NCBI GenBank assembly: GCA_038062675.1
Contig: JBBTWP010000003.1
Coordinates: 129,378-193,377, forward strand
DNA: 64,000 bases
Direction of reading: 5' to 3'
DNA from: Patescibacteria group bacterium
GTDB lineage: Bacteria > Patescibacteriota > Minisyncoccia > Phycocordibacterales > UBA1550
Shown: one piece after another, positions 1 through 64,000 of the stretch
Layout of the letters: the number at the start of each line of letters is the position of its first letter
How positions within the stretch are numbered: the stretch's first letter is position 1
Program-made: the position numbers and the translations under genes
Notes under the pieces: generated by a model
The model's database searches: none
Seen by the model: only the letters and a program-made list of their open reading frames with translations
Told to the model about the DNA's origin: nothing

Positions 1-435
1 TCCTATCGCACCCAAAAGTCCGTTTGCCGGCGTCGTCGCTCCAACACCGGCAAACGCAGGAGGGGATCCATATCGGGAGCCGATTGAATAACAGTCGCTC
101 GACACGCTCCTTTTTTTAGGGCGCCACGCCTTCTCCTGCGGAAGGCTCGCTAATCCTCGGCGCTTTTCGTGCAGATTACTGCACGAACCAAGCAAAGCGC
201 CTGCGGACCCTGAAAAAAGGAGGTGTCTCGCTCTAAGTGCATACAAACTAGTTTGGGATGAAGGTTTTTGGAGCCTTGCGCAGCCTGACGAGGCGAGCGG
301 AGCAATTCGCCAGCAGGCGAATATGCGTGCCACAAAAACCTTCATCTCAAATGAGTTCTGTTTTTAAACTTCAGTCGTACCCTTAAAACGACACAGCGAG
401 CAAAGAGTTCCGCAGTTTGGTCGCGCTTAACGGAC
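1..435. other. GC-rich non-coding leader region with several hairpins, including a 15-bp inverted repeat (256-270 / 333-347) enclosing about 60 nt. Candidate structured RNA or regulatory region.
   Basis: No convincing ORF (the 150..335 minus ORF has no supporting motifs). GC content is visibly above the local average. The arms gatgaaggtttttgg and ccaaaaaccttcatc are perfect reverse complements. Confidence 0.3.
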
Positions 436-461
436 TTGCGCGACACGATTCCGCAGAATCG
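419..461 (+). promoter_or_regulatory. Copy 1 of the conserved bipartite element: hairpin GGTCGCGC...GCGCGAC followed by palindrome CGATTCCGCAGAATCG (446-461). It sits upstream of a TATAAT (487-492) and the PrgI-like gene.
   Basis: The same architecture recurs at 33832-33876 and 44776-44820. A -10 TATAAT lies 25 nt downstream, followed by an ATG at 499. Confidence 0.55.
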
Positions 462-498
462 AGTTTTTTATTCTCTGCGCATGCGGTATAATAATTGT

Positions 499-927
499 AT
501 GCAGTTTCACATCCCTCAACATCTTGAGATCGAAGATAAAATTTTTGGTCCGCTTACCATAAAGCAAGCGATTTACAGTGCTGGTGGGGCAGGGGGAGCA
601 TTTCTCATTTACAAAATCGTTCCTTCTGTTTTTTTTGCAGCTCCACTCATAGTCCTACTCGGCGCACTGACATGGGCGCTCGCATTCTATCCGGAGGAAA
701 AGCTCGGTAAACCATTTATCGAAATCCTTGAATCCGCAGTAAAATATTTTTTTGGCGAAAAACTTTACACGTGGAAAAAAACAAAAAAAGATGTTGCTCT
801 CGGAGAAGAGCAGGAGTTCATTTCAGCAAAAGGCCCTTCTGTTCCCATGGTTTCAAAAGGGGGACTTGCCTCCAAGTCATTTGACCTCGATGTAATCAAA
901 ACGGGGGAGAAACAAGAAAAATTATAA
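499..927 (+). CDS. PrgI-family small membrane protein (T4SS component; VirB3 functional analogue). The start is probably at 499 rather than the track's 436.
   Basis: The KIFGPLTIKQ motif is typical of the PrgI family, and two hydrophobic helices follow. The track ORF 436..927 would begin inside the upstream palindromic element. TATAAT-N6-ATG at 487-501 suggests a leaderless start. Confidence 0.5.
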   Translation: MQFHIPQHLEIEDKIFGPLTIKQAIYSAGGAGGAFLIYKIVPSVFFAAPLIVLLGALTWALAFYPEEKLGKPFIEILESAVKYFFGEKLYTWKKTKKDVALGEEQEFISAKGPSVPMVSKGGLASKSFDLDVIKTGEKQEKL

Positions 928-934
928 TAATCAT

Positions 935-1588
935 ATGGCAGTCAAATCAACCGCAGCTCAAAATTTTGTTCCCATCAAAGAAATTCGTGATGGTGTGATT
1001 ATTTTGAAAGATGGTACCTTGCGCACAATCCTCATGGCATCATCAGTAAATATTGCACTCAAATCCGAAGACGAACAATCGGCAATTCTTATGCAATTTC
1101 AAAACTTTTTAAACTCCCTTGAATTTTCAACACAAATTTTTATCCAGTCGCGACGTCTCGATATTCATCCCTACCTCATGCTCCTCGAGGAACGCCTTCG
1201 TGAAGAAGTGAACGACCTTTTGAAAATTCAAATTCGTGAGTACATGAACTTCATAAAAACGGTTGCCAAATCAACCAACATTATGAACAAACTATTCTTA
1301 ATTGTGGTACCGTACGCTCCTCCAAAATCAGTTACGGCGTCGGATGAGAAGAAAGGTTTTTTTGGTTCAGTGACAAAGAAAACATCAAATCCAGTACTTT
1401 CAAAGGGAGCGATGGATGCATTTGAGGAAGCCCGCTCCCAGCTCGAGCAGCGCGCAGGCGTTATCAGCCAAGGACTTTCCCGAACAGGGGTTCGCGTAGT
1501 CGGCCTCGGCACAGAAGAACTTACCGAGCTCTACTACCGCCTCTTTAACCCAGGCGAAGCAGAGAAGCAAACGTCCAAACAACAATAA
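935..1588 (+). CDS. VirB4/TraC-family N-terminal domain, encoded as a separate ORF. Either a naturally split VirB4 or a frameshifted one.
   Basis: The pattern I recognise as the VirB4 N-terminal domain is present (FVPIKEIRDGVIILKDGTLRTILMASSVNIALKSEDEQ...). The ORF ends 12 nt before the ATG of the ATPase ORF. The two ORFs total about 825 aa, the size of a full VirB4. Confidence 0.5.
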   Translation: MAVKSTAAQNFVPIKEIRDGVIILKDGTLRTILMASSVNIALKSEDEQSAILMQFQNFLNSLEFSTQIFIQSRRLDIHPYLMLLEERLREEVNDLLKIQIREYMNFIKTVAKSTNIMNKLFLIVVPYAPPKSVTASDEKKGFFGSVTKKTSNPVLSKGAMDAFEEARSQLEQRAGVISQGLSRTGVRVVGLGTEELTELYYRLFNPGEAEKQTSKQQ

Positions 1589-1599
1589 TCACCATCACC

Positions 1600-3426
1600 A
1601 TGTTTGATTTTTTATCAAAAAAGAATACCGCACCTGAAACAAAGAACACAGTTCCTGTACTCCCGCAGGAGCTCTACAGCGACACAAGCCTGAGCCTCAC
1701 TGATGTCATAGCTCCTTCCGCAGTCAAAATAAACCCAAAAGATATCAACTTGGGGGAGAAGATCGTGCGCACCTTTTTTGTAACATCATACCCAAGCGTG
1801 GTGACCGACAATTGGCTCTCACCGCTCATCAATCTCGACAAAGTCTTTGATATTTCAATCTATATCCACCCTGTCGACACCGCGGGTATCATGAAGAAAT
1901 TTGAGCGCAAGGTTGCTGAAGTACAAAGTCAAATCAACATGCGCGAACAAAAAGGATTCGTTCGCGACCCCATGCTCGAAGCGGCACATCGCGACTTGGA
2001 AGACCTCCGCGACCGACTCCAACAAGCACAGGAAAAAATGTTTGATGTGGGACTTTACCTTTCACTCTACGCCGACACCGAAGAAGAGCTCATGGGCGTT
2101 GAAGCTGAAATCAAATCCATGCTCGAGTCGCGCTTGATCTACCTCCGCCCTGCACTCTTTCAGCAAGGGGAGGCGTTCTTAAGCGTTCTTCCGGTAAACG
2201 ATGACAAAATTGCTGTTACCCGAAAAATCAATTCCGAACCACTCTCAAGCTTCTTCCCGTTTGTGTCTTTCGACCTCACCTCAGACCACGGCATTCTCTA
2301 CGGTATCAACCGCCACAACTCATCCCTTGTTCTTTTTGACCGATTCTCGCTCGAAAACTACAATTCCATCACGTTTGCAAAGTCAGGTTCGGGTAAATCC
2401 TACGCCACTAAACTCGAAATTTTGCGCAGTCTTATGTTCGACGTGGATGTTATTGTTATCGATCCCGAACGCGAGTACGAATCCATGGCGGAAGCTGTTG
2501 GTGGGCGTTATTTCAATATTTCCCTCAACTCCGAACACCATATCAATCCTTTTGATTTACCTGTCCCAAGAGAAGGGGAGTCGCCAGCAGACGTACTTCG
2601 CTCCAATGTTATTGCCTTGGTGGGACTTTTTCGTCTCATGTTGGGTGGGCTCACCGCCGAAGAAGACGCGATTGTCGACCGTGCAATCTCAGAAACCTAC
2701 GCGCTCAAGGACATTACCCCTGATTCAGACTTCTCAACCCTTCAACCACCACTTCTTTCAGACTTTGAAATGATTCTTTCAGGAATGCAGGGAGCAGAAA
2801 GTATCGTTCAGAAACTTTCAAAATACACCCGCGGATCATGGTCCGGGTTCTTGAACCAACCCTCAAATGTGGACATTAACCGCAAATTCATTGTCTTTTC
2901 CGTGCGCGACATGGAGGACGACCTGAAGCCGGTCGCGATGTACATCGTGACGCATTTTATCTGGAATGCCATCCGTCGTACCCTCCGCAAACGCCTTTTG
3001 GTTGTGGATGAAGCGTGGTGGATGATGAAGTCTGACGACACCGCCGCATTCCTTTACGCGCTTGCAAAGCGTGGGCGTAAATATTATCTTGGTATCGCGA
3101 CCATCACTCAAGATGTGAATGACTTTTTGAAATCTCCCTACGGTTTGCCCATTATGACCAACTCGTCTATCCAAATTCTTCTCAAGCAATCACCAACATC
3201 TATTGAATCCATTCAAAAAGCCTTCAATCTCACCAATGAAGAAAAATTCCTCTTGCTTGAGTCGGGCGTAGGGGAGGGGATATTCTTTGCCGGCATGAAA
3301 CACGTCGCCATCAAAACGATTGCATCCTACACCGAAGACCAAATCATCACCTCTGACCCTTCTCAAATCCTTGCCATCAAAAAAGCAAAGCAAGAGCTCG
3401 CTTTGGCTGAGGAAGCCAGTCGGTAA
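1600..3426 (+). CDS. virB4: VirB4/TrbE/CagE-like T4SS ATPase (C-terminal ATPase part).
   Basis: Walker A FAKSGSGKSYATK is present. A DExx-like VVDEAWWMM box is present. Overall length and layout fit conjugative ATPases. Confidence 0.8.
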   Translation: MFDFLSKKNTAPETKNTVPVLPQELYSDTSLSLTDVIAPSAVKINPKDINLGEKIVRTFFVTSYPSVVTDNWLSPLINLDKVFDISIYIHPVDTAGIMKKFERKVAEVQSQINMREQKGFVRDPMLEAAHRDLEDLRDRLQQAQEKMFDVGLYLSLYADTEEELMGVEAEIKSMLESRLIYLRPALFQQGEAFLSVLPVNDDKIAVTRKINSEPLSSFFPFVSFDLTSDHGILYGINRHNSSLVLFDRFSLENYNSITFAKSGSGKSYATKLEILRSLMFDVDVIVIDPEREYESMAEAVGGRYFNISLNSEHHINPFDLPVPREGESPADVLRSNVIALVGLFRLMLGGLTAEEDAIVDRAISETYALKDITPDSDFSTLQPPLLSDFEMILSGMQGAESIVQKLSKYTRGSWSGFLNQPSNVDINRKFIVFSVRDMEDDLKPVAMYIVTHFIWNAIRRTLRKRLLVVDEAWWMMKSDDTAAFLYALAKRGRKYYLGIATITQDVNDFLKSPYGLPIMTNSSIQILLKQSPTSIESIQKAFNLTNEEKFLLLESGVGEGIFFAGMKHVAIKTIASYTEDQIITSDPSQILAIKKAKQELALAEEASR

Positions 3427-3504
3427 TTTCTTTTCTCTTTATGTTCCACAGGGTGTGGATATAACTGGATAGCATCTATTCTTATTTCGCGGTATACTAT
3501 TTTT

Positions 3505-4635
3505 ATGCATCGCATGCGTTTTTTCTCACAAGGCGTTATATTGGGGACACTCTTTGCGCTCCCTGTTTTTATATTTGCACAGACGACCACTGGAACATCT
3601 ACTGCAGAAAAAACTGCCCTTCAAGAACAACTTGACACTCTTGTTCAAAGTCGTATCAATCAACTTTCCAGTCCGGCACAAATTCGCATAAATGCCATCC
3701 GCGACTATCTCGAAATTACCACGAGCCCAAAATACCCAAAACCAAATGAGTTGGTGCGTATTACAATAGAAAGTTATCTTACCGACCTCAACAAAGCAAC
3801 GCTTGCTTGGTCAGTAAATGGCGACGTAGTCACACAGGGTATTGGGAAAAAAACTTTCTCCTTTAACAACGGTGCATCAGGAAAAACGACACGCGTCAGT
3901 GTTTTGATACGCACCAACGGGGGAGAAGTGGTTGTTAAGGAATTTTCCTTTAGCCCTATTGGTGTCACCATTCTTTGGGAAGCAGACACCTACACACCGC
4001 CATTCTATAAGGGCAAACCTCTTGCATCCGCACAATCAAGCATCCGCGCCGTCGCCATCCCTGACACCGGCAATGCAAAAAATATTTTAGGCGCGGGAAA
4101 TCTGGTATATGTATGGAAAAAGAACGGTAACAACGTTTCCGAAGCATCAGGCTATGCAAAAAATTCATTCACATTCACAGCACCAAAACCTTACGACGAA
4201 GCAAGTGTCGGGGTTCAGGTTTCTCCAATCGATAGCAATACTGTAAAATCGGAAACACGCGTAAATGTCCCGCTCTCCAATCCTTTTGTTATGTTTTACG
4301 AAAAACACCCCCTCGAAGGCGTGCGCTACGACCGCCCATTAGGAACAAAATTCGCTCTTTCAGGGAAAGAGGTCACCTTGCGCGCAGAACCTTATTTCTT
4401 TTCAAATGAATCCGGCAACAAATCAACCCTGTCCTACCAATGGTCACTCAATGGAAAAAAGACCAGCAATCAAGGACGCACCATTACCCTCAAGAACGAC
4501 AAGGGGGTAAAAGGGGACTCAACCATCAGTATTGCAATTCACGGAATCACACAAACATTCCAATCAGGAAGCAAATCAATCATGCTTCATTTTGGAGAGA
4601 ATACTGACAGTGATATTGAACGACCCATTTTTTAA
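3505..4635 (+). CDS. Secreted protein with a signal peptide, beta-rich, unknown function. Part of the T4SS-like operon.
   Basis: N-terminal signal peptide MHRMRFFSQGVILGTLFALPVFIFAQ. The gene is tightly packed with its neighbours. Confidence 0.5.
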   Translation: MHRMRFFSQGVILGTLFALPVFIFAQTTTGTSTAEKTALQEQLDTLVQSRINQLSSPAQIRINAIRDYLEITTSPKYPKPNELVRITIESYLTDLNKATLAWSVNGDVVTQGIGKKTFSFNNGASGKTTRVSVLIRTNGGEVVVKEFSFSPIGVTILWEADTYTPPFYKGKPLASAQSSIRAVAIPDTGNAKNILGAGNLVYVWKKNGNNVSEASGYAKNSFTFTAPKPYDEASVGVQVSPIDSNTVKSETRVNVPLSNPFVMFYEKHPLEGVRYDRPLGTKFALSGKEVTLRAEPYFFSNESGNKSTLSYQWSLNGKKTSNQGRTITLKNDKGVKGDSTISIAIHGITQTFQSGSKSIMLHFGENTDSDIERPIF

Positions 4636-4647
4636 CACACTATTTTT

Positions 4648-5556
4648 ATGAAATATCTTGCACCAATTCTCGCCGGCACAACTCTCGCACTTTTGGGAGG
4701 GGTGCTCTCTGTGGGTGCGGCGGAAACAATAGGGGAGTACACGCCCTTGGCGCCGCTTCCCGGAACGCTCATCGATGGGACAACGGCAACCAATCTCCCC
4801 ACCTATCTCGCCGGCATGATGAAACTTCTCATTGCCGTTGCGGGATCCCTTGCGTTCCTTATGATGGTCATCGGTGGCACGGAGTATGTTGCGGCAGGCA
4901 TCACTCCCGACGCAAAAGGTCACGCGAAAGAAAAAATCACCAACGCCATCATTGGACTCATCCTCACGCTCGTATCCTATCTCATTCTTCTCTCTATAAA
5001 CCCGCGACTGGTGGAATTTAACCTCGAACTACCGGCAATAGTGCCGAAATCGGAGGCAATTCTTGAAAACAACGTCTCAGGTAGTCCTGCCGGTCCGGGG
5101 GGTTTGGGTGATTCTGCAATACGATTGAGAATCATTAGTGGTGGGAATGACAAGATAACATTTAATCGCGACAATGTTGAGTGCGCAGAAATTGGCCAAA
5201 AAAATTGCACGACAGTATATGGCTTGGGTGAACAAGCAATCAAGGGGGTGATAAATCTCGCCGCCTACTGCACAGGGTGCAAAATAGTTATCACGGGAGG
5301 AACAGAGTACTGGAACCACAGCGAGGGGACAGCTCACAAACCAGGAGGAAACGTTCTAGATCTCTCAAAAAATGACACTGCGCTCAACACCCACATCACC
5401 AAAAATGGTCTTGCGACAAACCAAACAGGGTGTGCAAAGGGGAAACATTATGAAGTTACTGATCAGGCTACAGGAGACAAAATTGTTTATGTAGATGAAG
5501 AAACGGCAGGAACAAACAACGCCCCACATTGGCATGTATGCTTTAGTAGACAATAA
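4648..5556 (+). CDS. VirB2/TrbC-like pilin (signal peptide plus two TM helices) fused to a C-terminal Cys-rich, zinc DD-peptidase (M15/VanY, Hedgehog/DD-peptidase fold)-like domain.
   Basis: The N-terminus has the pilin layout: signal peptide, then the helices MMKLLIAVAGSLAFLMMVIGG and ITNAIIGLILTLVSYLILLSI. The C-terminus has ITGGTEYWNHSEGTAHKPGGNVLD and APHWHV. These resemble the SxHxxGxAxD and WH zinc-ligand motifs of M15 peptidases. Confidence 0.55.
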   Translation: MKYLAPILAGTTLALLGGVLSVGAAETIGEYTPLAPLPGTLIDGTTATNLPTYLAGMMKLLIAVAGSLAFLMMVIGGTEYVAAGITPDAKGHAKEKITNAIIGLILTLVSYLILLSINPRLVEFNLELPAIVPKSEAILENNVSGSPAGPGGLGDSAIRLRIISGGNDKITFNRDNVECAEIGQKNCTTVYGLGEQAIKGVINLAAYCTGCKIVITGGTEYWNHSEGTAHKPGGNVLDLSKNDTALNTHITKNGLATNQTGCAKGKHYEVTDQATGDKIVYVDEETAGTNNAPHWHVCFSRQ

Positions 5557-5563
5557 TTAATAT

Positions 5564-6862
5564 ATGGACCGTAAAAAAATTCTCATCATCGCCACCGTCA
5601 TCATCCTTGTCCTTGGGGGAGGAATTGGCGCGTATTACTATTTTTTAAAAAAACCCGTAACTCTCCCACCATCAGGCAACCCATTTCCGGGGGGAGGAAA
5701 CCTTGTTACCAAACCACCCCTCCCACCAGACAACAATCCTGACGATGGCGTCTTCCCCCCTTCAAATGCCAGCACGTCACGCCTCTACGAACTCCACAAA
5801 ACCCCCGTTGCTGGCGTCGGCTTTGCAGAACAAGTGAACGGCAAGAAGAAAACATTTTTTGCACGTTCGCTTGAGCGCGGGTTGGGCCACATATTTGAAA
5901 CAAACTTGGAGACATTGGTTGAATCTCGCATCTCGGGAGAAACATATCCGGGTATTACAGAGGCATTTTTCGGCAACAACGGAAAAAGTGTTATCATCCG
6001 TTCTCTCTCAGAACAAGAAGGGATTGCCATCAAAACTCGTTCGCTTGGACTTACTGCACCTACTATTTCTTTTGCACCAGCAAACAGCGACACAGGAGAA
6101 GCCAACATACCCCCACCAACAGAGACAAACCTTCCTGACTATATCCCACACCTAGGAGTAGCGGAAGACGGCGCCGACAAGATATTTTACATGGAAAACT
6201 CCTTTAGTAGCGCCCGTGGCTCAACTTCAAACTTCAAAGGCACGGCCATCTCGACTATTTTTAATTCATCATTCACTGAATGGTTGCCGCAACTACCCAA
6301 CCAAAAACTTGCGACCCTCACCACCAAGCCATCAAGCAATGTTCCGGGGCACCTTTACTTCATCGACACACAGAGCTCCGCACTCACCAAAATCCTTGGT
6401 GACGTAAAAGGGCTTACAACCACAACAAGTCGTGATGGAAAATTTGTACTCTACACAGAGGTCAAAGCAGGGGTTCCCAACCTTATTGCCTACGATGTTG
6501 CAAAAAAAGAATCTCGTCCACTTTCGCTCAACACACTTGCTGAAAAATGCGGATGGAGCACAAAAGATCCCGTCATCGCTTATTGCGCCATCCCTGAAAA
6601 CCCACCTCGTGGACAGTATCCTGATCAATGGTACCAAGGTGTAATTTCATTTTCTGACAGTATGTGGAAAATCAATGCAAAAACTGGCTTTGCAGAAAAA
6701 ATCTTCACCCCAGAAAAATACCGTGGTGGAATAATGGATATTATAAATCCTATTGTCTCTTCGGATGAAGCGTACTTAGTATTCATCAACAAGAAAACGA
6801 GCACCCCATGGCTCTTTATGCTCAATGAAAAGCCTCAAATCATCGTTCCCTCAACACAATAA
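5564..6862 (+). CDS. Membrane-anchored protein: N-terminal TM, proline-rich linker, beta-rich periplasmic domain. Unknown function; T4SS operon member.
   Basis: TM helix ILIIATVIILVLGGGIGAYYYFL followed by a Pro-rich stretch. No catalytic motifs recognised. Confidence 0.45.
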   Translation: MDRKKILIIATVIILVLGGGIGAYYYFLKKPVTLPPSGNPFPGGGNLVTKPPLPPDNNPDDGVFPPSNASTSRLYELHKTPVAGVGFAEQVNGKKKTFFARSLERGLGHIFETNLETLVESRISGETYPGITEAFFGNNGKSVIIRSLSEQEGIAIKTRSLGLTAPTISFAPANSDTGEANIPPPTETNLPDYIPHLGVAEDGADKIFYMENSFSSARGSTSNFKGTAISTIFNSSFTEWLPQLPNQKLATLTTKPSSNVPGHLYFIDTQSSALTKILGDVKGLTTTTSRDGKFVLYTEVKAGVPNLIAYDVAKKESRPLSLNTLAEKCGWSTKDPVIAYCAIPENPPRGQYPDQWYQGVISFSDSMWKINAKTGFAEKIFTPEKYRGGIMDIINPIVSSDEAYLVFINKKTSTPWLFMLNEKPQIIVPSTQ

Positions 6863-6955
6863 AAGAGTGGGATGAAGCATTGTGGATATGTGGTGCTTTA
6901 ACAAGCGGAAGGTGGCGCGGCAAAAAATTCATTTTAATTAACATCAGTAAACCTT

Positions 6956-8266
6956 ATGGTAAACCAAGAATTACTTACTTTCATCAAACAAGAGCTCGCG
7001 AGGGGAATAACCGAGAGCGACCTCAAAGCATCCCTCAGCACCGCAGGTTGGCCAGAAGCCGACATCTCTGAAGCATTTTCTCTTGCCACAGGAGGGACCT
7101 CAATGCCAGAACTGGGGCAACCAGCCATGCCTGTCTCCACAGTCCTTCTTGGCGCCCCAGCGCTTCTTGGTAAAGCATGGACGCTCTACAAACAGCGCTG
7201 GACGACCTTTTTGACCATCATGATTGCACCTGCTCTGCTATCGATTTTGGTTGAAGTAGGGTCTAGTTCAGTAAAAAACATGGGGGCCTCTTTAAATCCT
7301 TTCATTTTCTTTGGCGTTGCTCTTGTAATGTTGCTTGCTCTTGTAATAATCAACATCTGGTCAAGCGTTGCTCTCTTGCATGCCATCAAGGGAACTTCTG
7401 AGCACCTGAGCGTCACTGCCTCATACGGCAGAGGAGCGCGTCACATTCTTGCTTTTGTGTGGATTTCAATACTTACCACGCTCATTGTGATGGGTGGTTT
7501 TATGCTCCTCATTATCCCGGGAATTATTTTCGCTATTTGGTTCATGTTCGCAACAATGGTGGTTGTGGACGATAACACAAAAGGAATGAACGCGCTCCTC
7601 AAGAGCAGAGAGTACGTTCGTGGCAGGTGGTGGGGGACATGGTGGCGCATGTTTTTTGTGGGGTTAATTTTTATCCCTATTTTCATAGTACTGTTTATCC
7701 TCTCATACCTCCTGACGTTTAAATTTCTACTTCCGGTCGCCGGAGATATTCTCTCGACAATCTCGACCCTATTCCTGACACCCATCATGATGACCTATAT
7801 GTTTGTGCTCTATGAAAACCTCAAAGCAACCCGTGGCTCGTTTGCGTTCGCACCCACAACAGGAAAGAAAGCGCCTTTTATCATTTTGGCGATTTTAGTG
7901 CCCATTTTAATTATTGCATTTATAATCTTTTTAACTTATCTACAAGCAGACACTGCAAAAGACAAAGGGAGAGATCCTGCCATAAAATCAATTATTTCAA
8001 ACATCAAACCAGCTGCAGAGGTTTATTTCGACTCTCACAACAACTATGAAGGATTTTGCAAAAATAACCAACAAGTAAGGGAATCTATTGATACCATTGA
8101 TAAAATAGAAAAAATGGGCACAATATGCAATGCTAACATAACCCAGTATGCGATATCGGCACGCCTCTCGTCGGGAAAATACTTCTGTGTCGACAGCAGC
8201 CAAAACCCCGCAACCCTAACCTCCCGCGGCCTCAAACCCACGGAAACACAGTGCCCTACAGAATAG
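6956..8266 (+). CDS. Polytopic membrane protein (VirB6-like candidate) with a C-terminal type IV pilin-like globular domain.
   Basis: Multiple TM helices. The C-terminus (TAKDKGRDPAIKSIISNIKPAAEVYFDSHNNYEGFC...C) resembles the pilin head region (pattern RDAKR...LELYYxxNNxYxG..C). It is a paralogue of 25480..26262. Confidence 0.5.
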   Translation: MVNQELLTFIKQELARGITESDLKASLSTAGWPEADISEAFSLATGGTSMPELGQPAMPVSTVLLGAPALLGKAWTLYKQRWTTFLTIMIAPALLSILVEVGSSSVKNMGASLNPFIFFGVALVMLLALVIINIWSSVALLHAIKGTSEHLSVTASYGRGARHILAFVWISILTTLIVMGGFMLLIIPGIIFAIWFMFATMVVVDDNTKGMNALLKSREYVRGRWWGTWWRMFFVGLIFIPIFIVLFILSYLLTFKFLLPVAGDILSTISTLFLTPIMMTYMFVLYENLKATRGSFAFAPTTGKKAPFIILAILVPILIIAFIIFLTYLQADTAKDKGRDPAIKSIISNIKPAAEVYFDSHNNYEGFCKNNQQVRESIDTIDKIEKMGTICNANITQYAISARLSSGKYFCVDSSQNPATLTSRGLKPTETQCPTE

Positions 8267-8373
8267 CCAAAGCCGATTCGAACACCTAGCCAAAAACCCT
8301 CATTCGCGCTAGAATGCGGGGAGTGCTTGGCGCAAGCTTAACCAATTACCACATAACAACTTAGTATTTCTTC

Positions 8374-9105
8374 ATGATGGACTTTTTTTCAACCGTTTTT
8401 TACGAACCGCTCTATAATGCGTTGGTTTTTCTCATTTCTGTCGTTCCGGGCGCCAATGTAGGTTTCGCGATTATCCTTTTGACCCTCCTTGTCCGCACAA
8501 TATTGCTGCCCCTTTCCCACAAGTCGGTCGTTTCGCAGGCAAAAATGCGTGCGATTGCTCCCCATGTTGAAAAAGTGAAGGAAAAACACAAAGACAACAA
8601 ACAAGAACAAGCAAAAAAAATTATGGAGCTCTATAAAGAACACGGGGTCAACCCATTTTCAGGATGCCTCTTGCTCCTCATCCAACTCCCGATCATTTTT
8701 GCCCTCTATTTCGTATTCTTTAAGGGCTTACCAAATCTTGATGCTGATATTTTGTACTCATTTGTAAACCATCCGGGGACTATTAGTATGATGTTTTTGG
8801 GCATCTTGCTTTCAGGGAAGAGCATTTTGCTTGCAGCCATTGCGGCAATTAGCCAATATTACCAAATTAAGCTTTCTATTCCTGCCCTCGCAGCGCCAGA
8901 AGCAGGCGCAAAACCTTCATTCAAAGACGACTTCGCGCGTAGTTTCAACCTCCAAATGCGCTATATGCTTCCGCTTATCGTCTTTGGTGTCTCGTACACC
9001 ATCTCTGCGGCAATCGCGCTCTATTGGGCAACCAGCAACCTTTTCTCTATCGCTCACGAGCTTTATGTGAAGAGCAAGGCGGACAAGATAAAAGTTTTGT
9101 CGTAA
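8374..9105 (+). CDS. yidC: Membrane protein insertase YidC/Oxa1, short form.
   Basis: Conserved YidC core (LLPLSHKS..., EHGVNPFSGCLLLLIQLPIIFALYFVF). Located in the rpmH-rnpA-yidD neighbourhood. Confidence 0.85.
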   Translation: MMDFFSTVFYEPLYNALVFLISVVPGANVGFAIILLTLLVRTILLPLSHKSVVSQAKMRAIAPHVEKVKEKHKDNKQEQAKKIMELYKEHGVNPFSGCLLLLIQLPIIFALYFVFFKGLPNLDADILYSFVNHPGTISMMFLGILLSGKSILLAAIAAISQYYQIKLSIPALAAPEAGAKPSFKDDFARSFNLQMRYMLPLIVFGVSYTISAAIALYWATSNLFSIAHELYVKSKADKIKVLS

Positions 9106-9114
9106 CAATCCTCC

Positions 9115-9160
9115 TCAAGCCAAAAAACCTCAGGAAATTCCTGAGGTTTTTTGGCTTGAG
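9115..9160. terminator. Bidirectional intrinsic terminator between convergent yidC and yidD.
   Basis: Perfect long inverted repeat caagccaaaaaacctcagg / cctgaggttttttggcttg with A/T runs on both sides. Confidence 0.7.
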
Positions 9161-9163
9161 CAA

Positions 9164-9400
9164 CTACACCAATGGATCATCATGATTCTTCTGCCACGGA
9201 TGACACCGCAAAATGCGCCGTATGCCCAAAAATACCCCCTTCACGACACCATACTTCAACACCGCCTGCTTGGTATACTCTGAGCATGTTGGGTAGAATA
9301 CGCACGTTGTACCGCGTCTGAGGGTAAACATGCCGGTATCCGGCGAGAAAAGCTTTTGATAGCCGGTAATGACTGATGCGACTATGTTACGAAATATCAT
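9164..9400 (-). CDS. yidD: Membrane protein insertion efficiency factor YidD.
   Basis: VFYPTCSEY motif. Length about 78 aa. Overlaps the rnpA stop. Confidence 0.8.
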   Translation of the reverse strand: MIFRNIVASVITGYQKLFSPDTGMFTLRRGTTCVFYPTCSEYTKQAVLKYGVVKGVFLGIRRILRCHPWQKNHDDPLV

Positions 9401-9729
9401 GAGAGGAGTTTTGATTGTTGCAGCGCTTTTATTAATTCGGTACGTAAAACGGTGGGGGAGGAGGAGAGTGCCTCCTGTTTTGGATACACAACGACTGTTG
9501 CCGAACGCAAATTTTTTATTTGAGGCTCCAAAAGTGCGTATAAACGGCGGCGAAGAGTATTCCGTACAACAGCAGATTTTGAAATTTTCTTGGAGGTAAC
9601 AACAGCAATATGAACGCCTTCACTTTTTGTATACACCACCAAAGAAAAGAGGGGAGAGAAAACGCGAAAACCCCGCACATTTGAGGCGGGGAAGTCTTTT
9701 CGTGATATGCGGTTCTTTTTAGACAACAT
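9397..9729 (-). CDS. rnpA: RNase P protein component.
   Basis: MLSKKNRISRKDF...RNTLRRRL. Position downstream of rpmH. Confidence 0.85.
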   Translation of the reverse strand: MLSKKNRISRKDFPASNVRGFRVFSPLFSLVVYTKSEGVHIAVVTSKKISKSAVVRNTLRRRLYALLEPQIKNLRSATVVVYPKQEALSSSPTVLRTELIKALQQSKLLS

Positions 9730-9750
9730 GTGTGGTCAAAAAACACCAAT

Positions 9751-9792
9751 TAGACATTTGGACGATTTGGACGTCCAACGTCCAAATGTCTA
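9751..9792 (-). terminator. Hairpin between rpmH and rnpA (attenuator/terminator-like).
   Basis: Inverted repeat tagacatttggacg ... cgtccaaatgtcta with a nested ttggacgtccaa palindrome. This position is a known attenuation point in rpmH-rnpA operons. Confidence 0.45.
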
Positions 9793-9806
9793 AAACATTC
9801 GAGGTA

Positions 9807-9944
9807 TTATACGGTTGAAAGTCGCTTGCGGCCCTTTTGGCGACGGCGCTTAATCACATTCTTTCCGTTTTTTGATGCACTGCGGACAAGGAAACCATGG
9901 GTTCCTGCGCGTTTCTTCTTTTTTGGCTGGTATGTTTGCGACAT
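9807..9944 (-). CDS. rpmH: 50S ribosomal protein L34. Not in the ORF track because it is under 60 aa.
   Basis: Reverse-strand translation gives [45 protein letters not shown]. Confidence 0.8.
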
Positions 9945-10075
9945 AATAAGCCACTATACACTATGTTCCCAGAAAAATCCAGCTTTTTGGAAAATACTTA
10001 TCATTTCCAGCCAAGATGGGATTTTACCCAGTTTGCATTCCCTGCAACTTATTGGGTATAATGACAGTCCACACG

Positions 10076-10084
10076 TTATCCACA
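10076..10084 (+). promoter_or_regulatory. Consensus DnaA box TTATCCACA upstream of dnaA.
   Basis: Exact 9-mer match. Confidence 0.6.
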
Positions 10085-10169
10085 GTTTAGAAACACTCTC
10101 ATCCCCGTGTGTTGGTTTCGTATGAGCATTAGAAAGACTATAATACAAAGAACAGCCTCTTACCCCTTT

Positions 10170-11525
10170 ATGCTCGACAATACACAACTTTGGGATCACA
10201 CACTGCGCGAACTCGGGAACGAGCTGTCTCGGGCAAATTTTAGTACATGGTTTAAAAACACTGCGATCACCAAACAAGAAGATGGTATCGTCACTATTGG
10301 TGTTCCCAATGAGTTTGTAAAAGATTGGTTGCAAAACAAATTCCACAAAATGATTCTGAAATCATTGCGTGGGCTTTCTGAACATGTCCGTAATATTGAA
10401 TATGTAATTTGCAAGATTGAAGAAAAATCTGATAAAAAACAAACTGAAAAAACTCCATCAAACCCAACATCTGAGCTTCCTTTGGAAAACCTTTATATCG
10501 ACCGTGCGGATGGGCTTAACCCTCGTTATGCATTTGATAGCTTTGTGATCGGAGCGTTTAATGAACTTGCGTACGCCGCATCTCAAGCAATCTTAAAAAA
10601 AGTGGGAAAGAATGTATACAACCCTTTATTTATTTATGGCAATACCGGACTTGGAAAAACTCATCTCATTCAAGCTATCGGCAATCAAGTAAAAAAACTA
10701 CACCCTGATAAAAAAGTATTTTACACGACATCAGAAAAATTTTCAGTGGACTACATCAGTTCAGTAGGGCAGGGGTCGAAGACAATGAATACTTTTAAAG
10801 ATAAGTACCGAAAATACGATCTCTTAATTATGGATGACATCCAATTCCTTTCAAATAAAGAAAAAACTCAAGAGGAACTCTTTCATATCTTTAACGAACT
10901 TTATAATAACAACAAACAAATTGTTTTTTCTTCCGATCGTCATCCAAACTATATTCCTGCACTTGAAGAACGCCTTAAATCTCGTTTTAATGCTGGAATG
11001 ACTGTAGATGTGCAGGAGCCTGAATATGAATCACGGCTCGCTATTTTACGGGCAAAAGCCGACAGTAGTAAATTCTTCCCTCCAGATGAAATTATTGAAT
11101 ATCTTGCTTCATCAATCCAAGGAAATGTTCGTGAATTGGAAGGGCTTTTAAATGGTGTTATTTGCCAATCACAGCTTAAAAATAGGCATTTAACACTTAA
11201 TGAGATTAAACCCTTTATAAAGAACACGTCAAAACCAAAAAAACTTCTTTCTGTGAAAGAAATAGTGAAGGTGGTGTGCGGTTTTTACAATATTGAAGAA
11301 GATCATGTGTATGAAAAAACAAGAAGGAAAGAAGTAGTGAAACCACGCCAAGTTGCAATGTTTATTTTGCGCGAGGATTTCAATATCTCATATCCAACTA
11401 TTGGACAAAAATTAGGTGGTCGTGATCACACCACTGTTATGCATTCGTATGATAAAATTAAAGTAGATATGAAGAATGATTTATCGCTTATGCAGGAGGT
11501 TGATCAGATCCGCGCAATGTTTTAA
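10170..11525 (+). CDS. dnaA: Chromosomal replication initiator DnaA. The ORF is open from 10107; the likely start is MLDNTQLW at 10170.
   Basis: AAA+ Walker A GNTGLGKTHL is present. A C-terminal DnaA box-binding HTH is present. Confidence 0.9.
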   Translation: MLDNTQLWDHTLRELGNELSRANFSTWFKNTAITKQEDGIVTIGVPNEFVKDWLQNKFHKMILKSLRGLSEHVRNIEYVICKIEEKSDKKQTEKTPSNPTSELPLENLYIDRADGLNPRYAFDSFVIGAFNELAYAASQAILKKVGKNVYNPLFIYGNTGLGKTHLIQAIGNQVKKLHPDKKVFYTTSEKFSVDYISSVGQGSKTMNTFKDKYRKYDLLIMDDIQFLSNKEKTQEELFHIFNELYNNNKQIVFSSDRHPNYIPALEERLKSRFNAGMTVDVQEPEYESRLAILRAKADSSKFFPPDEIIEYLASSIQGNVRELEGLLNGVICQSQLKNRHLTLNEIKPFIKNTSKPKKLLSVKEIVKVVCGFYNIEEDHVYEKTRRKEVVKPRQVAMFILREDFNISYPTIGQKLGGRDHTTVMHSYDKIKVDMKNDLSLMQEVDQIRAMF

Positions 11526-11538
11526 AACGTGGATTACT

Positions 11539-11713
11539 TGTGGATAGAGTTGTTGTTATGTGTTGATAGGTATGTGGAAAAGTTTACCTGAAACATATTC
11601 AAAAAAATATTATCCACAAAGAGGTGAGTGTTGTTCCTATAATAACAAAAAGTATGAGAGGGGATTTTACTAAGCAATTAAAACGGTTTAATAGAGTTAT
11701 CCACTTATCCACA
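11539..11713. promoter_or_regulatory. dnaA-dnaN intergenic DnaA-box cluster. This is the putative oriC / DUE region.
   Basis: tgtggatag at 11539-47 (reverse orientation, 1 mismatch). ttatccaca at 11610-18. ttatccact at 11697-705. ttatccaca at 11705-13. The surrounding spacer is AT-rich. Confidence 0.65.
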
Positions 11714-11761
11714 CCTATAGTAATAATAATAAGAATTTAAAGTAATAATTAATACAATACT

Positions 11762-12862
11762 ATGAACCTCTCTTGTAATCGTGAATTTCTTCAAAAATGT
11801 ATTTCATCTGCTGATCGAGTAACAGGAAAACATTTAAGCCTTCCTATTTTAGGAACTGTTTTTATTGCAACTGATCATAAAAAAATAATTATTCGTGCAA
11901 CAAATCTTGAAGTAGGTGTTGAGTTTCAAATTCCTGCTACTATAAAAACAGAAGGAAGTGTTGCACTTCCAGGAAGTCTTTTAGCAAATATTCTTTCAAG
12001 TATTACTGATGAACAAGAAATAAATATCAGTGTTTCTGGAAGTGTTGGGAAAATAACCACAAAAACAAAAAATCTTACGATTAAAGGTTTTTTACCTGAT
12101 GATTTCCCAACTATTCCTTTAGTTAATGAAGGTGATAAATTTACCCTTCCAGCAGTAAAATTTATACAAGGTGTTAAGTCAGTGGTAGGGAGTGCGGCTA
12201 TTTCTGATATAAAACCTGAAATCTCAAGCATTTATATTCATCAAGTAGGAGATTTTTTGATTTTTGCCGCAACAGACTCATTTCGTCTTTCTGAAAAGAA
12301 AATAAAATACCAAGGGACCGCGTTAACACATGGAATTATTATACCTGTAAAAAATATCCTTGAAGTGGTAAGAATTCTTGAACAAAACCAAGAGGATATT
12401 TCATTCACCGCGACAAAAAATCAATTTTCTTGCGCAGGAAAGTCTGTTTACATAACTTCCCGTGTTGTACAAGGGGTGTATCCTGATTACGAGCAAATCC
12501 TCCCTAAAGGGCACACCACAGAAGTGGTTATGTTGAAACAAGATCTTTTAAACACTTTAAAATTATCTACACTTTTTTCCGATAAATTCAATAAAATAAC
12601 ATTTACTATAAACCCTCAGCAAAAAAAGTGTATTATTGCGACAAAAAACACAGAAATTGGGGAAATTGAGTCAAATCTTACCGCAACTCTTTCTGGGGAA
12701 CCCATTGAACTTTCATTGAATGGAAAACACCTTTTTGATTCACTGGGGTCAATCGAAAAAGATAGTGTGATTATTCAGTTCAATGGAGCAGACAAACCGG
12801 CAGTTATTCGCGGGCTTGGTGATCCATCATTCACCAACCTCACAATGCCCCTTACACAATAA
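11762..12862 (+). CDS. dnaN: DNA polymerase III beta sliding clamp.
   Basis: N-terminal MNLSCNREFLQKCISSADRVTGKHLSLPILGTVFI. Length 366 aa. Position after dnaA. Confidence 0.9.
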   Translation: MNLSCNREFLQKCISSADRVTGKHLSLPILGTVFIATDHKKIIIRATNLEVGVEFQIPATIKTEGSVALPGSLLANILSSITDEQEINISVSGSVGKITTKTKNLTIKGFLPDDFPTIPLVNEGDKFTLPAVKFIQGVKSVVGSAAISDIKPEISSIYIHQVGDFLIFAATDSFRLSEKKIKYQGTALTHGIIIPVKNILEVVRILEQNQEDISFTATKNQFSCAGKSVYITSRVVQGVYPDYEQILPKGHTTEVVMLKQDLLNTLKLSTLFSDKFNKITFTINPQQKKCIIATKNTEIGEIESNLTATLSGEPIELSLNGKHLFDSLGSIEKDSVIIQFNGADKPAVIRGLGDPSFTNLTMPLTQ

Positions 12863-13116
12863 TGCTCCCTCTCGGTAATCTTCTCGCACGATTTAAAAAT
12901 CTCACCAACACAGAAAGGGTGCGAAAAGAGCTTATTTGTGAAGTTTTGAAAGAATTTAAGATTCCTCTTTTGAACACCCAAATATTTTTTTCAAAAAATA
13001 CCGTTTTTATAAAAGCACCACCTATTATAAAAACAGAAGTAGCACTTAAAAAAGGGGATATCCTCAAAAAAATCACCACAAATACAGGGTTGCGTCATAT
13101 TCAAGATATTTTTTAA
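12862..13116 (+). CDS. Small protein overlapping the dnaN stop (TAATG). Possibly a DUF721/DciA-like or S4-like RNA-binding protein.
   Basis: 1-nt overlap coupling with dnaN. No diagnostic motif recognised. Confidence 0.35.
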   Translation: MLPLGNLLARFKNLTNTERVRKELICEVLKEFKIPLLNTQIFFSKNTVFIKAPPIIKTEVALKKGDILKKITTNTGLRHIQDIF

Positions 13117-13132
13117 AATAGTTATACACGCG

Positions 13133-13141
13133 TTATCCACA
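13133..13141 (+). promoter_or_regulatory. Consensus DnaA box downstream of the dnaN operon.
   Basis: ttatccaca exact. A near-copy ttatacaca lies at 13122-30. Confidence 0.4.
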
Positions 13142-13297
13142 TACCACCCCTTGACAAACCTAATCTTTCAGATTACAATCTGTAATTAGATATACTATAA
13201 AGGAAATTTTCTTATATGGATTACAGAGTACCTTGTCAATTAATGATGGCATTGTGCCATCTCAACTCAATGTTTCAAGTGTTTCAGGAGGTTTACT

Positions 13298-14899
13298 ATG
13301 AAGACGCTCTCAAAGCTAATCTTTCTTTCCGTGGTTCTGGTGTTTGGTGTGACTGGCTGTAATGATGGGGGAGGAGATTCTCCGCCCCCTGTAAAACAGG
13401 AGCCGATTCCGGTTCCTGTGCCAACACCTGAACCTGCACCATTTCCATTACCGGCGCCTGAAAAACTCACTATTACCAAAACTAGTCTAGCAAACCGAGT
13501 TTCTTCCACGCTAGGCTTTCAAGAAGTAGGCAGATTTTCAATCTCAGCTCTCGGGGAAAAGAATTTTTCTTCCGAAGGGGAAATGATGCTTACTTTTGGT
13601 GGCACACTTGCAGGGAGTGTTGGGTATGTGAGGATTATGGATATTTCAAGAATAGGTTATGTGGAAGAACGTATTTCTTCTGAACACACCGGAGCTCCTG
13701 TGGAGAACAAGAAAGCCACTGTGGTTTTCTCGACCCCAATTGTTGGTTCAAAAATCATGGCAACCTGGTTGGTTGACGAAAAGTACACCTCAGACTTTTC
13801 TGTGGAAGTAGCCCTTGTGGGAGTTGATCCAATACCTCATGGTTCTTTTGCGGATTTGACTGTTACCATAGAAACAAAAGACCATATACAGTTTGGGAAC
13901 AATGTCGTTGTGGCAGAGTTTCCATTTCGTCTTGCTGTTGCTCGTATTGAAACAGGTAAGTTGTTTTTTGCAAAAGATTCTGAGATTGTACGAGAGGATG
14001 TGGAAACGGGAGTTAATACTGTTTTAACATTCTCGCCGCAGGTTGCGGAACGCAACATGGTGCCTTCGCGTGACGGTAATAAGCTTGCTTTCATTGCGGA
14101 TCTTTTGGGCGTAAATGTTGTTAATGTGGGAATAATGGACAGTAATGGCGATGGGTGTTTTGTAGTAGATGCAGCTGGATGTAATCAGGCGTATCAGATT
14201 GTGCAGGCTCATATCTGTTATGCCACAGAACGTATCGCTTTGTTTCCAAACATCAATATGGTTGCTTGTCCCGGGACGAATTTTAGGGATAATAGTCTTA
14301 AACGCGCGAGAAACATATTTCTCACGCAAATCTCCCCAAATCTTGGAGCGCAACTTACCAATGATGTGTATGAGGACTTTGAGTCTGTTGTTTCTGCTGA
14401 TGGCAAGATGACCTACTTTCTTTCCTGTCGCCCGTTTGATAAGCCGGAAGCTCCTTTTGTTGAATACGTAGGAGGTTGTGGTATTTTTAAACGGGAAATT
14501 ATTGATTTGGATAAATTAGTTTTTGGTCCAATTCAATATGTGGTGGGAAGGGGGGATTGGAAGTTTGGCAGTGGAGGTGATTCACTTTCCGGTATTTCTC
14601 TGTCTCCTGATGACAAACAGTTAGTATTTTCTCGCGACATCGGAACAAGGAACTTTTTTGGGTCGATGGCAACGGTAAGTATTGTAAACACTGACGGAAC
14701 GGTACTTAAGGAGATTGGTGAAGGATTTCATCCGTACTGGGTCACTGATGGAAGGATTCTCTACAAAAAGAAATCTTCTCTTTTTGGCAGAGAAATTATC
14801 CTCAGTGATTCCGACGGAAGTAATCCGCGTGTTGTTTTGAAGTTGAAAGATGGAATTTCTGGTCAGGAATCGGCAACAAGTGTAACGTTTATCCCTTAA
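13298..14899 (+). CDS. Lipoprotein with a Pro-rich linker and a beta-propeller-like C-terminal domain.
   Basis: Signal peptide with lipobox VTGC. PEPAPFPLPAPE linker. RBS GGAGG upstream. Confidence 0.55.
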   Translation: MKTLSKLIFLSVVLVFGVTGCNDGGGDSPPPVKQEPIPVPVPTPEPAPFPLPAPEKLTITKTSLANRVSSTLGFQEVGRFSISALGEKNFSSEGEMMLTFGGTLAGSVGYVRIMDISRIGYVEERISSEHTGAPVENKKATVVFSTPIVGSKIMATWLVDEKYTSDFSVEVALVGVDPIPHGSFADLTVTIETKDHIQFGNNVVVAEFPFRLAVARIETGKLFFAKDSEIVREDVETGVNTVLTFSPQVAERNMVPSRDGNKLAFIADLLGVNVVNVGIMDSNGDGCFVVDAAGCNQAYQIVQAHICYATERIALFPNINMVACPGTNFRDNSLKRARNIFLTQISPNLGAQLTNDVYEDFESVVSADGKMTYFLSCRPFDKPEAPFVEYVGGCGIFKREIIDLDKLVFGPIQYVVGRGDWKFGSGGDSLSGISLSPDDKQLVFSRDIGTRNFFGSMATVSIVNTDGTVLKEIGEGFHPYWVTDGRILYKKKSSLFGREIILSDSDGSNPRVVLKLKDGISGQESATSVTFIP

Positions 14900-14920
14900 T
14901 TTTGTACATTTGGTTTATTT

Positions 14921-14957
14921 AAAGGGTCTTGCTTCACAGCGAGACCCTTTTTTTTTG
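14921..14957 (+). terminator. Intrinsic terminator.
   Basis: agggtcttgc-ttcaca-gcgagaccct hairpin followed by T9. Confidence 0.65.
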
Positions 14958-14970
14958 CCCACATTCCCAC

Positions 14971-14979
14971 TTATCCACA
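14971..14979 (+). promoter_or_regulatory. Isolated consensus DnaA box upstream of the Gly-rich protein gene.
   Basis: ttatccaca exact. Confidence 0.35.
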
Positions 14980-15054
14980 CCTCCACATAGTATTCACTTC
15001 CCCACACTGATATACTAAGGAAGTATTATCAAACCAACCATCATTTATTATATT

Positions 15055-16185
15055 ATGAAAAATATTGCTCAAAATCTTAAACTCATCGCCCTTGCTGTCA
15101 TCCTCTCGTTTGGTATTAGTTTTGCTTCAGCATGGGTTCTCCCTACTGCTGCACCACCCAATGGAAATGCGGATGCGCCGATTACGACGGGAGGAGGGCA
15201 GACAATTAAAGGGAATTTAACAATCGGTACTCCTCTAAACCCAGGAACTCTTACTATTGCTCCCGCGTCAAACCTCAAAATTCCCGGTGCAACAGTCGGA
15301 GAATTTCTTAAGGTCACCGGAGCTGATGGATCTGTGGGGACGGGGGTAGCTGGGGGCGGAGCCGCTGACAACCTTGGGAATCATACAGCAACGCAAAATT
15401 TAACCATGGGAGGGAATCAGATTACGGGTTCGAGCGGTATTACAGCGTCAGTTTTTAGCGACAAGGAAGACACAACATATTTTGCTAACCCAGCTTCTTC
15501 GTCGCGATTTAATGATGTTGTCGTGGTTGGTGCTGTTAATGCTGGGTCTGTTGTTGCCAACGGAGGAGCACTACTCCCCCACGGTAAACAACGTTTTGTT
15601 GGACCAGGAACATACACATTTGCGGTACCTGCGGGTGTGAACAAGGTATGGGTGACCATGGCGGGTGGTGGAGGAGGGGGGACATCAAGCCTTACTACAA
15701 ATGGAGGTCGTGGTGGTGGAGGAGGAGCCGCTGTTGTAGCGCAAGAAGTCACAGGGCTTACGCCTGGTAGTAATATTACTGTGACCGTTGGTTCTGGTGG
15801 CGTCGGTGGTTTGGGGGGCGTAAGTGGCTTTGCAATTTTCAATGTGGGAACCTCAGGGGGGGTATCGTCGTTTGGTGGTTATGTTATTACCCCTGGTGGA
15901 GGGGGGGGTGCTGGTAGTTTCATTCTTCATGCTCCACCTGGTGGTCCTGGGGGTGGGTTTGGTGGTAATGACCTTAGTGAAGGTCACCGTATGGGTGGTG
16001 TTGGAGGGGGTAGTATGTTTGGTACAGGCGGAATACGCACCGCTCTTGGTAGTTCTGCTATAATTCACCCTGCTGGCATTGCCACTGGCTTCGGTGCGGG
16101 TGGCGCCGGAGGTCCAGGTGCTACCGGTTCGACTTATTACGCCGGTGGAGCTGGTTCCCCCGGCTTTGTCTTGGTTGAGTGGTAA
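15055..16185 (+). CDS. Secreted glycine-rich repeat protein.
   Basis: Signal peptide. Long GGxGG/GxGxG low-complexity runs. Confidence 0.5.
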   Translation: MKNIAQNLKLIALAVILSFGISFASAWVLPTAAPPNGNADAPITTGGGQTIKGNLTIGTPLNPGTLTIAPASNLKIPGATVGEFLKVTGADGSVGTGVAGGGAADNLGNHTATQNLTMGGNQITGSSGITASVFSDKEDTTYFANPASSSRFNDVVVVGAVNAGSVVANGGALLPHGKQRFVGPGTYTFAVPAGVNKVWVTMAGGGGGGTSSLTTNGGRGGGGGAAVVAQEVTGLTPGSNITVTVGSGGVGGLGGVSGFAIFNVGTSGGVSSFGGYVITPGGGGGAGSFILHAPPGGPGGGFGGNDLSEGHRMGGVGGGSMFGTGGIRTALGSSAIIHPAGIATGFGAGGAGGPGATGSTYYAGGAGSPGFVLVEW

Positions 16186-16355
16186 GAATTTTTCTTTGGC
16201 CCCCGATTGGCCCCCGAGGTGAGACCTCGGTAAAAAGACCTCGGTAAAATAAATTTGTGGTGTAATTTAAACAAAATTCTTAAAAATCCCCAAGATTAGA
16301 AGTCTTGGGGATTTTTACTTAAAGGGGAAAGGAGGTCAGGTACCCTTTATTTTTG

Positions 16356-16450
16356 GGTGTAATTTAAAAATCTCTTGAGGTGAAATCTCGAGAGATTTTT
16401 GTTGTACGCCTTTTGAAGGGAAAGGGATCTTTTGGAAATGAAAGCGGGGG
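16356..16450 (+). repeat. 95-bp direct repeat, copy A. It contains the hairpin aaaatctcttgagg-tgaaat-ctcgagagatttt.
   Basis: About 96% identical to 17861..17955. A partial third copy of its 5' end (ttgtggtgtaatttaaa) lies at 16253-16269. Confidence 0.8.
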
Positions 16451-16544
16451 AGGTGAGGCAGCTTTTAGATTTGCTGCCAATTTATAGCCATGGTTTATAT
16501 AGCTATTTTCCACAAAAGAAAGATTTGCTATTTTTTTAGCAATT

Positions 16545-17690
16545 TTGTACAATAAGAAGATGCTCATATTTAAAAGGCTTATAGAACAAAACATTAAAAA
16601 CTCGCTTTTCAAAGGCAAGGCAATCCTAATCTTTGGACCACGGCAAGCAGGGAAAACAACGCTCGCTAAAAAGCTTCTTGGTGAATATGGTGCAGAGGAC
16701 GCTTATTTTAATTGTGAATTGACAGAAGTTCGTGCCGCTCTTCGAGTTGGCGCTCCAGAGAAACTAAAAAATCTCATTGGTGAGAAAAAAATTATTGTTC
16801 TTGATGAAGCTCAGACGGTGGAAAACATAGGTTCGATTCTCAAAACATTCATAGATACCTATCCGGAAGTTCAGATTATTGCGACGGGTTCGTCATCTTT
16901 TGACTTGGCGAATAAAATCAATGAGCCGCTTACCGGCAGATCTTTTGAATTCACGTTATACCCATTGTCTCTGGCTGAGCTAAAAAATAATTCTCTCAAT
17001 GTTAATCAGGAACAGTTGTATGAATATTTGTCAGTAGGGCTTTATCCAGGAATCATTGCTGAAAAAGATAAAAAGTTAAAAGAAAGCATTCTCAAAAATA
17101 TTACCACCAACTACCTCTATAAAGATATCTTCACTTTCGAGAGTATTAAAAGTCCTCAAGTATTTGAAGATCTCATTGCCATGCTCGCTTTTCAGATGGG
17201 TCAGCTTATTTCTGTAAACGAGCTTGCAAAATCGCTTGGAGTCAGTCGTTTTACCGTAGAAAAATATATAAAATTGCTTGAGCAAGCGTATGTTATAAAA
17301 AAAGTCAGAGCATTTTCTAAAAATAAACGAAATGAAATTAAAAAGAGTTTCAAACTCTACTTTATAGATATGGGTATACGAAATGCGGTTGTGCAAAACA
17401 TCTCACACGATATGACCACAAGGGCAGACAGGGGGTTTTTGCTCGAAAATCTATTTTTTATGGAATTACTAAAAAATAATATAAATGAATCTTTTCCCCC
17501 GCAAGTATATTTTTGGCGAAACACCAAAGGATACGAAGTTGACTTTGTTCTGGAGGACAAGGGAATAATACATGCGTATGAATGCAAATGGAACGAGCAA
17601 GAGCAAGTGGTTTTCTCTGTATTTAAAAAATCGTACCCGAATGCGGAGATTGATGTCGTTACGCCGAATAAATTAATTTCAAAAAACTAA
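16545..17690 (+). CDS. AAA+ ATPase of the COG1373 / DUF4143 family.
   Basis: Walker A GPRQAGKTTLAKKL. Overall family layout. Low-GC codon usage relative to neighbours. Confidence 0.75.
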   Translation: MYNKKMLIFKRLIEQNIKNSLFKGKAILIFGPRQAGKTTLAKKLLGEYGAEDAYFNCELTEVRAALRVGAPEKLKNLIGEKKIIVLDEAQTVENIGSILKTFIDTYPEVQIIATGSSSFDLANKINEPLTGRSFEFTLYPLSLAELKNNSLNVNQEQLYEYLSVGLYPGIIAEKDKKLKESILKNITTNYLYKDIFTFESIKSPQVFEDLIAMLAFQMGQLISVNELAKSLGVSRFTVEKYIKLLEQAYVIKKVRAFSKNKRNEIKKSFKLYFIDMGIRNAVVQNISHDMTTRADRGFLLENLFFMELLKNNINESFPPQVYFWRNTKGYEVDFVLEDKGIIHAYECKWNEQEQVVFSVFKKSYPNAEIDVVTPNKLISKN

Positions 17691-17860
17691 CCACAGCTTT
17701 CACAGCTCTCCGTGGCGACACCATGATAAAAGTTGAGTCGTTACTTTTTGATAGCATTCATATACACGATGTGTATGCAAAAACAAACAAAACAATCGGG
17801 CAGATTAGAAATGAATTAGGAAAAGGCTTCTCGAGGTCACACCTCGGAAAAAGAAGCTTG

Positions 17861-17955
17861 TGGTGTAATTTAAAAATCTCTTGAGGTGAAATCTCAAGAG
17901 ATTTTTGTTGTACGCCTTTTAAAGGGAAAGGGATCTTTTGGAAAAGAAAGCGGGG
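17861..17955 (+). repeat. 95-bp direct repeat, copy B.
   Basis: See copy A. Together the two copies bracket the AAA+ gene. Confidence 0.8.
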
Positions 17956-17968
17956 ATGGTGAAATAAG

Positions 17969-20515
17969 TTACTGAATTTTTAGCTTTGTACTCACTGTTG
18001 ATTTGTTGAACACGGAGTCGTAAGCAATAATCGTAATTTCATTTTCAGGATTGGAGACGTCAATGTTTTCAGGGATAAAGGAGATGGTGAAGGGGGGTTG
18101 GGTACTTTTGTCCACAAATACTCCGTTTACATAAAGCTCTACGCGGCTTAATGGATAGGGGCCTGTGCTTCCTACGGTTATGCTGATGCGGTCGGCTTTG
18201 GTGTGAGGCACAGCAAGGTCTGAGCCAGAGAGTGAAATGATAGGGGAGGATTCGGGGGTATGAACGTTGTCGTACTCTGTGGGAATGCCACTACGGTCGC
18301 CCTCAGGGAATGATTGTTTTGCAAACCATGCACGGACAGGTTCTTCCCATAAAACAAACTGAGCGTCATTTTGGGGGTTTGTGGGAGGTGCTCCTCGAGG
18401 ATCGTCTTTCTTGATCCATTTCAAAATAGTGTGTACTTCGGGAACAACGCGAATAACTTTTGTTTGTACTGGAGTGTTTGGTGTTGCCAGCTTGCCTGAT
18501 ATGGTGTCAACAACATATTTTTCTCCACCCTGCCAAATACCTTGAAGGGAAGCAGGAAGTGCGGTTAAATCCTCATTTTCTAGTGGGATGAATTTTTCGG
18601 GTGAAGTTTTCCTTAAAATATCATCCATAACTGCGCGCCAGACGAGGGTGACGGTGAAGCCAGCGGAATTGCCTTTTTTTATGGGCGTGGCGTCGTTATT
18701 ACCTGCCCACATACCGAGGACAATTTTGGGGGTGTAGCCAATAGTCCACACATCTTTGTAATTGTTGGTGGTACCCGTTTTTACGGCAACGTCTTTGCCG
18801 CCGAAGTAGAGAGCGGAATTTGCACCAAAGGTTGGTGTACGTGCTTTGTTGTCGGAAAGAATACTCGTGATTTGACGTGCCACTTCTGTGGGGAGTACTT
18901 CTTCTCTTGATTCTTGAAATTCCTCAATAATTTTACCCGCCTTGTCTTCAATGCGCAGGATTGCGGTGGTTTTATTTTTGACGCCGTCGTTTGCAAAAAC
19001 GCCGTAAGCGCCCGTCATATCAAGAAGAGAAACTTCGCCACCACCCAAGACGAGCGAAAGCCCAAAACGAGATTCGTCATTCAGGCTGGTAATACCCATG
19101 CGACGAGCAGTGGCGATAGTGTCTTTGAGTCCGGCGAGATAGAGTGTTTTAACCGAGGTGATATTGCGGGATTGCGCAAGAGAACTGCGCATGGAAATAG
19201 GTCCACGGTAACCCCCTTCATAATTTTCCGGAGTGTAACAATCTTCTTTTTTGGTGGCAGGAGTGAGAGGAACGCCGTGCCAATCACAGTCGGTGCTAAA
19301 GTTTGTTGGCACATCAAATAAAACTGTCTCAGGTGTGTAGCCTTTTTTGAACGCCGTTGCATAGGCAAATGGTTTAAACGTAGACCCCGGTTGGCGATAA
19401 GCGAGGGCAACATTAAAGTTTCCATCGTTTGTTGTTTCAAAATAGTCGCGGGAGCCGATCATTGCCAATACTTGCCCGTTTTTTGGGTCCATTGCTACGA
19501 GCGCCATATTTTTTGCTCCAAATTTTGTTTCCATGTTTGCTGCATGGTCGGACACAATTTCCTCTGCTTTTTTTTGAAGTTCGTAATCAAGCGTGGTGAT
19601 GACGCGGTACCCGTTTTCGTCAAGCGCCTGTTCACCATATTTTTCTGCCAGATATTCTTTAATCCACACTACAAAATGAGGTGCTTTTATGCCGCGCGGT
19701 TCTCGGGGAAGAAATTCAACTTTTTCTTTTTGGGCGGAAACGTAGGTGACTTCGTCAATAAAGCCAAGTTCACGCATTCGTTTAAGCACAAAATCTTTGC
19801 GAGCATCAAGATTTTTTCGATTGTTGCCGTAGGGGGAATAAAATGTGGGGGCCTTGGGAAGTGCGGCAATATATGCAGCTTGCGCAAGGGTGACATCGCG
19901 CGGTTCTTTGCCAAAAAAGACGCGACTTGCCTCCGCAACGCCATAAATGTTACCCCCATAGGGGATTTCATTGAGGTAGAGCTCGAGAATTTCTTCTTTG
20001 GTGAATGCCTGTTCGAGCTTGAACGAAAGAAGCAACTCTTTGAATTTACGAGTGAGGTTTTTGTCGGAAGTAAGCAGGGTATTTTTCACCACCTGCTGGG
20101 TGATAGTTGAGCCTCCTTGACTAAAGCCACCCTCGGAAATGTTTGCAATAATAGCGCGAAGAATGGATTTTGGCTCAACGCCATAATGGTGGTAGAAGTT
20201 TGCATCTTCGACGGCAATCGTAGCATTTTTGAGTTCGGGTGCAATAGCCTCAAAAGGGACCATGGTGCGCTTGATACCCTCATGTACATCATAAAGGAGT
20301 ATTTTCCCGGTGCGGTCGTAGATTTTTGTTGATTCTACGATTTTTCGGTCATTAAAATTTTCAAAATCAGGAAGCTGAACAAAAGAGACCATTAAAAGGA
20401 AAACACCCCCCATAGCAAAGAATGCGCTCCCTGAAAGAAAAAGCAACGATTTAAAGTGCTTACGAAACAAAAACCGTTTCGTTTTGCTGCGTTTTTTGGG
20501 GGTGGCGTGCACCAT
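17969..20515 (-). CDS. Class A penicillin-binding protein (transglycosylase plus transpeptidase) with a C-terminal extra beta domain.
   Basis: The GT51 motifs are present. The transpeptidase motifs SGSTFKP and KTGT are present. Confidence 0.9.
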   Translation of the reverse strand: MVHATPKKRSKTKRFLFRKHFKSLLFLSGSAFFAMGGVFLLMVSFVQLPDFENFNDRKIVESTKIYDRTGKILLYDVHEGIKRTMVPFEAIAPELKNATIAVEDANFYHHYGVEPKSILRAIIANISEGGFSQGGSTITQQVVKNTLLTSDKNLTRKFKELLLSFKLEQAFTKEEILELYLNEIPYGGNIYGVAEASRVFFGKEPRDVTLAQAAYIAALPKAPTFYSPYGNNRKNLDARKDFVLKRMRELGFIDEVTYVSAQKEKVEFLPREPRGIKAPHFVVWIKEYLAEKYGEQALDENGYRVITTLDYELQKKAEEIVSDHAANMETKFGAKNMALVAMDPKNGQVLAMIGSRDYFETTNDGNFNVALAYRQPGSTFKPFAYATAFKKGYTPETVLFDVPTNFSTDCDWHGVPLTPATKKEDCYTPENYEGGYRGPISMRSSLAQSRNITSVKTLYLAGLKDTIATARRMGITSLNDESRFGLSLVLGGGEVSLLDMTGAYGVFANDGVKNKTTAILRIEDKAGKIIEEFQESREEVLPTEVARQITSILSDNKARTPTFGANSALYFGGKDVAVKTGTTNNYKDVWTIGYTPKIVLGMWAGNNDATPIKKGNSAGFTVTLVWRAVMDDILRKTSPEKFIPLENEDLTALPASLQGIWQGGEKYVVDTISGKLATPNTPVQTKVIRVVPEVHTILKWIKKDDPRGAPPTNPQNDAQFVLWEEPVRAWFAKQSFPEGDRSGIPTEYDNVHTPESSPIISLSGSDLAVPHTKADRISITVGSTGPYPLSRVELYVNGVFVDKSTQPPFTISFIPENIDVSNPENEITIIAYDSVFNKSTVSTKLKIQ

Positions 20516-20829
20516 AGATGTGTACCATTATACCACGAGAGCGGGGTAGGGTGTATTGTTTTTTGTCCGTTTAATTACACGCTGTTTTTTTCGAGTTCTT
20601 CCTGAATTCGTTCTTCGAGATTTTTTGGGTCATCGCGATACCGGTCTTCTACAATTGTCGCGCCGTGATGAGCTTCTCGATATGCTTTTCCTGTGCCCAT
20701 AAGGAAGCGCTCGTGGAGTTCGTGCAAGATGATGAATTTACGTTCTTGTTTCGTAAGTTTACCACAGCGCGGTGTTGATGCCGAAGGCTCTATGTAAAAA
20801 GGTCAATAATGTGATACCATAAATATATT

Positions 20830-22026
20830 ATGGTTAATGACGAGAGAATACAGGAGCTTCTGACGCGCGGTGTTGCAGAAGTTATTTATGATGATGCCCT
20901 TCGCACAAAGCTCACTACAGGAAAGCCGCTTCGCATAAAATTTGGCGTAGATCCTACCAGTCCCAATATCCACTTGGGTCGCGCAACCGCACTCTTGAAA
21001 CTTCGCGATTTTCAAAACTTAGGACATCAAATTGTCTTCATTATCGGCGATTTTACGGGGGTTATTGGTGACACTTCCGACAAAGAAAGTGAGCGTCCGA
21101 TGCTTTCCCGTGAGACGGTGGAGCAAAACCTTACCACCTATTTCGAGCAGGCGGGAAAGATTCTTGATATGAGCAAAGTGGAAGAGCATCGCAATACTGA
21201 ATGGCTTGAAAAACTCCAATATCGTGAGATTTGCGACCATGCGGACACATTCTCACTCTCTGATTTTATAGCCCGCGACAATATTAAGAGAAGGCTCGAT
21301 GCAGGCAAGCGCATCTCACTTCGCGAGCTCCTCTACCCACTCATGCAAGGGTACGACAGTGTGGCGGTGCGTGCGGATGTAGAAATTGGTGGTACTGACC
21401 AGAAATTTAATATGCTTGCAGGGCGAAAACTACAAGAGCGCGCCGGTATGGTCCCGCAAAATATCATCACTCTCGAGATTCTCGAAGGTTTGGATGGGCG
21501 CAAAATGAGTTCCAGTTGGGGGAATACTATCAACCTTAACGATACGCCAGCTGACATGTTTGGCAAAGTGATGAGCCTGCAAGACCAGCTCATGATGGAC
21601 TATTTTAAGTTTGCGACTAGAATACCGATAGTACGCGTGGAGGAGATTCAAGCCGAACTCAATGCTGGCGCAAACCCCCGCGATATTAAAATGTTGTTGG
21701 GTGAAGAGATTGTAAAAATGTTTTACGGAGAAGACCGAGCAAAGCACGCACGAGCGCAGTTTGTCGCAACATTTCAAGATCGCGCACTTCCGGATGACAT
21801 CGAAGAGGTGACCGCCAAGGAGGGGGAGTCATTTGCGGATATTCTCGTGCGAAGCAAAACTGTTGCCTCAAAAACTGAATGGCGTCGATTGGTGGGCGAG
21901 GGAGCGGTGAAAGAGTTGGATGATGAGGGTGCAGAGACAAAAATAGAAGACCCTGCAATCCTTTTTTCAGCAGACATTACACTCAAAGTGGGCAAGCGAC
22001 GCTTCATAAAGATAAAAAAGGATTAA
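20830..22026 (+). CDS. tyrS: Tyrosyl-tRNA synthetase.
   Basis: HIGH-region NIHLG. The GDFTGVIGD and KMSSS motifs are present. A C-terminal S4-like region is present. Confidence 0.9.
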   Translation: MVNDERIQELLTRGVAEVIYDDALRTKLTTGKPLRIKFGVDPTSPNIHLGRATALLKLRDFQNLGHQIVFIIGDFTGVIGDTSDKESERPMLSRETVEQNLTTYFEQAGKILDMSKVEEHRNTEWLEKLQYREICDHADTFSLSDFIARDNIKRRLDAGKRISLRELLYPLMQGYDSVAVRADVEIGGTDQKFNMLAGRKLQERAGMVPQNIITLEILEGLDGRKMSSSWGNTINLNDTPADMFGKVMSLQDQLMMDYFKFATRIPIVRVEEIQAELNAGANPRDIKMLLGEEIVKMFYGEDRAKHARAQFVATFQDRALPDDIEEVTAKEGESFADILVRSKTVASKTEWRRLVGEGAVKELDDEGAETKIEDPAILFSADITLKVGKRRFIKIKKD

Positions 22027-22033
22027 TGTGCAA

Positions 22034-22065
22034 AAAAAGGCCGGAACATTGTTCCGGCCTTTTTG
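22034..22065. terminator. Bidirectional terminator.
   Basis: aaaaaggccggaac-att-gttccggccttttt. Confidence 0.75.
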
Positions 22066-22080
22066 ATATAAACCCCTCTA

Positions 22081-22215
22081 CTCATCAAGGGTACTTAGCC
22101 TGAATCCAAGGAGCTGTTCGTCGTCCGCAGGGTCGGTGACGAGCTCGTCGTCAAGCTCAAGGTCGGTGTCGGCGAGCTCTACTTCACTTGGCTCTGCAAT
22201 TTCGTCTTCACTCAT
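22081..22215 (-). CDS. Possible 44-aa highly acidic small protein downstream of ruvC.
   Basis: ORF MSEDEIAEPSEVELADTDLELDDELVTDPADDEQLLGFRLSTLDE. TATAAT 16 nt upstream. Ends at the bidirectional terminator. Confidence 0.3.
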
Positions 22216-22315
22216 GAATATTTTAAAATTATACATCTTAACAGCGCCTATTCGCTGAAGATTGCTATAGTTGTAGCAAAAAGTTTTTCATTCTGCAACA
22301 CTTTTTTCACAAAAC

Positions 22316-22324
22316 TGTGGATAA
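22316..22324 (-). promoter_or_regulatory. Consensus DnaA box (tgtggataa) between ruvC and the small acidic ORF.
   Basis: Exact reverse complement of ttatccaca. Confidence 0.35.
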
Positions 22325-22387
22325 GCTGTAGAGAAGATGAGGACAGAAAAACAAAGCTTGGTATATAAGGGTTATTTTAGAGTGTAC

Positions 22388-22858
22388 CTAGTGCCTTACA
22401 TACGCAAAATGAGTGAGTCCAATGGCAATAGCGTCCATTTCGTCGTCTTGGAACTTCTTTTCTGCACCAGTTATGAGTCTTCGCACCATACTCATAACCT
22501 GTTCCTTGGTCGCTTTGCCGTAGCCGGTGGTCGCGACTTTGATTTGAAGTGGTGTGTATTCAGCAATGGCGAGCCCTGAAAGGCGCGCTTGGTAGAGTAT
22601 TGCCCCGCGTACCTCCGCGACACGCATCGCCGTCTTTTGGTTATTGTCCATGAAGAGATTTTCGATGGCAAGCTCTTTGGGTTCATATTCGGCAATCACG
22701 CGTGCCACCTCGCGCCCCACGAGCTCGAGCCGTTCCACAAAGGGAAGTGTTTTTGATGTCTTAAAACATGTCGAAAACACCAACTCCTCTTTTTTGTATT
22801 TCTCCAAAACGGCAATCCCCAGCCGTTCATACCCCGGATCGATGGCAATGATGCGCAT
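22388..22858 (-). CDS. ruvC: Holliday junction resolvase RuvC.
   Basis: MRIIAIDPGYERLGIAVLE... RNase H-like fold motifs. Confidence 0.9.
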   Translation of the reverse strand: MRIIAIDPGYERLGIAVLEKYKKEELVFSTCFKTSKTLPFVERLELVGREVARVIAEYEPKELAIENLFMDNNQKTAMRVAEVRGAILYQARLSGLAIAEYTPLQIKVATTGYGKATKEQVMSMVRRLITGAEKKFQDDEMDAIAIGLTHFAYVRH

Positions 22859-22908
22859 AAAGACATAATAACACAGAGGTGCTGGGCGCTAGGGGTGAAT
22901 TCAATCAA

Positions 22909-23643
22909 TTACAGATTCCCATAGATTTCATCTGGCCTTCTTTTTGTCGCGGTCATTTTGAGGGTTTCGTGCAGGGCGTTGAATGTGGAAATAAATGCTA
23001 GTTCTTTGCTAATAGAGGCCTTTTTTGTTGCATGGTCAATGGTTACCAACATTTTTCCATCTGATATTATTTCAAGGGAAGTAATGAAGGAATTATTCGG
23101 GATACTGTGAAGGATTGTCGGTCTACCGAAGTGCGAGCCCAGTATTTTTTTTGGCAGGCTTTTTATTGTTCCAATCGCGTCATCCGTTATGATTGCGTCG
23201 ATGATAACTTGGCGCAGTTTTTGTCGGGTATGAGCTTGCCCAAAACTTTGTCCCTTGCCTATCATGTCGAGGATGGATTCAATCGCCTCCTTCCCTTGAA
23301 TGCCGATGATAGTATGGCTTCCACTTGCGTGCAAAGCCTGGTATGCATCAAGAATCGAAACAGAGTGATGAATCCTTTCTTGAAGAGAGCCGGTTGTTTC
23401 AAGGAGGGAAAGTGCCCATGTGTGAGATTTTGATGTGTTGTTGAGAATAACCAACCCGCGTTTTTTTAGTTTTTTGAGATTATAGAGGGCGGTGAGACGG
23501 TTAATGTCGAGCGCTTCGCAAAGATTTTTCAGAGCGATAGGCTTCTTTGATTGTTTGAGTGTTCGTAAGATAACCCCTTCCGTCTTATTCGGGAGGGCAA
23601 TTTTAGTAACCATTGCGGGTGATATGTTAAAATTTTTTGACAT
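22909..23643 (-). CDS. Winged-helix transcriptional regulator with an uncharacterised C-terminal domain. Co-oriented with ruvC.
   Basis: N-terminal wHTH (ILRTLKQSKKPIALKNLCEALDINRLTALYNLKKLKKRGLV). It is not YebC-like. Confidence 0.45.
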   Translation of the reverse strand: MSKNFNISPAMVTKIALPNKTEGVILRTLKQSKKPIALKNLCEALDINRLTALYNLKKLKKRGLVILNNTSKSHTWALSLLETTGSLQERIHHSVSILDAYQALHASGSHTIIGIQGKEAIESILDMIGKGQSFGQAHTRQKLRQVIIDAIITDDAIGTIKSLPKKILGSHFGRPTILHSIPNNSFITSLEIISDGKMLVTIDHATKKASISKELAFISTFNALHETLKMTATKRRPDEIYGNL

Positions 23644-23771
23644 GTATACGTAATATAGTATATATATTGCAAGGTTTTGTCAACCTACTGGAATTCTTTG
23701 AAAAATAGAACGCAGCTTGTATATGCTAGTAACTAGAGGTACCAAAGTCTTTCTTTTTAACAACATGAGGA

Positions 23772-23996
23772 TTGAACATGAAACTACTCGACATCACCCC
23801 TGCGAAATTTTCATGCGTACTCGGGATGTGCCCAGGAGTGTACGCATCTGATAACAGTTATGTTGTGGTTGGAAAACAAATTGACGCCAGCCGTCATTTG
23901 CCCGGTCGAGTTGCGCCACACGAACAGGCTGTGGAGATACCAAAGGAATTGCTTGAACAAGCGGTAGTTGATTATTTAAAAACAAGGCATAAGTGA
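23772..23996 (+). CDS. Small hypothetical protein (74 aa).
   Basis: RBS AGGA 7 nt upstream. Followed by a strong terminator at 24029-24060. Confidence 0.35.
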   Translation: MNMKLLDITPAKFSCVLGMCPGVYASDNSYVVVGKQIDASRHLPGRVAPHEQAVEIPKELLEQAVVDYLKTRHK

Positions 23997-24028
23997 TATT
24001 TGCGCTTAATGCACTGGACTGAGTTTTT

Positions 24029-24060
24029 GCCCCCGCACATTCGTGCGGGGTTTTGTTTTT
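24029..24060 (+). terminator. Intrinsic terminator.
   Basis: ccccgcac-attc-gtgcgggg followed by a T-run. Confidence 0.7.
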
Positions 24061-24123
24061 GAGTAGTTGCGTGGATGCAAAAACAGATTGTGCCTCTGTT
24101 AAATAGTTAAAGCAATTTTTGCT

Positions 24124-24215
24124 GTCGATCCTCGGGATATCCAAACCCAAATGCTCATACGCGCGCGCCGTGGCGATACGGCCACGCGGGGTGCGCTTTT
24201 TAGCGCCGTAGGGGG
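24124..24215 (-). pseudogene. Diverged duplicate of the ruvB 3' end (would encode ...RVYEHLGLDIPRIDS). Scar of an old insertion behind ruvB.
   Basis: DNA and encoded-peptide similarity to the true ruvB C-terminus at 26257-26340 (…[15 protein letters not shown]). Confidence 0.5.
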
Positions 24216-24318
24216 TTTAGTCGTAACTTAATACCAGCATTTTGGCTACAATATACTTTGTACGAATTCTTGACATGACATGTTTGCATTTCGTACATAT
24301 ATTATGTATACTTGAAGC

Positions 24319-24993
24319 ATGAGTATTAAGTACGCACCATTTATAAAAAGTCTTCGCACAAAAAAAGGGCTTTCACAGCTTGCGTTGGCGCAAAAGATAG
24401 GCATATCTCGCCCATTGTACATTGCAGTCGAGCAAGGGAAGCGAGAGCTTACACTGGGCGAATTTGATAAACTTTCGGGCGTGCTTGGAGTGTCGCTTGA
24501 GGAGCTTGAAGGTGGCGAGGTGCCCGATTACGAAAAGTACAAGCAAATGATTTTCATGTTTCTTCGTTTGAATAAAGAAATTACGAAAACAAAGCTGGCT
24601 AAACTCCTCTATTTTGCGGATTTTGGTTGGTTTTACTCTCATCTCAAAAGTATGAGTGGAATGCAGTATCGGAGAATTACTTATGGTCCTGTTGCGGATA
24701 CATATTTTCGACTTATCGACGAGATGTCCGAGGCGGGGGAGATATCTATCAAGCAAACAGAGGAGGGGGCTATGCTCATTTCCCAAACTCGAAGCGGATC
24801 AAAAGCGAACCTCTTGGGTGTAAGCATTGAAGAAAAGAAGCTTATAGAAAAGATTGATAAAAAATGGAAAGGCAAAAAAACAGCAGACATTGTAAAATTT
24901 ACCCACAATCAGTTTCCCTATCTTTACGCCCAAGATAATGAAATTGTGTCATACGGACTTTTTACTCAAGAAAATCCAGATGAAATCTACTAA
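24319..24993 (+). CDS. HTH-XRE domain fused to a Panacea (DUF4065, SocA/PanA-type) antitoxin domain.
   Basis: N-terminal KKGLSQLALAQKIGISRPLYIAVEQGKRELTL. C-terminal KLAKLLYFADFGWFYSHLKSMSGMQYRRITYGPVADTYF, as in Panacea-domain antitoxins. An imperfect palindrome tacata-tat-tatgta overlaps the -10 upstream. Confidence 0.7.
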   Translation: MSIKYAPFIKSLRTKKGLSQLALAQKIGISRPLYIAVEQGKRELTLGEFDKLSGVLGVSLEELEGGEVPDYEKYKQMIFMFLRLNKEITKTKLAKLLYFADFGWFYSHLKSMSGMQYRRITYGPVADTYFRLIDEMSEAGEISIKQTEEGAMLISQTRSGSKANLLGVSIEEKKLIEKIDKKWKGKKTADIVKFTHNQFPYLYAQDNEIVSYGLFTQENPDEIY

Positions 24994-25375
24994 CTACGAA
25001 GTAATATTCGAATCTTTTACAGAGAGGCACTTCATAAAATCCTTTGCTAAAAAATATAGAGGATCTTGGGACTTTACTTTTAAATATTTGTATCAAGAAT
25101 TCGAGCAGATAGAGCTATTGTTTTTGAAAAATACTGCTGAGACTATTTCAGATTCTGAAGATGTAAAAATTTGCAAAACTGAGTTTAAGATTGCGGGAAC
25201 ACAAGACTCAAGACATGGTTCAGGAAATAGATGTATTGTTGCAATTCATAAAAATATAAATAAAGTTCGTGTTTTACTCGTCTATCACAAAAACGATCTT
25301 GGCGGTGGCAATGAAACAGCAAACTGGAAAAGGGTCATAAAAGAAAATTACCCAGAGTACTTAAGCCTTTTATAA
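24980..25375 (+). CDS. RelE/ParE-superfamily-like toxin. 14-nt overlap with the antitoxin gene.
   Basis: C-terminal CIVAIHKNINKVRVLLVYHKND resembles the RelE beta-strand core. Coupled to the Panacea gene. Confidence 0.5.
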   Translation: MKSTNYEVIFESFTERHFIKSFAKKYRGSWDFTFKYLYQEFEQIELLFLKNTAETISDSEDVKICKTEFKIAGTQDSRHGSGNRCIVAIHKNINKVRVLLVYHKNDLGGGNETANWKRVIKENYPEYLSLL

Positions 25376-25384
25376 CAAACTCTT

Positions 25385-25440
25385 CTGCCGGTCCTCTAGA
25401 TAGTCAAATCCCAAGTGCTCATAGGCGCGCTTAAAGAGGC
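25385..25440 (-). repeat. Second duplicate of the ruvB 3' end (atagtcaaatcccaagtgctcataggcgcg).
   Basis: About 90% identical over roughly 35 nt to 26284-26318. Confidence 0.6.
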
Positions 25441-25479
25441 CGCACAATATGATTTTTTTTCGCATGGTATAATACGCAT

Positions 25480-26262
25480 ATGAATATCCAAATAAACAAA
25501 AAATTTTTTATTTTCGTTGTAATTTTAACCATCTTTTCTTTAATCGGGTTAACAATAGATAATTGGGTTTCGCAAAGCACCCCAGAACTCTTCATTGCCG
25601 GGGTGTCTGTCGCAGTTCTCTTTTTTCCAGCAATCCTCGCCATCCTAGTGTCATTTTTGTTGGGAACACTAGTAAAGGTAATCATAGTACTCAAAGATTT
25701 TATTACGAAGAAAGAACCAATTCAGCTTAAAAATATTTTCCCCCGCACCGTTTCTTTACCACTAGTTGTGCTCTTTGCGTTATTTTTTTACTGGTCACTA
25801 CTTTGTAATTCACTAAACACAGCTCGAGAAAAACCTCTTGCAAGCGCCATAATATCAATTCTGACAAGCGAGCGAGGAATGGCAGAGCTTTACTACGAGC
25901 AAAATAATGGTTCGTATGGGGGACAAAAGCCAGCTTCGCATGAAACATGTTCTGCTGAGAGCACAATGTTTGTAGATAAGAATAGCGGACTCAGGAACAT
26001 AGAAAGCAACCGTGCTTATATAAAAGATTCGATGGTTTGTGCCGTTGGGGGCAAGGGGCAGACATGGGCAGTTAGTGTTAAATTTAGAACAGACCTCGTA
26101 CAAAACAGCTGCATTCCTTTTTCTAAAGGAATAAAAGATTTTTTTATTACGCCAAAGGAATCTTTGTGGTGTGTAGACAGTAGTGGGAAAGCCGGTCCAT
26201 CCTTAGATGTTGAGACTCACAACGATGGTTCTGTGGGTTGTGCTACCCCGCCAGTGCTATAA
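25480..26262 (+). CDS. Membrane protein (about 4 TM) with a C-terminal type IV pilin-like domain. Paralogue of the C-terminal part of 6956..8266. Leaderless-type promoter TGGTATAAT-N6-ATG.
   Basis: [14 protein letters not shown]...C...C pilin-head pattern. Extended -10 at 25465-25473. Confidence 0.5.
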
Positions 26263-27276
26263 AAGTCTCCCTTGCTTATCCTCCGGATAGTCAAATCCCA
26301 AGTGCTCGTAGGCGCGGGGTGTGGCGACGCGGCCGCGTGGGGTGCGCTCGAGGAGGCCGAGCTGGAGGAGGTAGGGTTCGTTCACTTCTTCGATAGCAGC
26401 AGTTTCTTCGGAAAGTGCTGCTGCAATTGTGGTGAGGCCGACTGGGCCGCCGTTGAATTTATCAATAATCACTTCAAGTATTTTTCGGTCGAGGGCGGTG
26501 AGGCCAAGCTCGTCGATTTCAAGCAGGGCAAGGGCGTCCGCGACAAATTTTGCAGAGATGTCACCGCGTTCTACTTGGGCGAAATCACGCGCACGTTTTA
26601 AAAGATAGTTTGCGGTACGGGGCGTTGCACGACTGCGACGTGCGATTTCTTGCGCAGCCTCGGCGGGCAAGGGGATTCCCAAAATCTCTGCCGAGCGCGT
26701 TACAATTTTTTCAATTTCAGGTTGTGTATAAAATTCGAGACGGAATGTGCCGCCAGAGAAACGCGAGCGAAGTGGAGCAGAGAGCATGGCGACACGCGTC
26801 GTTGCGGCGATGAGGGTAAAGGGTGGAAGATCGAGCTGAATGGTGCGCGCCGACGGACCTTTGCCAATAATGATGTCGAGCACGCCGGACTCCATAGCAG
26901 GGTAGAGCACTTCCTCAATCATCTTATTTAAGCGGTGAATTTCGTCGATAAAGAGCACGTCGCCAGGAGCAAGGTTGGTGAGAACCGATGCCAAATCACC
27001 CACCTTTTCAATAGCAGGACCCGAGGTGCTCTTCACTTGACAGCCCATTTCATTTGCGATAAGATGCGCTAACGTTGTTTTACCAAGGCCAGGGGGTCCG
27101 TAAAACAGCACATGTTCGGGAGGGTGGGCGCGTTCCTTGGCAGCCTGAAGCAGTATTTTAAGGTTTTTCTTTATCGTTTCTTGACCAATATAGTCATCAA
27201 AACGCTTCGGCCGCAATGTTTGGTCGAGGAAAGAAAACTCTTGATTTAACTGCTTATTTTGTTGTTCGGGGTCCAT
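26257..27276 (-). CDS. ruvB: Holliday junction branch-migration helicase RuvB.
   Basis: [22 protein letters not shown] Walker A. Full-length AAA+ RuvB. Confidence 0.9.
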
Positions 27277-27290
27277 AAAAGGGATGAATG

Positions 27291-27690
27291 CTTGACAAAA
27301 TTTTTCCTGTATGCTAAGATAGTTTTACATATGGCTTGAGGCCATATTGTTCGTTTAAAAGATTCCCTACATAAGCCTCTTTCAGTTAAACCCTCCGGGG
27401 TTCACATGATTGCGATCGAGGACGTGCCGGTACTTCGCTTTATGCGACGCTCGCGGGCACCATCCTTAGATTGCTGTTTAACTCGATTTGTTTACATTTC
27501 GAGAGCTGCTGGGGGTTTATGTAAGGGATTTTTTTGTGCTCCTGTCTTGCTTGCCAACTTGCTAAAGCGCCCAAATATCGCGACACTTTCTTTCATAGTA
27601 GCTGTTTTGAGGGCAAAAAACAAATGGGGTGATAACTTGAACTTTATAAATAAAAAACGCTCCCCCACATTATTATGGAAGAGCGTTAAG
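27291..27690 (+). ncRNA. Candidate non-coding RNA. The TTGACA-17-TAAGAT promoter (27291-27319) drives about 350 nt with no credible ORF, ending at a hairpin/T-run (27656-27697).
   Basis: A 420-bp gene-free interval is large for this genome. Consensus promoter. No tmRNA, RNase P or SRP signature recognised by eye. Confidence 0.25.
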
Positions 27691-27698
27691 TTTATTTT

Positions 27699-28988
27699 TT
27701 AGAACTTTCTATTTTTAGGCTTAATACTTTGAATGCCCACGTATTGTTGTAGGACTTCAGGTATCAAGACCGTCCCATCAGCTTGTTGGTTGTTTTCCAA
27801 AATCGCCAACATAGTTCGGGTAACAGCAACTGCCGTTCCATTGAGCGTGTGTACCAAACTCAACTTCCCGGTAGTTTTATCCTTAAAACGAACATTTAAG
27901 CGTCGTGATTGAAAATCAGTACAGTTTGAGGCAGAAGTAACCTCTCCATACCCTCCATTGTCGCCAATGAATGGCATCCATGCTTCGATGTCGTATTTCC
28001 GGTAGGCTGGCGCTCCGAGATCACTTTTACACATAAGTAGCACACGATACGGGAGATTGAGGGATTGATAGAAATCTTCCTCGATCGCCAACATTTCCTC
28101 GTGAGCCTCTGCACTTTTAGTTGGGTGAACAAATTGATAGAGTTCAACTTTGCTAAACTGGTGAACTCGATACAGACCCTTGCTCTCTCTTCCAGCACTA
28201 CCTGCTTCAGTCCTAAAGCAATGACTCACTCCGGCAATTTTTATCGGAAGGTGCTCTTCTGGGACTACTGAGTTTGCCATATATCCACCGATGGCAATCT
28301 CCGAAGTTCCTATAAGACTAAGGTCTCCCTCCGATAGAGAATATATCTGACTTGCCGGACCTCTAGGTGTGAATCCTGAGGCGGAGATGATGTCATCTCG
28401 TACTATTTCAGGTGTGGTCATCAACGTAAAGCCGTGTCTGTTTGCGATTTCCATTGCGTAGCGAATAAGCCCCATTTCAAGAAGAACAGCTTCGTTCTTA
28501 AGGAAATAAAACTTTGAACCAGTGATTTTCGCAGCTGCTTCAAAGTCCATGATGTCTAATTTTTTACCAAGCTCGACATGATCGAGAGGTTTAAAATTAA
28601 ACTTCGGTGGAGTACCAAAGAACTTTACTGGTATGTTGCCACCTTCGTCAGACCCTTGTGGTACATCAAAGGCACTAAGATTTGGAATTCTAAGAGCCTC
28701 ATGATGGTATTCCTTTTCAAGTATAGAGACCTCATCCTTAAGAGTTTTTATTGTTTCCCTCAAAATGGTAGATTCTTCCTTGAGTTGGTCTCGGGTTGGG
28801 TCATCTGCTTTTTCAAACTGCTTCGCAACTTGATTCACTCTTTGCTGGGATGTCTCAAGAGACATTTTTTTAATCTTCAGTTGCTCATATAGACCAACTA
28901 CTTTGTCTACGTTAGCATCAGCACAGCGTTCTTGTGTGTTTCTGCGAACCAGGTCAAGATTGTTTAGGATAAATCGTATATCTAACAT
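27699..28988 (-). CDS. serS: Seryl-tRNA synthetase.
   Basis: N-terminal coiled-coil arm. The class II motifs are present. Confidence 0.9.
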   Translation of the reverse strand: MLDIRFILNNLDLVRRNTQERCADANVDKVVGLYEQLKIKKMSLETSQQRVNQVAKQFEKADDPTRDQLKEESTILRETIKTLKDEVSILEKEYHHEALRIPNLSAFDVPQGSDEGGNIPVKFFGTPPKFNFKPLDHVELGKKLDIMDFEAAAKITGSKFYFLKNEAVLLEMGLIRYAMEIANRHGFTLMTTPEIVRDDIISASGFTPRGPASQIYSLSEGDLSLIGTSEIAIGGYMANSVVPEEHLPIKIAGVSHCFRTEAGSAGRESKGLYRVHQFSKVELYQFVHPTKSAEAHEEMLAIEEDFYQSLNLPYRVLLMCKSDLGAPAYRKYDIEAWMPFIGDNGGYGEVTSASNCTDFQSRRLNVRFKDKTTGKLSLVHTLNGTAVAVTRTMLAILENNQQADGTVLIPEVLQQYVGIQSIKPKNRKF

Positions 28989-29150
28989 AACACGCCTCCA
29001 TTAAAAAGACTTGATTTTAACAACGAACTGTATTTACTATGCCTACGACATCCTAATACTAATTTTATAGATAGTCAAGGAAGCACATTGACAAATAATG
29101 AAAATACAGTATTATTCACATAGGTGGAATAAAGAACCTTGAAACTCTAA

Positions 29151-30347
29151 TTGGAGGCTAAAATGAATAAAACTGTCCTAGGAAACCCGCTTGAGGCCGT
29201 AATTGAGTTTATGGCTTGGAAGGGGTGGTCGTCTTACTCTTGTGAGTCTTGCGGAAAAACCTTTTTCGTTAAAACATCAGTCATTCTGAATAACACAAAT
29301 TGTACGCGCGGTAAATGTTCTTTCGTGGCGGATTCATTTGTGGATCTTCCAAAGAAAAAGAAAAAGGTTTCACCTGTTGATGCAGTTGCAATAATGGAGA
29401 AACATTTTACTTCGCTTGGCTTTATGTTGGTTCCACCAAGGAACATTGCAAATTCTGATGGCCGTACCGATCTTGTTATTGCTGGTGTTCAAATGTTTGA
29501 CGACATTATTCATCAGAACAAAGAAGTCCGTGAAGAAAAGATGTTCGTTGCACAACCATCCGTCCGCATGCAATTTCAGGCACAGGTGCAATCTCAAGAG
29601 GGGATATCAACATCCTTCGTGAACGTGTGCACTGAAAAGATGGGTTCAGGATTTGATACTCACCTTGAGGCTGTTGATCATTGGTGCGGAGTTCTCTCTA
29701 GGCTTGGTTTGCATATGAATGACCTAGTCATCGTCATGCGTACCTCGCAAAAAGATTGGGGGACGGGACCGTTTATTGCTTCGGAACTCTTCTTTGTATA
29801 TGGAGGGCTCGAATTAGGAGATGCAGCATATCTTCTAATCCCACAGTCCTCACGGGACCCACTACCGATTAGTGATATCGGTTTTGGTCTAGAGAGAATC
29901 GTATGGGCAATGAATAAAACCGAGTCATATTTCGATGTGATTACCCCATGGACTTTTGGTGGCTCAAAGGAAATGTTTGATTCATGTCGTACACTCGCAT
30001 TACTTGTTATCTCTGGGGTAAAAGCAAGCAATAAAGGTCCAGGGCTTCAGTTTAGACGTTTCGCAAAAGCCCTCAGTGAGAAGTATTACGGAGAAGATAT
30101 TTTTCAAATCATTCTGCACTACTTCGGCTACTGGGAATGTTTCATTAAGCCCTCAGTAAGTAGAGTCGAAGCGCTCCAGACGGTGCGGTTAGAAGTTGAA
30201 AGGTTTATCAATCTGAGAATAGGGCAGATGATGAAGCTCCCGCCTCCTCGCGAGGAAACAACAGAGGCATATTTTAACCGCTTGGTGTATACTCATAGTG
30301 TAGATATTTACGAGCTACGCAAGGCGATAAAAACATGCAAAATATGA
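29151..30347 (+). CDS. Alanyl-tRNA synthetase catalytic-domain paralog: N-terminal CxxC Zn-ribbon, AlaRS aminoacylation core, start of the tRNA-recognition domain. It lacks the editing and C-Ala domains.
   Basis: LVPPRNIANSDGRTDLVIAGVQMFDDII aligns with the AlaRS segment around FTNAGMNQFKDVF. DIGFGLERIVWAMNKTESYFDVIT aligns with the AlaRS GMGLERI…NYDIDLF motif. LQFRRFAKAL aligns with YVLRRIIRRA. Confidence 0.55.
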   Translation: MEAKMNKTVLGNPLEAVIEFMAWKGWSSYSCESCGKTFFVKTSVILNNTNCTRGKCSFVADSFVDLPKKKKKVSPVDAVAIMEKHFTSLGFMLVPPRNIANSDGRTDLVIAGVQMFDDIIHQNKEVREEKMFVAQPSVRMQFQAQVQSQEGISTSFVNVCTEKMGSGFDTHLEAVDHWCGVLSRLGLHMNDLVIVMRTSQKDWGTGPFIASELFFVYGGLELGDAAYLLIPQSSRDPLPISDIGFGLERIVWAMNKTESYFDVITPWTFGGSKEMFDSCRTLALLVISGVKASNKGPGLQFRRFAKALSEKYYGEDIFQIILHYFGYWECFIKPSVSRVEALQTVRLEVERFINLRIGQMMKLPPPREETTEAYFNRLVYTHSVDIYELRKAIKTCKI

Positions 30348-31033
30348 ATAAGGATAACAAAATATATTTGTCGGGAGGTGGTAATGAACATCAATCATCC
30401 ACCCTCGACAAATTTTTTTTTGACTCGATCCCACAAGGAGGTAATTTTTTATACATTCCCGTAGCGTTACGCGGGCACAAGTTGTTCCCAACTGCTAATT
30501 TGTGGATGAATGGGATTTTAGAGATGCACAAAAGGACTGATATTCAATTTGAAACATTAGATGATCTTTTAAGTAAAAATATTGATGATCTAGAAAAATT
30601 TGATGCTATATATATAGGTGGTGGGAATACATGGAGTCTCTTGAAGGAGTTTGAGGAATCTGGTTTCTCAAAGACTCTAGTCCAGTACCACAACTCTGGT
30701 CACTCCGTGTATGGAGGTAGTGCTGGGGCAATTATTTTAGGCGCAAAAATAAATACACATGACGACAAAAATGAAGTAAGTTGGATAGATAATAATGGTC
30801 TAAATTTGTTGAATAATTATTCAATTGCTTGCCACTTTAAAAATGAGGACGAGGAAAGGTTTAAAAATTGGGCAACAGAGAATAATCTACCAATAATTTG
30901 CCTTTTTGAGGAAACAGGATTAATTATTGGTGATGCAAAAATAGAATGTGTTGGTACTAAACCTTTTTTTCTTTATACTCCTCAGGGAGAGAAGTTGATG
31001 AAGGAACCAGGAGAAACACTCTCTTTGTTATAA
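30335..31033 (+). CDS. Peptidase S51 family (peptidase E / cyanophycinase-like). Overlaps the AlaRS-like gene by 13 nt.
   Basis: GGGN...IGGGNTW and the GGSAGAIILG nucleophile elbow. Confidence 0.7.
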   Translation: MQNMNKDNKIYLSGGGNEHQSSTLDKFFFDSIPQGGNFLYIPVALRGHKLFPTANLWMNGILEMHKRTDIQFETLDDLLSKNIDDLEKFDAIYIGGGNTWSLLKEFEESGFSKTLVQYHNSGHSVYGGSAGAIILGAKINTHDDKNEVSWIDNNGLNLLNNYSIACHFKNEDEERFKNWATENNLPIICLFEETGLIIGDAKIECVGTKPFFLYTPQGEKLMKEPGETLSLL

Positions 31034-31077
31034 AAAAAGTGCCACACGCTTTAGGCGTGGGCACTTTTGTCTGCATT

Positions 31078-32337
31078 TTAGTATAGATTAATTTCTCCTT
31101 TCACAATTTTTTGGGTCGTTTCATTTGCGTTCGCGAGGCAACGCTCAACAATCCCTTCTATAAATTGTCTTTGTGTGGGTGAAATACTCCCACCATAGAC
31201 ATCGACATAGACAGACCATGGATCTGAAATACTGCGGCCCATTTGTGATGTTAGGTATACGCAGGTTTCAAGTCCCAGCAAACTAAAAATTTCACTGGAA
31301 ATGAGCGATCCGATTGCTGTATAAATCTTGCCTACATGATAGACAGGATTTTTACCACAGCAAGCTTCTATGCTCATGTGCCTCGTAAAGGGGATAATTC
31401 CATTGTAACGATTCCCTCTACCAACAACTCCCTCGTCGCCACTCTCGATCGCACTACCGGTTAACGTGAGGTAGTAGTCTGACTTGGATGGGTTGTCTCG
31501 TGTGTTAAGCGAAACAGACACCTCGTAGTTCTTGTACTGATTAAGCACTAACTCTTTAATTAATTGTTCAAGGAGAGCAAGCTTTTGTGCGTAAAATTCC
31601 TTGTCAGGGGTATGTAGGGCAATGAAAGGAACGCACGCAGTAATACCCACCTTCTTTTGTATGCGCCTAGCCATAACTTTGATGTCTGACCCCACAAAGG
31701 GATAAAGTTTTTTGAATTCTTTGCTATTGAGAGTGTTTTCCGCAAGGATAACGATCTTTTCGGTGACACTTAGTGGGCTGTAGGAAACAGTCGTAGAAGT
31801 ATCATTCGAACGTAAGCTATTGTCGTGGAAAACAGCAAACTCTTTTTGCGGGACCTCAAAGAAAAATTGACGCTCGTTCAGTGTAGACCCGTCTGCCTCA
31901 TAGACAACCCCTGGACCAGGTGCAAAGTGCGTATTATTCACAATCATGAGCCACTTATCCAGATCGAGAAGAGGTAATACCTCCCCGAAATGTTTGCGAA
32001 CGACATCGGTTACTATTTCAAGATAGGGGATTGTTTCGTTCTGGTATGTTCTGGTGAATCGGCAATTCAGATAAAGCCGTATTGGCATTTGCATTTCACC
32101 GCCACCAAATTTTACCTTTGCCGAACCGCCCGAGAGCGCAATCTTGTCTACCATGTGACGGAGGATAATACCGTAATGATCTAAACAGTACTGCGAATAC
32201 GCCTGAGAGACTTTCTCCGCGATGGTGTCACAAAGTGTGTCTGGGTGACCGATACCTTTTCTTTCAACTACTTCATAGTCAGTATCGTCGATACAGGGTT
32301 TACCCGAAGCGCTTATAAACAGGTTATTTTTATCCAT
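31078..32337 (-). CDS. Archaeal-type S-adenosylmethionine synthetase (MAT, PF01941-like). Start at MDKNNLF with a GGAGGT RBS.
   Basis: VERKGIGHPDTLCDTIAE matches the archaeal MAT signature VERKGIGHPDS(I/L)AD. Confidence 0.65.
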   Translation of the reverse strand: MDKNNLFISASGKPCIDDTDYEVVERKGIGHPDTLCDTIAEKVSQAYSQYCLDHYGIILRHMVDKIALSGGSAKVKFGGGEMQMPIRLYLNCRFTRTYQNETIPYLEIVTDVVRKHFGEVLPLLDLDKWLMIVNNTHFAPGPGVVYEADGSTLNERQFFFEVPQKEFAVFHDNSLRSNDTSTTVSYSPLSVTEKIVILAENTLNSKEFKKLYPFVGSDIKVMARRIQKKVGITACVPFIALHTPDKEFYAQKLALLEQLIKELVLNQYKNYEVSVSLNTRDNPSKSDYYLTLTGSAIESGDEGVVGRGNRYNGIIPFTRHMSIEACCGKNPVYHVGKIYTAIGSLISSEIFSLLGLETCVYLTSQMGRSISDPWSVYVDVYGGSISPTQRQFIEGIVERCLANANETTQKIVKGEINLY

Positions 32338-32553
32338 GTTACCAACCTCCAAATGGGTTAAAAAATTGTGAATGTACTGGTAGCCAACTGCTTGCACTCT
32401 ATAATTTTTTTAAAGAGTTGTCAATTTTTTTTGGGCGTGCAATCGTTGGTAATGATTTACACAGCTCTATCCAATTTTAGATTCCTGCTGAGTAAAATTT
32501 ATTTGTGAGTTTGCCACTCACAGAACTACACTAGTGGTGGTTTCTGGTATACT

Positions 32554-33516
32554 ATGAAGTATATGAGATTCGGTAATTTCGAAGGGATGAACCAAAAGCC
32601 TCTCGGGGAGGGGGATGAGAAAAAAGTTTTCATTAACCCCGAAGACGAGGGGAGGGTTATTGCTGTCACTAAAAAAGAGGCAGGAAAAGACACTCCGCGC
32701 CAACTCAAAGGCAGATACTATCTCACCAAAATAGCGCACATGCTTTTGCCCCAGCATGTGCCGGATATTTATCAAGCGGGAGAGTCTCAGAGTGGCGTGC
32801 AAACCGTTGATGCAGAGCGCATTGCACATACACAAGGACACGCACTTTTACAAGAAGCGCGTCAATTGGGAGAAGGGGAGGAGTCTGCACATCAGCAAAT
32901 TATCAAAGAAATGGATGGTGCGATGACAAAAGTGGATATGGAGCTTGAGCGCATTGGGCTTAGTTTTAATATTGACGCAAATGTTGGGAACTACACAAAA
33001 GACGAAGCAGGAAATGTATATTATCTCGAAACGTTCAAACCTTGGCAGGTGGATGTTGCAAACCCGAAAGAGCTCGAAGTGCTTTTTGATGAAGAAGAAA
33101 TGAGGATTGCTATTGATGGGATGGCTGACCAAGAGGCAAAGGCGGAATGCATGAATCATTTGGAAAGACTTCTTGCGCTCCTTGAAGAAGAGCGACAGGA
33201 GCTACGAGAACAACCGGAAGCGATTTCAATAGAGTGCGGTCCGCATGTTCAAGAACTTGAAGCGACACTCGAACCGTTTCTTAAAGAAGATGTTCTTGCT
33301 GTTTTGCATACCATCCAAACGGAAGACGATGCTATAAAGAGCAAGGAGCGAGCGGATGCTAAAAAAGTTCTTCTCGTCGCATTTAATAAGCTGAAATTCT
33401 TGCAGAACGAAACAAATATCACCACAGAAGAATATGCGCGACTACAGGCGAAATACAAAACTCTCGATCGTGCGATAGGGGTGGGGAACCGCGGGGTGAT
33501 TGACCATACGAGGTAA
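32554..33516 (+). CDS. Uncharacterised acidic protein, possibly with an atypical kinase-like fold.
   Basis: Weak resemblance only (GEGDEKKVF...AVTKK; FNIDANVGN). Not diagnostic. Confidence 0.35.
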   Translation: MKYMRFGNFEGMNQKPLGEGDEKKVFINPEDEGRVIAVTKKEAGKDTPRQLKGRYYLTKIAHMLLPQHVPDIYQAGESQSGVQTVDAERIAHTQGHALLQEARQLGEGEESAHQQIIKEMDGAMTKVDMELERIGLSFNIDANVGNYTKDEAGNVYYLETFKPWQVDVANPKELEVLFDEEEMRIAIDGMADQEAKAECMNHLERLLALLEEERQELREQPEAISIECGPHVQELEATLEPFLKEDVLAVLHTIQTEDDAIKSKERADAKKVLLVAFNKLKFLQNETNITTEEYARLQAKYKTLDRAIGVGNRGVIDHTR

Positions 33517-33831
33517 ATTCAACTTTTTGGGCAATTTGGAGTATACGAGTATAAGTAGTGTCATCGCGACCATAGAGGAAATAATTAGAAAAAAATAGAC
33601 CCAATATCGTTAAAATTGTTCTTTTTTCTGATATTTTAACGAAAATGATTGACTTAATCGTTAAAATTAGTGAGGTGGCGCCAGCGAACCGGTTTTTCTT
33701 GGTAATTTGGTTGGCATGAGTATTGTACAGGTATAATACGAGTATAAGTATACTTGTTGTGGGGTGCATGAAATTTAGCTTGTAAAAATCATATTTGAAA
33801 TAAGGCAAAAATGAAATAAAACGCGGGGGAG

Positions 33832-33876
33832 GGGTCGCGCTCAAGGGATCTTTTGCGACCCGATTCCACAGAATCG
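33832..33876 (+). promoter_or_regulatory. Copy 2 of the conserved bipartite element: hairpin GGGTCGC…GCGACCC followed by palindrome CGATTCCACAGAATCG.
   Basis: See 419-461. Lies about 10 nt upstream of TAAAAAT and an ATG at 33904. Confidence 0.55.
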
Positions 33877-33903
33877 AAAATTCCTTTAAAAATAAGCAGA
33901 AAA

Positions 33904-34299
33904 ATGCTAGAGTTTGGGGATAATATGGGAATTTTTGATATATTAAGCAGTGCGGCAAAGATAGCTAAGGAATCTGGTAAACTAGAATTACAAGGGGAGA
34001 TTTTGGGTGTTTATGAAAAACTTTTGGAGCAACAAAAGAAAATTTCGGATTTAGAAACTGAGAATCGAGAACTGAAACAACAACTTAAGACAAAAGAAGC
34101 TCTTGTTTTTGAAGGTAATGTTTATTGGATAAATGACAATGACAATGACAAAAAGAATGGACCTTTCTGTAAAATTTGTTATGAAAAAGAGAATAAGATG
34201 ATCACTTTAGATATTGGAAGCTTTGGTTTTGGTTCATCGAGAAATCTAGATTATTATCAATATCATTGCTTGGTATGTAAAAATTATTTTAAGAAATAA
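33904..34299 (+). CDS. Small coiled-coil protein with a C-terminal 2xCxxC Zn-ribbon. First gene of the R-M operon. The track ORF starts at 33853, inside the element.
   Basis: CKICYEK…CLVCKNYF. Abuts the mod start codon. Confidence 0.45.
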   Translation: MLEFGDNMGIFDILSSAAKIAKESGKLELQGEILGVYEKLLEQQKKISDLETENRELKQQLKTKEALVFEGNVYWINDNDNDKKNGPFCKICYEKENKMITLDIGSFGFGSSRNLDYYQYHCLVCKNYFKK

Positions 34300-34300
34300 A

Positions 34301-36400
34301 ATGAAACTCACCGACAACGAAAAACGAGATGTGATGAAGTATTTGGAGGCGGGGAAACCGCTTCCGGAGAAGTATCGGTTCTTGCTGTTTGGAGATGCGC
34401 AGGAGGTGGAGCTACTTTGGAATGGGAAGACGAATGAGGTGACGAATGTAGTGTTGCCGTTTCAGACTATTGAGCAGATAGATGAGCCGAGGAGCAATGA
34501 GAAGTTTGGTAATCAAGCCTCACTTTTTGATATGTCGGGTAGGCAGATAACTGGCTGGACTAATAAATTGATTTGGGGCGACAACAAGCTCATTCTCTCG
34601 TCGCTCAAAAATGGTCCGATGCGAAAAGAGATAGAAGCGCAGGGCGGTTTGAAATTGATTTACATCGACCCGCCGTTTGATGTGGGCGCGGATTTTTCTA
34701 TGGATATTACGATCGGTGAAGGCGAGGATGGTGAAAGTTTTACTAAAAAACCGTCGGTGATAGAAGAAATCGCCTACCGTGATACTTGGGGCAAGGGCGC
34801 GGACAGCTTCATTGCGATGATTTATGAGCGTTTGAAATTGATGCATGATTTGCTTGCGGAGGATGGGAGTATTTATGTGCATTGTGATTGGCGGGTAAAT
34901 AGTCACATGAGACTGGTTCTTGATGAGGTTTTCGGGAGGGATAACTTTATTAGTGAAATAATTTGGTATTACCAGAATGGCGGAGGGCGTTCGAAGTCTT
35001 CATTAAGCAGACAGCATCAAACCGTACTCTGTTATAAAAAAGGAGATAATTACCTATATAATTCTGTAGATATGGCAGTTCCATACAAGGAGACAAGTAT
35101 GTATTCTAAATATGGAATCACTAGTGAGGCAGACAAGAAGTATAGTGCATCTGAGGGTGGAAAAAATATGGATGATGTTTGGGTTATAGATTTAATTAAT
35201 CCATCTGCAAAGGAAAGGACTGGATACCCTACACAAAAACCCGAGAACTTTATTGAAAATATCATTAAGGCATCTTCAAACGAAGGCGACCTCGTTGCTG
35301 ATTTCTTCTGTGGTTCGGGCACCACGCTTGCTGTTGCGGAAAAACTTGGCAGAAAATGGATTGGTTCTGATTTGGGGAAATTTGGTATACATACATCGCG
35401 CAAGCGATTGATTGGTGTACAGCGTGAACTCAAAAAGGCGGGCAAGGATTTTCGCGCATTTGAGATTTTGAATGTGGGCAGGTACGAGCGCGAGAACTTC
35501 CTTGCGGTCAATGACGACCTGCGCGCGGAGGAAAAAGCAAAGCAGGCAGAGCGAAAAGAAAAAGAGTTTGTGAAGCTCATCATTTCGGCGTATAAAGCGG
35601 AACCAATCTCGTCTTTTGAGACGATGATAGCAAAGAAGCGCGACAGATTGGTCGCGATCGGACCTATCAATGCGCCTGTTTCAGGGAAATTCATCGAGCG
35701 TATCATCAAGGAATGCGGAGAGAACAACATTACCAAAGTGGATGTCCTCGGTTTTGATTGGGAGATGGGCTTTGACCGCCATGAGTTTGGCAATAGCGGT
35801 ATCGATATTGCGCTCAAGGTCATTCCTAAAGAAGTGTTTGATAAACGCGCGGTGGAAAGAGGACAGGTGAAGTTTTATGATGTGGCGTTTATTGAGGCGA
35901 AGCCAATTATTGCAGGCAGGGGGAATATCAAGGAGCTTTCCATTGAGCTTGCCGACTTTTCTGTTTTTTACAATCAAGATGACTCGGGTGAGATAGCAGA
36001 GGCGCTTCGCCCTGGGAGCTCCAAGGTGGTGGTAGAAAACGGGCAGGTGATAAAGCTCAGCAAAGATAAAGTGACGGAGGCGGTGACGCGAGAGATTTTG
36101 ACGAAAAAATGGAGTGACTGGATAGACTACTGGGCGGTGGATTATGATTTTGCGGACAGAAAAGAGATAATCAAAGTCGTAGAAGATGGCGAGGAAAAAG
36201 AGGTGTGGACAGGCGACTACATTTTCGACAACGAGTGGCAGAGTTTTCGTACAAAAAGAGCCTTTCGAAGTGGTAAATATCAAGATATCGAGCTCGTCTC
36301 TGCGCCAAAGGAGATGCAAAAAGGGACTTACAAAGTGGCGGTAAAGGTCGTGGACATTTTCGGGAATGATACAACGAGGGTGGTGGAGGTTAAGATATAA
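34301..36400 (+). CDS. mod: Beta-class N6-adenine/N4-cytosine DNA methyltransferase with the layout of a Type III R-M Mod subunit.
   Basis: Motif IV IYIDPPF precedes motif I FFCGSGTT (beta-class order). Res partner downstream. Confidence 0.8.
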   Translation: MKLTDNEKRDVMKYLEAGKPLPEKYRFLLFGDAQEVELLWNGKTNEVTNVVLPFQTIEQIDEPRSNEKFGNQASLFDMSGRQITGWTNKLIWGDNKLILSSLKNGPMRKEIEAQGGLKLIYIDPPFDVGADFSMDITIGEGEDGESFTKKPSVIEEIAYRDTWGKGADSFIAMIYERLKLMHDLLAEDGSIYVHCDWRVNSHMRLVLDEVFGRDNFISEIIWYYQNGGGRSKSSLSRQHQTVLCYKKGDNYLYNSVDMAVPYKETSMYSKYGITSEADKKYSASEGGKNMDDVWVIDLINPSAKERTGYPTQKPENFIENIIKASSNEGDLVADFFCGSGTTLAVAEKLGRKWIGSDLGKFGIHTSRKRLIGVQRELKKAGKDFRAFEILNVGRYERENFLAVNDDLRAEEKAKQAERKEKEFVKLIISAYKAEPISSFETMIAKKRDRLVAIGPINAPVSGKFIERIIKECGENNITKVDVLGFDWEMGFDRHEFGNSGIDIALKVIPKEVFDKRAVERGQVKFYDVAFIEAKPIIAGRGNIKELSIELADFSVFYNQDDSGEIAEALRPGSSKVVVENGQVIKLSKDKVTEAVTREILTKKWSDWIDYWAVDYDFADRKEIIKVVEDGEEKEVWTGDYIFDNEWQSFRTKRAFRSGKYQDIELVSAPKEMQKGTYKVAVKVVDIFGNDTTRVVEVKI

Positions 36401-36402
36401 AA

Positions 36403-38019
36403 ATGAAAACTTCAATCGAACAATTAGATAGTTGGCTACAAAATCAAGAGGGTTTGAATCTTGAGTTTAAAAAAGCAGAAAATAGTTTTAGCAATACTGA
36501 GCTTTTTAATTACTGCAGTGCGTTGTCTAATATGGGCGGTGGAAAGTTAATTTTCGGCATTGAGCCCAAAGAACACAAAGTTGTAGGGACTAACCTGTAT
36601 TGTGGTACTTTCAATATTATCCCGAATCAGATTTTTCAAAAGCTCGGTGTCCGTGTTGACATAGAAGAAATAGAGCACCCTGATGGCAGAGTTTTAATTT
36701 TTCACATACTGGATCATTACATCGGGAAGCCAATAAAATCAAATGGAACCTACTGGATGCGGTCAGGGGAATCGCTTACGCCTATGGACGAACAAACTCT
36801 TAGGAATAAACTTAATCAACATGAGCAAGATTTTTCGGCTTCAGTTGCCACTGGAGTCACTTTTTCTGATTTAGACAACGAGGCAATTTCTGTTTTGCGA
36901 AATATTCTCATAAAAAATAACAAGAAGACACTCACTGACCTAAGTGATACGAAATTGCTTACGGCCCTTGAGCTGACGACAGAGAAGGGTGTGACTTTTG
37001 CAGGGCTTATTTTACTCTGTAAGAAAGAAAAGATTGATGAATTGCTTCCTTGCTCAGAAATTATTTTTGAATGGCGACAGGAGGAAAAAATCAGTCATGA
37101 TTTTCGCAAAGAATGGAGGGAATCATTTTTGAAAATATACGATGACATATGGAAAACAATTAGCGATAGGAATAGTCGCATTCCAATTCAAGAAGGGTTA
37201 ATACAAAGCGAGATCCTTGCGTTCAATGAAAAAGCCATAAGAGAGGCACTTTTAAATGCAGTCACCCATAGAGACTATTCTGTCCAATCGCAATCCGTGT
37301 TCATTAAAGCAGATTCTAAAAATTTAATAGTGATTAGTCCGGGCGGGTTTCTTCCTGGCATAACACCAGACAATGTAATAGATAAACAAGCATGGAGAAA
37401 TCGCAGACTTGCGGAAGTCTTTCAAAAATTAGGGCTTGTTGAACGGGCAGGTCAGGGGATGAACCAAATTTTTGAAACCACTATTCGTGAAGGGAAAGGA
37501 CTCCCTGATTTGTCAAAATCAGATGACTTCCAAGTTGTGTTAGATATGCCAGCGAGAGTAAAAGATAAAGACTTCATCTTGTTTTTGGAAAAAATTTCTC
37601 ACGAAAGACAGACAATTTTTTCTTTTGAAGAAATATACGAACTAGAATTATTGAGAGAGAATAAGGTTGTTAATAATCTAAAAAATAAGAATAAGTTTTT
37701 AGAATTAGGTATTATTGAGAAAATTAACAAAACTAGTGGTACAAAATATATTTTATCTCACAAATATTATAGGTATGAAAATAAGCCAGGTGTTTATACG
37801 AGAATAAAAGGGTTAACGAGAGAACATAAGAAAGAATTGATTTTGAAACATATAGAAAGAGAAGGTAGTGGAAAGAAAAAAGATTTTAGGGATGCATTCC
37901 CAGACTTGAAAGTAAGTGATATTTCTAATTTTCTTCAAGAATTAAAAGACGAAGGAAAGATTCAACGAAAAGGTTCAGATAGGGCAGGATATTGGGTGCT
38001 TGGAGATAGTCCGAATTAG
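36403..38019 (+). CDS. AlbA_2 (Schlafen-like) N-terminal domain plus HATPase_c_4 C-terminal domain protein (the so-called RecG-like putative transcriptional regulator), located between mod and res.
   Basis: LEFKKAENSF…NMGGGKLIFGIEP (AlbA_2). ALLNAVTHRDYS…NRRLAEVF…ERAGQGMNQI (HATPase_c_4). Confidence 0.65.
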   Translation: MKTSIEQLDSWLQNQEGLNLEFKKAENSFSNTELFNYCSALSNMGGGKLIFGIEPKEHKVVGTNLYCGTFNIIPNQIFQKLGVRVDIEEIEHPDGRVLIFHILDHYIGKPIKSNGTYWMRSGESLTPMDEQTLRNKLNQHEQDFSASVATGVTFSDLDNEAISVLRNILIKNNKKTLTDLSDTKLLTALELTTEKGVTFAGLILLCKKEKIDELLPCSEIIFEWRQEEKISHDFRKEWRESFLKIYDDIWKTISDRNSRIPIQEGLIQSEILAFNEKAIREALLNAVTHRDYSVQSQSVFIKADSKNLIVISPGGFLPGITPDNVIDKQAWRNRRLAEVFQKLGLVERAGQGMNQIFETTIREGKGLPDLSKSDDFQVVLDMPARVKDKDFILFLEKISHERQTIFSFEEIYELELLRENKVVNNLKNKNKFLELGIIEKINKTSGTKYILSHKYYRYENKPGVYTRIKGLTREHKKELILKHIEREGSGKKKDFRDAFPDLKVSDISNFLQELKDEGKIQRKGSDRAGYWVLGDSPN

Positions 38020-38102
38020 TAGATTCCGAATGTATTTAGTAGAAAAAATGACAAAAAATGACAAAAAATAAGGGTGTGAATAAGTAGTAAATCAAATAGT
38101 TT

Positions 38103-40805
38103 ATGGCCCTACACAAAAATTTCCCAAAAGACCCATACGCGATTTTAGACCCCGAGATTAGGTGGTTTCCTGCTGACGAGGATTTGCGCGAGAAGGGTTT
38201 TGATAAGCTTATTCCACCGCTTGTGGCTGATTTGCGCAAGAAAGTGAAGGAGTGGCGGGATATGCAGTACGAGGGCGCAAGCGACACATCGAAAGCGCTC
38301 CTGAACTGGTGGTTTAAAGAAGAGCATGTTATATACAATGCAGATGGATCGTCGTTTAACTTTCGTTACTATTTTGCACAAAGGGAAGCACTGGAGACGG
38401 CGGTGTGGCTCTATGAGGTGGCGAAAGTGAAGGATAAGCATGATCTCATCCGCTACAATTCTACCGGCGTTCTGAGTGCGCAGATGTTCCCCGAGGAGTG
38501 GCTTCGCTTGGTGATTAAAATGGCGACAGGTGCCGGCAAGACAAAGGTGATGAGCCTTGTGGTTGCGTGGGCGTATTTTCATAAAAAATACGAGGCAGAT
38601 TCGAATCTCGCAAAGAATTTTCTTTTGATAACGCCGAATGTTATTGTTTTTGAAAGAATTAAAAATGATTTTGAAGGTTTGAAGATATTTTTTAGCGACC
38701 CTGTTTTACCTGACAATGGTTATCAAGGGCAAAACTGGCAGGATGATTTTCAGGTCACGCTTCACTTACAGGATGACTTGCGAAATGTTTCTGACACAGG
38801 TAACATATTTTTGACGAACATTCACAGAGTATTTGAGAGTGATGTTCGTGTTGCAAGTCCTGACGACGAAGACACAACAGAGTATTACCTTGGGAATAAA
38901 CCTGTAGCAAAAACGAATGATTCAACGGTTGATTTGGGGATGATTGTGCGTGATATTGATGAGCTCATTATTATTAATGACGAGGCACATCATGTAAGAC
39001 CAAAGACGGCTTGGTATAAATCAATCGAGGATATACATAACAAATTGAAAGCAAAGGGCTCAAAGCTCTCTCTCCATATAGACGTGACCGCTACCCCAAA
39101 AGATGACGATGGTTCTATGTTTGTTCAAGTTGTATCAGACTATCCTTTGGTAGAAGCAATTCATCAAAATATAGTAAAAATACCGGTGATGCCCGACGAG
39201 GCGAGCCGTGCAAAACTGAAAGAAAATCAAAGTATAAAATTTAGTGAAAAATACAGGGACTACATCAATCTTGGCGTAGAAGAATGGCGTAAAACCTATG
39301 AAGAATTAAAGCAGATGAATAAAAAATCGATTCTTTTTATTATGACCGACGACACAAAGAATTGTGATGAAGTGTCAGAATACATTCAGGCAAGTTTCGT
39401 GGACTTAAAAGGTGCGGTTCTGACCATTCATACTAACAAGAGCGGGGATATTTCCGAAAGCGTGACGGGGAAGAATAAAGAAGAGCTGGATAAACTGAGG
39501 AAGCAGGCGAACGAAATAGACAGCATGGAAAGTCCGTTCAAAGTGATTATTTCTGTGATGATGCTCAAGGAGGGTTGGGATGTTAAGAATGTTACGACTA
39601 TTGTCGGGCTGAAGCCTTTTACTGCTGAAAATAAAATTTTACCAGAGCAAGCATTAGGAAGAGGTTTAAGGAGGATGTTTTTTGGAAAAGATGCTGAAGA
39701 AAAAGTAAGTGTTATTGGAACACAGGCTTTTATGGATTTCGTGGCGTCGATTAAGAGCGAGGGGGTTGTTCTTGAGAAAAGGGCAATGGGGGAGGGGACA
39801 AAGCCGATCGCACCAATGGTTATTGAGGTAGACAAAGAAAACCCAAAGAAAGATATCGAGAGGTTGGATATTGAGGTTCCTGTGATGTCCCCGAGAATTC
39901 AAAGAGAGTACAAAAACTTAGGAGTACTCGATGTTGCCACTTTTGGAAATGTGAAAGTTCTGGTAAAAACTTTTTCTGAGGAAGAAAAAAGGCAGATCGT
40001 GTTTAAGGAAGTTATCAGTGAAAAAATAAGTCATACGGTTGATTTGACTGGAGAAATTTCCTCTGACTACCAAAGAGTGGTCGGCTTCTTTGCTCAAGCG
40101 ATAATGAGAGAGCTAAGAATGTTTAGTGGTTACGATATTTTGTTTGGCAAGGTTAAGGAATTTATCGAAAAACAGATGTTTGAACAGATGGTAGATATAT
40201 CAGACCTCAATATCTTGGCAAATTTGTCCGAGGTGGAATATGCAAGACTCATTAAGGATTCTTTCAAAAAGGCTATCAATGATCTCACTATAGAGGACAG
40301 TGGTGATACGGAGATTAAAAATTATATTAAAATTAGCGATGCACGCCCATTTGTGGTGAATGATAAATCGTATTTGATATCAAAAAAATCTGTTTTCAAT
40401 AGAATTGTTGGTGACAGTAACTTTGAATTGGAATTTGCTGATTTCCTCGAGGGTTGCGAGGATGTAATTTCGTACGCGAAAAACTTTCAGAACAAAGAAG
40501 CAAGTGCTCTACGGGTTGAGTATAAAAACTCTGAGGGAATGATAGCTAATTATTACCCAGATTTTTTTGTTAAGAAAGATGACAAGACGGTATATATTGT
40601 TGAAACAAAAGGGAGAGAGGAAGCTGACGACAAATTGAAGTTTGAAAGGTTGCAAAAATGGTGTGTGGATGTGAACAACAGACAAACCAAAGTAGTATAT
40701 AAAGCTCTCTACCTAAAACAGGAGGAATGGAACAAGGATAAACTTAGGAATTTTGATGAGGTTGTGAGGGTATTTGGTTCGACCAGTCACAAGAATGGTC
40801 AATAG
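38103..40805 (+). CDS. res: Type III restriction enzyme Res subunit (SF2 helicase plus C-terminal PD-(D/E)xK nuclease).
   Basis: Walker A MATGAGKTKV. DEAH box INDEAHHV. C-terminal YYPDFFVKKDDKTVYIVETKGRE. Confidence 0.8.
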   Translation: MALHKNFPKDPYAILDPEIRWFPADEDLREKGFDKLIPPLVADLRKKVKEWRDMQYEGASDTSKALLNWWFKEEHVIYNADGSSFNFRYYFAQREALETAVWLYEVAKVKDKHDLIRYNSTGVLSAQMFPEEWLRLVIKMATGAGKTKVMSLVVAWAYFHKKYEADSNLAKNFLLITPNVIVFERIKNDFEGLKIFFSDPVLPDNGYQGQNWQDDFQVTLHLQDDLRNVSDTGNIFLTNIHRVFESDVRVASPDDEDTTEYYLGNKPVAKTNDSTVDLGMIVRDIDELIIINDEAHHVRPKTAWYKSIEDIHNKLKAKGSKLSLHIDVTATPKDDDGSMFVQVVSDYPLVEAIHQNIVKIPVMPDEASRAKLKENQSIKFSEKYRDYINLGVEEWRKTYEELKQMNKKSILFIMTDDTKNCDEVSEYIQASFVDLKGAVLTIHTNKSGDISESVTGKNKEELDKLRKQANEIDSMESPFKVIISVMMLKEGWDVKNVTTIVGLKPFTAENKILPEQALGRGLRRMFFGKDAEEKVSVIGTQAFMDFVASIKSEGVVLEKRAMGEGTKPIAPMVIEVDKENPKKDIERLDIEVPVMSPRIQREYKNLGVLDVATFGNVKVLVKTFSEEEKRQIVFKEVISEKISHTVDLTGEISSDYQRVVGFFAQAIMRELRMFSGYDILFGKVKEFIEKQMFEQMVDISDLNILANLSEVEYARLIKDSFKKAINDLTIEDSGDTEIKNYIKISDARPFVVNDKSYLISKKSVFNRIVGDSNFELEFADFLEGCEDVISYAKNFQNKEASALRVEYKNSEGMIANYYPDFFVKKDDKTVYIVETKGREEADDKLKFERLQKWCVDVNNRQTKVVYKALYLKQEEWNKDKLRNFDEVVRVFGSTSHKNGQ

Positions 40806-40816
40806 TCTTTGCGTGA

Positions 40817-41152
40817 CTATTTCTTCGCGAGTATTTCTCTTGACACTGCACCTTGACCTGGTCCCACGACACTGTTTTCCTCGAGAGTGTCCACGAGGCG
40901 GGCTGCGCGGGCGTAACCGATTTTTAGCTTTCGTTGCAGGAATGAAACCGAAGCTTTTTGCGAAGCAATAACAATTTTCTTTGCCTCTGCATATAGTGTT
41001 TCGTCGTCCATGGTGTTTTCTTGCGAAGCACCGTCAAGTTTCGACATAATCTCAGTGTATTGAGCGTTTGTGCGAGTGTTGAGTAACTCAATTTTTTTAG
41101 ATAGCTCAACAACTTCCTTTTCGAGAGTCTTAATTTTTTCTTGGTTAGGCAT
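40817..41152 (-). CDS. Stand-alone FtsK gamma (KOPS-binding winged-helix) domain protein with an N-terminal coiled coil. Immediately downstream of pilB.
   Basis: LYAEAKKIVIASQKASVSFLQRKLKIGYARAARLVDTLEENSVVGP closely matches the FtsK gamma domain (…[31 protein letters not shown]). Confidence 0.65.
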   Translation of the reverse strand: MPNQEKIKTLEKEVVELSKKIELLNTRTNAQYTEIMSKLDGASQENTMDDETLYAEAKKIVIASQKASVSFLQRKLKIGYARAARLVDTLEENSVVGPGQGAVSREILAKK

Positions 41153-41168
41153 ATTATAGTTTTAAATT

Positions 41169-42854
41169 TTATCCCTCCTTTTCCAAATCCACGACGCGCT
41201 CAACTTCATCAAACGAGGTCGAACCGGCGAGGATTTTCTCGATACCGTCTTCACGCATCGTGAGGAGACCTTGTTTTTCGGCGATGGCGCGGATTTCGCG
41301 CTCGCTCGGAATGCCGTCGAGAAGTGCTTCGATTTCGGCATTCATAATCACGGCTTCAAAAATACCCACACGCCCTTTGTAGCCAGTGTTGTTGCAAATG
41401 GGGCACCCAACAGCGCGCCAGACTTTTTCTGTTTGCACGACGGTGCCTGTTTTTGCGGTGATTCTCGCAGAGAGATCGGCAATAATCTTTTTCTCGCGCT
41501 CGTTAGGGACATCTTCTTTTTTGCAGGCGACACAAAGCTTGCGCGCAAGACGTTGTGCAAGGGCGACGGTAAGCGCCGACCCGATAATCTTTGGTGTAAC
41601 ACCAATATCAATCAAGCGGGGGATGGCGCCGGCGGCGGTGTTGGTGTGGAGTGTGGAAAACACCATGTGTCCCGTGAGTGCGGCATTGATGGCTATTTTT
41701 GCCGTTTCGCCATCGCGGATTTCGCCGACCATGATCACGTCGGGGTCTTGGCGGAGGGCAGCGCGGAGACCATCTAAAAAGGTGTAGCCCTTTTCTGCTT
41801 CGATTTGTGTTTGGGAGACGCCCTTCAAGTGATATTCAATTGGATCCTCAATCGTCATCATCTTTATTTCCGGCGAGTAAATTTTCTTCATGAACGAATA
41901 CAGCGTCGTTGTTTTTCCTGAGCCAGTAGGGCCGGTATTCAAAATCATGCCGTGTGGTTTTGCGATTTCCTTTTCCATGACGGCAAGTAAGCGCGGGCTC
42001 ATCCCCAAGTCTTCCAGTGTGACGTTCAAAGATTGCGGATTCAAAAGGCGCATAACCACGCCTTCTCCATAGGCACTCGGAATGACCGACACGCGGATTT
42101 CGATTTCTAGATCGGAAACTTTAATACTGAAACGCCCATCTTGGCTTTCGGAGCCGAGGTTGAGTTTCATGCCAGCGATGAGTTTCAGGCGCGAGCTGAA
42201 CAGGCGGTATATCGTATGAGGGAGTGTCGCCACTTCGTGGAGGACGCCATCGATACGATAGCGGATACGAATGATGTCCGCTTCGGGTTCAATGTGAATG
42301 TCTGAGGCGTGAATGCCGATAGCGCCCGCAAGAATAACGGTAAAAATTTTTGAAATGTAGCGCGCATCTTTTGAGTCAACCGTGGTCTTGAGAACCTCTT
42401 CTACGTTGGCAAGTGTTTTAAAACGCGCCACCAAAATCTCGATTCCTTCGCCAGAAATGTCGAGCACTCCCGCTTCTGACTTTGTGGCACCGGAAATTTC
42501 TTTGTATCGCTCCCATGCTTTTTCTAGACTGACATGCGAGGCGAGATAGGGCTCGATTTGGTATCCGCGCTCTACAAGCCCTGCCAGCACTTCTTTGGTG
42601 TGCTCGCCAGTGGGGGAGAAGAGTGCCACTTTAAGTTTTTTATTTGAAAGTTCAAATGGTCCGACAAGGGCAGCACGCGCGTCAGCCTCTTTTATGATGC
42701 CGACCGCACTGATGTCGATGGGGATGCCGTTTAGGTCGATGTACGGAATCTTGTATTTGCTCGACATTGCTTGAAGGAAATCCTCCTCTTCTTTCTTGCG
42801 AAGGTCGTTCAGTTTCTCGTCGCCGGCAATGTCTTTGAAATTAAGCATAATCAA
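41169..42854 (-). CDS. pilB: Type IV pilus assembly ATPase PilB / GspE family.
   Basis: Walker A LNTGPTGSGKTTTL. The Asp box, His box and CxxC tetracysteine motif are present. Confidence 0.9.
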   Translation of the reverse strand: MIMLNFKDIAGDEKLNDLRKKEEEDFLQAMSSKYKIPYIDLNGIPIDISAVGIIKEADARAALVGPFELSNKKLKVALFSPTGEHTKEVLAGLVERGYQIEPYLASHVSLEKAWERYKEISGATKSEAGVLDISGEGIEILVARFKTLANVEEVLKTTVDSKDARYISKIFTVILAGAIGIHASDIHIEPEADIIRIRYRIDGVLHEVATLPHTIYRLFSSRLKLIAGMKLNLGSESQDGRFSIKVSDLEIEIRVSVIPSAYGEGVVMRLLNPQSLNVTLEDLGMSPRLLAVMEKEIAKPHGMILNTGPTGSGKTTTLYSFMKKIYSPEIKMMTIEDPIEYHLKGVSQTQIEAEKGYTFLDGLRAALRQDPDVIMVGEIRDGETAKIAINAALTGHMVFSTLHTNTAAGAIPRLIDIGVTPKIIGSALTVALAQRLARKLCVACKKEDVPNEREKKIIADLSARITAKTGTVVQTEKVWRAVGCPICNNTGYKGRVGIFEAVIMNAEIEALLDGIPSEREIRAIAEKQGLLTMREDGIEKILAGSTSFDEVERVVDLEKEG

Positions 42855-42975
42855 TGAAATAAGTTTCTTTTATTGTAAGGGTTTTTGGCTTTTATTACCA
42901 CTTGACAAAATCTGTTAATTTGATATAATATAAATAGAGTTCATTTTACACACAATAACCTTAAGGAGTCGGGCA

Positions 42976-43374
42976 ATGAATACGAAGCAAACTCTAGTAA
43001 TCCTTGCAATTTCTGTTGTCATGTTGGCAACAGGGTGTGCAACCAGCCAGAAAGCTCCCGATACGAAAGAACAATACGTGTGTCGGGTAAATTGCAAAGA
43101 ACAAAAGCAACAGCCGGTTCAAAAGTACTTTAGTATCGAAGAACGGATGGCGGCAGAACAAGGCGTTCTCGATCGGCAGGCGGAGGCAACCAAACGCCTC
43201 AAGTTGCACCATTACTGCAAAGCATACGCAAATGGGCAACATAGTATCTATGTTGCATGCGTAGAGAGGAGTGTCGGCAGGGGGTATTTTCAAGCCCAAG
43301 GATTTCCTTGGCAAGAAAATCGCCCGCGAAACAGGTGTCCTGAACTTTTTGATAGCCGAGGTCCTTGTTGGTGA
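42976..43374 (+). CDS. Small lipoprotein.
   Basis: Lipobox LATGC. RBS AAGGAG. Confidence 0.5.
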   Translation: MNTKQTLVILAISVVMLATGCATSQKAPDTKEQYVCRVNCKEQKQQPVQKYFSIEERMAAEQGVLDRQAEATKRLKLHHYCKAYANGQHSIYVACVERSVGRGYFQAQGFPWQENRPRNRCPELFDSRGPCW

Positions 43375-43398
43375 CGAGGGGGTTGCGAGGCAACCCAC

Positions 43399-43466
43399 AA
43401 TGACGGTCTTCCTTAGGGACGACCGTCATTTTTTATATAAAAAAAGGGGTTCCCCACGGAACCCCT
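43399..43466. terminator. Pair of back-to-back intrinsic terminators, one for each convergent gene.
   Basis: aatgacggtc…gaccgtcattttt serves the + strand. aaaaaaaggggttcc-ccac-ggaacccc serves the - strand. Confidence 0.7.
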
Positions 43467-43486
43467 CAAACAACTCCCAAGACAAA

Positions 43487-44677
43487 CTAATACAGCGTAT
43501 TCAAATCCTCAACATACCAATTTCCCCATTGATACGTATCAGGATCAAAAAATATACTCATACGCGCAAGTGGATTTTGCGTGTCGATTGCATGCCACAT
43601 TGTCACCGTACGTTCATTGGTAAGAGTAAACTCCATACTGTGAAGATCATATCCCGAGCTCCACCCCGGATATGTTTCGGGACCATAGTACGTCTCGGTT
43701 TTCACTGAAACAAAACGCGGATCCTTGCTTGCCACCCGAATCATATCTGCCTTCGCGCGGTCAGCCTGATTGTCTGCAGTGTTGAGAGGACGAAGGATAT
43801 TCAAGGTAACACCATTCAGTAATGGCATCAACGCATACGTGTTGGTGTTGAAAAAGAAAAGCTGATTTACAGGAGAATATCCCCAACCACTTACTCCGTA
43901 GTATTGCCAAATCTGACCTTGTATCCACCCCAAATCAATTGCAAACTGAAGAGATACGCGGACTCCTTGATATTCCACATACGCTGTAGACGAAGGCGCG
44001 TTTCCTGACATTTGAAATACTATCCATTGCCACGCATTTCCCGGATATGTCACCACATCAGTTCGGTCGGCGACAAACAAGGAAGGAGAGGGGTATTTGA
44101 GTGCCGTAGTAACAGCAAGAGGTGCACGAACATAGCCAGCTCCGCCCGCAGTAATATCGGTATTCATTTCCCAATGCAAGTGAGCATTAGTAGAGTTTCC
44201 TGTCCTGCCAATCGTTGCAACAAGTTGACCTTTTATTACAGTGCCATCCTTCACAATTCCCTTCGCTATGCTATTCAGATGAAAGTAGATACTTTTTATC
44301 TGTTTAGCATCGGGAAGGTTGTAAACAATATGCAACGATATTCCTCCATCCCCAGTGTTTGTAGGATTTATAAATGACACAACCCCGTCAGCAACAGCAT
44401 AGAGAGGATCACCAAGATCGCTATCGCCGCCGCATACACCATTCCAATCTTCGCCAGGGTGATATGAAGTAGGTTTATCCTTAAAACCACCGTAATTAAA
44501 GTGAGTCTGGTCTTTTTTATAACCAATGTCTGGTACACCATCTCCCCCAACACAGTCCCCCCAGCTTTTATCTGCTTGAAACGGCAACTGAAATCCCGCC
44601 GTATTCACCGTTGCTGCATTTGCAGTGGCACATATCACCAACAAACACACTCCCAGAACCACATTTCTTACGTCCAT
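43487..44677 (-). CDS. Secreted M23 (LytM-type) metallopeptidase with a C-terminal accessory domain.
   Basis: Signal peptide. HxxxD-like YHPGEDWNG and the TNAHLHWE motifs of M23. Confidence 0.7.
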   Translation of the reverse strand: MDVRNVVLGVCLLVICATANAATVNTAGFQLPFQADKSWGDCVGGDGVPDIGYKKDQTHFNYGGFKDKPTSYHPGEDWNGVCGGDSDLGDPLYAVADGVVSFINPTNTGDGGISLHIVYNLPDAKQIKSIYFHLNSIAKGIVKDGTVIKGQLVATIGRTGNSTNAHLHWEMNTDITAGGAGYVRAPLAVTTALKYPSPSLFVADRTDVVTYPGNAWQWIVFQMSGNAPSSTAYVEYQGVRVSLQFAIDLGWIQGQIWQYYGVSGWGYSPVNQLFFFNTNTYALMPLLNGVTLNILRPLNTADNQADRAKADMIRVASKDPRFVSVKTETYYGPETYPGWSSGYDLHSMEFTLTNERTVTMWHAIDTQNPLARMSIFFDPDTYQWGNWYVEDLNTLY

Positions 44678-44775
44678 TAGTCATACCTCTTTTGAGTTTA
44701 AAAGAACATATCAGTTGTTTCCAACTGCCCGAGGGGAGTATAGCACAAGTATGTTTTTTTTTGCAAGAAAAATTT

Positions 44776-44820
44776 CGATTCTGCAGAATCGTGTCGCAAA
44801 AGATCCTTTGGGCACGACCC
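44776..44820 (-). promoter_or_regulatory. Copy 3 of the conserved bipartite element, same orientation relative to its gene. The palindrome CGATTCTGCAGAATCG is perfect here. It lies immediately upstream of TTGCAA-18-TATACT.
   Basis: See 419-461. A PstI-site-centred 16-bp perfect palindrome. Confidence 0.55.
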
Positions 44821-44825
44821 CCCCC

Positions 44826-45506
44826 TTATTGCTTCAAAGATTTAAACGAGAGGAGGATTTTTTCCAACACTGGCAAGTTCTTCCGGAGCTCTGGAAATCC
44901 CTGAAAATATTTTGAGAAATAAATCTCAAAAGTTACATTGCCTCCATCAAGAATATGGATTTCAATTTCATTCCAATCTCCTTTATCATTTTTGCTGTCA
45001 AGGATGACTCCCTGCAAATTGCTTAGTTGAATCATTTTTTTTACTTGAAGATGCCCATTTTCTAAAAGAATTGCTTTACGTTTCACAAAAGGTTCTGAGA
45101 AAACAGAGAGGTTAAACCACATGTCAGTATCAACCCCCCCCCTTAATTGTGATTTGGGCAAAGTGTACACACCTCCAAGGGACCCGCTACGACCAGCAAA
45201 TCTCATTTCGCTCCAATCGCTCGGATATGTCAATTCAAACCCAAATGGGTAATAGTTATTTTTGAATTGATACACTTGCATACCGTCTGAGCCAATTGTG
45301 TTCACAGAAGTTATTTTTTCCGAAACATCAGATGGTGGAAATTTAGATGGCACTGAAGGTGTGTGCGGAGGAAGATTCGATGTCCCCACATCCGTTTTCG
45401 GAACCAAAACAGGTGCCTTTTTTGTGTAGTTGCTCACACCAAAAAGCACGCCGATGAGAGTGACCGCAACCGCAAAAAGAATCACTTTGTATTTTGTATT
45501 TATCAT
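44826..45506 (-). CDS. Membrane-anchored hypothetical protein.
   Basis: N-terminal TM KVILFAVAVTLIGVLFGV. No recognisable domain. Confidence 0.4.
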   Translation of the reverse strand: MINTKYKVILFAVAVTLIGVLFGVSNYTKKAPVLVPKTDVGTSNLPPHTPSVPSKFPPSDVSEKITSVNTIGSDGMQVYQFKNNYYPFGFELTYPSDWSEMRFAGRSGSLGGVYTLPKSQLRGGVDTDMWFNLSVFSEPFVKRKAILLENGHLQVKKMIQLSNLQGVILDSKNDKGDWNEIEIHILDGGNVTFEIYFSKYFQGFPELRKNLPVLEKILLSFKSLKQ

Positions 45507-45612
45507 AATACTTACATCGTAGCACAAATAAGGGTTTTTGAAGGAATTGTGTTGTTCTCGCCTCTCACCTTTTTAAAACCAACAGTAGAACGCGGATTAT
45601 TAGGGGGGGTAT

Positions 45613-45641
45613 TGACATTTTATATAAAAGTAGTATAATGG
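45613..45641 (+). promoter_or_regulatory. Consensus sigma70-type promoter TTGACA-17-TATAAT for the 45648 gene.
   Basis: ttgacattttatataaaagtagtataat. Confidence 0.55.
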
Positions 45642-45647
45642 AAACTT

Positions 45648-46418
45648 ATGAAAAAAATGATAACCAGTATGAAGTTTTGGGGGGTATCGGCAACGCTTGC
45701 AGTTGTTATTTTCCCTATGGTTTCGTGGGCGGCAATTGTGGTTTCGCCAGCTTCCGCAGGCAGTATTTCCGAGACGGGAGCGTCCCTTACTGCGCACATT
45801 GATAATCCGTGGAAGACCACCACGGTGTGGTTTGAGTGGGGGGAAACTCCTGAGCTTGGCTCTGTCGCCGGCATGTCTTCAATATGGCATCAAGGTTTCT
45901 CTTCGGGGTATCTTTCGGGATTGAAACCCGGAACTAAATATTATTATCGTGCGGTTGCCACCGAGGGCGGTGAACGCAAAGAGTCCTCTGTGGCGTCATT
46001 TACGACACCTGCAGAGCCTGTGCCTGTTGTGAAAGTTGCGCCGACTCCCGCACCTGCTCCCAAGGCGGAGCCCGTGGCTGAAAAAGTGGTTGCTCAAAAA
46101 CCAGCACCAAAATCAACAAAAGATATAACCACAAAAACAGTTGCCAAGGCGGAAACCAGCACATCTTCTATTGTATGGAGAGATAACAGTAGCATGGCGT
46201 CAGTATTTGGTATTGGAGAGGGAATTTTCCCTGATACTCTTGTGGGGTGGGTTGCGCTCATCATCACACTCATGGCAATCGTGCTCATTGTCCGCATGAT
46301 TTTTGATTCAGTTGAAAAGCGTGGGCATGTGAATGCGCGTGAAGATAAAGAGGGGAAAGAAGGAGAGGTGGAGAAGCATCCACACGCACTCGAGGTTCCT
46401 CGCCCACCAAAGGCGTAA
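45648..46418 (+). CDS. Secreted protein with one Fn3-like WFEWG…YYYRAVA domain and a C-terminal TM anchor.
   Basis: Signal peptide. The domain is homologous to the repeats in 47733..50795. IFPDTLVGW-TM motif. Confidence 0.5.
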   Translation: MKKMITSMKFWGVSATLAVVIFPMVSWAAIVVSPASAGSISETGASLTAHIDNPWKTTTVWFEWGETPELGSVAGMSSIWHQGFSSGYLSGLKPGTKYYYRAVATEGGERKESSVASFTTPAEPVPVVKVAPTPAPAPKAEPVAEKVVAQKPAPKSTKDITTKTVAKAETSTSSIVWRDNSSMASVFGIGEGIFPDTLVGWVALIITLMAIVLIVRMIFDSVEKRGHVNAREDKEGKEGEVEKHPHALEVPRPPKA

Positions 46419-46628
46419 AAGCCTTTAAATATACGACAGATTTATGCAAGAAAGTCAGCCTCGAAAGGGTTGACTTTTTCGTATAGTGTGATACAATAGA
46501 TAAAGACAAGAAATTCACCTTGAAATATAAGGAGGAGGAGAATGCTCCCTTCAGACATTAATGAAGACGGCACACTAAAAACCAAAGTTCAACAAAGTTA
46601 TACTCTTGATGAATCTAATGGAGGTTTT

Positions 46629-47588
46629 ATGAAAAAGTATGGTTGGTGGATGTTGCTCGTTTTGCTGGTTGCCGGTGGGTTAGTATATTGGCTATGGCCT
46701 GTTACTGAGGAAGCGCCAAAGTCGGGGACAATTAACCGTCCTGCGGACATTCTGCTGTCGGATGAGATTGAGCGTCTTAAAAGTGAGAACGCTGCGCTCA
46801 AACAGCAACAGGAACAGGAAGCAAAGCCCAAGGAACTTACCTCTGAAGAAATCGCGGCGAAAAAGAGAAAGGCACAAGAGCAACGGGATCGTCGCAAAGC
46901 TGAACAAGCCAAGCGAGAAGTTGCCGAGCTCAACAGAAAGGAGAAGGCAGATCAAGCACGGCGAGAGCTTTTGGCAGCAGAAGAACGAGCGAAGAAAGCC
47001 TGCGGTGTTCTGGGGTATACCCCAAGAGCCGGAGGAAAATTTTCTTGCAATCAGCCGCCAGTAGAAAAAGTTGTCACGCCGGTTTCACCAAAACAAAGTG
47101 TTGCCTGCGGAGATCGATTGGTGTGGACTGAGGTTGCACAGAATGACTGGAAATGTCTTCCTGTTGTTTTGCAACCAGCGCCAGTTGCCTTTGTGGCGCC
47201 GACTCCTCCACAAGTAGCACCTCCCGTCGATGATTGTCGCGGAAAAAAGGTGCAACCTGACGGAAGTGTTTGGTGTTTAGAGGAGGTTCCTGTTCAAAAG
47301 AAAGAACATCCCGGCTTGCTTGCAGGTGCGGGAAGTGCTCTTTTGGGGGGAGTAATTGGTTATGTTATTGACCCAAGTGGTGGGGGTGTCCGTGGAGCAC
47401 TCGCAGGAGGGCTCTGCGGTTGGGGATTCAATCGAGACGGAGACTCCGGAAGTGCCGTCAGTTGCGGTGTCGTCGGCGGTGTCCTTGGTGGTCTTGTTAA
47501 CAAGGGTGATGGTGGCGGAGGTTCTTCGGGCGCGGGGCAGCCAGTAGAGTCTCCTGTTCCTAGTGGTCCCGTGGAATCTCCTATATAG
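46629..47588 (+). CDS. Membrane protein with a Lys/Glu-rich coiled coil and a C-terminal glycine-zipper region.
   Basis: RBS GGAGG. TM WWMLLVLLVAGGLVYWLW. GxxxG-rich tail. Confidence 0.45.
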   Translation: MKKYGWWMLLVLLVAGGLVYWLWPVTEEAPKSGTINRPADILLSDEIERLKSENAALKQQQEQEAKPKELTSEEIAAKKRKAQEQRDRRKAEQAKREVAELNRKEKADQARRELLAAEERAKKACGVLGYTPRAGGKFSCNQPPVEKVVTPVSPKQSVACGDRLVWTEVAQNDWKCLPVVLQPAPVAFVAPTPPQVAPPVDDCRGKKVQPDGSVWCLEEVPVQKKEHPGLLAGAGSALLGGVIGYVIDPSGGGVRGALAGGLCGWGFNRDGDSGSAVSCGVVGGVLGGLVNKGDGGGGSSGAGQPVESPVPSGPVESPI

Positions 47589-47732
47589 CTCTTTGAAGTT
47601 TAACTTTTGGATGTGTGTCATAGCAATATGGCCCACATCCGCATTTTCAAGTTTTTGACCTATTTTTTGGTCGAGGGTTTGAAAATGCGCGTAATATCGT
47701 GTATTGTGCGCACAAGAGTAAAACGTAATTAT

Positions 47733-50700
47733 ATGAATACCATTATGAAAAAAATACAAACAATCCTTTTAGCTTTCGCACTTTTGGTAGTGCCGACGGC
47801 TTCTTTTGCGGCGGCGCTTAATAATGACGCGCAAGATTTTAAGACATTGCGCGCGGTTAATATTACAAAAAATCCCGGATGTGTCGCTTGTCGTTCGACC
47901 GCGATAACCGCAAATCCGGGGGATGTTCTTGCGTTTTCAATTTACTATCACAATACTGGTCCTGACACAGCAAACAATGTGCGCGTGTGGTTGACTCCAC
48001 AAATAAGTCCATCAGGAACAACTCATTCGTTTGTTGCCAAAGTAAGCGCTGATAATGCTTCGGCGGTGAACGGTACTACTGTTGTCACTCTTTCAGGGAA
48101 TCAAACAATAGATTTTCTTCAGGGTTCAGTAATCTGGTGGCCAAACCAATCAGTAACGACTTCAACTGCGTTTCCTTCTGGACAAACAGGAGCGGAGATT
48201 TTTACGAGTGAGGGCTTGAATCTTGGCTCTATTGCTTCGGGATGGGGGACGCAAGGGGCGGTGAATATGCGTTTTCAGGTTGCTAACACAGGAACGGGTG
48301 GAGGCACACAACTTTCTGTCCCAGTTGTTGCCACTCATGTCGCAACGAATGTTTTGACAGGTTCCGCGACACTCAACGGATATGTTGACCCAAAAGGCAC
48401 AACCGACACGGTGCGCTGGTTTGAATGGGGCGCTGCAACGTCGCTCAATAATACGACATATCAAGTAAGTCAGGGTGGGAGCGCTTCAGATTTTTCTGCG
48501 AGCATCTCCGGTCTTACACAAAATAGTGTTTATTCCTACCGTGCTGTTGCACGCAATGCGCAAGGGACAGTATATGGCAGTGTGATGACGCTTACCACTA
48601 CACGCGTGAGTGAGCCAGTGTACGCACCTCTCGTGTCCACACGTTCTGCCTCAGGTGTTCTCTATGAGACTGCAACACTCAACGGTTTTGTTGATCCAAA
48701 AGGTTCAGCCGATACGGTGCGTTGGTTTGAGTGGGGAAGTTCATCTTCTCTCAATAATTCAACCGCTCGTGTAAATCACGGAAGCTCAGCTTCGAATTTT
48801 TCTGCAAACATTTCTGGACTTACTCAAAACACTACCTACTACTACCGTGCAGTTGCGCAAAATGCGCAGGGGACGGTCAACGGAACTACGATGAGTTTTA
48901 CGACAGAATACTTCAACATACCAGATTACCCCTCAGAAATTCTTGTTTCTACGCGTTCAGCGTCGAATGTTTCCCATACCTCTGCAACACTCAATGGCTA
49001 TGTTGATCCAAGTGACTCGACCGATACTGTGCGCTGGTTTGAATGGGGCAGTTCATCATCCATGAACAACACTACCTACCAAGTAAATCAGGGTAGTAGT
49101 GCTTCGAATTTTTCTGCAAACATTTCTGGACTTACTCAAAACACTACCTACTACTACCGTGCAGTTGCGCGAAATGCACAGGGGACGGTGTATGGCAGCG
49201 TGCTTTCGTTTACGACGAGCTACTCTGGAGGCGGAGGTTACTCAATCCCTCTTGTGTACACACGAACAGCTACAAACATCACCTATGACTTTGCTATCTT
49301 GAATGGACATGTTGACCCAAAAGGCACGACCGACACAATGCGCTGGTTTGAGTGGGGGAGTTCTTCGTACATGAACAACACTACTTCGCGTACCTATCAG
49401 AGCAATAATGCATCAGATTTTTCCGCAAGTATTTCAGGATTGGCACAAAACACCACCTACTACTATCGTGCTGTTGCACAAAATTCTCAAGGAACCGTTT
49501 ATGGGGATATGATGAGTTTTTCAACGAACTACACAGGCGGTGGCAATCAAACAACGTTTGTTCCAGTAGTTTCTACACGTAATGCCGAAGTTTCAGGCGA
49601 CTTTGCTGTCTTGAATGGATATGTCGACCCCAATGGCTCAAATGACACAACTCGCTGGTTCGAGTGGGGTGGTTCACAATCACTGGGAAGCCAGACGAGT
49701 CGTCTTGCTCAAGGAAATGTTGCATCGAATTTCAGCGCAACGCTTTCAAGCCTTGTTCCTAACACCACTTATTATTATCGTGCGATGGCGCGCAATTCAC
49801 AGGGTACGGTGTATGGCAGTGTGCTTTCGTTTACGACAAATAGTTACGGCGGCGGATATACCGGAGCACAAATTGCACCAACCGTGTCAACAACACTTGC
49901 AACTGAGATTGCGGCAAACAGTGCACGCTTGAATTCCCTCGTGTTTTCAACAGGGAACTATCCATCAAACGCGTGGTTTGAATGGGGTACTAACACGGCG
50001 CTTGGCAACAAAACGCAAACCGTGAATGTTGGCTCGCTTCCTTCGGTGCGTCATACCGACGTGATTACCGGACTTGTGCCAAGTGTGACGTACTACTATC
50101 GTGCCGTTGCAGAAAATCCCTATGGAAAGAGTTACGGTTCAATTTATAGTTTTGTGGTGAACCAAACTATTAACACTCCTCCTCAAACACCAACAACAGT
50201 GGTGATAACTCAACCTGCGCGACCAACACCTGTTCGTCCGCAAGTTGTGGTCGTAAGTCCGGGTGCGGGAACAGAGTCATTGGTTGAATTGCTACTTGAT
50301 GGTGGCGCCGATACGATTTCTTCAAACGAAGAGCGAACCTATCGCATCTCGTGGAAAAACACCAGCAAGCAGACATTGAAACGCGTTGTCTTGCGCGCCA
50401 TTATCCCTGCTCAAATGAATTTCAAGAGCGCAAGTACTGGCTCTTTCTCGAGCGAGGGAAACATTGTTACTGTCGATGCAGGGACGTTGACTCCGGGTGC
50501 GATTGGCGAAGCGACGTTTGTCGCGACCACAGAGCGTGGACTTGAGTCAGGAACACTTTTGGTAACAACTGTTAATCTTGTATATACCGATGCGAAGGGT
50601 GGACAGGGAGATGCAGTTGCGTATGTAACCCATCGTGTGGAAGCACGAGACGGTGGACAGGGCGCAAGCCCGTTTGGTGCCGGGTCATTCCTTCCGACAA

Positions 50701-50795
50701 CACTCTTTGAGTGGATGATTCTCGTAATCCTTATGCTCCTCCTTGTGCTTCTCGGCAACCATCTTTACGGACGATTTTCAGGACCAAAACACTAA
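47733..50795 (+). CDS. Large surface protein: signal peptide, DUF11-like N-terminal domain, six tandem Fn3-like repeats (WFEWG…ISGLTQNTTYYYRAVA…QGTVYG), second DUF11-like domain, C-terminal TM anchor.
   Basis: Repeats are readable in the translation. The track ORF starts at 47607, but a signal peptide follows the M at 47733/47744. Confidence 0.6.
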   Translation: MNTIMKKIQTILLAFALLVVPTASFAAALNNDAQDFKTLRAVNITKNPGCVACRSTAITANPGDVLAFSIYYHNTGPDTANNVRVWLTPQISPSGTTHSFVAKVSADNASAVNGTTVVTLSGNQTIDFLQGSVIWWPNQSVTTSTAFPSGQTGAEIFTSEGLNLGSIASGWGTQGAVNMRFQVANTGTGGGTQLSVPVVATHVATNVLTGSATLNGYVDPKGTTDTVRWFEWGAATSLNNTTYQVSQGGSASDFSASISGLTQNSVYSYRAVARNAQGTVYGSVMTLTTTRVSEPVYAPLVSTRSASGVLYETATLNGFVDPKGSADTVRWFEWGSSSSLNNSTARVNHGSSASNFSANISGLTQNTTYYYRAVAQNAQGTVNGTTMSFTTEYFNIPDYPSEILVSTRSASNVSHTSATLNGYVDPSDSTDTVRWFEWGSSSSMNNTTYQVNQGSSASNFSANISGLTQNTTYYYRAVARNAQGTVYGSVLSFTTSYSGGGGYSIPLVYTRTATNITYDFAILNGHVDPKGTTDTMRWFEWGSSSYMNNTTSRTYQSNNASDFSASISGLAQNTTYYYRAVAQNSQGTVYGDMMSFSTNYTGGGNQTTFVPVVSTRNAEVSGDFAVLNGYVDPNGSNDTTRWFEWGGSQSLGSQTSRLAQGNVASNFSATLSSLVPNTTYYYRAMARNSQGTVYGSVLSFTTNSYGGGYTGAQIAPTVSTTLATEIAANSARLNSLVFSTGNYPSNAWFEWGTNTALGNKTQTVNVGSLPSVRHTDVITGLVPSVTYYYRAVAENPYGKSYGSIYSFVVNQTINTPPQTPTTVVITQPARPTPVRPQVVVVSPGAGTESLVELLLDGGADTISSNEERTYRISWKNTSKQTLKRVVLRAIIPAQMNFKSASTGSFSSEGNIVTVDAGTLTPGAIGEATFVATTERGLESGTLLVTTVNLVYTDAKGGQGDAVAYVTHRVEARDGGQGASPFGAGSFLPTTLFEWMILVILMLLLVLLGNHLYGRFSGPKH
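48300..50160 (+). repeat. About 310-bp period intragenic tandem DNA repeats (6 copies) encoding the Fn3-like domains.
   Basis: Near-identical 30-40-nt stretches recur, e.g. caaaacactacctactactaccgtgcagttgcgc at 48829 and again at 49138. Confidence 0.7.
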
Positions 50796-50804
50796 CAAAT
50801 GGAC

Positions 50805-50840
50805 TAAAAAACCGCCTCATATATGAGGCGGTTTTTTTTG
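50805..50840 (+). terminator. Intrinsic terminator.
   Basis: aaccgcctcat-atatgaggcggtttttttt. Confidence 0.75.
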
Positions 50841-50955
50841 GTGTAGGTTATGTATTTATTGTAACGTGTCCAAGCCGCTGAACCATTACGCATGACTTGC
50901 AAATATTTTTATATTATGATATAATTGAGTTAGAAATTCACAAGGAGGTCCGAAA

Positions 50956-51093
50956 ATGAAAATGTACATTCAGGCGTCCACGTCTATGGACCATTACATC
51001 ATAAAGACTGTTGTGATAAGTCTTTTTGTTCTGACAATGTTTATGGGTTTGTTAGCTCTTTCCGTTGCATTTGGATTTGGAGGGTTCGAATGA
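50956..51093 (+). CDS. Possible 45-aa hydrophobic micro-protein.
   Basis: Strong RBS AAGGAGG 7 nt upstream. Single TM. Followed by a hairpin/T-run terminator. Confidence 0.35.
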   Translation: MKMYIQASTSMDHYIIKTVVISLFVLTMFMGLLALSVAFGFGGFE

Positions 51094-51264
51094 GGGCCAC
51101 TATATATTGTAAACCGCTCGGTAGTCTCTGGGCGGTTTTTTTGTAATTCGCCTTTATGTTTTTGTTGACAAAACACTTGTTTTTTGGTATCATTTAAAAT
51201 AGTTTAGAGTGAGAATTGTTAAAATGTCCTTTGATTTATAAACCAACTAGCAGGGAGACGTGCT

Positions 51265-51816
51265 ATGAAAAAGATGAATATGTCCTTGGTTGCAATGATG
51301 GTATTTTTCTTTTCGCAGATGCTTTTTGCGGAAAGTTCAGAATATGTTGTTGTTGGCAAGATACTGTATCAAAAAGTTTCCCCTACTCAACAAGGCGCCA
51401 CCACTCTTCGGTTAGAAGTTTTGAGTGGTGTTCAGAAAATCTTTGATGAAAACAAGAGCATCCTTCTTGTGCAGGGTGAGGGAGGGCAAGGCTTTATCGT
51501 AGACAAGGCAACCAAGAAGATTCAAGAAGTTGGTGAAAATGTAGCACGAGGCTCAATTTCTCCGCTCAAGCAAAGTGTCTTGATACAAACAAAAAGCGGA
51601 GAGATTTGTTTGATAGGCATCGACACGGGGCTGATTGCAAACGTTGGGACAGGGAACTTCTCTGGATTTTCACCCGATGGAACAAAAATTATCTATTCGA
51701 AAAGAAAGAGTGTGGCGTCTCCTAATCAAAAAGACTCTCAGGAGGTCGTAATATACGATATTGCGGAAGAAAGAGAATCTACCATGTCTGTGAAAAATGC
51801 AGCTTCCCCATTTTAG
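51265..51816 (+). CDS. Secreted beta-propeller-like protein.
   Basis: Signal peptide. RBS. Terminator at 51838-51870. Confidence 0.45.
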   Translation: MKKMNMSLVAMMVFFFSQMLFAESSEYVVVGKILYQKVSPTQQGATTLRLEVLSGVQKIFDENKSILLVQGEGGQGFIVDKATKKIQEVGENVARGSISPLKQSVLIQTKSGEICLIGIDTGLIANVGTGNFSGFSPDGTKIIYSKRKSVASPNQKDSQEVVIYDIAEERESTMSVKNAASPF

Positions 51817-51919
51817 TGAATAAAATTTGTTATTCGTGCGCCCCAGATTGTTCTGTGGGCGCTTTTTTTATAAAAATGATAAGTTTCCGCCATGGGCGCG
51901 AAGGTGGTAAGATGAAGCT

Positions 51920-52414
51920 ATGTTTGGAAAAACCCACGAAATCCCCAAGGTTCCCAAGAGGGAAATAAAGAGCTTGGAAGAATTACACATCTTTGCGGAG
52001 GAGTTTTTGCATAAACTTGTCGCGCTACCCGTAAAAAACTCAGCAACTTTCGTTGCGCTTTCAGGTGAGCTTGGTTCTGGTAAGACAGCATTTACTAAAG
52101 AAGTCGCAAATCTTCTTGGCATTACTGAAACCATTACAAGCCCGACGTTCATCTTAGAGAAAATATATCCAATCCCTGTGGGGTCGCTTGTGGAGGGGCG
52201 ATTTACTACATTGATACATATCGATGCGTATCGCCTTGAGAAACCCGAAGAGATCAAAGCTCTTGACCTCGACGCTCTGGTCGCAAACACGAAAAATCTC
52301 ATATTTTTTGAATGGCCTGAACGCGCCGGCACACTGCTCCCTGTTGATGGAATCAAACTCTCTTTTGAATATGTGAACGAATCTGTGCGCTCAGTTAGTG
52401 GTGTGGATTTGTAA
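51920..52414 (+). CDS. tsaE: tRNA t6A37 biosynthesis ATPase TsaE.
   Basis: LSGELGSGKTAFTK…SPTF…HIDAYRL. Confidence 0.75.
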   Translation: MFGKTHEIPKVPKREIKSLEELHIFAEEFLHKLVALPVKNSATFVALSGELGSGKTAFTKEVANLLGITETITSPTFILEKIYPIPVGSLVEGRFTTLIHIDAYRLEKPEEIKALDLDALVANTKNLIFFEWPERAGTLLPVDGIKLSFEYVNESVRSVSGVDL

Positions 52415-52416
52415 TC

Positions 52417-54798
52417 ATGGCTAAAAAAGAATTACGGAAAACACTGGTACTTCTCGACGCACATGCGATCCTTCATCGTGCTTATCATGCGCTTCCAGAT
52501 TTTGTCTCGAGCGCAGGAGAACCGACGGGAGCGCTCTATGGCTTGGTGACGATGCTCATGAAGATTGTAAAAGACTTGAAGCCCGACTATATTGCCGCAT
52601 GTTTCGATCTTCCGCAGCCGACGTTTCGCCACGAAGCGTACGATGCGTATAAGGCGGGACGTGCAAAAACTGATGGTGATTTAGTACACCAGCTCAAGCG
52701 GGCGCGCGATGTTTTTTCAGCGTTTAACATTCCTTCGTACGAACTCACTGGATTTGAAGCCGACGATCTGCTTGCGACCATTGTGGAGCACATGAAAGAC
52801 CGAGATGATGTGCGTGTCATTATTGCATCGGGCGATATGGATACACTTCAACTCGTGGATGATGACCGTGTCCTTGCGTATACATTGAAAAAAGGAATTA
52901 ATGATACGGTGCTTTACGACGAACAGGCGGTGGTCGCGCGCTTTGGTTTTGTTCCAAAACTTTTACCGGACTATAAAGGCTTGCGTGGTGATCCCTCAGA
53001 CAACATTATAGGTATCAAAGGTATTGGTGAAAAAACGGCGACGACACTCATTACCACATTTGGAACGATTGAGGAGATGTACAAAAAATTAAAGAAAGAT
53101 CGCAATGCGTTTCTAGAGGCAAAACTCACGGAGCGTATCGTAAAACTTCTTGAGGAGGGAGAGGAAGAAGCGCTTTTTTCCAAAACACTTGCGACGGTGC
53201 GCCGTGATGCGCCGATTGAATTTCGGTTACCAACGAAGATGTGGCGCGAAAGTTTTGAGTCGGTGCGTGCCGAAGTCTTGCTCACTGAGCTCGATTTTCG
53301 CTCGCTTCGTGATAGGGTGCGGGAGTTTTCGGGGAACAGCTCGAGTGCTTTAGAAACCGAAAACACTCCAGAGCCCGAAGTTATGGAAATAGTAACCTCT
53401 GAAAACTCCGGAGATTTTAAGCGTGCACAGATTGCTCTTTGGCTTATCAACTCCGATCTCACTACGCCATCACTCGAAGATATTTTCCAGCACACTGATA
53501 AGAAAAATCTTGCACCCGCGCTCGAGGCTCTTGAGGCAGAGGTGGTGAAGCAGGGACTTGAGAAGGTGTATCAGGATATCGAAATTCCTCTCATTTCACT
53601 TATTGAAGCGGCGCAAGCCTACGGTATTTTGATAGATGTAAAACACCTCGAAAAACTTTCGCACGAATATCATAAAACTCTCGACGAAATTACGGCGCGG
53701 ATTTACGCGCACGCGGGAGGGGAGTTTAATATGAATTCACCAAAACAACTCGGTGAAATCCTCTTTGACAAACTTGGACTTGCAACGAAGGGTCTTAAAA
53801 AAACCGAGGGTGGTGCGCGCTCGACTCGTGAATCTGAGCTCGTGAAGCTACGCACGGTGCATCCGATTATTGAAGATATTTTATTGTATCGCGAACTTCA
53901 AAAATTGCTCTCAACCTATATCGACAATCTTCCAAACTTGATTGGTGAAGATGGTCGACTGCACACGACCTTGAATCAGGCGGGGACTACAACAGGGCGC
54001 ATGTCGTCATCAAACCCTAACCTGCAAAATATTCCTGTGCGCGGTGAGATGGGGGTCGCCATCAGAAGTGCGTTTGTGGCACCCAAGGGAAAGGTATTGC
54101 TTGCGTTCGATTATTCGCAGATTGAAATGCGTGTCCTCGCTGCACTTTCACAAGATGAAAACTTGCTCGAGATTTTCAAGACGGGCGCGGATGTGCACAC
54201 GTCGGTTGCTGCTCGCGTGTTTAGGGTTTCCGAAAAAGATGTGACAGCAGAAATGCGTCGTCGTGCGAAAGTTATTAACTTTGGGATTGTGTATGGCATG
54301 GGGGTGAATGCCCTCAAGGATAATCTGGGCTCGACGCGTGTGGAAGCTCAAGAATTTTACGATAATTATTTTGTTACGTTTCCCAAAATTGCCGCATATT
54401 TTGAGGATGTGAAAGCACGCGCAAAAAAAGATGGATTTACAACAACGTACTTTGGTCGTCGGCGATTTTTTGCGGGACTCAAATCATCGCTTCCTTTTTT
54501 GCGTGCGAGTGCTGAACGGATGGCGATGAACGCACCGCTTCAGGGAACAGCAGCGGATATTATTAAGATTGCGATGCAAAAAGCAGAAGTGGGGCTCGCG
54601 TCAAAAAACTTATCGGACAAAGCACACCTGCTTCTCCAGATTCATGACGAACTTTTGTACGAGGTCGACGAGAATGCAGTGCCAGGTGTGCGCACGGTGG
54701 TGGAAGAGGCGATGGAACATGCGGTAGAGTTTCCTGTGCCCATTACAGTAAGCGTGAAAAGGGGACACAGTTGGGGGGCAATGGAAGATATAAAATAG
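52417..54798 (+). CDS. polA: DNA polymerase I (5' nuclease plus polymerase; short form).
   Basis: 5'-nuclease N-terminus. Pol motifs RRRAKVINFGIVYG and LLQIHDELL. Confidence 0.9.
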   Translation: MAKKELRKTLVLLDAHAILHRAYHALPDFVSSAGEPTGALYGLVTMLMKIVKDLKPDYIAACFDLPQPTFRHEAYDAYKAGRAKTDGDLVHQLKRARDVFSAFNIPSYELTGFEADDLLATIVEHMKDRDDVRVIIASGDMDTLQLVDDDRVLAYTLKKGINDTVLYDEQAVVARFGFVPKLLPDYKGLRGDPSDNIIGIKGIGEKTATTLITTFGTIEEMYKKLKKDRNAFLEAKLTERIVKLLEEGEEEALFSKTLATVRRDAPIEFRLPTKMWRESFESVRAEVLLTELDFRSLRDRVREFSGNSSSALETENTPEPEVMEIVTSENSGDFKRAQIALWLINSDLTTPSLEDIFQHTDKKNLAPALEALEAEVVKQGLEKVYQDIEIPLISLIEAAQAYGILIDVKHLEKLSHEYHKTLDEITARIYAHAGGEFNMNSPKQLGEILFDKLGLATKGLKKTEGGARSTRESELVKLRTVHPIIEDILLYRELQKLLSTYIDNLPNLIGEDGRLHTTLNQAGTTTGRMSSSNPNLQNIPVRGEMGVAIRSAFVAPKGKVLLAFDYSQIEMRVLAALSQDENLLEIFKTGADVHTSVAARVFRVSEKDVTAEMRRRAKVINFGIVYGMGVNALKDNLGSTRVEAQEFYDNYFVTFPKIAAYFEDVKARAKKDGFTTTYFGRRRFFAGLKSSLPFLRASAERMAMNAPLQGTAADIIKIAMQKAEVGLASKNLSDKAHLLLQIHDELLYEVDENAVPGVRTVVEEAMEHAVEFPVPITVSVKRGHSWGAMEDIK

Positions 54799-54799
54799 T

Positions 54800-55510
54800 A
54801 TGCTGTACCTTATTCATGGTAGCGATAGAGCAAAAGGGCGCACACAGTTTCAGGCACTCAAAAAGAAATTCTTAGCAGAAGGGTGTGAGGTGCGCGTTGT
54901 GGCAGAGGGGGAGGCAACCGATGGGTTCTTGGATACGGGGGCGGTATCTCGCGGTCTTTTTGGTGAGACGACATTATTTACCTTTGACGGTGTTCTCGAG
55001 AAAAAAGGAGAACAAGAAATATTTACTGCGCATGCAAAAGACCTTGCGCAGTCATCTAATCATTTTTTAATATTTGAACCGACGTTCGAAAAGGAATCGA
55101 TGGGCGTACTTTCAAAACATGCGACCGAAATATTTGAGTATGTAGGAAAGAAAGTTGATACACGCCCCGCGTTCAATATTTTTTCATTGGGTGATGCGCT
55201 CGGCGTACGTAAAAAGAAAGATTTGTGGGTTTTGTATCAACAGGCGATTGCGGCGGGACTTGCGCCAGAAGAACTTTGCGGGACGCTCTTTTGGCAGGTA
55301 AAAAATATGGCGCTCGTGAAGGGGGCAAAGTCGGGAGATGACTGCGGACTTAAACCTTTTGTTGCGCAAAAAGCGCGAGGCTTTGCAAAGAATTACACAC
55401 CGACAGAAATCGTGAATCTTGCGCGTGCGCTCGCAGGGATTTTTCATGAAGACCACCGTGGGGGAGAGCCGATGGGTATTGGGCTCGAAAAATTTATACT
55501 GAGTTTGTAG
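54800..55510 (+). CDS. holA: DNA polymerase III delta subunit-like (HolA), short.
   Basis: NIFSLGDALGVRKKKDLWVLYQQAIAAGLAPE resembles the delta C-terminal region. Confidence 0.5.
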   Translation: MLYLIHGSDRAKGRTQFQALKKKFLAEGCEVRVVAEGEATDGFLDTGAVSRGLFGETTLFTFDGVLEKKGEQEIFTAHAKDLAQSSNHFLIFEPTFEKESMGVLSKHATEIFEYVGKKVDTRPAFNIFSLGDALGVRKKKDLWVLYQQAIAAGLAPEELCGTLFWQVKNMALVKGAKSGDDCGLKPFVAQKARGFAKNYTPTEIVNLARALAGIFHEDHRGGEPMGIGLEKFILSL

Positions 55511-55542
55511 GCGGGGGTCACTTGCAAAAAATTATCGACAAC

Positions 55543-55572
55543 AAAAAAAGCCCAAAATGAGGGGCTTTTTTT
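55543..55572 (+). terminator. Intrinsic terminator.
   Basis: aaaagccc-aaaatga-ggggcttttttt. Confidence 0.6.
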
Positions 55573-55766
55573 CTGCGTGTTCACGAAAGAACTTATTTTA
55601 TTTTTCTCTGCGAGAAACGAAGGTGCAATTGATGATAGTGAGTGGGGAAGTCAGAGGTGATCAGACTCTAAAATCTTACTCGTCATCGGCTACCTGTTTT
55701 CATTATACTCCACACATAGAGATTCGCAAGAGAAATGGTGTGGATAACTGGAAGTGCATATCGTCT

Positions 55767-56334
55767 GGCTCGTGTTTTTTGATTACAAAAAAGCACTGCG
55801 CCTTGCACACACGTTAAGAAAACCTCCCGCAGGGGAGGTTTTCTTAACGTGTGGTCACGGATAATTTTCTCGTCGTCACTCGAAAATTTCCGCGACCCCG
55901 CCTCACTACCTCGTTTTGTGGTCAGGAATAATTTTGTTTTCGTCACGTGTGGTCACGAATCACTAAGCATTTTTTCGTTTCACTCAAAACTGCAAAGTGT
56001 TCGCGAAGCTTTGCACTTGATCTTCTAACTCGCTTCACTCGTAAGAAGATCTACGCCCGGCTCGTGGTTTTTGATTACAAAAACATCACTGCGCCTTGCA
56101 CAAACTAAAAATCTGCCACAGGGCAGATTTTCTTAACGTTTGTGCACCCAGTAGGGGACGGTCACGAGTTACTAAGTCGCTTCGCTCCTAAGTACTCGCG
56201 ACCCCGGCTCGCACGTCGCAGGGCGACATGGCTCCGCCTTTCGATCCCCAGAGCAAGCCAAGCAGTTGGCTTGCTCTGGGTGCACCAAATAAAAAAACAC
56301 GGAAAGAATCCGTGTTTTTTTATTTGGTGCACCC
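55767..56334. repeat. Degenerate roughly 290-bp tandem repeat zone next to tRNA-Lys. Each unit carries a hairpin with compensatory changes (gttaagaaaacctccc/gggaggttttcttaac vs aaaatctgcc/ggcagatttt). A direct copy of the tRNA 3' end lies at 56142-56158. A 12-bp-stem hairpin lies at 56250-56277. A 57-bp perfect palindrome (56278-56334) embeds the tRNA acceptor 3' end.
   Basis: Direct reading. The left and right 25-nt arms of the palindrome are exact reverse complements. Confidence 0.7.
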
Positions 56335-56400
56335 AGTAGGGATCGAACCTACGACCGTTTGCTTAAAAGGCAACTGCTCTACCAGCTGAGCTATGGGTGC
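56325..56400 (-). tRNA. tRNA-Lys (anticodon UUU).
   Basis: Cloverleaf GCACCCA…TGGGTGC acceptor. T-loop TTCGATC. Anticodon loop CTTTTAA. CCA encoded. Confidence 0.85.
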
Positions 56401-56554
56401 ATATATTTAATTTTCAAACTTTTTACGTTACTTGTTACTCCTCGCTGTTATCTATCAAAACAGCTATGGGTGCATGCTGTGTGCTTGGGTAACGACAAAA
56501 TACTACCACAAAACAAGACTTTTGCAATTCAAACTAGAATGTAGACGTTTTGAC

Positions 56555-56965
56555 CTAGAGGGGGAGGTCAACGGCGAATGCTCCGGGTCCAACAAAAACC
56601 ATAACAAAAGAAACGACGGCAAGAATAATATAAAAGTCGAGCGTGTTCAAAGGGAGCGCTTCCGGACGTTTTATTTTTATTCCTGCCGCGAGCGTCATGA
56701 GGGTTCCCGTCACAAGAGCAGCGACTTGAGTGAATGCGCCCACAATAAGAAGAACGCCCGCAAGGAACTCCGCTCCTGTCACGAGACCAAAAAATACTAT
56801 TGCAGGACGCATGCCAAGTTTTTCAAAAAAAGCCACTCGTGCAGGACGATTACCAAAGAATTTCGCATACGCAAAACCAACAAAAATAAGACCAAGCACC
56901 ACGCGAAGCACGGAGATTGCGAGGAAGTCATAATTGAGAAGGGTTGGAAACATGCTTACCATCAT
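56555..56965 (-). CDS. DoxX-family membrane protein.
   Basis: Four hydrophobic helices. DoxX-like sequence. Confidence 0.7.
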   Translation of the reverse strand: MMVSMFPTLLNYDFLAISVLRVVLGLIFVGFAYAKFFGNRPARVAFFEKLGMRPAIVFFGLVTGAEFLAGVLLIVGAFTQVAALVTGTLMTLAAGIKIKRPEALPLNTLDFYIILAVVSFVMVFVGPGAFAVDLPL

Positions 56966-56992
56966 GGCGAAAGTATACCAAAAATATCTACA

Positions 56993-57493
56993 ATGCGCTA
57001 TTATTCCTTAATGCAGACAGAAACTCAAATCGCAGTTCTTGTTTTAGAAAATATACGCAGTGCTCAAAACGTGGGGGCGATTTTTCGTACAGCAGACGCA
57101 ATTGGTGTGCAAAAAATATATCTTACCGGCTACACACCAGCACCTATTGATAAATTTGGGCGACCGCAAAAGGAGATTGCAAAGACAGCGCTCGGAGCGG
57201 AAAAAACCATTCCATGGGAAAGTGCTCCCGATACTGCGTCGCTTGTAGCACGTCTTCGGCAGGATGGATTTTTTATTGCGGCAGTGGAAAAAGTGTCCGG
57301 TGCGATGGATTACAAAACATTGGAAGCTCCAGGCAGGGTTGCATTCATATTTGGAAATGAGGTTGACGGCGTGTTGCTCTCGACGCTCGGTGCCACCGAT
57401 GCGGTAGTAGCTATCCCTATGCGGGGGATGAAGGAGTCACTCAACGTAGCGACAACAGCGGGGATTGTTTTGTTTCGAGTGTTGGATAAGTAG
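56993..57493 (+). CDS. SpoU/TrmH-family RNA 2'-O-methyltransferase. The track ORF extends from 56432, but the upstream part is antisense to doxX and is rejected.
   Basis: LENIRSAQNVGAIFRTADAIG and FIFGNEVDG motifs. Confidence 0.7.
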   Translation: MRYYSLMQTETQIAVLVLENIRSAQNVGAIFRTADAIGVQKIYLTGYTPAPIDKFGRPQKEIAKTALGAEKTIPWESAPDTASLVARLRQDGFFIAAVEKVSGAMDYKTLEAPGRVAFIFGNEVDGVLLSTLGATDAVVAIPMRGMKESLNVATTAGIVLFRVLDK

Positions 57494-57499
57494 AGGATA

Positions 57500-58084
57500 T
57501 TATTTCCCGAGCTTCTTGAGGGCTTCTTTGATGCGAGCAGCCGGGCCAATAATGGTGGCAGGGATAAGATGGAGAGCGTCACGCGCTTCTTTTGTGGAGT
57601 AGCCGAGCGCCATAAGCCCTTCGATGGCATCGTGTTCTTCTCGAAGCACACCAGTCCCGACATCACCTTCATGTCCACCGAGTTTTTCTTGGAGTTCAAT
57701 AATTATTTTCTGAGCACTCTTTGCGCCAATGCCAGAGACTTTGGTAAGGGCGGCTGCGTCACCGCGAGAGATGGCTTGCTTCAAGTGGTCGACAGGGGCA
57801 ATGTTGAGAATGCCAAGCGCAGACTTGGGGCCGATACCTGAAACACTGATGAGCATTTCAAAAAATTCAAGTTCCGCTTCTTCGCGAAACCCATAGAGGT
57901 CGAGCACGTCTTCACGCACGACGAGGTGAGTCCAGAGGTCGACTTTTGAGCCGGTGTTTCCGCGAATGGTGCGCAAGGTGTCGAGCGCAACACGGACTTT
58001 GTAGCCTACGCCGCCTACGTCGACAACAATGAAGCGGTCGCTTGCAAACATGAGGGTTCCAGAGAGGTGAGCAATCATACGCAT
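57500..58084 (-). CDS. ruvA: Holliday junction DNA helicase subunit RuvA.
   Basis: MIAHLSGTL…VVDVGGVGYKV. HhH motifs. Confidence 0.85.
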   Translation of the reverse strand: MRMIAHLSGTLMFASDRFIVVDVGGVGYKVRVALDTLRTIRGNTGSKVDLWTHLVVREDVLDLYGFREEAELEFFEMLISVSGIGPKSALGILNIAPVDHLKQAISRGDAAALTKVSGIGAKSAQKIIIELQEKLGGHEGDVGTGVLREEHDAIEGLMALGYSTKEARDALHLIPATIIGPAARIKEALKKLGK

Positions 58085-58173
58085 ATAGTACAGGGTTTCC
58101 AACTATTTTGCACTGGGGGTTTGTGGCGCAAAAAAGTTGCAAAATTTGAAAAATGATATATAGTATGTGAATT

Positions 58174-58437
58174 ATGCCAATTACGACATCAGCAAAACGC
58201 AATATTCGTGGGTCAGCCCGCAAGCACGTCTATAACGAACGCCGCAAAAAGGCGATGAAGGACGTGACGAAGGAGGTTCGTGGGCTAGCAGTAGCAAAGG
58301 ATAAAAAGGCTGCACAGGAGCTTCTTTCGAAGGCTTACAAAGCTATCGACAAGGCGGCAAAGACCAACCTTATCAAGAAAAACGCTGCATCTCGCAAAAA
58401 GTCCCGTCTCGCTCAACTTATTAAGAAGATTAAGTAG
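58174..58437 (+). CDS. rpsT: 30S ribosomal protein S20.
   Basis: MPITTSAKRNIRGSARKH…. Confidence 0.85.
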   Translation: MPITTSAKRNIRGSARKHVYNERRKKAMKDVTKEVRGLAVAKDKKAAQELLSKAYKAIDKAAKTNLIKKNAASRKKSRLAQLIKKIK

Positions 58438-58458
58438 ATAGCTATTTTTAAAAGGTTC

Positions 58459-58490
58459 AAAAAACACCATGGCTCGCCATGGTGTTTTTT
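58459..58490 (+). terminator. Intrinsic terminator.
   Basis: aacaccatgg-ctcg-ccatggtgtttttt. Confidence 0.75.
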
Positions 58491-58505
58491 GGTATAATAG
58501 CGATT

Positions 58506-58820
58506 ATGAACACGATTGTACCAAAGGATGCAGAGAAGATTATTAGAGAGGGTGATGTGGTGGTGCTTGACGTGCGTTCGTCTGAGGAGTATGCCGAAGG
58601 GCACCTTGCTGGTGCGCGCAACATGAACATCAATGATGCTGGGTTTGCTGATAATGTGCGTGCGCTTGATCGTGATAAAAAGTACGTCGTCTATTGTTTG
58701 GCGGGTGGTCGTGGTGGTCGTGCGGTGTCGCTCATGAATGAGCTTGGTTTTAAAGATGCAAAAAATCTTGTAGGGGGGATTACGGTATGGAAGTCTGAGG
58801 GGTTGCCAGTGGAGAAATAA
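58506..58820 (+). CDS. Rhodanese-domain sulfurtransferase.
   Basis: VLDVRSSEEYAEGHLAGA…CLAGGRGGRA. Active-site Cys loop. Confidence 0.75.
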   Translation: MNTIVPKDAEKIIREGDVVVLDVRSSEEYAEGHLAGARNMNINDAGFADNVRALDRDKKYVVYCLAGGRGGRAVSLMNELGFKDAKNLVGGITVWKSEGLPVEK

Positions 58821-58852
58821 AAGCAGTTGGTTTGCTCTTGAGCACAAATACA

Positions 58853-58882
58853 AAAAAACACCCGTTGAGGGGTGTTTTTTTG
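58853..58882. terminator. Bidirectional terminator hairpin, copy 1 of an identical 30-nt element.
   Basis: aaaaaacacccgttgaggggtgtttttt. The identical sequence is at 60669-60698. Confidence 0.7.
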
Positions 58883-58905
58883 TATGTCATGCTAACACCA
58901 AAGAA

Positions 58906-60648
58906 TTAGAGTTTCTGCTTTTCCCACAATTCAAAAAAACGCCCTTTCTTTTGGTGGAGGTCAGCGAAGTTTCCAGACTCTATAATTTTTCCGCCTTCGA
59001 TAACGATAATTTTATCCATTTCTTTTACCGTAGTCAGGCGGTGGGCAATAACAACAGCGGTAACACTTTGGAAAAATTTGTGGAGAGAGTCTTTTATTTT
59101 TTCTTCCGACTCAACATCAAGGTGTGACGTTGCTTCATCCATGAGGAGGATTTGAGGGTTTTTGAATATTGCACGTGCAACGCCAACACGTTGTTTTTCT
59201 CCTCCCGAAAGCTTTACTCCTTTTTCTCCCACAATAGATTTAACCCCTTGTGGAAGTTTGTTCATAAAGTCGCGCACATGCGCAACATTAATGGCGCTGG
59301 CCAAGAGTTCAGCATTCTCGGATTGCTCAGTATTGGTGATAGTTATATTTTCACGGAGCGTGGTGTCAAAGAGCTCGATATCTTGAAGAACGACTGCTAC
59401 ATGATTGAAGTAATCTTTTTTGCTAATGTTTTTTAAGGGAACATCGTCGAAATAAATGTGGCCTGTATATGACTCATGTTCTTTGAGAAGAAGTTTAAAG
59501 AGGGTAGATTTTCCTGCGCCAGACAGTCCAACAATACCAATTTTTTCCCCGCGCCTGATTTCAAGAGAAACATCATCCAAAATCAGTTTGTCGTGATATG
59601 AAAACGAAACATTTTTTATCGAGATTGTTTGCCAGTTGCTAGGGAACGCAACTTTACCATCTTCGCTGTCAATGGTGATTGGAGTCTGAAAAATGCTCTG
59701 CATGCGCGAGAAGGAGTTTTTTGCAACAGCGAAATCTTCTGAAACGTCGGCGAGTTCACCCATCGACTGCACTACGCTTCCGAAATACCCAGCAAAGAGA
59801 ACAAGGAAACCAAGCTCATACACACCCTCAGTGATTCCGTACACAATAAAAATCATAACTGATATGCGAAAAATTTGTGCGTAGAAATTTCTTGCAGAGT
59901 TTCCGCCTTGGTACCAAAATATTCTTTTTTTGATGGTTTCAAAAAGGTCTGCGCCACTTACGGAGAGTTTGCTTAAGATTTGTTGCGCCATCGACATGAT
60001 TTTAACGCTCCGTATATTGCTAATGGACTCAAAGAGTATTCCACTCCGTCGCTCCTCCTTCTCGCTCAAGAGGGAAGCGACAGCGATGACTTTTTTCCGC
60101 GAAAAGCGAGACATGGTGTAGTAAGTAAGGAGGAATACGGTGGTCGTTGCGCCTATAACGAAATCAAATTTAGTAATAATAAATATTACCCCAATGAGGT
60201 TGATGGTGATTTCAATAAAATTGTTGATCCAGATTCTCAGCATCCTGTCCAAGCTTGAAGAGCCACGTTCAATACGCTTGAATTTACTGCCCGCACTTTC
60301 TTGCTCGTGCCACGACATGTCCAAGAGTATGAGGTGCTCTATCGATTTTTGTTGGGCCCTCAAAGCGGCCTTTTCCGAGATTCGATACATGAGCGTTTTC
60401 CCGATATAGATGCCAGCATAGCGGAGTACGATAGCAAGAATGGTGAGTGAGAATGCAATGTAAAGTGGAGTTAGCGGTTTTTCCGGCTTGTAATTGCTGA
60501 AGAAATTTACAATGACGGCGAACGCGTAGGGTGGGTAGAGCCATGCAATATCGCTGAGTGCTCGGCATGTGGTAGCAAGCCAAAATCTCCACTTATCCGC
60601 TTTGACATAGAGCCATACATCAGCAATTAAATCTCGAGTTGTGTACAT
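58906..60648 (-). CDS. ABC exporter, fused permease-ATPase (MsbA/MdlB-like).
   Basis: Six-TM N-terminus. Walker A GLSGAGKST. Signature LSGGEKQRVGVARA. Confidence 0.85.
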   Translation of the reverse strand: MYTTRDLIADVWLYVKADKWRFWLATTCRALSDIAWLYPPYAFAVIVNFFSNYKPEKPLTPLYIAFSLTILAIVLRYAGIYIGKTLMYRISEKAALRAQQKSIEHLILLDMSWHEQESAGSKFKRIERGSSSLDRMLRIWINNFIEITINLIGVIFIITKFDFVIGATTTVFLLTYYTMSRFSRKKVIAVASLLSEKEERRSGILFESISNIRSVKIMSMAQQILSKLSVSGADLFETIKKRIFWYQGGNSARNFYAQIFRISVMIFIVYGITEGVYELGFLVLFAGYFGSVVQSMGELADVSEDFAVAKNSFSRMQSIFQTPITIDSEDGKVAFPSNWQTISIKNVSFSYHDKLILDDVSLEIRRGEKIGIVGLSGAGKSTLFKLLLKEHESYTGHIYFDDVPLKNISKKDYFNHVAVVLQDIELFDTTLRENITITNTEQSENAELLASAINVAHVRDFMNKLPQGVKSIVGEKGVKLSGGEKQRVGVARAIFKNPQILLMDEATSHLDVESEEKIKDSLHKFFQSVTAVVIAHRLTTVKEMDKIIVIEGGKIIESGNFADLHQKKGRFFELWEKQKL

Positions 60649-60668
60649 GAATTTTTAGTATAGCATAC

Positions 60669-60698
60669 GCAAAAAACACCCGTTGAGGGGTGTTTTTT
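60669..60698. terminator. Copy 2 of the identical 30-nt hairpin. Terminator of the tRNA-Arg transcript.
   Basis: Identical core to 58853-58882, in the same orientation. Confidence 0.65.
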
Positions 60699-60702
60699 GC
60701 GT

Positions 60703-60777
60703 TGGTGCTCCTGGCAGGAATCGAACCTGCATTTCTCCCTTCGCAGGGGAGTGTCCTATCCATTGAACGACAAGAGC
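60703..60777 (-). tRNA. tRNA-Arg with anticodon GCG (75 nt, CCA encoded).
   Basis: Acceptor GCTCTTG/CAGGAGC. T-loop TTCGATT. Anticodon loop CTGCGAA. Confidence 0.7.
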
Positions 60778-60859
60778 GTTTTTAGGTGCTTTTTAAAGCT
60801 TCCACACTCTACCACAAAATTTTAGAAAATCAAAAGTTTTTCTAGTCAGCGCAAAGAGC

Positions 60860-61342
60860 TTAAAATCCCAGCATGCGCATAAGGCGATGGGCTACGGGTT
60901 CAACTTGAGGTTGTTCTTCGAGCATGTGCGCAAGGGTGGCACGAATGTCTTCCATGGGGGCATCATTGCCGAGCGGGATAATGATTTGTGGTGCAAGGGG
61001 TTTTTTTGAGGTGAGAAGAATGATGCGGGTAACGGCACCTGTTTTTTTGTCGGTTGATTCGTCAACCCAGAAAGACAGAAGTGTGTCCCACGGATAGAGT
61101 GTTCCGTTGGTACGAATGCCTTGTGCGGAAAGTTCACATTCAACGAAACTCATGGGGCGCTTTGCGCTGACGAGTAGTGTTCCCACGCCGAGAATAACAA
61201 TAATAGAGAGGAGTGCGTTGCCGAGGATGAAAAAGGCGATGGCGAGCGAAATGGTGATGATTCCCGCCGCCCAATACCAATCCGCGGAATGTTCACGATA
61301 TCCATGCTCGGGGGCTTTCCATAAAATACGATCATCGTTCAT
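60860..61342 (-). CDS. Two-TM membrane hypothetical protein.
   Basis: Hydrophobic helices only. Confidence 0.4.
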   Translation of the reverse strand: MNDDRILWKAPEHGYREHSADWYWAAGIITISLAIAFFILGNALLSIIVILGVGTLLVSAKRPMSFVECELSAQGIRTNGTLYPWDTLLSFWVDESTDKKTGAVTRIILLTSKKPLAPQIIIPLGNDAPMEDIRATLAHMLEEQPQVEPVAHRLMRMLGF

Positions 61343-61414
61343 GACTATAGTGTAGCAAGAGAATGGAGTTCCGTACAATTTTTACATGTTCATCAATTGT
61401 AGTCTGTTCATAAA

Positions 61415-62140
61415 GTGCGCTACAATACTCGCATGGGAGACATGACAATACTTATTGCGTTTGGTGCGGGCCTCGTCTCGTTTCTTGCGCCGTGCGTATT
61501 GCCACTGGTTCCGGGGTTCCTTGCTTATTTGGGGGGAGTTGCTGTGGAAAAAAAATCACAAGGTAAGGAAGTGCATCATGCAACATTTCGGGCGAGTATT
61601 TTTTTTGTACTTGGTTTTGTTTCAGTGTTTGCGGTCTTGGGACTCATACTTCATGGAGTGCTTGCACCGCTTGGTGTTGCCACGCAAGCCATACTCGCTC
61701 GCGTGGGCGGGGTCATCGTGATTTTTTTTGGGCTGTATCTCATGGGGCTTATTAAGTTGGGGTTTTTAGAGCGAGCGAGACCTGTGGTGGTGCATAAAAA
61801 GTTTTCTTCGCGTTCGATTACGTCGTTTGTGTTTGGTGTGGCGTTTGCCCTTGGGTGGACACCCTGCGTGGGTGTGGCACTTGGCGCCATTTTTGGTTTG
61901 GCGGTCTTGGCTCCCGCACAAGCATTTGTCCTTTTGCTTGCCTATGCGCTCGGCCTCGGGGTGCCATTTTTGATCATGGGATTTTTTGCAGACAAAATTG
62001 CGCGGCACCTCAATCGCAGTTTCGTGTGGGTGCAATATTTGAACATTCTTTTTGGAGGAGTGTTGGTGTGGTTTGGTGTCCTTGCGTTTACGCAAAACCT
62101 AGCGTCATGTCGTGAGGTGTTGTGGAGTTTTCCTTTTTAA
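61415..62140 (+). CDS. ccdA: Cytochrome c-type biogenesis / thiol-disulfide transporter CcdA (DsbD core).
   Basis: FLAPCVLPLVPGFLAYL and the second conserved Cys TPCVG. Confidence 0.75.
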   Translation: MRYNTRMGDMTILIAFGAGLVSFLAPCVLPLVPGFLAYLGGVAVEKKSQGKEVHHATFRASIFFVLGFVSVFAVLGLILHGVLAPLGVATQAILARVGGVIVIFFGLYLMGLIKLGFLERARPVVVHKKFSSRSITSFVFGVAFALGWTPCVGVALGAIFGLAVLAPAQAFVLLLAYALGLGVPFLIMGFFADKIARHLNRSFVWVQYLNILFGGVLVWFGVLAFTQNLASCREVLWSFPF

Positions 62141-62144
62141 TGCT

Positions 62145-63404
62145 ATGAAATTAATTTTCGCAATAGTAATACTCCTTGCTTCGAGCGCCCTTATTATTTT
62201 TTCCGGTGCGTCGGTAAAAGTTTTGGAATCGCAGAGCTTGAATCAAGAATTGAATCCTCAAAAAATGATTGCAGGTGCATTTTTTACCAAGAGCATTACA
62301 GCGCCATACCTCCAGCACAAATTTAATGTTGCAAGTACAACGGGGCAAAAGATAAGGGTACTCTTGGTTCCGGGGCACGAGCCACATTTTGGTGGGACGG
62401 AATACAAAGATTTGAAAGAGCGCGATTTGGTAGTTGACCTCACTCAGGAGCTTGCAAAATATTTGAGCGCTGACGATACTTTTGAAGTTATTGTAACGCG
62501 TGGGAAAAATTCATGGAACCCGCAGTTTGAAAAATATTTTGTGGAAGGAAAGAAAGCCATTGAGGATTTTGCAGTAGCCCAGAGGGATGAAATGAATCGA
62601 CTAATAAAAGAAGGAAAGATTTCGAAGGTTCCTGATGTGGTTCCCCACAATGACGCTCCCGGAGATGTTGCACTACGACTCTATGGTATCAACAAGTGGG
62701 CAAATGAATATGGCGTAGATGTTGTGATCCATGTTCACCTCAATGATTATCCAAGAAAACGCGTCACGCGTGCTGGTGAGTACACAGGATTCTCTATTTA
62801 TGTTCCCGAGAAGCAGTATTCGAATGCAGAAACGAGCGTTGAAGTGTCGACAAAGATTTTTAATCGATTGGCAAAATTGTTCCCTGTGAGCGATATGCCA
62901 AAAGAGGATATGGGAATCGTCGAAGATCAAGAGCTTATCGCCATCGGCAGTTTTAATACGGTAAATGCGGCAAGTATGCTCATTGAATATGGGTATGTAT
63001 ATGAATCTCAGTTTGCCAATCCAAAGATTGCGCAGGCAGTGCTCAAAGAAATGGCACTGCAGACGTACCTCGGGCTACACGATTTTTTTAATGAAGCAGG
63101 GAGTCCTACGGTGGGTGTTCATGATACGACATTATTGCCGTTTGAGTGGAAGACGGCGATTAAAAAAAATCAGAACCCAAGTCAAGATGTCTTGTCTCTT
63201 CAGGCGGCGCTCATGAAGCGCGGATCATATCCGCCAGCAGGAAGTTCAAAGAATGATTGCCCGCTCAGTGGAACATTTGGACCATGTACGCGAACGGCCC
63301 TCGCTGTGTTTCAGAAGGAATTTGATACACAAGGAGAACGAGGAGTTGTCGGAAAGGAGACGCGAGATTGGTTGAATAGTTTATATGGCGAAGTGGGGAG
63401 GTGA
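62145..63404 (+). CDS. Cell-wall hydrolase/amidase-like protein with a C-terminal PG_binding_1 domain.
   Basis: N-terminal TM. LLVPGHEPHFGG. C-terminal LSLQAALMKRGSYP…GTFGPCTRTALAVFQ peptidoglycan-binding repeat. Confidence 0.5.
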   Translation: MKLIFAIVILLASSALIIFSGASVKVLESQSLNQELNPQKMIAGAFFTKSITAPYLQHKFNVASTTGQKIRVLLVPGHEPHFGGTEYKDLKERDLVVDLTQELAKYLSADDTFEVIVTRGKNSWNPQFEKYFVEGKKAIEDFAVAQRDEMNRLIKEGKISKVPDVVPHNDAPGDVALRLYGINKWANEYGVDVVIHVHLNDYPRKRVTRAGEYTGFSIYVPEKQYSNAETSVEVSTKIFNRLAKLFPVSDMPKEDMGIVEDQELIAIGSFNTVNAASMLIEYGYVYESQFANPKIAQAVLKEMALQTYLGLHDFFNEAGSPTVGVHDTTLLPFEWKTAIKKNQNPSQDVLSLQAALMKRGSYPPAGSSKNDCPLSGTFGPCTRTALAVFQKEFDTQGERGVVGKETRDWLNSLYGEVGR

Positions 63405-63432
63405 TTGTTCTTTATGAAAAACACAGGAATGC

Positions 63433-63466
63433 AAAAGGGGCGCGCCGTACCGCGCGCCCCTTTTTC
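63433..63466. terminator. Bidirectional GC-rich terminator.
   Basis: aaaaggggcgcgc-cgtacc-gcgcgccccttttt. Confidence 0.8.
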
Positions 63467-63483
63467 ATTACAGTGTTTTAAGG

Positions 63484-63933
63484 TTATTTTAAGGTCACCG
63501 ATCCTCGAAACTCAGGCTTCAAGTGGTCGTGGTAGCGCCACTGTCCTGCGGTTGTAAATGTGTATTCATACACAGATCCTTTTGGTTCTCCTTCGAACTC
63601 ATCAAACCCGGGAAGTTCTTTGTGCGTAGGATGCATTGCTGATGCTACCCACATGTCGGTGTTTGAGTTGTTTACGAAACGTACTTTTGATCCTGCCGTC
63701 ACCTCAAGCGTTGCTGGGTTGAATCCAGCGTCGCTGTAGGTGACGGTGTACTCAGCTACTTGCATAGCAGGCACCATAGCGTCTTCTGTGGTCCCTCCTT
63801 TTGGAGCACTGTTTAAAAAGAAAAATAAACCAATGAGGACAATGAATCCGGCAATAATATAATAAACTTTTTTACTTTTTGGTGATTCCATTGGTGGCTG
63901 CATTGATGACTGTGTCGTTTGCGTTGGTTCCAT
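63484..63933 (-). CDS. Membrane-anchored cupredoxin-like domain protein.
   Basis: TM, then beta-sandwich-like domain with His/Met candidate ligands (MHPTHKELPG…YHDH). Confidence 0.45.
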   Translation of the reverse strand: MEPTQTTQSSMQPPMESPKSKKVYYIIAGFIVLIGLFFFLNSAPKGGTTEDAMVPAMQVAEYTVTYSDAGFNPATLEVTAGSKVRFVNNSNTDMWVASAMHPTHKELPGFDEFEGEPKGSVYEYTFTTAGQWRYHDHLKPEFRGSVTLK

Positions 63934-64000
63934 GATAATGAATTAAGACTAAATGATTAATGAAAGCACTTTTTAAGTATACCATTTCGGTACAGAAAAC

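Follow-up and report, generated by a model that had tools for sequence, protein, structure and literature searches.

A pair of overlapping genes found in a 64,000-nt stretch of Patescibacteria DNA (the window) very probably makes up a toxin-antitoxin module of the PanAT kind whose toxin has a RelE fold. The first gene, panA, encodes a predicted antitoxin-repressor that carries an HTH and a Panacea domain, and the product of the second, panT, represents a new, unannotated family of predicted toxins inside a known system type. Taken as a whole, the locus is best explained as a bicistronic, self-repressing type II PanAT module in which PanT would act as an mRNase of the RelE/HigB2 type, a reading to which we give a probability of about 0.75. 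Pairs of Panacea proteins with RelE/HigB-2-like proteins have already been predicted (Kurata et al. 2022). The main interest of this example lies in its wide spread and high conservation in Patescibacteria and in its clean operator architecture; it is otherwise an ordinary one.

Organisation of the locus

The contig that includes the window derives from groundwater at Hainich (ENA ERZ1292630). The positions of the two genes and of the features described below are listed in Table 1. The bounds of panA, which ends with a stop codon at 24991-24993, were obtained from the ORF listing and by direct reading. panT is in a different frame and runs from a conserved ATG at 24980 to a stop codon at 25373-25375, and the two genes overlap by exactly 14 nt, as the initial annotation had stated. 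The length of 132 aa given there for the downstream protein needs a small correction, as the ORF has 132 codons including the stop and the protein is 131 aa long. A 145-aa version of PanT, which starts at an ATG at 24938 and corresponds to the public gene call (P0001), was rejected. This start lies inside panA, and the ATG at 24980, which opens MKSTNYEV, is where the homologues, the matches in tblastn and the alignment of the family all start.

Table 1. Features of the panA-panT locus and its surroundings (positions are those of the window)
Feature	Position	Strand	Evidence
panA, antitoxin-repressor, 224 aa	24319..24993	+	Pfam matches, GPV motif, AlphaFold2 model
PanA XRE HTH, residues 9-63	24343-24507	+	Pfam HTH_3
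PanA Panacea domain, residues 93-198	24595-24912	+	Pfam SocA_Panacea (PF13274)
PanA GPV motif, residues 123-125	24685-24693	+	conservation
PanA C-terminal tail, residues 205-224	24931-24990	+	AlphaFold2 model, conservation
panT, RelE/HigB2-like predicted toxin, 131 aa	24980..25375	+	AlphaFold2 fold, HigB-2 profile match
PanT candidate catalytic residues	K66; R84 25229-25231; Y102 25283-25285; K104 25289-25291	+	HigB-2 alignment, conservation
Candidate operator O1, TGTACGAATTCTTGACA (TGT-N11-ACA)	24259..24275	+	family consensus ATGTCAAnnTTATnAACA; part of inverted repeat I1
Candidate operator O2, ATGTTTGCATTTCGTACAT (ATGT-N11-ACAT), overlaps -35	24280..24298	+	family consensus ATGTTTGAcTTtTTTACAt
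Promoter: -35 TTTGCA (24283-24288), 18-nt spacer, -10 TATACT (24307-24312)	24283..24312	+	promoter scan
Decayed ruvB 3' end, last ~34 codons + stop, 1-nt frameshift; distal islet boundary	24107..24207	-	tblastn, DNA alignment
Second decayed ruvB 3' end, last 21 codons + stop; islet boundary nearest ruvB	25370..25432	-	tblastn, DNA alignment
260-aa protein of second islet	25480-26262
Live ruvB	26257-27276	-

Conservation of the gene pair

The pairing was examined in a set of 80 loci, each from a different GTDB species and each encoding a relative of PanT. A PanA homologue was found directly upstream on the same strand in all 77 informative loci, including one partial locus (L080), the other three being cut by a contig end, and the pairing is therefore not a matter of chance. 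The two genes always lie close to each other: they overlap by 14 nt in 28 loci and by 11 nt in 20, and in 26 they are separated by 2-7 nt. Relatives of PanT with 28% identity were still paired with Panacea proteins, either with an HTH (244 aa) or without one (167 aa). Both PanA and PanT showed 55-80% identity across many lineages. The flanking genes varied, with no family common to more than five of 79 loci, and no conserved sequence was found 3' of the panT stop that might mark a cassette end or attachment site, the DNA there being unrelated between loci. The tight and constant pair with its variable flanks identifies panA and panT, plus some 60 nt on the upstream side, as a mobile, selected unit. 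An antitoxin-first overlapping operon in a variable context is typical of toxin-antitoxin modules.

A few records depart from the usual pattern. In L087 the genes for the PanA-like and PanT-like proteins point away from each other instead of lying in tandem, and the PanT-like protein is 191 aa long, while L086 encodes a PanT-like protein of 198 aa with no detectable PanA nearby. Each is on a single long-read-style contig, and rearranged copies, orphan copies or errors of assembly could explain them. A much larger protein of 1073 aa (P0265) includes four separate stretches that match residues 25-81 of PanT, in its helical N-terminal part (E 5e-06), and may be a repeat protein made from this segment, or the match may be due to chance. 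Some loci are labelled as belonging outside Patescibacteria, namely L040 (Verrucomicrobiota, on a 96-kb contig), L035, L047 and L075 (Gammaproteobacteria) and L023 (Bacteroidia). These labels may stem from errors in binning or naming, or may reflect real transfer beyond the phylum.

Horizontal spread into variable contexts would also be expected if the module served mainly in abortive infection or phage defence, with PanA sensing a phage trigger or being lost on phage-induced shut-off and PanT then stopping translation, by the same mechanism, before the phage can finish its cycle. Some of the homologous loci adjoin DNA methyltransferase/restriction-type genes, an AbiEii gene or a KAP/STAND NTPase gene, and a defensive role has been proposed for toxins of the RelE superfamily (PMC11980606). 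However, the neighbours are not consistently defence genes, as the lack of any family common to more than a handful of loci makes clear, and PanT has no PADLOC match. Defence as the main role is possible but, in our view, doubtful.

Apparent insertion at the 3' end of ruvB

In the window, panA-panT is exactly bracketed by two non-identical remnants of the 3' end of ruvB, and the location in a ruvB-associated island proposed in the initial annotation was borne out. In tblastn searches, the remnant distal to the live gene was 72% identical to RuvB residues 307-331 and 67% identical to residues 326-340, in two frames. The nearer remnant was 76% identical over RuvB residues 320-340 and includes a 31-nt stretch that is 97% identical to the live end; it is convergent with panT, and the two stop codons abut. 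A second islet is found between the nearer remnant and the end of the live ruvB, and the 260-aa protein that it encodes does not match any Pfam family. GC content is 0.32-0.40 across the module and 0.51-0.58 in ruvB. No integrase was found among the neighbouring genes. The arrangement looks like the product of two successive insertions at the ruvB 3' end, each displacing the previous gene end, and suggests repeated insertion at this position.

A general link between the module and ruvB was considered and rejected, as RuvB adjoins the module only in the contig that includes the window and the module is found in other places in other genomes. In two of these (L022 and L033) it begins directly after an apparent tRNA 3' end (a …GGTTCGATTCTCC…CCA-type sequence) located upstream of panA, which suggests that tRNA-linked insertion sites are also used. 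On the other side of the distal remnant in the window, between it and ruvC, are a gene for a 244-aa protein with a winged-helix HTH_20 match (E 2.8e-06; 22909-23643, minus strand) and an ORF of 74 aa (23772-23996, plus strand), which matches no family and is followed by a strong terminator hairpin (24031-24050). The 244-aa protein and the 74-aa ORF may be further accessory cargo at a ruvB hotspot.

Predicted fold and active site of PanT

The PanT of the window gave no significant match in Pfam, NCBIfam, PADLOC or PHROGs. Matches to PIN_11 (E 0.077), TraG-D_C (E 0.15) and phrog_35177 (E 0.0097) were at noise level and were discarded, and none of the curated RelE/ParE families (PF05016 ParE_toxin, PF06296 RelE, PF05973 Gp49, YoeB, YafQ, HigB and others) matched. 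When 99 members of the PanT family were compared with Pfam, scattered single matches were obtained, and only one of the 99 touched PF06296, with an E value of 0.014 that is below threshold. A search of BFVD, which contains predicted structures of viral proteins, gave no credible match. At 90% identity the homologues of PanT fall into more than 1000 clusters, each of them unnamed or "hypothetical" and most labelled Patescibacteria, and at 50% identity there are 176 cluster representatives.

An alignment of 99 PanT family sequences (A1), reaching down to about 24% identity, was used as the input for AlphaFold2 and to build a profile. The model obtained for PanT had a mean pLDDT of 94.7 and a pTM of 0.87, with the predicted topology β1-α1-α2-(short α)-β2-β3-loop-β4-β5-α-α. 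In a structure comparison the highest score was for archaeal RelE (1wmi; 10.9 over 84 residues, 2.1 Å), followed by YoeB (9.8), Streptococcus pneumoniae HigB (9.0), Vibrio cholerae HigB2 (8.7), Mycobacterium tuberculosis RelE1 (8.6), YafQ (8.4) and several ParE proteins (7.4-8.4), and a Foldseek search with the same model agreed. The model thus shows the RelE/ParE (BECR: Barnase-EndoU-ColicinE5/D-RelE) fold, in which β1-α1-α2 is followed by an antiparallel β-sheet. The RelE/ParE fold that had initially been read from the letters alone was therefore recovered with confidence by structure prediction, and the C-terminal core described there, CIVAIHKNINKVRVLLVYHKND, is present at residues 85-106, where it makes up strands β4 and β5 of the RelE-type sheet in the model. 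The extended N-terminus that had been ascribed to the protein is absent, however, as the N-terminal β1-α1-α2 part is that of the canonical fold. The extra approximately 40 residues are instead accounted for by a short third helix, a 13-residue loop between β3 and β4 and two C-terminal helices.

When an HMM built from A1 was run against 177,635 PDB sequences, the top matches were only HigB-2 chains, with a marginal E value of 0.017. The profile alignment pairs S-x-K-x-SGNR-x-I...ILLVY-x-K of PanT with GKRGGSRIIYY...LLTIYGKNE of HigB2 and, at this same E value, places R84, Y102 and K104 of PanT on R64, Y82 and K84 of HigB2. Changing these HigB2 residues to alanine reduces activity 350-, 1200- and 3000-fold, respectively (PMC5416850). 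In the 99 PanT sequences R84 is conserved in 98, Y102 in 97 and K104 in 98, and K66 (98/99), F69 (96/99), S77 (97/99) and E112 (99/99) are also near-invariant. Three of the four HigB2 catalytic residues (R51, R64, Y82 and K84) are therefore near-invariant in the PanT family. The equivalent of the fourth, R51, is position 70, which is K or R in just 50 of the 99 sequences; K66, on the same strand, is a candidate for the catalytic set. Judged from these alignments, ribosome-dependent mRNase activity of the RelE/HigB2 type is the reasonably likely function of PanT.

Two other views of PanT were weighed against RelE/HigB2-type activity. With the rest of the module unchanged, PanT might be a DNA gyrase poison of the ParE type, and ParE proteins are among the structure matches. 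However, RelE, YoeB and HigB rank above ParE in that comparison, the only relative at the sequence level is HigB2, a ribosome-dependent RNase, and most of the HigB2 catalytic residues are retained. A ParE-type activity is less likely than mRNase activity, and we consider it improbable. Equally small is the chance that PanT is not a toxin at all but a catalytically inactive RelE-fold partner, for instance one that assists the HTH-Panacea regulator as a co-repressor or by binding RNA. The conservation of PanA and PanT across many lineages is unusually high, as might be expected in that case, and several predicted PanT proteins were non-toxic in Escherichia coli (Kurata et al., PMC8832971). On the other hand, near-invariance of the residues that match the HigB2 active site would be unexpected in an inactive scaffold, and the antitoxin-first overlapping operon and variable context are those of a typical toxin-antitoxin module.

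The predicted antitoxin PanA

The description of PanA in the initial annotation, a 224-aa fusion of an XRE-type HTH and a Panacea domain, is correct. The Pfam matches to HTH_3 (E 6.8e-14, 52.1 bits against a cut-off of 23) and to SocA_Panacea (E 8.5e-13, 49.7 bits against a cut-off of 25.7) are both above the gathering thresholds, and the Panacea assignment is thus supported by HMM search. Public records for PanA name it as a SocA/DUF4065 or HTH domain protein. Comparison with PDB sequences found relatives of the HTH only, the closest solved ones being the C-proteins C.AhdI and C.BclI, which control restriction-modification systems, and the phage 434 repressor. The search turned up no solved structure of a Panacea domain. 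With a pI of 8.9 PanA is basic, unlike many antitoxins, which are acidic. In the study of Kurata et al. (PMC8832971), some PanA failed to neutralise their partner. The residues of the GPV motif (G123, P124 and V125) were invariant in 47 homologues, and this motif, located in the small β-sheet of Panacea, is functionally important in PanA (Kurata et al. 2022, PMC8832971).

In the AlphaFold2 model of PanA (pLDDT 77.6), an HTH of five helices is joined by a short linker to the Panacea domain, which is mostly helical but includes a small sheet. Beyond the Pfam boundaries of the Panacea domain is a C-terminal tail (residues 205-224) with pLDDT values below 50, which in this model is probably disordered. 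Despite the low pLDDT it is nearly invariant across the homologues at N207, V210, S211, Y212, F215, Q217 and E218. Toxin-binding regions are typically conserved yet probably disordered segments, and the tail is therefore a candidate toxin-binding segment that may take part in neutralisation.

The possibility that PanA, like SocA in a type VI system, delivers PanT to a protease such as ClpXP rather than inhibiting it by binding alone draws on the fact that Panacea is the domain of the proteolytic adaptor SocA (PMC8832971) and on a weak NCBIfam SocA_antitoxin match (E 0.005), but it is very improbable given that PanA scores only 16.5 bits against the cut-off of 190 for the SocA equivalog (NF047745), that PanT has a predicted RelE fold and is not SocB-like, and that all nine validated PanAT pairs are of the direct-binding type II, with PanA forming complexes with the toxin (Kurata et al., PMC8832971).

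Promoter and candidate operators

The 80 nt located 5' of panA were aligned from 61 loci. The consensus consists of ATGTCAAnnTTATnAACA, 4-5 nt, ATGTTTGAcTTtTTTACAt, TATAcT, 6 nt and the ATG of panA. Both of the conserved upstream blocks are 19-bp elements of the form ATGT-N11-ACAT with inverted ends and with core positions 70-99% conserved, and the second contains the -35 (TTGAC in the consensus). Elements of 19 bp with inverted ends are expected for dimeric XRE HTH proteins. The candidate operators are thus found over the -35 and upstream of it, and not over the -10, where the initial annotation had placed the regulatory site. The palindrome it referred to does exist (TACATA-TAT-TATGTA, 24294-24308), but it is AT-rich and is absent from most homologous loci, and it was rejected as a conserved operator. 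The wider proposal of an autoregulated type II module fits the operon structure, the tight junction, the HTH with its conserved candidate operators and the strict co-occurrence of the two genes. The sequence conservation suggests that PanA binds O1 and O2, and autoregulation is supported, through sites other than the -10 palindrome.

TATAcT and its 6-nt spacing to the panA ATG are conserved across loci. As the -10 is only 6 nt from the ATG, the mRNA is probably leaderless, or nearly so. No Shine-Dalgarno sequence precedes the panT ATG, which overlaps the end of panA, and translational coupling is therefore probable.

Proposed mechanism

From these features the following course of events can be proposed. 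A promoter of the sigma-70 type would drive panA-panT as a leaderless mRNA, with panT translated by coupling to the end of panA. PanA, probably as a dimer, would bind the two adjacent 19-bp operators, one of which lies over the -35, through its XRE HTH and repress the operon, as the conservation of these sites suggests. By analogy with the validated PanAT pairs, PanA would also bind PanT directly and keep it inactive, with the contact made by the Panacea domain and perhaps the tail. Free PanT would act as a ribosome-dependent mRNA endonuclease of the RelE/HigB2 type, using K66, R84, Y102 and K104 on one face of the β-sheet. Degradation of PanA, or an end to its synthesis, for example through loss of the islet or phage-induced shut-off, would release PanT, and arrest of translation and growth would follow. 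The two genes would move as a unit between Patescibacteria, and in the window they form an islet of about 1.2 kb at the ruvB 3' end.

A more far-reaching version can be put forward as a conjecture that is rather unlikely to hold in full. It would make PanT/HTH-PanA a dominant, recently spreading toxin-antitoxin/defence module of Patescibacteria, a minimal 1.2-kb cassette with its own operator-promoter that, with no integrase of its own, inserts at the 3' ends of genes with housekeeping roles, ruvB among them, and leaves stacked gene-end remnants behind. The toxin may in that case also use a catalytic set (K66, S77, R84, Y102, K104 and E112) unlike that of known RelE subfamilies.

Significance

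Patescibacteria are often assumed to be poor in toxin-antitoxin and defence systems. According to one hypothesis, classical defences, toxin-antitoxin systems among them, are largely missing from reduced genomes (PMC12455944). Despite their reduced genomes, Patescibacteria carry the widely shared and horizontally mobile PanAT module described here. The more than 1000 clusters of "hypothetical protein" at 90% identity can now be named as predicted PanT toxins of the RelE/HigB2 fold, a family for which candidate catalytic residues and a defined candidate operator are now available. The promiscuity of Panacea is supported by one more RelE-fold partner. The panA-panT pair can be accommodated within existing concepts and does not point to a new mechanism.

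Comparison with known systems

The layout of two adjacent operators matches that used by C.AhdI, C.BclI and the phage 434 repressor, which bind as dimers to adjacent palindromic operators overlapping a promoter. These proteins have neither a Panacea domain nor a toxin partner, and the likeness is limited to the DNA-binding module. Among toxins, the archaeal RelE of Pyrococcus horikoshii (PHS013, PDB 1wmi) and YoeB are minimal proteins of 88 aa that do not have the β3-β4 loop or the C-terminal helices of PanT, and they are paired with the antitoxins RelB or YefM, unlike PanA.

The only solved relative of PanT that appears significant at the sequence level is HigB2 of the V. cholerae HigBA2 system (PDB 5ja8, 5ja9, 5mje and 8a0x), a RelE-like ribosome-dependent mRNase, although the two share only about 13-16% sequence identity. 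Both have a long Gly/Ser/Lys-rich loop, disordered in HigB2, before the strand with the catalytic Arg, and both have a C-terminal helix. PanT differs in having two C-terminal helices, in lacking conservation of the R51 equivalent and in the (near-)invariance of K66, S77 and E112 in its family. The HigB2 operon is toxin-first, unlike panA-panT, and in its antitoxin HigA2, which has no Panacea domain, the HTH is C-terminal and the neutralising segment, at the N-terminus, is disordered.

The closest comparison is with the PanAT systems. Panacea antitoxins were defined by Kurata et al. (2022, PMC8832971), who reported HTH extensions in 343 PanA sequences. A survey of RelE/ParE families (Gerdes 2025) does not mention Panacea. 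In part of Dataset S1 of Kurata et al. (PMC8832971), the predicted PanT clusters T14, T28 and T59 have HHpred matches to HigB-2, YoeB or RelE, none of the RelE-like PanT clusters in that part is marked as tested, and the names "Patescibacteria" and "Parcubacteria" are absent from its entries. These clusters were compared with the PanT family by the descriptions of their HHpred matches alone, and the family could be one of them. Unlike the toxins of known PanAT systems, the PanT described here matches no model in Pfam, NCBIfam or PADLOC (an HMM library for anti-phage defence). The module resembles PanAT in its antitoxin-first operon of two genes, in the Panacea domain and its GPV motif, in the HTH at the N-terminus of PanA, in a partner predicted to belong to the RelE superfamily, and in its mobility and variable genomic context.

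Follow-up and report, generated by a model that had tools for sequence, protein, structure and literature searches.

This locus raises the question of what a truncated relative of alanyl-tRNA synthetase (AlaRS) does beside a peptidase-like gene, a SAM synthetase gene and serS. It lies in the window, the 64-kb stretch of patescibacterial DNA that was analyzed, where a preliminary description had claimed four open reading frames at 29151-33516; all four were found there. AlaL (29151..30347, plus strand; 398 aa as called), a truncated class II protein derived from archaeal AlaRS, overlaps by 13 nt the gene of an S51-family serine hydrolase with a class I glutamine-amidotransferase-like fold (30335..31033, plus strand), and the two genes are translationally coupled. 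The gene for an archaeal-type methionine adenosyltransferase (MAT, SAM synthetase; 31078..32397, minus strand) is convergent with this pair, while serS, encoding seryl-tRNA synthetase (27699..28988, minus strand), is divergent from AlaL. The remaining reading frame, a 320-aa protein that had been called kinase-like and assigned to the block, gave sub-threshold matches only. No counterpart of it was found in related loci, and it is not a conserved neighbor.

Homologue lengths and promoter-like sites suggest that AlaL likely starts at the ATG at 29163 (394 aa) and MAT at the ATG at 32337 (419 aa). One such site, TTGACA-16-TATTAT with 11/12 matches, lies in the divergent intergenic region between serS and AlaL (29088..29115, plus strand) and is a consensus match only. 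Another, for MAT, lies at 32424-32396; promoter-like sites in the region are not more numerous than the shuffled expectation. In the gap where the S51 and MAT genes converge (31042..31074), both strands have terminator-like hairpins, which are pattern matches only. The block had been thought visibly lower in GC, but its value of 0.423 compares with 0.439 for the window, and a GC content as low or lower occurs in 27% of windows of its size. The S51 gene is its sole low-GC member (0.351). An island signature in the window is not supported.

The resemblance of AlaL to AlaRS, first proposed by eye, is real though remote. As a single sequence AlaL matched TIGR03683 at 9e-8 and AlaRS in the PDB at 0.08. 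A profile of the AlaL family matched A. fulgidus AlaRS at 1.7e-10 over residues 11-269, the N-terminal Cys4 segment included, and Foldseek with the AF2 model (pLDDT 86.6) matched 2ZTG at E 4e-16 and TM 0.68, ahead of GlyQ and PylRS. AlaL is truly homologous to archaeal AlaRS, although very divergent, and the archaeal enzymes (A. fulgidus 2ZTG/3WQY, P. horikoshii 2ZZE) are its closest relatives in sequence and fold. Its catalytic core follows an N-terminal Cys4 ribbon and is followed by part of the tRNA-recognition helical domain. AlaL and these enzymes have in common the N-terminal CxxC...C...C pattern, the QPxxR motif 2 and the [SD]DxG[FY]GLER motif 3, and also the first part of the tRNA-recognition domain. 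AlaL is ~394 aa in length compared with ~900 aa, its loops are shortened, and the editing and C-Ala domains are both absent, as had been noticed. These data support a free-standing paralogue of the AlaRS core and not a gene fragment. The N-terminal Zn-ribbon had been taken for a gain, but its cysteines align column for column with the archaeal AlaRS N-terminus and by this alignment the ribbon is inherited from archaeal AlaRS.

The catalytic core was compared across the family. Q114, Q135, P136, R139, F156, N158, G223, D224, S241, D242, G244, F245, G246, E248 and R249 are invariant family-wide. The motif-2 arginine (R139), the motif-3 GxGxER (G244-R249) and the aspartate that binds the alpha-amino group (D242) are invariant in 49 diverse AlaL members. 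Conversely, alanine-pocket positions of archaeal AlaRS are replaced: the strand E-[IV]-[WA]-[NT]-x-V has become E-L-G223-D224-A-[AGS], with a small residue at 226, and 'FFEM' has become F-x-N158. Judging from the alignments, AlaL has kept the residues that bind ATP and the α-amino group and replaced those of the alanine pocket throughout the family. Because the side-chain pocket is remodelled, the substrate is probably not plain alanine.

The S51 protein matched PF03575 at 7e-23, above the Pfam cut-off, which bears out the family assignment. The overlap with AlaL reported in the preliminary description is also confirmed. The two genes overlap in 33/38 loci. Structure matches were PepE/Lmo0363, and the triad is conserved in homologues (Ser129 42/42, His167 42/42, Glu192 40/42). 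The Pfam S51 family and the Ser-His-Glu triad are common to this protein and peptidase E/S51 enzymes (PepE 1FY2, Lmo0363 3L4E, cyanophycinase), but it scores under the PepE and cyanophycinase equivalog cut-offs and occurs only paired with, or fused to, AlaL or a GT1 domain, a context that to our knowledge has not been described for S51 enzymes. MAT matched PF01941 (5e-102, 342 bits) and T. kodakarensis MAT 4L4Q (6.5e-70, with the catalytic motifs aligned), and its archaeal type is confirmed. So is the neighboring serS, with 472 bits against TIGR00414.

Genes for AlaL, S51 and archaeal-type MAT occur together in ~130 loci of ultra-small bacteria and archaea. Because of this association they look like an undescribed biosynthetic module and AlaL does not look like a translation enzyme. 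Adjacency was scored in the 23 loci with enough flanking sequence, which represent 17 AlaL clusters at 45% identity. S51 is adjacent to AlaL in 22/23, in Patescibacteria and DPANN archaea alike, and MAT lies within 4 kb in 23/23. Conservation over 17 deep AlaL lineages is far stronger than could have been foreseen. The linkage is repeated across 80 metagenome loci. serS is adjacent in 11/23, a recurrent, not universal, arrangement that appears in several deep lineages with differing gene orders. The conserved unit is AlaL, the S51 hydrolase and archaeal-type MAT, with serS as a frequent fourth neighbor. Natural fusions join AlaL to S51 (P0197), AlaL to a methyltransferase (P0212) and S51 to GT1 (L050, L052). 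In P0215 a motif-I-like 'DLGG' stretch was seen by eye only, and Pfam found no methyltransferase domain.

Fuller clusters add inositol-1-phosphate synthase (Ino1), a GT1 glycosyltransferase, methyltransferases, radical-SAM enzymes and a DegT aminotransferase. The gene order is Ino1-MAT-AlaL-S51-GT1-methyltransferase in the patescibacterial contig L035 and MAT, Ino1, AlaL, GT1, S51 in the archaeal locus L049. L057 carries FkbM methyltransferase, polysaccharide deacetylase, methyltransferase, GT2, GT1, AlaL-methyltransferase, radical SAM, MAT, radical SAM and DegT, and L058 carries radical SAM-DegT-AlaL-MAT; both clusters are without S51, yet MAT is still adjacent. IMPase, HAD and Amidohydro_2 proteins are present in other loci. 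Relatives L055 and L056 lack the six genes that L035 has between prfA and comEC, and the L035 module is a six-gene insertion that moves as an island. In the window's own clade clustering is limited to the trio and serS. No glycosyltransferase, Ino1 or methyltransferase turned up in the 64-kb window, so what we propose for the acceptor is an extrapolation from distant relatives. These results suggest that a widespread accessory module, so far undescribed, is present at 29151-32397 in its minimal, Paceibacteria-type form.

Our tentative reading, possible but short of probable, is that AlaL works outside translation as an MshC-like amino-acid ligase and serves the biosynthesis of glycoconjugates or cyclitols. 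The general idea of a ligase in a small-molecule or cell-surface modification pathway had been raised before and fits the extended clusters. In what follows we infer that AlaL adenylates its substrate and needs no tRNA, which amino acid and acceptor it uses, and what S51 and SAM do. AlaL, an adenylate-forming ligase descended from archaeal AlaRS, would bind ATP and the alpha-amino group of its amino acid in an AlaRS-like manner. The amino acid may be a small polar residue, with serine as a guess. In place of tRNA, a sugar or cyclitol-glycoside would accept the aminoacyl group on an amine or hydroxyl, a step functionally analogous to that of MshC in mycothiol synthesis. S51 might carry out the neighboring amide or ester reaction, in which the acceptor amine is unmasked or the product is trimmed and recycled. 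A point against this reading is that known S51 enzymes act as Asp-X dipeptidases and cyanophycinases and are not known as deacetylases. MAT would provide SAM for the methyl and radical-SAM tailoring enzymes of fuller clusters, but simple SAM supply is incomplete as a role because MAT is more constant than any SAM-consuming partner.

The ligase reading is weakened by two features that fit a tRNA-using enzyme, a kept tRNA-recognition motif and recurrent serS and tRNA-Ser genes. As the main rival reading, it is conceivable, though on balance unlikely, that AlaL does not adenylate and instead draws on an aminoacyl-tRNA donor, for example Ser-tRNA from the neighboring SerRS. The acceptor would be a small molecule bound where ATP/adenylate used to sit, possibly SAM itself or an adenosyl compound derived from it and supplied by the adjacent MAT, and S51 a reversing or processing enzyme. 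There is precedent in AcmF of ascamycin biosynthesis, a truncated AlaRS-like, Ala-tRNA-dependent transferase with aminoacylation and tRNA-recognition domains only, whose partners are the dedicated aaRS AcmD, the hydrolase AcmE and an adenosine-type acceptor (PMC12945691). In this comparison S51 would correspond to AcmE. N-x-G-x-G-xxx-R-R, the most conserved motif of the AlaRS tRNA-recognition domain, is kept in AlaL. The serS linkage is strongest in L137, where the AlaL and SerRS genes overlap by 4 nt and are translationally coupled, and tRNA-Ser genes lie near the module in L003, L033, L037 and L045. The adjacency of MAT in every well-flanked locus and in the S51-less clusters also favors this model. 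However, AlaL retains the motif-2 Arg, motif-3 Arg and Asp in every lineage, whereas AcmF is reported to have lost most of the residues for ATP binding and alanine activation (N to Q, D to E) (PMC12945691). The adjacent SerRS scores as an ordinary housekeeping enzyme, an acceptor-stem reader derived from AlaRS is not expected to accept tRNA-Ser, and only 15/27 distant members retain the Asn that corresponds to the G3:U70 reader. The surroundings, with sugar, inositol and DegT genes, speak for an acceptor of the sugar type.

It is improbable that AlaL is a genuine minimal tRNA synthetase with S51 as a trans-acting deacylase, whether as a second or replacement AlaRS like the viral mini-AlaRS or as part of a non-canonical amino acid/tRNA pair. 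A catalytic and tRNA-recognition core does suffice for aminoacylation in Tupanvirus mini-AlaRS (PMC10036535; bioRxiv 10.1101/2023.05.29.542759), AlaL conserves the ATP-binding residues and part of the tRNA-recognition motif, and in the window it sits among translation genes (serS). Against this, the alanine pocket is replaced family-wide and scores fall far below the AlaRS cut-offs (30.8 vs 744.7 and 17.6 vs 457). A canonical AlaRS of ~605 aa, with FTTAGM, FFEMMGN, EIWNNVFMQ, DTGLGLER and the CGGPH editing motif, lies 8 kb from the AlaL module on the L035 contig. In this relative, and as shown for L035 only, AlaL is therefore not the sole AlaRS. The L035 module is missing from close relatives, no dedicated tRNA gene accompanies the module in AlaL loci, and the methyltransferase fusions and GT, Ino1 and DegT context are unlike those of a translation enzyme.

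We consider it very improbable that AlaL, S51, MAT and serS are independent housekeeping genes held together by inherited synteny in reduced genomes. Housekeeping genes flank the module in the window's clade, and conservation is higher for MAT and SerRS than for AlaL and S51. MAT may also be the genome's only SAM synthetase, because 1.4 Mb of related loci showed no bacterial MetK motif; if so, the 'nucleoside-building' role suggested earlier is only one of several possible readings. But the linkage survives rearrangement, MAT being, depending on the lineage, either upstream and on the same strand or downstream and on the opposite one, it spans the divide between Bacteria and Archaea, and both the fusions and the mobility of the module argue for shared function. 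Extra aaRS copies are self-resistance genes in some antibiotic clusters and MAT could feed nucleoside chemistry, but the proposal that AlaL is an immunity aaRS for an aminoacyl-nucleoside antibiotic is scarcely credible, as a resistance copy must charge tRNA-Ala accurately, AlaL could not stand in for AlaRS without an editing domain, a C-Ala domain and an alanine pocket, all of which it lacks, and hundreds of CPR and DPANN lineages carry the family but no antibiotic-type clusters.

Among known systems, Tupanvirus mini-AlaRS (PMC10036535), the CPR/DPANN 'small-AlaRS' (bioRxiv 10.1101/2023.05.29.542759) and AlaL are all reduced AlaRS architectures of small genomes that keep the catalytic and tRNA-recognition core. 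Unlike AlaL, the first two hold canonical AlaRS motifs and small-AlaRS keeps its editing domain too; L035 encodes both the ~605-aa small-AlaRS and AlaL, in separate genes. AcmF, compared through its published description, has the same truncation and is likewise accompanied by an aaRS and a hydrolase, its acceptor being adenosine-based. It belongs to a Streptomyces antibiotic cluster, whereas AlaL occurs in CPR/DPANN genomes with S51 and MAT, and it reportedly lacks the ATP- and alanine-activating residues whose ATP- and α-amino-binding counterparts AlaL retains.

The mycothiol pathway consists of Ino1, the GT4 glycosyltransferase MshA, a phosphatase, the deacetylase MshB and the CysRS-like ligase MshC. 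Fuller AlaL clusters match it in inositol-1-phosphate synthase, a GT1/GT4 glycosyltransferase, a phosphatase (IMPase or HAD), an amide hydrolase and an aaRS-derived ligase. Because MshC is class I (CysRS) and AlaL class II (AlaRS), this is analogy and not homology. The module's S51 is unrelated to MshB, and mycothiol synthesis has no SAM or MAT component, whereas the AlaL module has MAT.

The 398-aa protein resembling alanyl-tRNA synthetase (AlaRS), here called AlaL and encoded at 29151-30347 on the forward strand, very probably belongs to a conserved functional module and not to the housekeeping aminoacyl-tRNA synthetases (aaRSs). Its partners are an S51 hydrolase (232 aa; 30335-31033, forward strand), whose gene overlaps that of AlaL by 13 nt, and a methionine adenosyltransferase (MAT; 439 aa; 31078-32397, reverse strand). 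A seryl-tRNA synthetase gene, serS, adjoins them at 27699-28988 on the reverse strand (TIGR00414, 472 bits), and an unassigned 320-aa protein is encoded at 32554-33516 on the forward strand. All open reading frames named in a preliminary description of the sequence are present in the window at the positions it listed; the source is a Patescibacteria (Parcubacteria/Paceibacteria) MAG. AlaL and MAT are probably annotated with starts that lie too far upstream: to judge by homologues and promoter-like sites, they would begin at ATG 29163 (394 aa) and ATG 32337 (419 aa), respectively. The NCBI model of AlaL (340 aa) begins too late, cutting off the four-cysteine ribbon. Upstream of AlaL and MAT, a search of Rfam for a riboswitch or T-box at E ≤ 1 gave chance-level matches only.

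The genes at 29151-33516 had been described as a low-GC cluster. This reading was dropped when GC contents were compared: with 0.423 for the block and 0.439 for the window, the block is matched or undercut by 27% of equal-length windows. A distinctly low value (0.351) is seen in the S51 gene alone. The 320-aa protein had been counted in the same block. It was rejected as a member, having no counterpart in any of the related loci compared, no PADLOC or Pfam assignment, and sub-threshold matches only in Pfam and NCBIfam. It borders a defence island directly downstream (33853-40805), to which it may belong rather than to the AlaL module. The island consists of a small coiled-coil/Zn-ribbon ORF (33853-34299), a type III methyltransferase (34301-36400), a Schlafen/AlbA_2 protein (36403-38019) with weak matches to Argonaute-system models (pAgo, SIR2-PNTD), and a type III restriction helicase (38103-40805).

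Other features of the window were also recorded. Because dnaA (10107-11525) and dnaN (11762-12862) lie at the minimum of cumulative GC skew (10107-12862, and 9100-10100), the window probably holds the replication origin; this region is AT-rich (GC 0.33-0.37). An antitoxin-like gene encoding an HTH-SocA/Panacea-domain protein (24319-24993) is followed by one for a 260-aa membrane or secreted protein without family assignment (25480-26262). A large surface protein is probably encoded at 47607-50795 (1062 aa); its fibronectin-III/PhoD-N/purple-acid-phosphatase-N-like domains are repeated, and it also has a DUF11 repeat. A VirB4/TraG-like P-loop ATPase is encoded at 1600-3426, and in a related locus (L003, 1-6638) a set of PrgI/TraC/VirB4 type lies immediately upstream of serS-AlaL. 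Genes of conjugation or type IV-like systems thus recur near the module in two Paceibacteria genomes.

Searches with the single AlaL sequence gave weak AlaRS matches only (TIGR03683, 9e-8; PDB, 0.08). Pfam reported no PF01411 match, and the AlaRS family cut-offs were not reached (30.8 vs 744.7 bits for TIGR03683; 17.6 vs 457 for TIGR00344). A profile built from 31 homologues matched A. fulgidus AlaRS in the PDB at 1.7e-10 over residues 11-269. When the AlphaFold model (pLDDT 86.6) was searched with Foldseek, the archaeal AlaRS structures 2ZTG and 3WQY ranked first (E 4e-16, TM 0.68), followed by bacterial and human AlaRS fragments and then by GlyQ and PylRS. Its catalytic fold is that of class II, including the AlaRS-type motif 2 arginine and the GxGxGxER motif 3, and R139, G244, G246, E248 and R249 are invariant across the members compared. 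The profile and Foldseek matches bear out the earlier description of the protein as AlaRS-like. The proposed loss of the editing and C-Ala domains is likewise borne out: a short helical domain closes the protein at residue 398, and it has no PF07973 match, no tRNA_SAD editing motif (HxxxH/CxxxH) and no C-Ala domain. The N-terminal Zn-ribbon, which had been regarded as a gain, was inherited, because the CxxC...C...C segment aligns with the N-terminus of archaeal AlaRS ('RCPKCGKHFW...ICGDPPCE'). This segment has since been lost in more than half of the distant members. At the start of the tRNA-recognition domain (N-x-G-x-G-xxx-R-R), 'NKGPGLQFRR' of AlaL aligns with 'SNNDQGYIVRRLIRR' of a CPR AlaRS. 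The motif is only partly kept in distant members, where the Asn equivalent to the reader of the G3:U70 pair is present in 15/27, and the domain is approximately 125 aa long rather than approximately 190 aa.

Residue conservation was determined in 49 diverse AlaL members. Q114, Q135, P136, R139 (motif 2), F156, N158, G223 and D224, together with S241, D242, G244, F245, G246, E248 and R249 (motif 3), are kept in at least 90% of them, and most in all 49. Compared with A. fulgidus AlaRS and one CPR AlaRS, AlaL retains the residues that bind ATP. It also keeps the Asp preceding GxGLER, the binder of the alpha-amino group. The strands of the alanine-specific pocket (E-I/V-W/A-N/T-x-V and FFEM) are replaced in all lineages: 'E-V-A-T-L-V' of archaeal or 'E-I-W-N-N-V' of bacterial AlaRS is replaced by 'E-L-G-D-A-[A/G/S]' (G223-D224), and 'FFEM' by 'F-x-N' (F156-x-N158). 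Because the replaced positions presumably correspond to N212 and V214 of E. coli AlaRS, which shape the alanine pocket, we infer from the alignment that the amino-acid specificity of AlaL has changed.

In the favoured model AlaL descends from archaeal AlaRS and would act outside translation as an amino-acid ligase that forms adenylates. The main rival of this model, which we regard as unlikely, is an aminoacyl-tRNA-dependent transferase like AcmF, the Ala-tRNA-dependent enzyme of ascamycin biosynthesis. By a review description, AcmF shares the truncated architecture of AlaL, both being cut down to the aminoacylation and tRNA-recognition domains, and acts on an adenosine-type acceptor in concert with a hydrolase and an aaRS dedicated to it (PMC12945691). 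An AcmF-like reaction would neatly explain the linkage to serS, tRNA-Ser and MAT, and the adjacency of serS and tRNA-Ser genes would lend indirect support to aminoacyl-tRNA as the acyl donor. According to the same review, however, AcmF no longer has the residues for ATP binding and alanine activation (N to Q, D to E; PMC12945691) that AlaL keeps. In AlaL, D242, R139 and R249 are invariant, and the Asn-equivalent is Asp, not Gln.

Less likely than either model are that AlaL is a genuine minimal synthetase and that it serves as an antibiotic immunity protein. No alaS is present in the 64-kb window. A related Patescibacteria contig (JBAZKO010000011.1; L035) carries, 8 kb upstream of its AlaL gene, a canonical bacterial-type AlaRS ORF that runs off the locus start (19-1815). 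It contains the motifs FTTAGM, QKCIR, FFEMMGN, EIWNNVFMQ, DTGLGLER and SNNDQGYIVRRLIRR and the editing motif CGGPH. Its homologues are approximately 605 aa long, match PF01411 and PF07973, and are named alanine--tRNA ligase; this is the enzyme described for CPR and DPANN as 'small-AlaRS' (bioRxiv 10.1101/2023.05.29.542759). A motif scan of all fetched loci detected AlaRS only in L035/L115, L055 and L056. In L035, L055 and L056 the small AlaRS has catalytic, tRNA-recognition and editing domains without C-Ala, and lies in the conserved neighbourhood murB-alaS-infA-rpsM-rpsK-rpsD-rpoA-rplQ-rplM-rpsI-prfA. In L035 six module genes, Ino1 (inositol-1-phosphate synthase)-MAT-AlaL-S51-GT1-MTase, are inserted between prfA and comEC. 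Two relatives whose AlaRS is 71-78% identical have the same ribosomal-protein/prfA/comEC region without these genes, indicating that the module is an inserted accessory island in that lineage.

The partner proteins keep the families assigned to them earlier. The S51 protein matches PF03575 (7e-23, 81.7 bits vs a gathering cut-off of 23.9), and the triad Ser129-His167-Glu192 is kept with hardly an exception across 42 homologues. The protein is similar to PepE and Lmo0363 but falls below the equivalog cut-offs for PepE (53 vs 156 bits) and cyanophycinase (28.9 vs 126.6), which gives no support to orthology with either or to Asp-X specificity. The SAM synthetase is of archaeal type: it matches PF01941 (5e-102, 342 bits vs a cut-off of 27) and aligns along its full length with solved archaeal MATs, catalytic motifs intact. 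T. kodakarensis MAT (4L4Q) was matched at 6.5e-70, and the motifs ERKGIGHPD and GDDGxVGRGNR line up. The protein scores approximately 310 bits against NCBIfam equivalog cut-offs of 435-577, and is a divergent CPR/DPANN branch of the archaeal-type enzyme. Since no bacterial MetK motif was found in 1.4 Mb of fetched loci, MAT may be the only SAM synthetase in module-carrying organisms. MAT equals SerRS in conservation: mean identity to relatives is 71% for MAT, 68% for SerRS, 56% for AlaL and 54% for S51.

Gene neighbourhoods were compared using four long-contig look-ups, 48 loci from GTDB species genomes and 80 metagenome loci (phmmer/hmmsearch). Linkage was counted in the 23 loci flanked by at least 4 kb on either side, which represent 17 AlaL clusters at 45% identity. 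S51 is no more than 3 kb from AlaL in 22/23 and MAT no more than 4 kb away in 23/23, so the neighbourhood of the trio is conserved. SerRS lies within 4 kb in 11/23. The S51 start overlaps the AlaL stop in 33/38 cases. In some lineages MAT is downstream and convergent; elsewhere it shares the strand of AlaL and lies directly upstream. Because gene order differs between lineages, the linkage is selected for and not merely inherited, and an explanation of AlaL, S51, MAT and serS by pure synteny is less likely. SerRS adjacency occurs in several deep lineages in differing arrangements, including a 4-nt AlaL/SerRS overlap in one locus (L137). Inside the module no dedicated tRNA was found; scattered tRNA-Ser genes lie near it in 4 loci.

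A word-indexed search returned 188 close AlaL homologues of approximately 394 aa, all unnamed or 'hypothetical'; UniProt gives one no more specific label than class II aaRS profile domain protein. By exhaustive profile search the family amounts to 494 representatives after clustering at 50% identity, of which 241 reach E ≤ 1e-30; with few exceptions they are 330-420 aa long. Record titles place module loci in Paceibacteria-type CPR, in Giovannoni-, Doudna- and Shapirobacteria, and in DPANN Woese-, Nano- and Micrarchaeota. For some carriers (L021, L009, L037, L040, L048, L053, L054, P0078) the label given is Saccharibacteria, Gammaproteobacteria, Bacillota, Clostridia, Bulleidia or Bipolaricaulota. 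In gene content these MAGs look like CPR, and the labels may be binning or classification artefacts. MAGs labelled Gammaproteobacteria, Bacillota, Bulleidia, Saccharibacteria and Bipolaricaulota were left out of the evidence for distribution beyond CPR and DPANN. The family appears to move between CPR and DPANN together with its own SAM synthetase.

Fusions and extended clusters give further context. AlaL is fused to S51 in P0197 and to a methyltransferase in P0212, and S51 is fused to a GT1 glycosyltransferase in L050 and L052. P0215 may be a second methyltransferase fusion, judging by a motif-I-like stretch read by eye; Pfam reported no methyltransferase domain there. For the C-terminal extension of P0200, neither the loci nor Pfam yielded a match. 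A CPR sub-clade has the operon Ino1-MAT-AlaL-S51-GT1-SAM methyltransferase with an IMPase or FkbM methyltransferase close by. DPANN loci such as L049 have the order MAT, Ino1, AlaL, GT1, S51, and in other loci Amidohydro_2 and an HAD phosphatase are inserted between S51 and MAT. A homologue search with P0212 found two proteins only, from which the L057 and L058 contexts derive. L057 (612-14003), on a contig of higher GC (0.49), is a glycan-type cluster in which FkbM methyltransferase, polysaccharide deacetylase, methyltransferase, GT2, GT1 and the AlaL-methyltransferase fusion are followed by radical SAM/SPASM, archaeal MAT, radical SAM and a DegT/DnrJ/EryC1 sugar aminotransferase. In total it has three methyltransferases, two radical-SAM enzymes and its own archaeal-type MAT, without S51. 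L058 reads radical SAM-DegT-AlaL-MAT. The extended clusters are sugar, cyclitol or glycan biosynthesis contexts with heavy use of SAM.

In the proposed mechanism the ligase AlaL would move a small amino acid, probably not alanine, onto an amine or hydroxyl of a sugar or cyclitol glycoside. S51 would perform a neighbouring amide or ester step, and MAT would provide SAM to methyl and radical tailoring enzymes. Taken as a whole this mechanism is tentative, with chances somewhat short of even. A horizontally mobile pathway shared by CPR and DPANN, in which an AlaRS-derived class II ligase, S51 and a dedicated archaeal MAT together make an aminoacylated small molecule or surface glycoconjugate of a new kind, is improbable. 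Were it borne out, AlaL would found a functional class of its own among the enzymes derived from aaRSs. To our knowledge, enzymes for the aminoacylation of amino sugars and cyclitol glycosides are mostly unassigned. If AlaL joins amino acids to such acceptors, it would identify an enzyme for that modification and could point to a new low-molecular-weight cofactor in CPR and DPANN. The family is large, annotated just 'hypothetical' and has a clear, testable genomic context, and it is concentrated in the two radiations of ultra-small symbionts about whose metabolism and surface chemistry least is known. AlaL genes should not be counted as AlaRS in surveys of genome completeness or aaRS complement.

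Ligases derived from aaRSs are already known as a kind. Such enzymes, among them MshC, GluQRS, PoxA, the amino acid:carrier-protein ligases and AcmF, are few, and each exposed new chemistry. What is new in AlaL is the archaeal AlaRS parent, S51 and archaeal MAT as obligate partners, and the CPR/DPANN-centred distribution; a literature search found no paper describing the family or its module. One possible pathway product is an adenomycin-type adenosyl-cyclitol-aminosugar-amino-acid compound, for which SAM would be a building block and not only a methyl donor. Serine is among the constituents of adenomycin. The compound is an adenosine 5'-ether of a gulosamine-bearing chiro-inositol (PMC6540904). 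Speculatively, its building blocks would match MAT, Ino1, GT and AlaL/serS. Another possible product is a mycothiol-like aminoacyl-aminosugar-inositol cofactor. Ino1, GT1/GT4, phosphatase, amide hydrolase and aaRS-derived ligase co-occur in L034, L035, L046, L049, L050, L052 and L131, and this set is not clustered in the window's own clade. Homology of AlaL to MshC, the CysRS-like ligase of mycothiol synthesis, was rejected, AlaL being class II and MshC class I. Mycothiol synthesis, with its Ino1, GT4, phosphatase, deacetylase and aaRS-like ligase, parallels the AlaL module in pathway logic, but its proteins are unrelated to those of the module.

Follow-up and report, generated by a model that had tools for sequence, protein, structure and literature searches.

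Organization of the znr-mod-slfn-res operon

We analyzed a 64,000-nt stretch of DNA from a Patescibacteria metagenome-assembled genome (MAG), referred to here as the window. Four co-directional open reading frames at positions 33925-40805 (+) form the operon znr-mod-slfn-res (Table 1), in which a Type III-like restriction-modification (R-M) gene pair is split by a Schlafen gene and preceded by a small zinc-ribbon gene. The genes are closely packed at the 5' side: znr abuts mod, ending 1 nt before its ATG, and the mod stop and slfn start codons are 2 nt apart (TAA-AA-ATG). An earlier reading of this DNA from its sequence alone (the sequence-only reading) had given the 2-nt spacing for the middle gene as a whole; it holds for mod-slfn, but the slfn stop lies 83 nt from the res start.

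Table 1. Features at and around the operon, in window coordinates.
Feature	Position	Strand	Description
Palindromic element, first copy	435..472	+	
Palindromic element, copy 2	33827..33895	+	two inverted repeats, directly upstream of operon
znr	33925..34299	+	124 aa, coiled coil + C-terminal zinc ribbon
mod	34301..36400	+	699 aa, beta-class DNA methyltransferase, Type III Mod subunit
slfn	36403..38019	+	538 aa, Schlafen (AlbA_2) + GHKL ATPase + winged helices
slfn-res spacer	38020..38102	+	83 nt, contains TGTGAATAAGT at 38075-38085
res	38103..40805	+	900 aa, SF2 DEAH helicase + C-terminal PD-(D/E)xK, Type III-like Res subunit
Palindromic element, third copy	44757..44825	-	

Where two unmethylated asymmetric sites lie in inverse orientation, Type III R-M enzymes cut the DNA 25-27 bp from one of them in an ATP-dependent manner, and their methylation leaves one strand modified (hemimethylation). 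Mod was matched by Pfam N6_N4_Mtase (7e-52) and PADLOC MTase_III (1e-119), and among PDB sequences by EcoP15I Mod (4zcf_A, 2.4e-15) and H. pylori Mod (6k0w, 1.8e-20). Because DPPF (motif IV) comes ahead of FxGxG (motif I) in the translation, Mod is a beta-class enzyme, as the sequence-only reading had stated, and it has the form typical of Type III Mod subunits, an N6-adenine-type methyltransferase with its own target-recognition region. Res was matched by Pfam ResIII (4e-16) and PADLOC REase_III (1.4e-17), and its NDEAHH motif and C-terminal D820...E834-x-K836 bear out the proposed fusion of an SF2 DEAH helicase-ATPase to a PD-(D/E)xK nuclease. The Res alignment shows no variation in Walker A, DEAH or D...ExK; the Pfam RE_endonuc match is weak in the window protein and present in 9 of 10 orthologs. 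The match to the NCBIfam BPTD_3080 family (2.7e-80, score 270) is under the cut-off of 800, and phmmer and profile searches (E <= 1) returned no PDB sequence relative of Res, EcoP15I Res included. No hsdS-like ORF was found at the locus in the ORF list or by Pfam; the system is a two-gene mod-res pair lacking a specificity subunit, here split by cargo.

The operon was described as lying behind the second copy of a conserved palindromic element, and this element is real. Three copies occur in the window, each 5' of a gene in constant relative orientation (3/3), and the core, CGATTCnnCAGAATCG, has a chance expectation of 0.02 matches. The element contains the inverted repeats GGTCGCG...GCGACC and CGATTC-CACA-GAATCG. 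None of 169 related loci has it, and the stability of its RNA fold is not above that of shuffled sequences (z = -0.95). The element is organism-specific and probably a promoter-associated operator.

The Schlafen protein and the zinc-ribbon leader

The gene that keeps mod and res apart encodes, as first proposed, an AlbA_2/HATPase_c_4 protein: the Pfam matches to SLFN_AlbA_2 (PF04326, 4.4e-11) and HATPase_c_4 (PF13749, 4.6e-12) are both beyond cut-offs, and no HEPN or ABC match was found in Pfam. The protein consists of an RNase-like AlbA_2 domain (residues ~16-128), a GHKL ATPase domain (~275-380) and two winged helices (~385-535). Profile searches of the PDB matched 3lmm (4e-26) and mammalian SLFN8/11/12/14, and residues 40-343 matched the PADLOC pAgo model (1e-8). 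With the AF2 model, Foldseek retrieved 3lmm, SLFN13/11/14 and HxlR, with an E-value of 1.6e-4 and probability 1.0 against SLFN13 and weak matches to the GHKL-type pyruvate dehydrogenase kinase (PDK). The winged-helix units, helix-strand in the model (residues 389-451 and 473-533), matched HxlR (7bzd, probability 1.0) and ESCRT-II winged helices with weak E-values. The AlbA_2 fold, an Ex4(E/D)xK motif, PF13749 and the C-terminal winged helix-turn-helix (wHTH) region together constitute the architecture named Schlatpase-HTH or pSlfn-HisKinase-HTH.

Across 70 homologs, the catalytic motif is nearly invariant, with E16 and K23 in all 70 and E21 in 68 (Asp in the remaining 2), and the GHKL motifs N285 (N-box), P313-G314 and G350-Q-G352 are conserved in every one. 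The exception is the third carboxylate, equivalent to SLFN11 D252 and SLFN13 D248, where the window protein has Pro55, adjacent to Glu54; the aligned residue is Asp in 37 homologs, Asn in 18 and Pro in 12. The predicted RNase activity is therefore not assured. At very low probability, slfn might even be a decayed passenger, kept through linkage only after losing nuclease function in the window lineage. The proline speaks for such a loss, but the ORF is intact and full length, relatives are 72-85% identical along the entire protein, all other motifs are invariant and the neighboring glutamate could substitute.

The leader gene znr most likely starts at 33925 (MGIFD...), the point at which 18 of 18 aligned homologs begin, giving 124 aa rather than the 131 aa first assigned; its description as a zinc-ribbon coiled-coil protein holds, and the four cysteines are invariant in the homolog alignment. 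A strongly conserved N-terminal helix is followed by the coiled coil and the C-terminal CxxC...CxxC zinc ribbon. The protein is 100% identical to one from an NCBI Patescibacteria MAG, and only 21 homologs were found. Searches of Pfam, NCBIfam and PADLOC gave no family match, and the AF2 model (pLDDT 77) had no fold match in the PDB. In the window and in 6/6 further contexts examined, znr lies directly 5' of a Type III mod regardless of cargo, and znr and slfn occur independently of one another across loci. As a leader of the R-M core, znr is lineage-specific and not tied to the cargo, and it is possibly regulatory.

Like the C-protein genes of other R-M operons, znr is small, co-oriented and immediately 5' of the methyltransferase gene. 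We rejected its assignment as a C protein of the HTH_3/Xre type: in contrast to those proteins, it shows no HTH by Pfam or NCBIfam, and its AF2 model has a coiled coil with a C4 zinc ribbon. In addition, an HTH_3 gene is placed before znr in four related loci (L164-166 and L168), and znr is therefore not simply a C protein.

Cargo turnover at the mod/res junction

The sequence-only reading asked whether the AlbA_2-HATPase gene recurs between mod and res elsewhere, and would have yielded to a recent unrelated insertion, flanked by target-site duplications and absent from all orthologous R-M loci. At least 16 loci, spread over at least 7 phyla, have the order mod-slfn-res with orthologous proteins. 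In eleven loci (L001, L002, L010, L016, L019, L021, L027, L030, L031, L033 and L066), from Nitrospirae, Nitrospinae, delta-proteobacteria, Spirochaetes, Actinomycetota, Gottesmanbacteria and unclassified bacteria, the orthologous Mod is 54-75% (tblastn) and Res 59-77% identical; L161-163 and L170-172 have the same order. Target-site duplications or inverted repeats were not found in the slfn flanks. Given this recurrence and the repeat-free flanks, the locus does not fit that refuting case, and slfn is no one-off arrival between mod and res.

Its presence is nevertheless facultative. In an unbiased sample of 58 orthologous loci centered on Res, mod and res abut in 34, and the other 24 carry different cargo at the junction, including DUF3800, Bro-N, KilA-N, NYN, MNT-HEPN, GIY-YIG and ABC ATPases. 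None of the 58 has a close homolog of the window slfn, and distant Schlafen-GHKL genes occur in four. The closest Res found (L135, 83% identity) has no cargo, and in close Res orthologs (75-83% identity) cargo is absent or different. Elsewhere the slot holds other modules of RNase or abortive type (NYN, an MNT-HepT pair and AAA_21-type ABC ATPases). The mod/res slot is promiscuous, with quick turnover, and slfn is one of many interchangeable inserts; as judged by these comparisons, neither slfn nor znr is a fixed part of the R-M system.

The boundaries of the insert also carry a signature. The mod-slfn junction is tight, ranging from an 8-nt overlap to a 6-nt gap unless other cargo intervenes, with one exception (L021, 103 nt), and the slfn-res spacer measures 39-320 nt. 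The motif TGTGAATAAGT lies 3' of slfn in the window, L001, L002, L003 and L161-163, which are the only loci with the motif in which it takes this position; an unrelated copy lies elsewhere in L066 and in the non-R-M loci L051 and L075. Close Res orthologs with other cargo lack it. The motif travels with the slfn 3' flank, not with res. In the window and in 9/9 other loci tested, slfn is lower in GC3 than the mod and res on either side, which is consistent with cargo exchange independent of the core.

Beyond this family, 19 of 69 full-length slfn homologs adjoin a Type III-type mod or res, including those of other Type III families and in other orders (res-slfn-mod in L014 and L017, slfn-mod-res in L018 and L011), a linkage that far exceeds random-gene expectation. 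In DUF499/DUF1156/SNF2-NOV_C operons, a homolog lies directly 3' of the helicase-nuclease gene and 5' of the methyltransferase gene, with a small ORF intervening beside it in some loci; 7-11 such SNF2-NOV_C/Slfn/DUF1156/HEPN-DUF499 loci were recovered, with homologs 36-42% identical to slfn. In the Slfn tree, copies embedded in BREX-related (BR) loci form their own clade, and those embedded in Type III systems mix with solo copies. Roughly half of the 80 closest homologs lie next to unrelated or housekeeping genes, and some homologs about 55% identical to slfn occur alone, surrounded by housekeeping genes. The intermixed tree and unrelated neighbors argue against an obligate protein-protein interface with Mod and Res. 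Pairwise Slfn identities correlate with Res identities (r = 0.71) and with Mod identities (r = 0.79).

A proposed layered defense model and known systems

The two extra genes had been taken to indicate a regulated or composite defense unit rather than a plain Type III system. Both do recur with this R-M family, although as facultative additions, and their functional coupling to it is a prediction. Since znr and slfn are not fixed and are mutually independent, the composite unit is thus a core R-M system with plug-in accessories.

We give about an even chance to a model in which the Type III-like R-M system is a first line of defense and a co-expressed, latent Schlafen tRNase a second layer. 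The mod/res junction would act as a slot for interchangeable accessory defense genes, occupied here by slfn. Mod would methylate self DNA, and the Mod-Res complex would cleave unmethylated invader DNA. Produced together with Mod and translationally coupled to its gene, the Schlafen protein would be held latent as an ATP-dependent, GHKL-mediated oligomer until the wHTH/GHKL module senses an infection cue, for which DNA ends or structures arising from restriction, or restriction that fails or is inhibited, are candidates. It would then become an active RNase, most likely on tRNA, and the stop in translation would provide the abortive layer. The leader protein would most likely control R-M or help in its establishment.

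An unlikely, more far-reaching form of this model makes slfn a true third component of the Type III machine, which would read the Mod/Res state or DNA ends and turn failed or inhibited restriction into tRNA cleavage, with the junction as a general socket for abortive effectors and znr as a new type of R-M controller. If true, it would describe a PrrC-like guard assembled from unrelated parts and explain how the commonest class of prokaryotic Schlafens is activated.

In the 2026 literature, Schlafen-ATPase-HTH proteins are the commonest prokaryotic Schlafens and are tightly linked to R-M and BREX; Schlafen-GHKL proteins reportedly make up ~59% of prokaryotic Schlafens, >90% of them with an HTH (bioRxiv 10.64898/2026.05.29.728809). 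Prokaryotic Schlafens cut tRNA and protect against phage (PMC13056530, PMC13462974), and in SLFN-pAgo the GHKL domain drives ATP-dependent tetramerization that gates the SLFN tRNase (bioRxiv 10.64898/2026.05.29.728809). These tRNA cleavage, oligomerization and defense data come from architectures other than Schlatpase-HTH. When seven pSlfn genes were tried singly, defense came from the DUF262 and Ig-like fusions only, and the other fusions, the HisKinase type included, gave none (PMC13056530).

It is also possible, though we think it rather unlikely, that slfn is an autonomous hitch-hiker, a self-contained sensor-effector that occupies a recombination-friendly slot between mod 3' and res 5' and borrows the operon's promoter with no functional link to R-M. 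The many unrelated genes in the slot, the loci in which it is empty, the stand-alone homologs intermixed with embedded ones, the low GC3 and the motif that moves with slfn all fit such a gene. However, the linkage arose repeatedly and independently, in several Type III families and orders and at the equivalent position in DUF1156/SNF2 operons; slfn is also tightly coupled translationally to mod, its divergence correlates with that of Mod and Res, and HisKinase-type pSlfns on their own were not protective (PMC13056530).

That slfn is instead a regulator seems quite improbable. Its winged helices would then control R-M transcription, for example of res via TGTGAATAAGT, and the Schlafen/GHKL part would be a ligand or nucleic-acid sensor rather than a toxin. 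R-M systems commonly require controller proteins, and both the two C-terminal winged helices and the conserved motif in the slfn-res spacer could be read in this way. The near-invariant Ex4ExK and ATP-binding motifs argue against it, most orthologous R-M loci function without slfn, and some related loci already have an upstream HTH_3 controller-like gene; the characterized relatives are RNases (PMC13056530, PMC13462974). Reading slfn as a regulator corresponds to the older COG2865 view of these proteins as transcriptional regulators.

The compact and widely conserved mod-slfn-res cassette has natural sisters with no cargo or with other cargo. Together they are a ready-made genetic system for asking whether the R-M partner is needed and what Schlafen-GHKL proteins sense.

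Among known systems, EcoP15I and EcoP1I likewise have a helicase-nuclease Res after a beta-class Mod and lack an S subunit, and homology of the window Mod to EcoP15I Mod is detectable. They differ in that here a 1.6-kb gene lies between mod and res and an extra leader gene is present, and the similarity of Res to EcoP15I Res is undetectable by sequence. The Schlafen protein shares its three-part architecture, Ex4ExK and PF13749 with pSlfn-HisKinase-HTH (Taboada et al. 2026, PMC13056530), Schlatpase (bioRxiv 10.64898/2026.05.29.728809) and 'Cluster 7' (PMC13462974), as well as their reported tight association with R-M loci. The association in the accessible parts of these reports is at survey level, and placement within a Type III mod/res pair is not described there. 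SLFN-pAgo (RzAgo) has the Schlafen-GHKL supradomain in common with slfn, which has winged helices in place of the Argonaute sensor.

In BREX and BREX-related loci, Schlafen-HisK-wHTH proteins have been given the role of backup effectors (PMC12839542), and there a homologous protein likewise lies inside an operon with a methyltransferase and a nuclease/helicase; the host system in the window is a two-gene Type III R-M rather than BREX/BR. PrrC-EcoprrI is the established precedent (reviewed in PMC3710099) for a latent tRNase that an R-M system guards and phage anti-restriction releases. PrrC, in the EcoprrI Type Ic operon, and RloC also combine an RNase with an NTPase regulatory domain inside an R-M operon, but they have no homology to slfn: Schlafen, GHKL and Type III stand here against HEPN, ABC ATPase and Type I, and the resemblance is a functional analogy only. 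The locus is a clear example of a kind of layered phage defense that is already recognized, not a new system. Beyond the literature found, it adds two modest points, that in one Type III family the mod/res junction is a slot in which cargo turns over fast, and that mod has a faithfully linked small zinc-ribbon gene.

A four-gene operon with a Schlafen gene between mod and res

Four consecutive plus-strand ORFs fill positions 33925-40805 of the window, forming a co-oriented and tightly packed operon of znr, mod, slfn and res. The layout proposed in the sequence-only reading, with a beta-class Mod, a helicase-nuclease Res and a Schlafen-HATPase gene between them, was borne out by the ORFs, Pfam, PADLOC and motifs. 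A PDB sequence search linked Mod to its EcoP15I namesake and to the Mod of a Helicobacter Type III system, and the motif order, with DPPF upstream of FxGxG, placed it in the beta class. All ten orthologs share the C-terminal nuclease motif of Res, D...ExK, and nine of the ten match Pfam RE_endonuc. Because no sequence relative of Res was found in the PDB, even by profile, and its match to the NCBIfam BPTD_3080 family fell below the cut-off, we name it Type III-like by architecture and not a proven homolog of EcoP15I Res.

The architecture of Slfn is pSlfn-HisKinase-HTH, alias Schlatpase-HTH. A profile built from 23 homologs matched the uncharacterised structure 3lmm (4e-26) and the catalytic lobe of mammalian SLFN8, SLFN11, SLFN12 and SLFN14, while the AlphaFold model (pLDDT 76) matched 3lmm, SLFN13/11/14 and SAMD9, with weaker matches to GHKL kinases and winged-helix proteins.

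Of the two 2-nt junctions described earlier for slfn, the one with mod stands, and the slfn stop is separated from the res start by 83 nt. The zinc-ribbon protein had been given as 131 aa; it is most likely 124 aa, with 18 homologs all beginning MGIFD, and its gene does abut mod, ending 1 nt before the ATG. The operon is compositionally mosaic: GC3 in slfn is 0.32, versus 0.51 in mod and 0.43 in res, and is lower still in znr (0.24). GC3 of slfn below that of the flanking mod and res was also found in nine of nine other loci tested (L002, L010, L019, L031, L066, L161, L164, L170 and L171), as would fit a more frequent exchange of the cargo than of the core. In L164, znr has a GC3 of 0.26, below that of the cargo, as in the window; in L161, znr is not lower.

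The flanking genes are ordinary, encoding an archaeal-type AdoMet synthetase, an S51 peptidase, a T2SSE/PilB ATPase, an FtsK-gamma protein and an M23 peptidase, and the operon stands by itself among them as an insert, outside any large defence island. As noted previously, a copy of a palindromic element precedes the operon; it is one of three in the window, each preceding a gene and oriented alike relative to it. We rejected the element as an R-M-specific site or a structured RNA: it was found in none of 169 related loci, it also precedes PrgI-family and M23 peptidase genes, it had no Rfam match, and its RNA fold was not unusually stable (z-score -0.95). It is probably an organism-specific operator of a regulator, or a promoter element, that the operon came to sit behind.

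Coordinates of the operon genes, repeats and cargo. Positions are those of the window unless a locus is named (L001-L080, slfn-homolog scan; L081-L160, Res-centred scan; L161 onward, further contexts).
Feature	Location	Strand	Description
znr	33925 (start)	+	124 aa
mod	34301-36400	+	699 aa; Pfam N6_N4_Mtase 7e-52; PADLOC Type III methyltransferase model 1e-119
slfn	36403-38019	+	538 aa; SLFN_AlbA_2 and HATPase_c_4 above Pfam thresholds
res	38103-40805	+	900 aa; ResIII 4e-16; PADLOC REase_III 1.4e-17; Walker A and NDEAHH
Palindromic element (~50-70 nt)	435-472	+	Inverted repeats GGTCGCG..GCGACC and CGATTCnnCAGAATCG; upstream of PrgI-family gene 436-927
Palindromic element	33827-33895	+	Upstream of znr operon
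Palindromic element	44757-44825	-	Upstream of M23 peptidase gene 43487-44677
TGTGAATAAGT	38075-38085		slfn 3' spacer
TGTGAATAAGT copies	L001 2822 and 2887; L002 7011 and 7076; L003 1673; L161 13189		Non-coding, just 3' of slfn
Cargo slot examples	L083 7084-7908; L087 7075-7986; L104 2594-3451; L117 844-1719; L147 3966-4442; L152 3356-4831; L154 3076-3908		Between mod and res
SNF2-NOV_C locus	L079 6438-18417		Example of seven loci
146 aa and 243 aa gene pair	L164 11640-12819; L168 2820-3999		Unannotated, without Pfam match on record
Large serine recombinase or tyrosine integrase	L164 6667-8226; L166 1194-2753; L167 154-1005		Just upstream of HTH_3-znr-mod-...-res
Direct repeat	16356-16456; 17862-17962		101 nt, 95% identical, palindrome inside
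Tandem units	48323-50127		Six units of ~306-321 nt, 67-83% identical; presumably encode a ~103-aa repeat domain of a large protein
Palindrome	56276-56336		Perfect, 28-nt arms
Hairpins (AAAAAACACCCGTTGAGGGGTGTTTTTT)	58853-58880; 60671-60698		Two identical, 28 nt, terminator-like

Recurrence of slfn and the mod/res junction as a cargo slot

The middle gene recurs between mod and res elsewhere, as had been anticipated. A scan for slfn homologs, using one genome per species, returned at least 80 loci, so that frequencies are estimates. Among the 80 matches listed, 11 loci kept the gene order with a Mod (54-75% identity) and/or a Res (59-77%) orthologous by tblastn to those of the window, and these came from Nitrospirae, Nitrospinae, delta-proteobacteria, Spirochaetes, Actinomycetota, Gottesmanbacteria and unclassified bacteria. 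The same arrangement surrounded every very close Slfn homolog whose context was looked up (P0005, P0006, P0007/L161 and P0012). At least 7 further loci combined slfn homologs with other Type III families, in the orders res-slfn-mod, slfn-mod-res, or mod-slfn-res with a different Res family. In at least 7-11 more, the homolog was part of a DUF499 (BREX-related) operon, with an SNF2-NOV_C helicase-nuclease gene immediately before it and a DUF1156 methyltransferase gene after it. The remaining loci among the matches listed had mixed neighbours, often housekeeping genes, and a plasmid search for annotated close homologs yielded nothing beyond partial matches of ~30% identity.

Seven loci (L051, L052, L058, L059, L078, L079 and L080) share the series SNF2-NOV_C (~1176 aa), slfn homolog, DUF1156 methyltransferase (~893 aa) and HEPN-DUF499 ATPase; some DUF499-type loci have a small ORF after the slfn homolog.

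A recent insertion of slfn with target-site duplications was ruled out, as the gene has neither direct nor inverted repeats on its flanks in the window, and the layout is common to several phyla.

From the side of Res, a scan of metagenome contigs gave at least 80 loci (Res 42-83% identical) with a readable mod/res junction in 58, frequencies again being estimates. Among these matches listed, mod and res abut (2-196 nt apart) in 34 of the 58, and other genes lie between them in 24. None of the 58 holds a close homolog of the window slfn, and 4 hold distant Schlafen-GHKL genes (23-29% identity). Other cargo comprises DUF3800, Bro-N, KilA-N, NYN-PLD, an MNT-HepT pair, GIY-YIG, PDDEXK_3 and ABC-type AAA_21 ATPases. 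Some slfn loci carry two or three cargo genes, with an added ABC ATPase in L033 and DUF488 in L066 and L016. Cargo is absent from L135, which has the closest Res among the matches listed (83%); of the 13 loci listed whose Res is at least 65% identical, 4 are empty and 9 carry cargo, never the window-type slfn, with a distant Schlafen-GHKL gene in L082. Thus slfn is not a fixed part of its R-M family, and because orthologous loci are variously empty or hold differing cargo, the junction is a fast-turnover slot. The mod-to-cargo junction is tight where mod and slfn have no other cargo between them (exception L021, 103 nt), and the slfn 3' spacer measures 39-320 nt, gene calls in related loci being longest-ORF calls.

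A zinc-ribbon gene linked to mod

In Znr, a conserved N-terminal helix is followed by a long coiled coil and then a CxxC...CxxC zinc ribbon. A protein of a 'Patescibacteria group bacterium' MAG at NCBI has the identical sequence (100%). Only 21 homologs were found in a database of 5.8 billion sequences; Pfam, NCBIfam and PADLOC gave no family assignment, and a fold search gave no match. The gene lies directly upstream of a Type III mod in all six further contexts examined, whatever fills the slot: slfn (L161-163), 146 and 243 aa genes (L164-166), the same pair with WYL and NYN genes (L168), or, in other contexts, a 71-aa ORF, a 197-aa ORF, or 208 and 92 aa ORFs. By tblastn it was found in none of the 160 loci listed from the two scans, and it is also missing from the slfn-bearing L170 and L171. 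Therefore znr is not part of an slfn module but goes with the core R-M genes of a single lineage, mostly Patescibacterial, and is independent of slfn. Its role, we would guess, is regulatory or in assembly.

The 146 aa and 243 aa pair recurs in L164 and L168, the latter adding a WYL protein and an NYN RNase. An HTH_3 gene precedes znr in two of the six contexts. Recombinase or integrase genes lie close by in L164, L166 and L167, suggesting that in these Yonathbacteria and groundwater contigs the whole HTH_3-znr-mod-...-res unit rides on an integrative element. No recombinase adjoins the operon in the window.

Relation of Slfn to restriction and comparison with known systems

Prokaryotic Schlafens act as tRNA-cleaving antiphage effectors under fused sensors (PMC13056530, PMC13462974). 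We give about an even chance to a functional coupling of Slfn to the Type III R-M system, in which the Type III enzyme would be the first line and the co-expressed Slfn a second line, latent until activated by a cue that is DNA-borne or reflects the state of restriction. Across the 11 loci, pairwise identity of Slfn correlates with pairwise identity of Res (r = 0.71) and of Mod (r = 0.79). A mirror-tree test inside the distant subgroup alone gave no significant correlation (r = 0.28, n = 21). The signal of co-inheritance comes mainly from differences between two subgroups. Embedded and solo slfn copies are intermixed in a neighbour-joining tree without bootstrap support, and this, together with the promiscuous slot, argues against obligate coupling. 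That Slfn is instead an autonomous hitch-hiker is possible, if less probable. When seven pSlfn genes were assayed singly, protection came from the DUF262 and Ig-like fusions only, and the HisKinase-type genes gave none (PMC13056530).

A purely regulatory Slfn appears unlikely. The motif TGTGAATAAGT is conserved in the slfn 3' spacer of the close subclade and was not found in close res orthologs with other cargo, and therefore moves with slfn rather than res; it could serve res as an internal promoter or operator, or be bound by Slfn's own winged helices. Less probable still is an inactive passenger. Ex4ExK (E16, E21, K23), the GHKL N-box N285 and the glycine motifs are essentially invariant in 70 homologs. 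The third catalytic carboxylate position in the window Slfn is Pro55, with Glu54 adjacent, and nuclease competence is likely though not certain.

For the coupled reading, the classical R-M-embedded latent tRNase is PrrC in EcoprrI (PMC3710099). In SLFN-pAgo, the GHKL domain drives ATP-dependent tetramerisation gating the SLFN tRNase, and among 103,533 Schlafen proteins 58.6% contain this domain, an HTH being present in more than 90% of the latter (bioRxiv 10.64898/2026.05.29.728809). Schlafen-HisK-wHTH genes in BREX loci have been read as backup suicidal effectors (PMC12839542), and the BREX-related SNF2-NOV_C/DUF1156 system, like the window operon, places an slfn homolog between nuclease-helicase and methyltransferase. 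Schlafen-ATPase-DNA-binding proteins are 'tightly associated' with R-M, their activation mechanism being unknown (PMC13462974), and pSlfn-HisKinase-HTH makes up 19% of prokaryotic Schlafens (PMC13056530). Since the 2026 literature already links this class with R-M, the locus is a further case of a known association and would not greatly surprise a specialist. Beyond the literature found, it adds the placement of slfn at the mod/res junction of a particular Type III family, the evidence that cargo at this junction varies and is rich in RNase and abortive-type modules, and the mod-linked zinc-ribbon gene. It also provides a small, naturally occurring cassette in which to look for what triggers the most abundant prokaryotic Schlafens.
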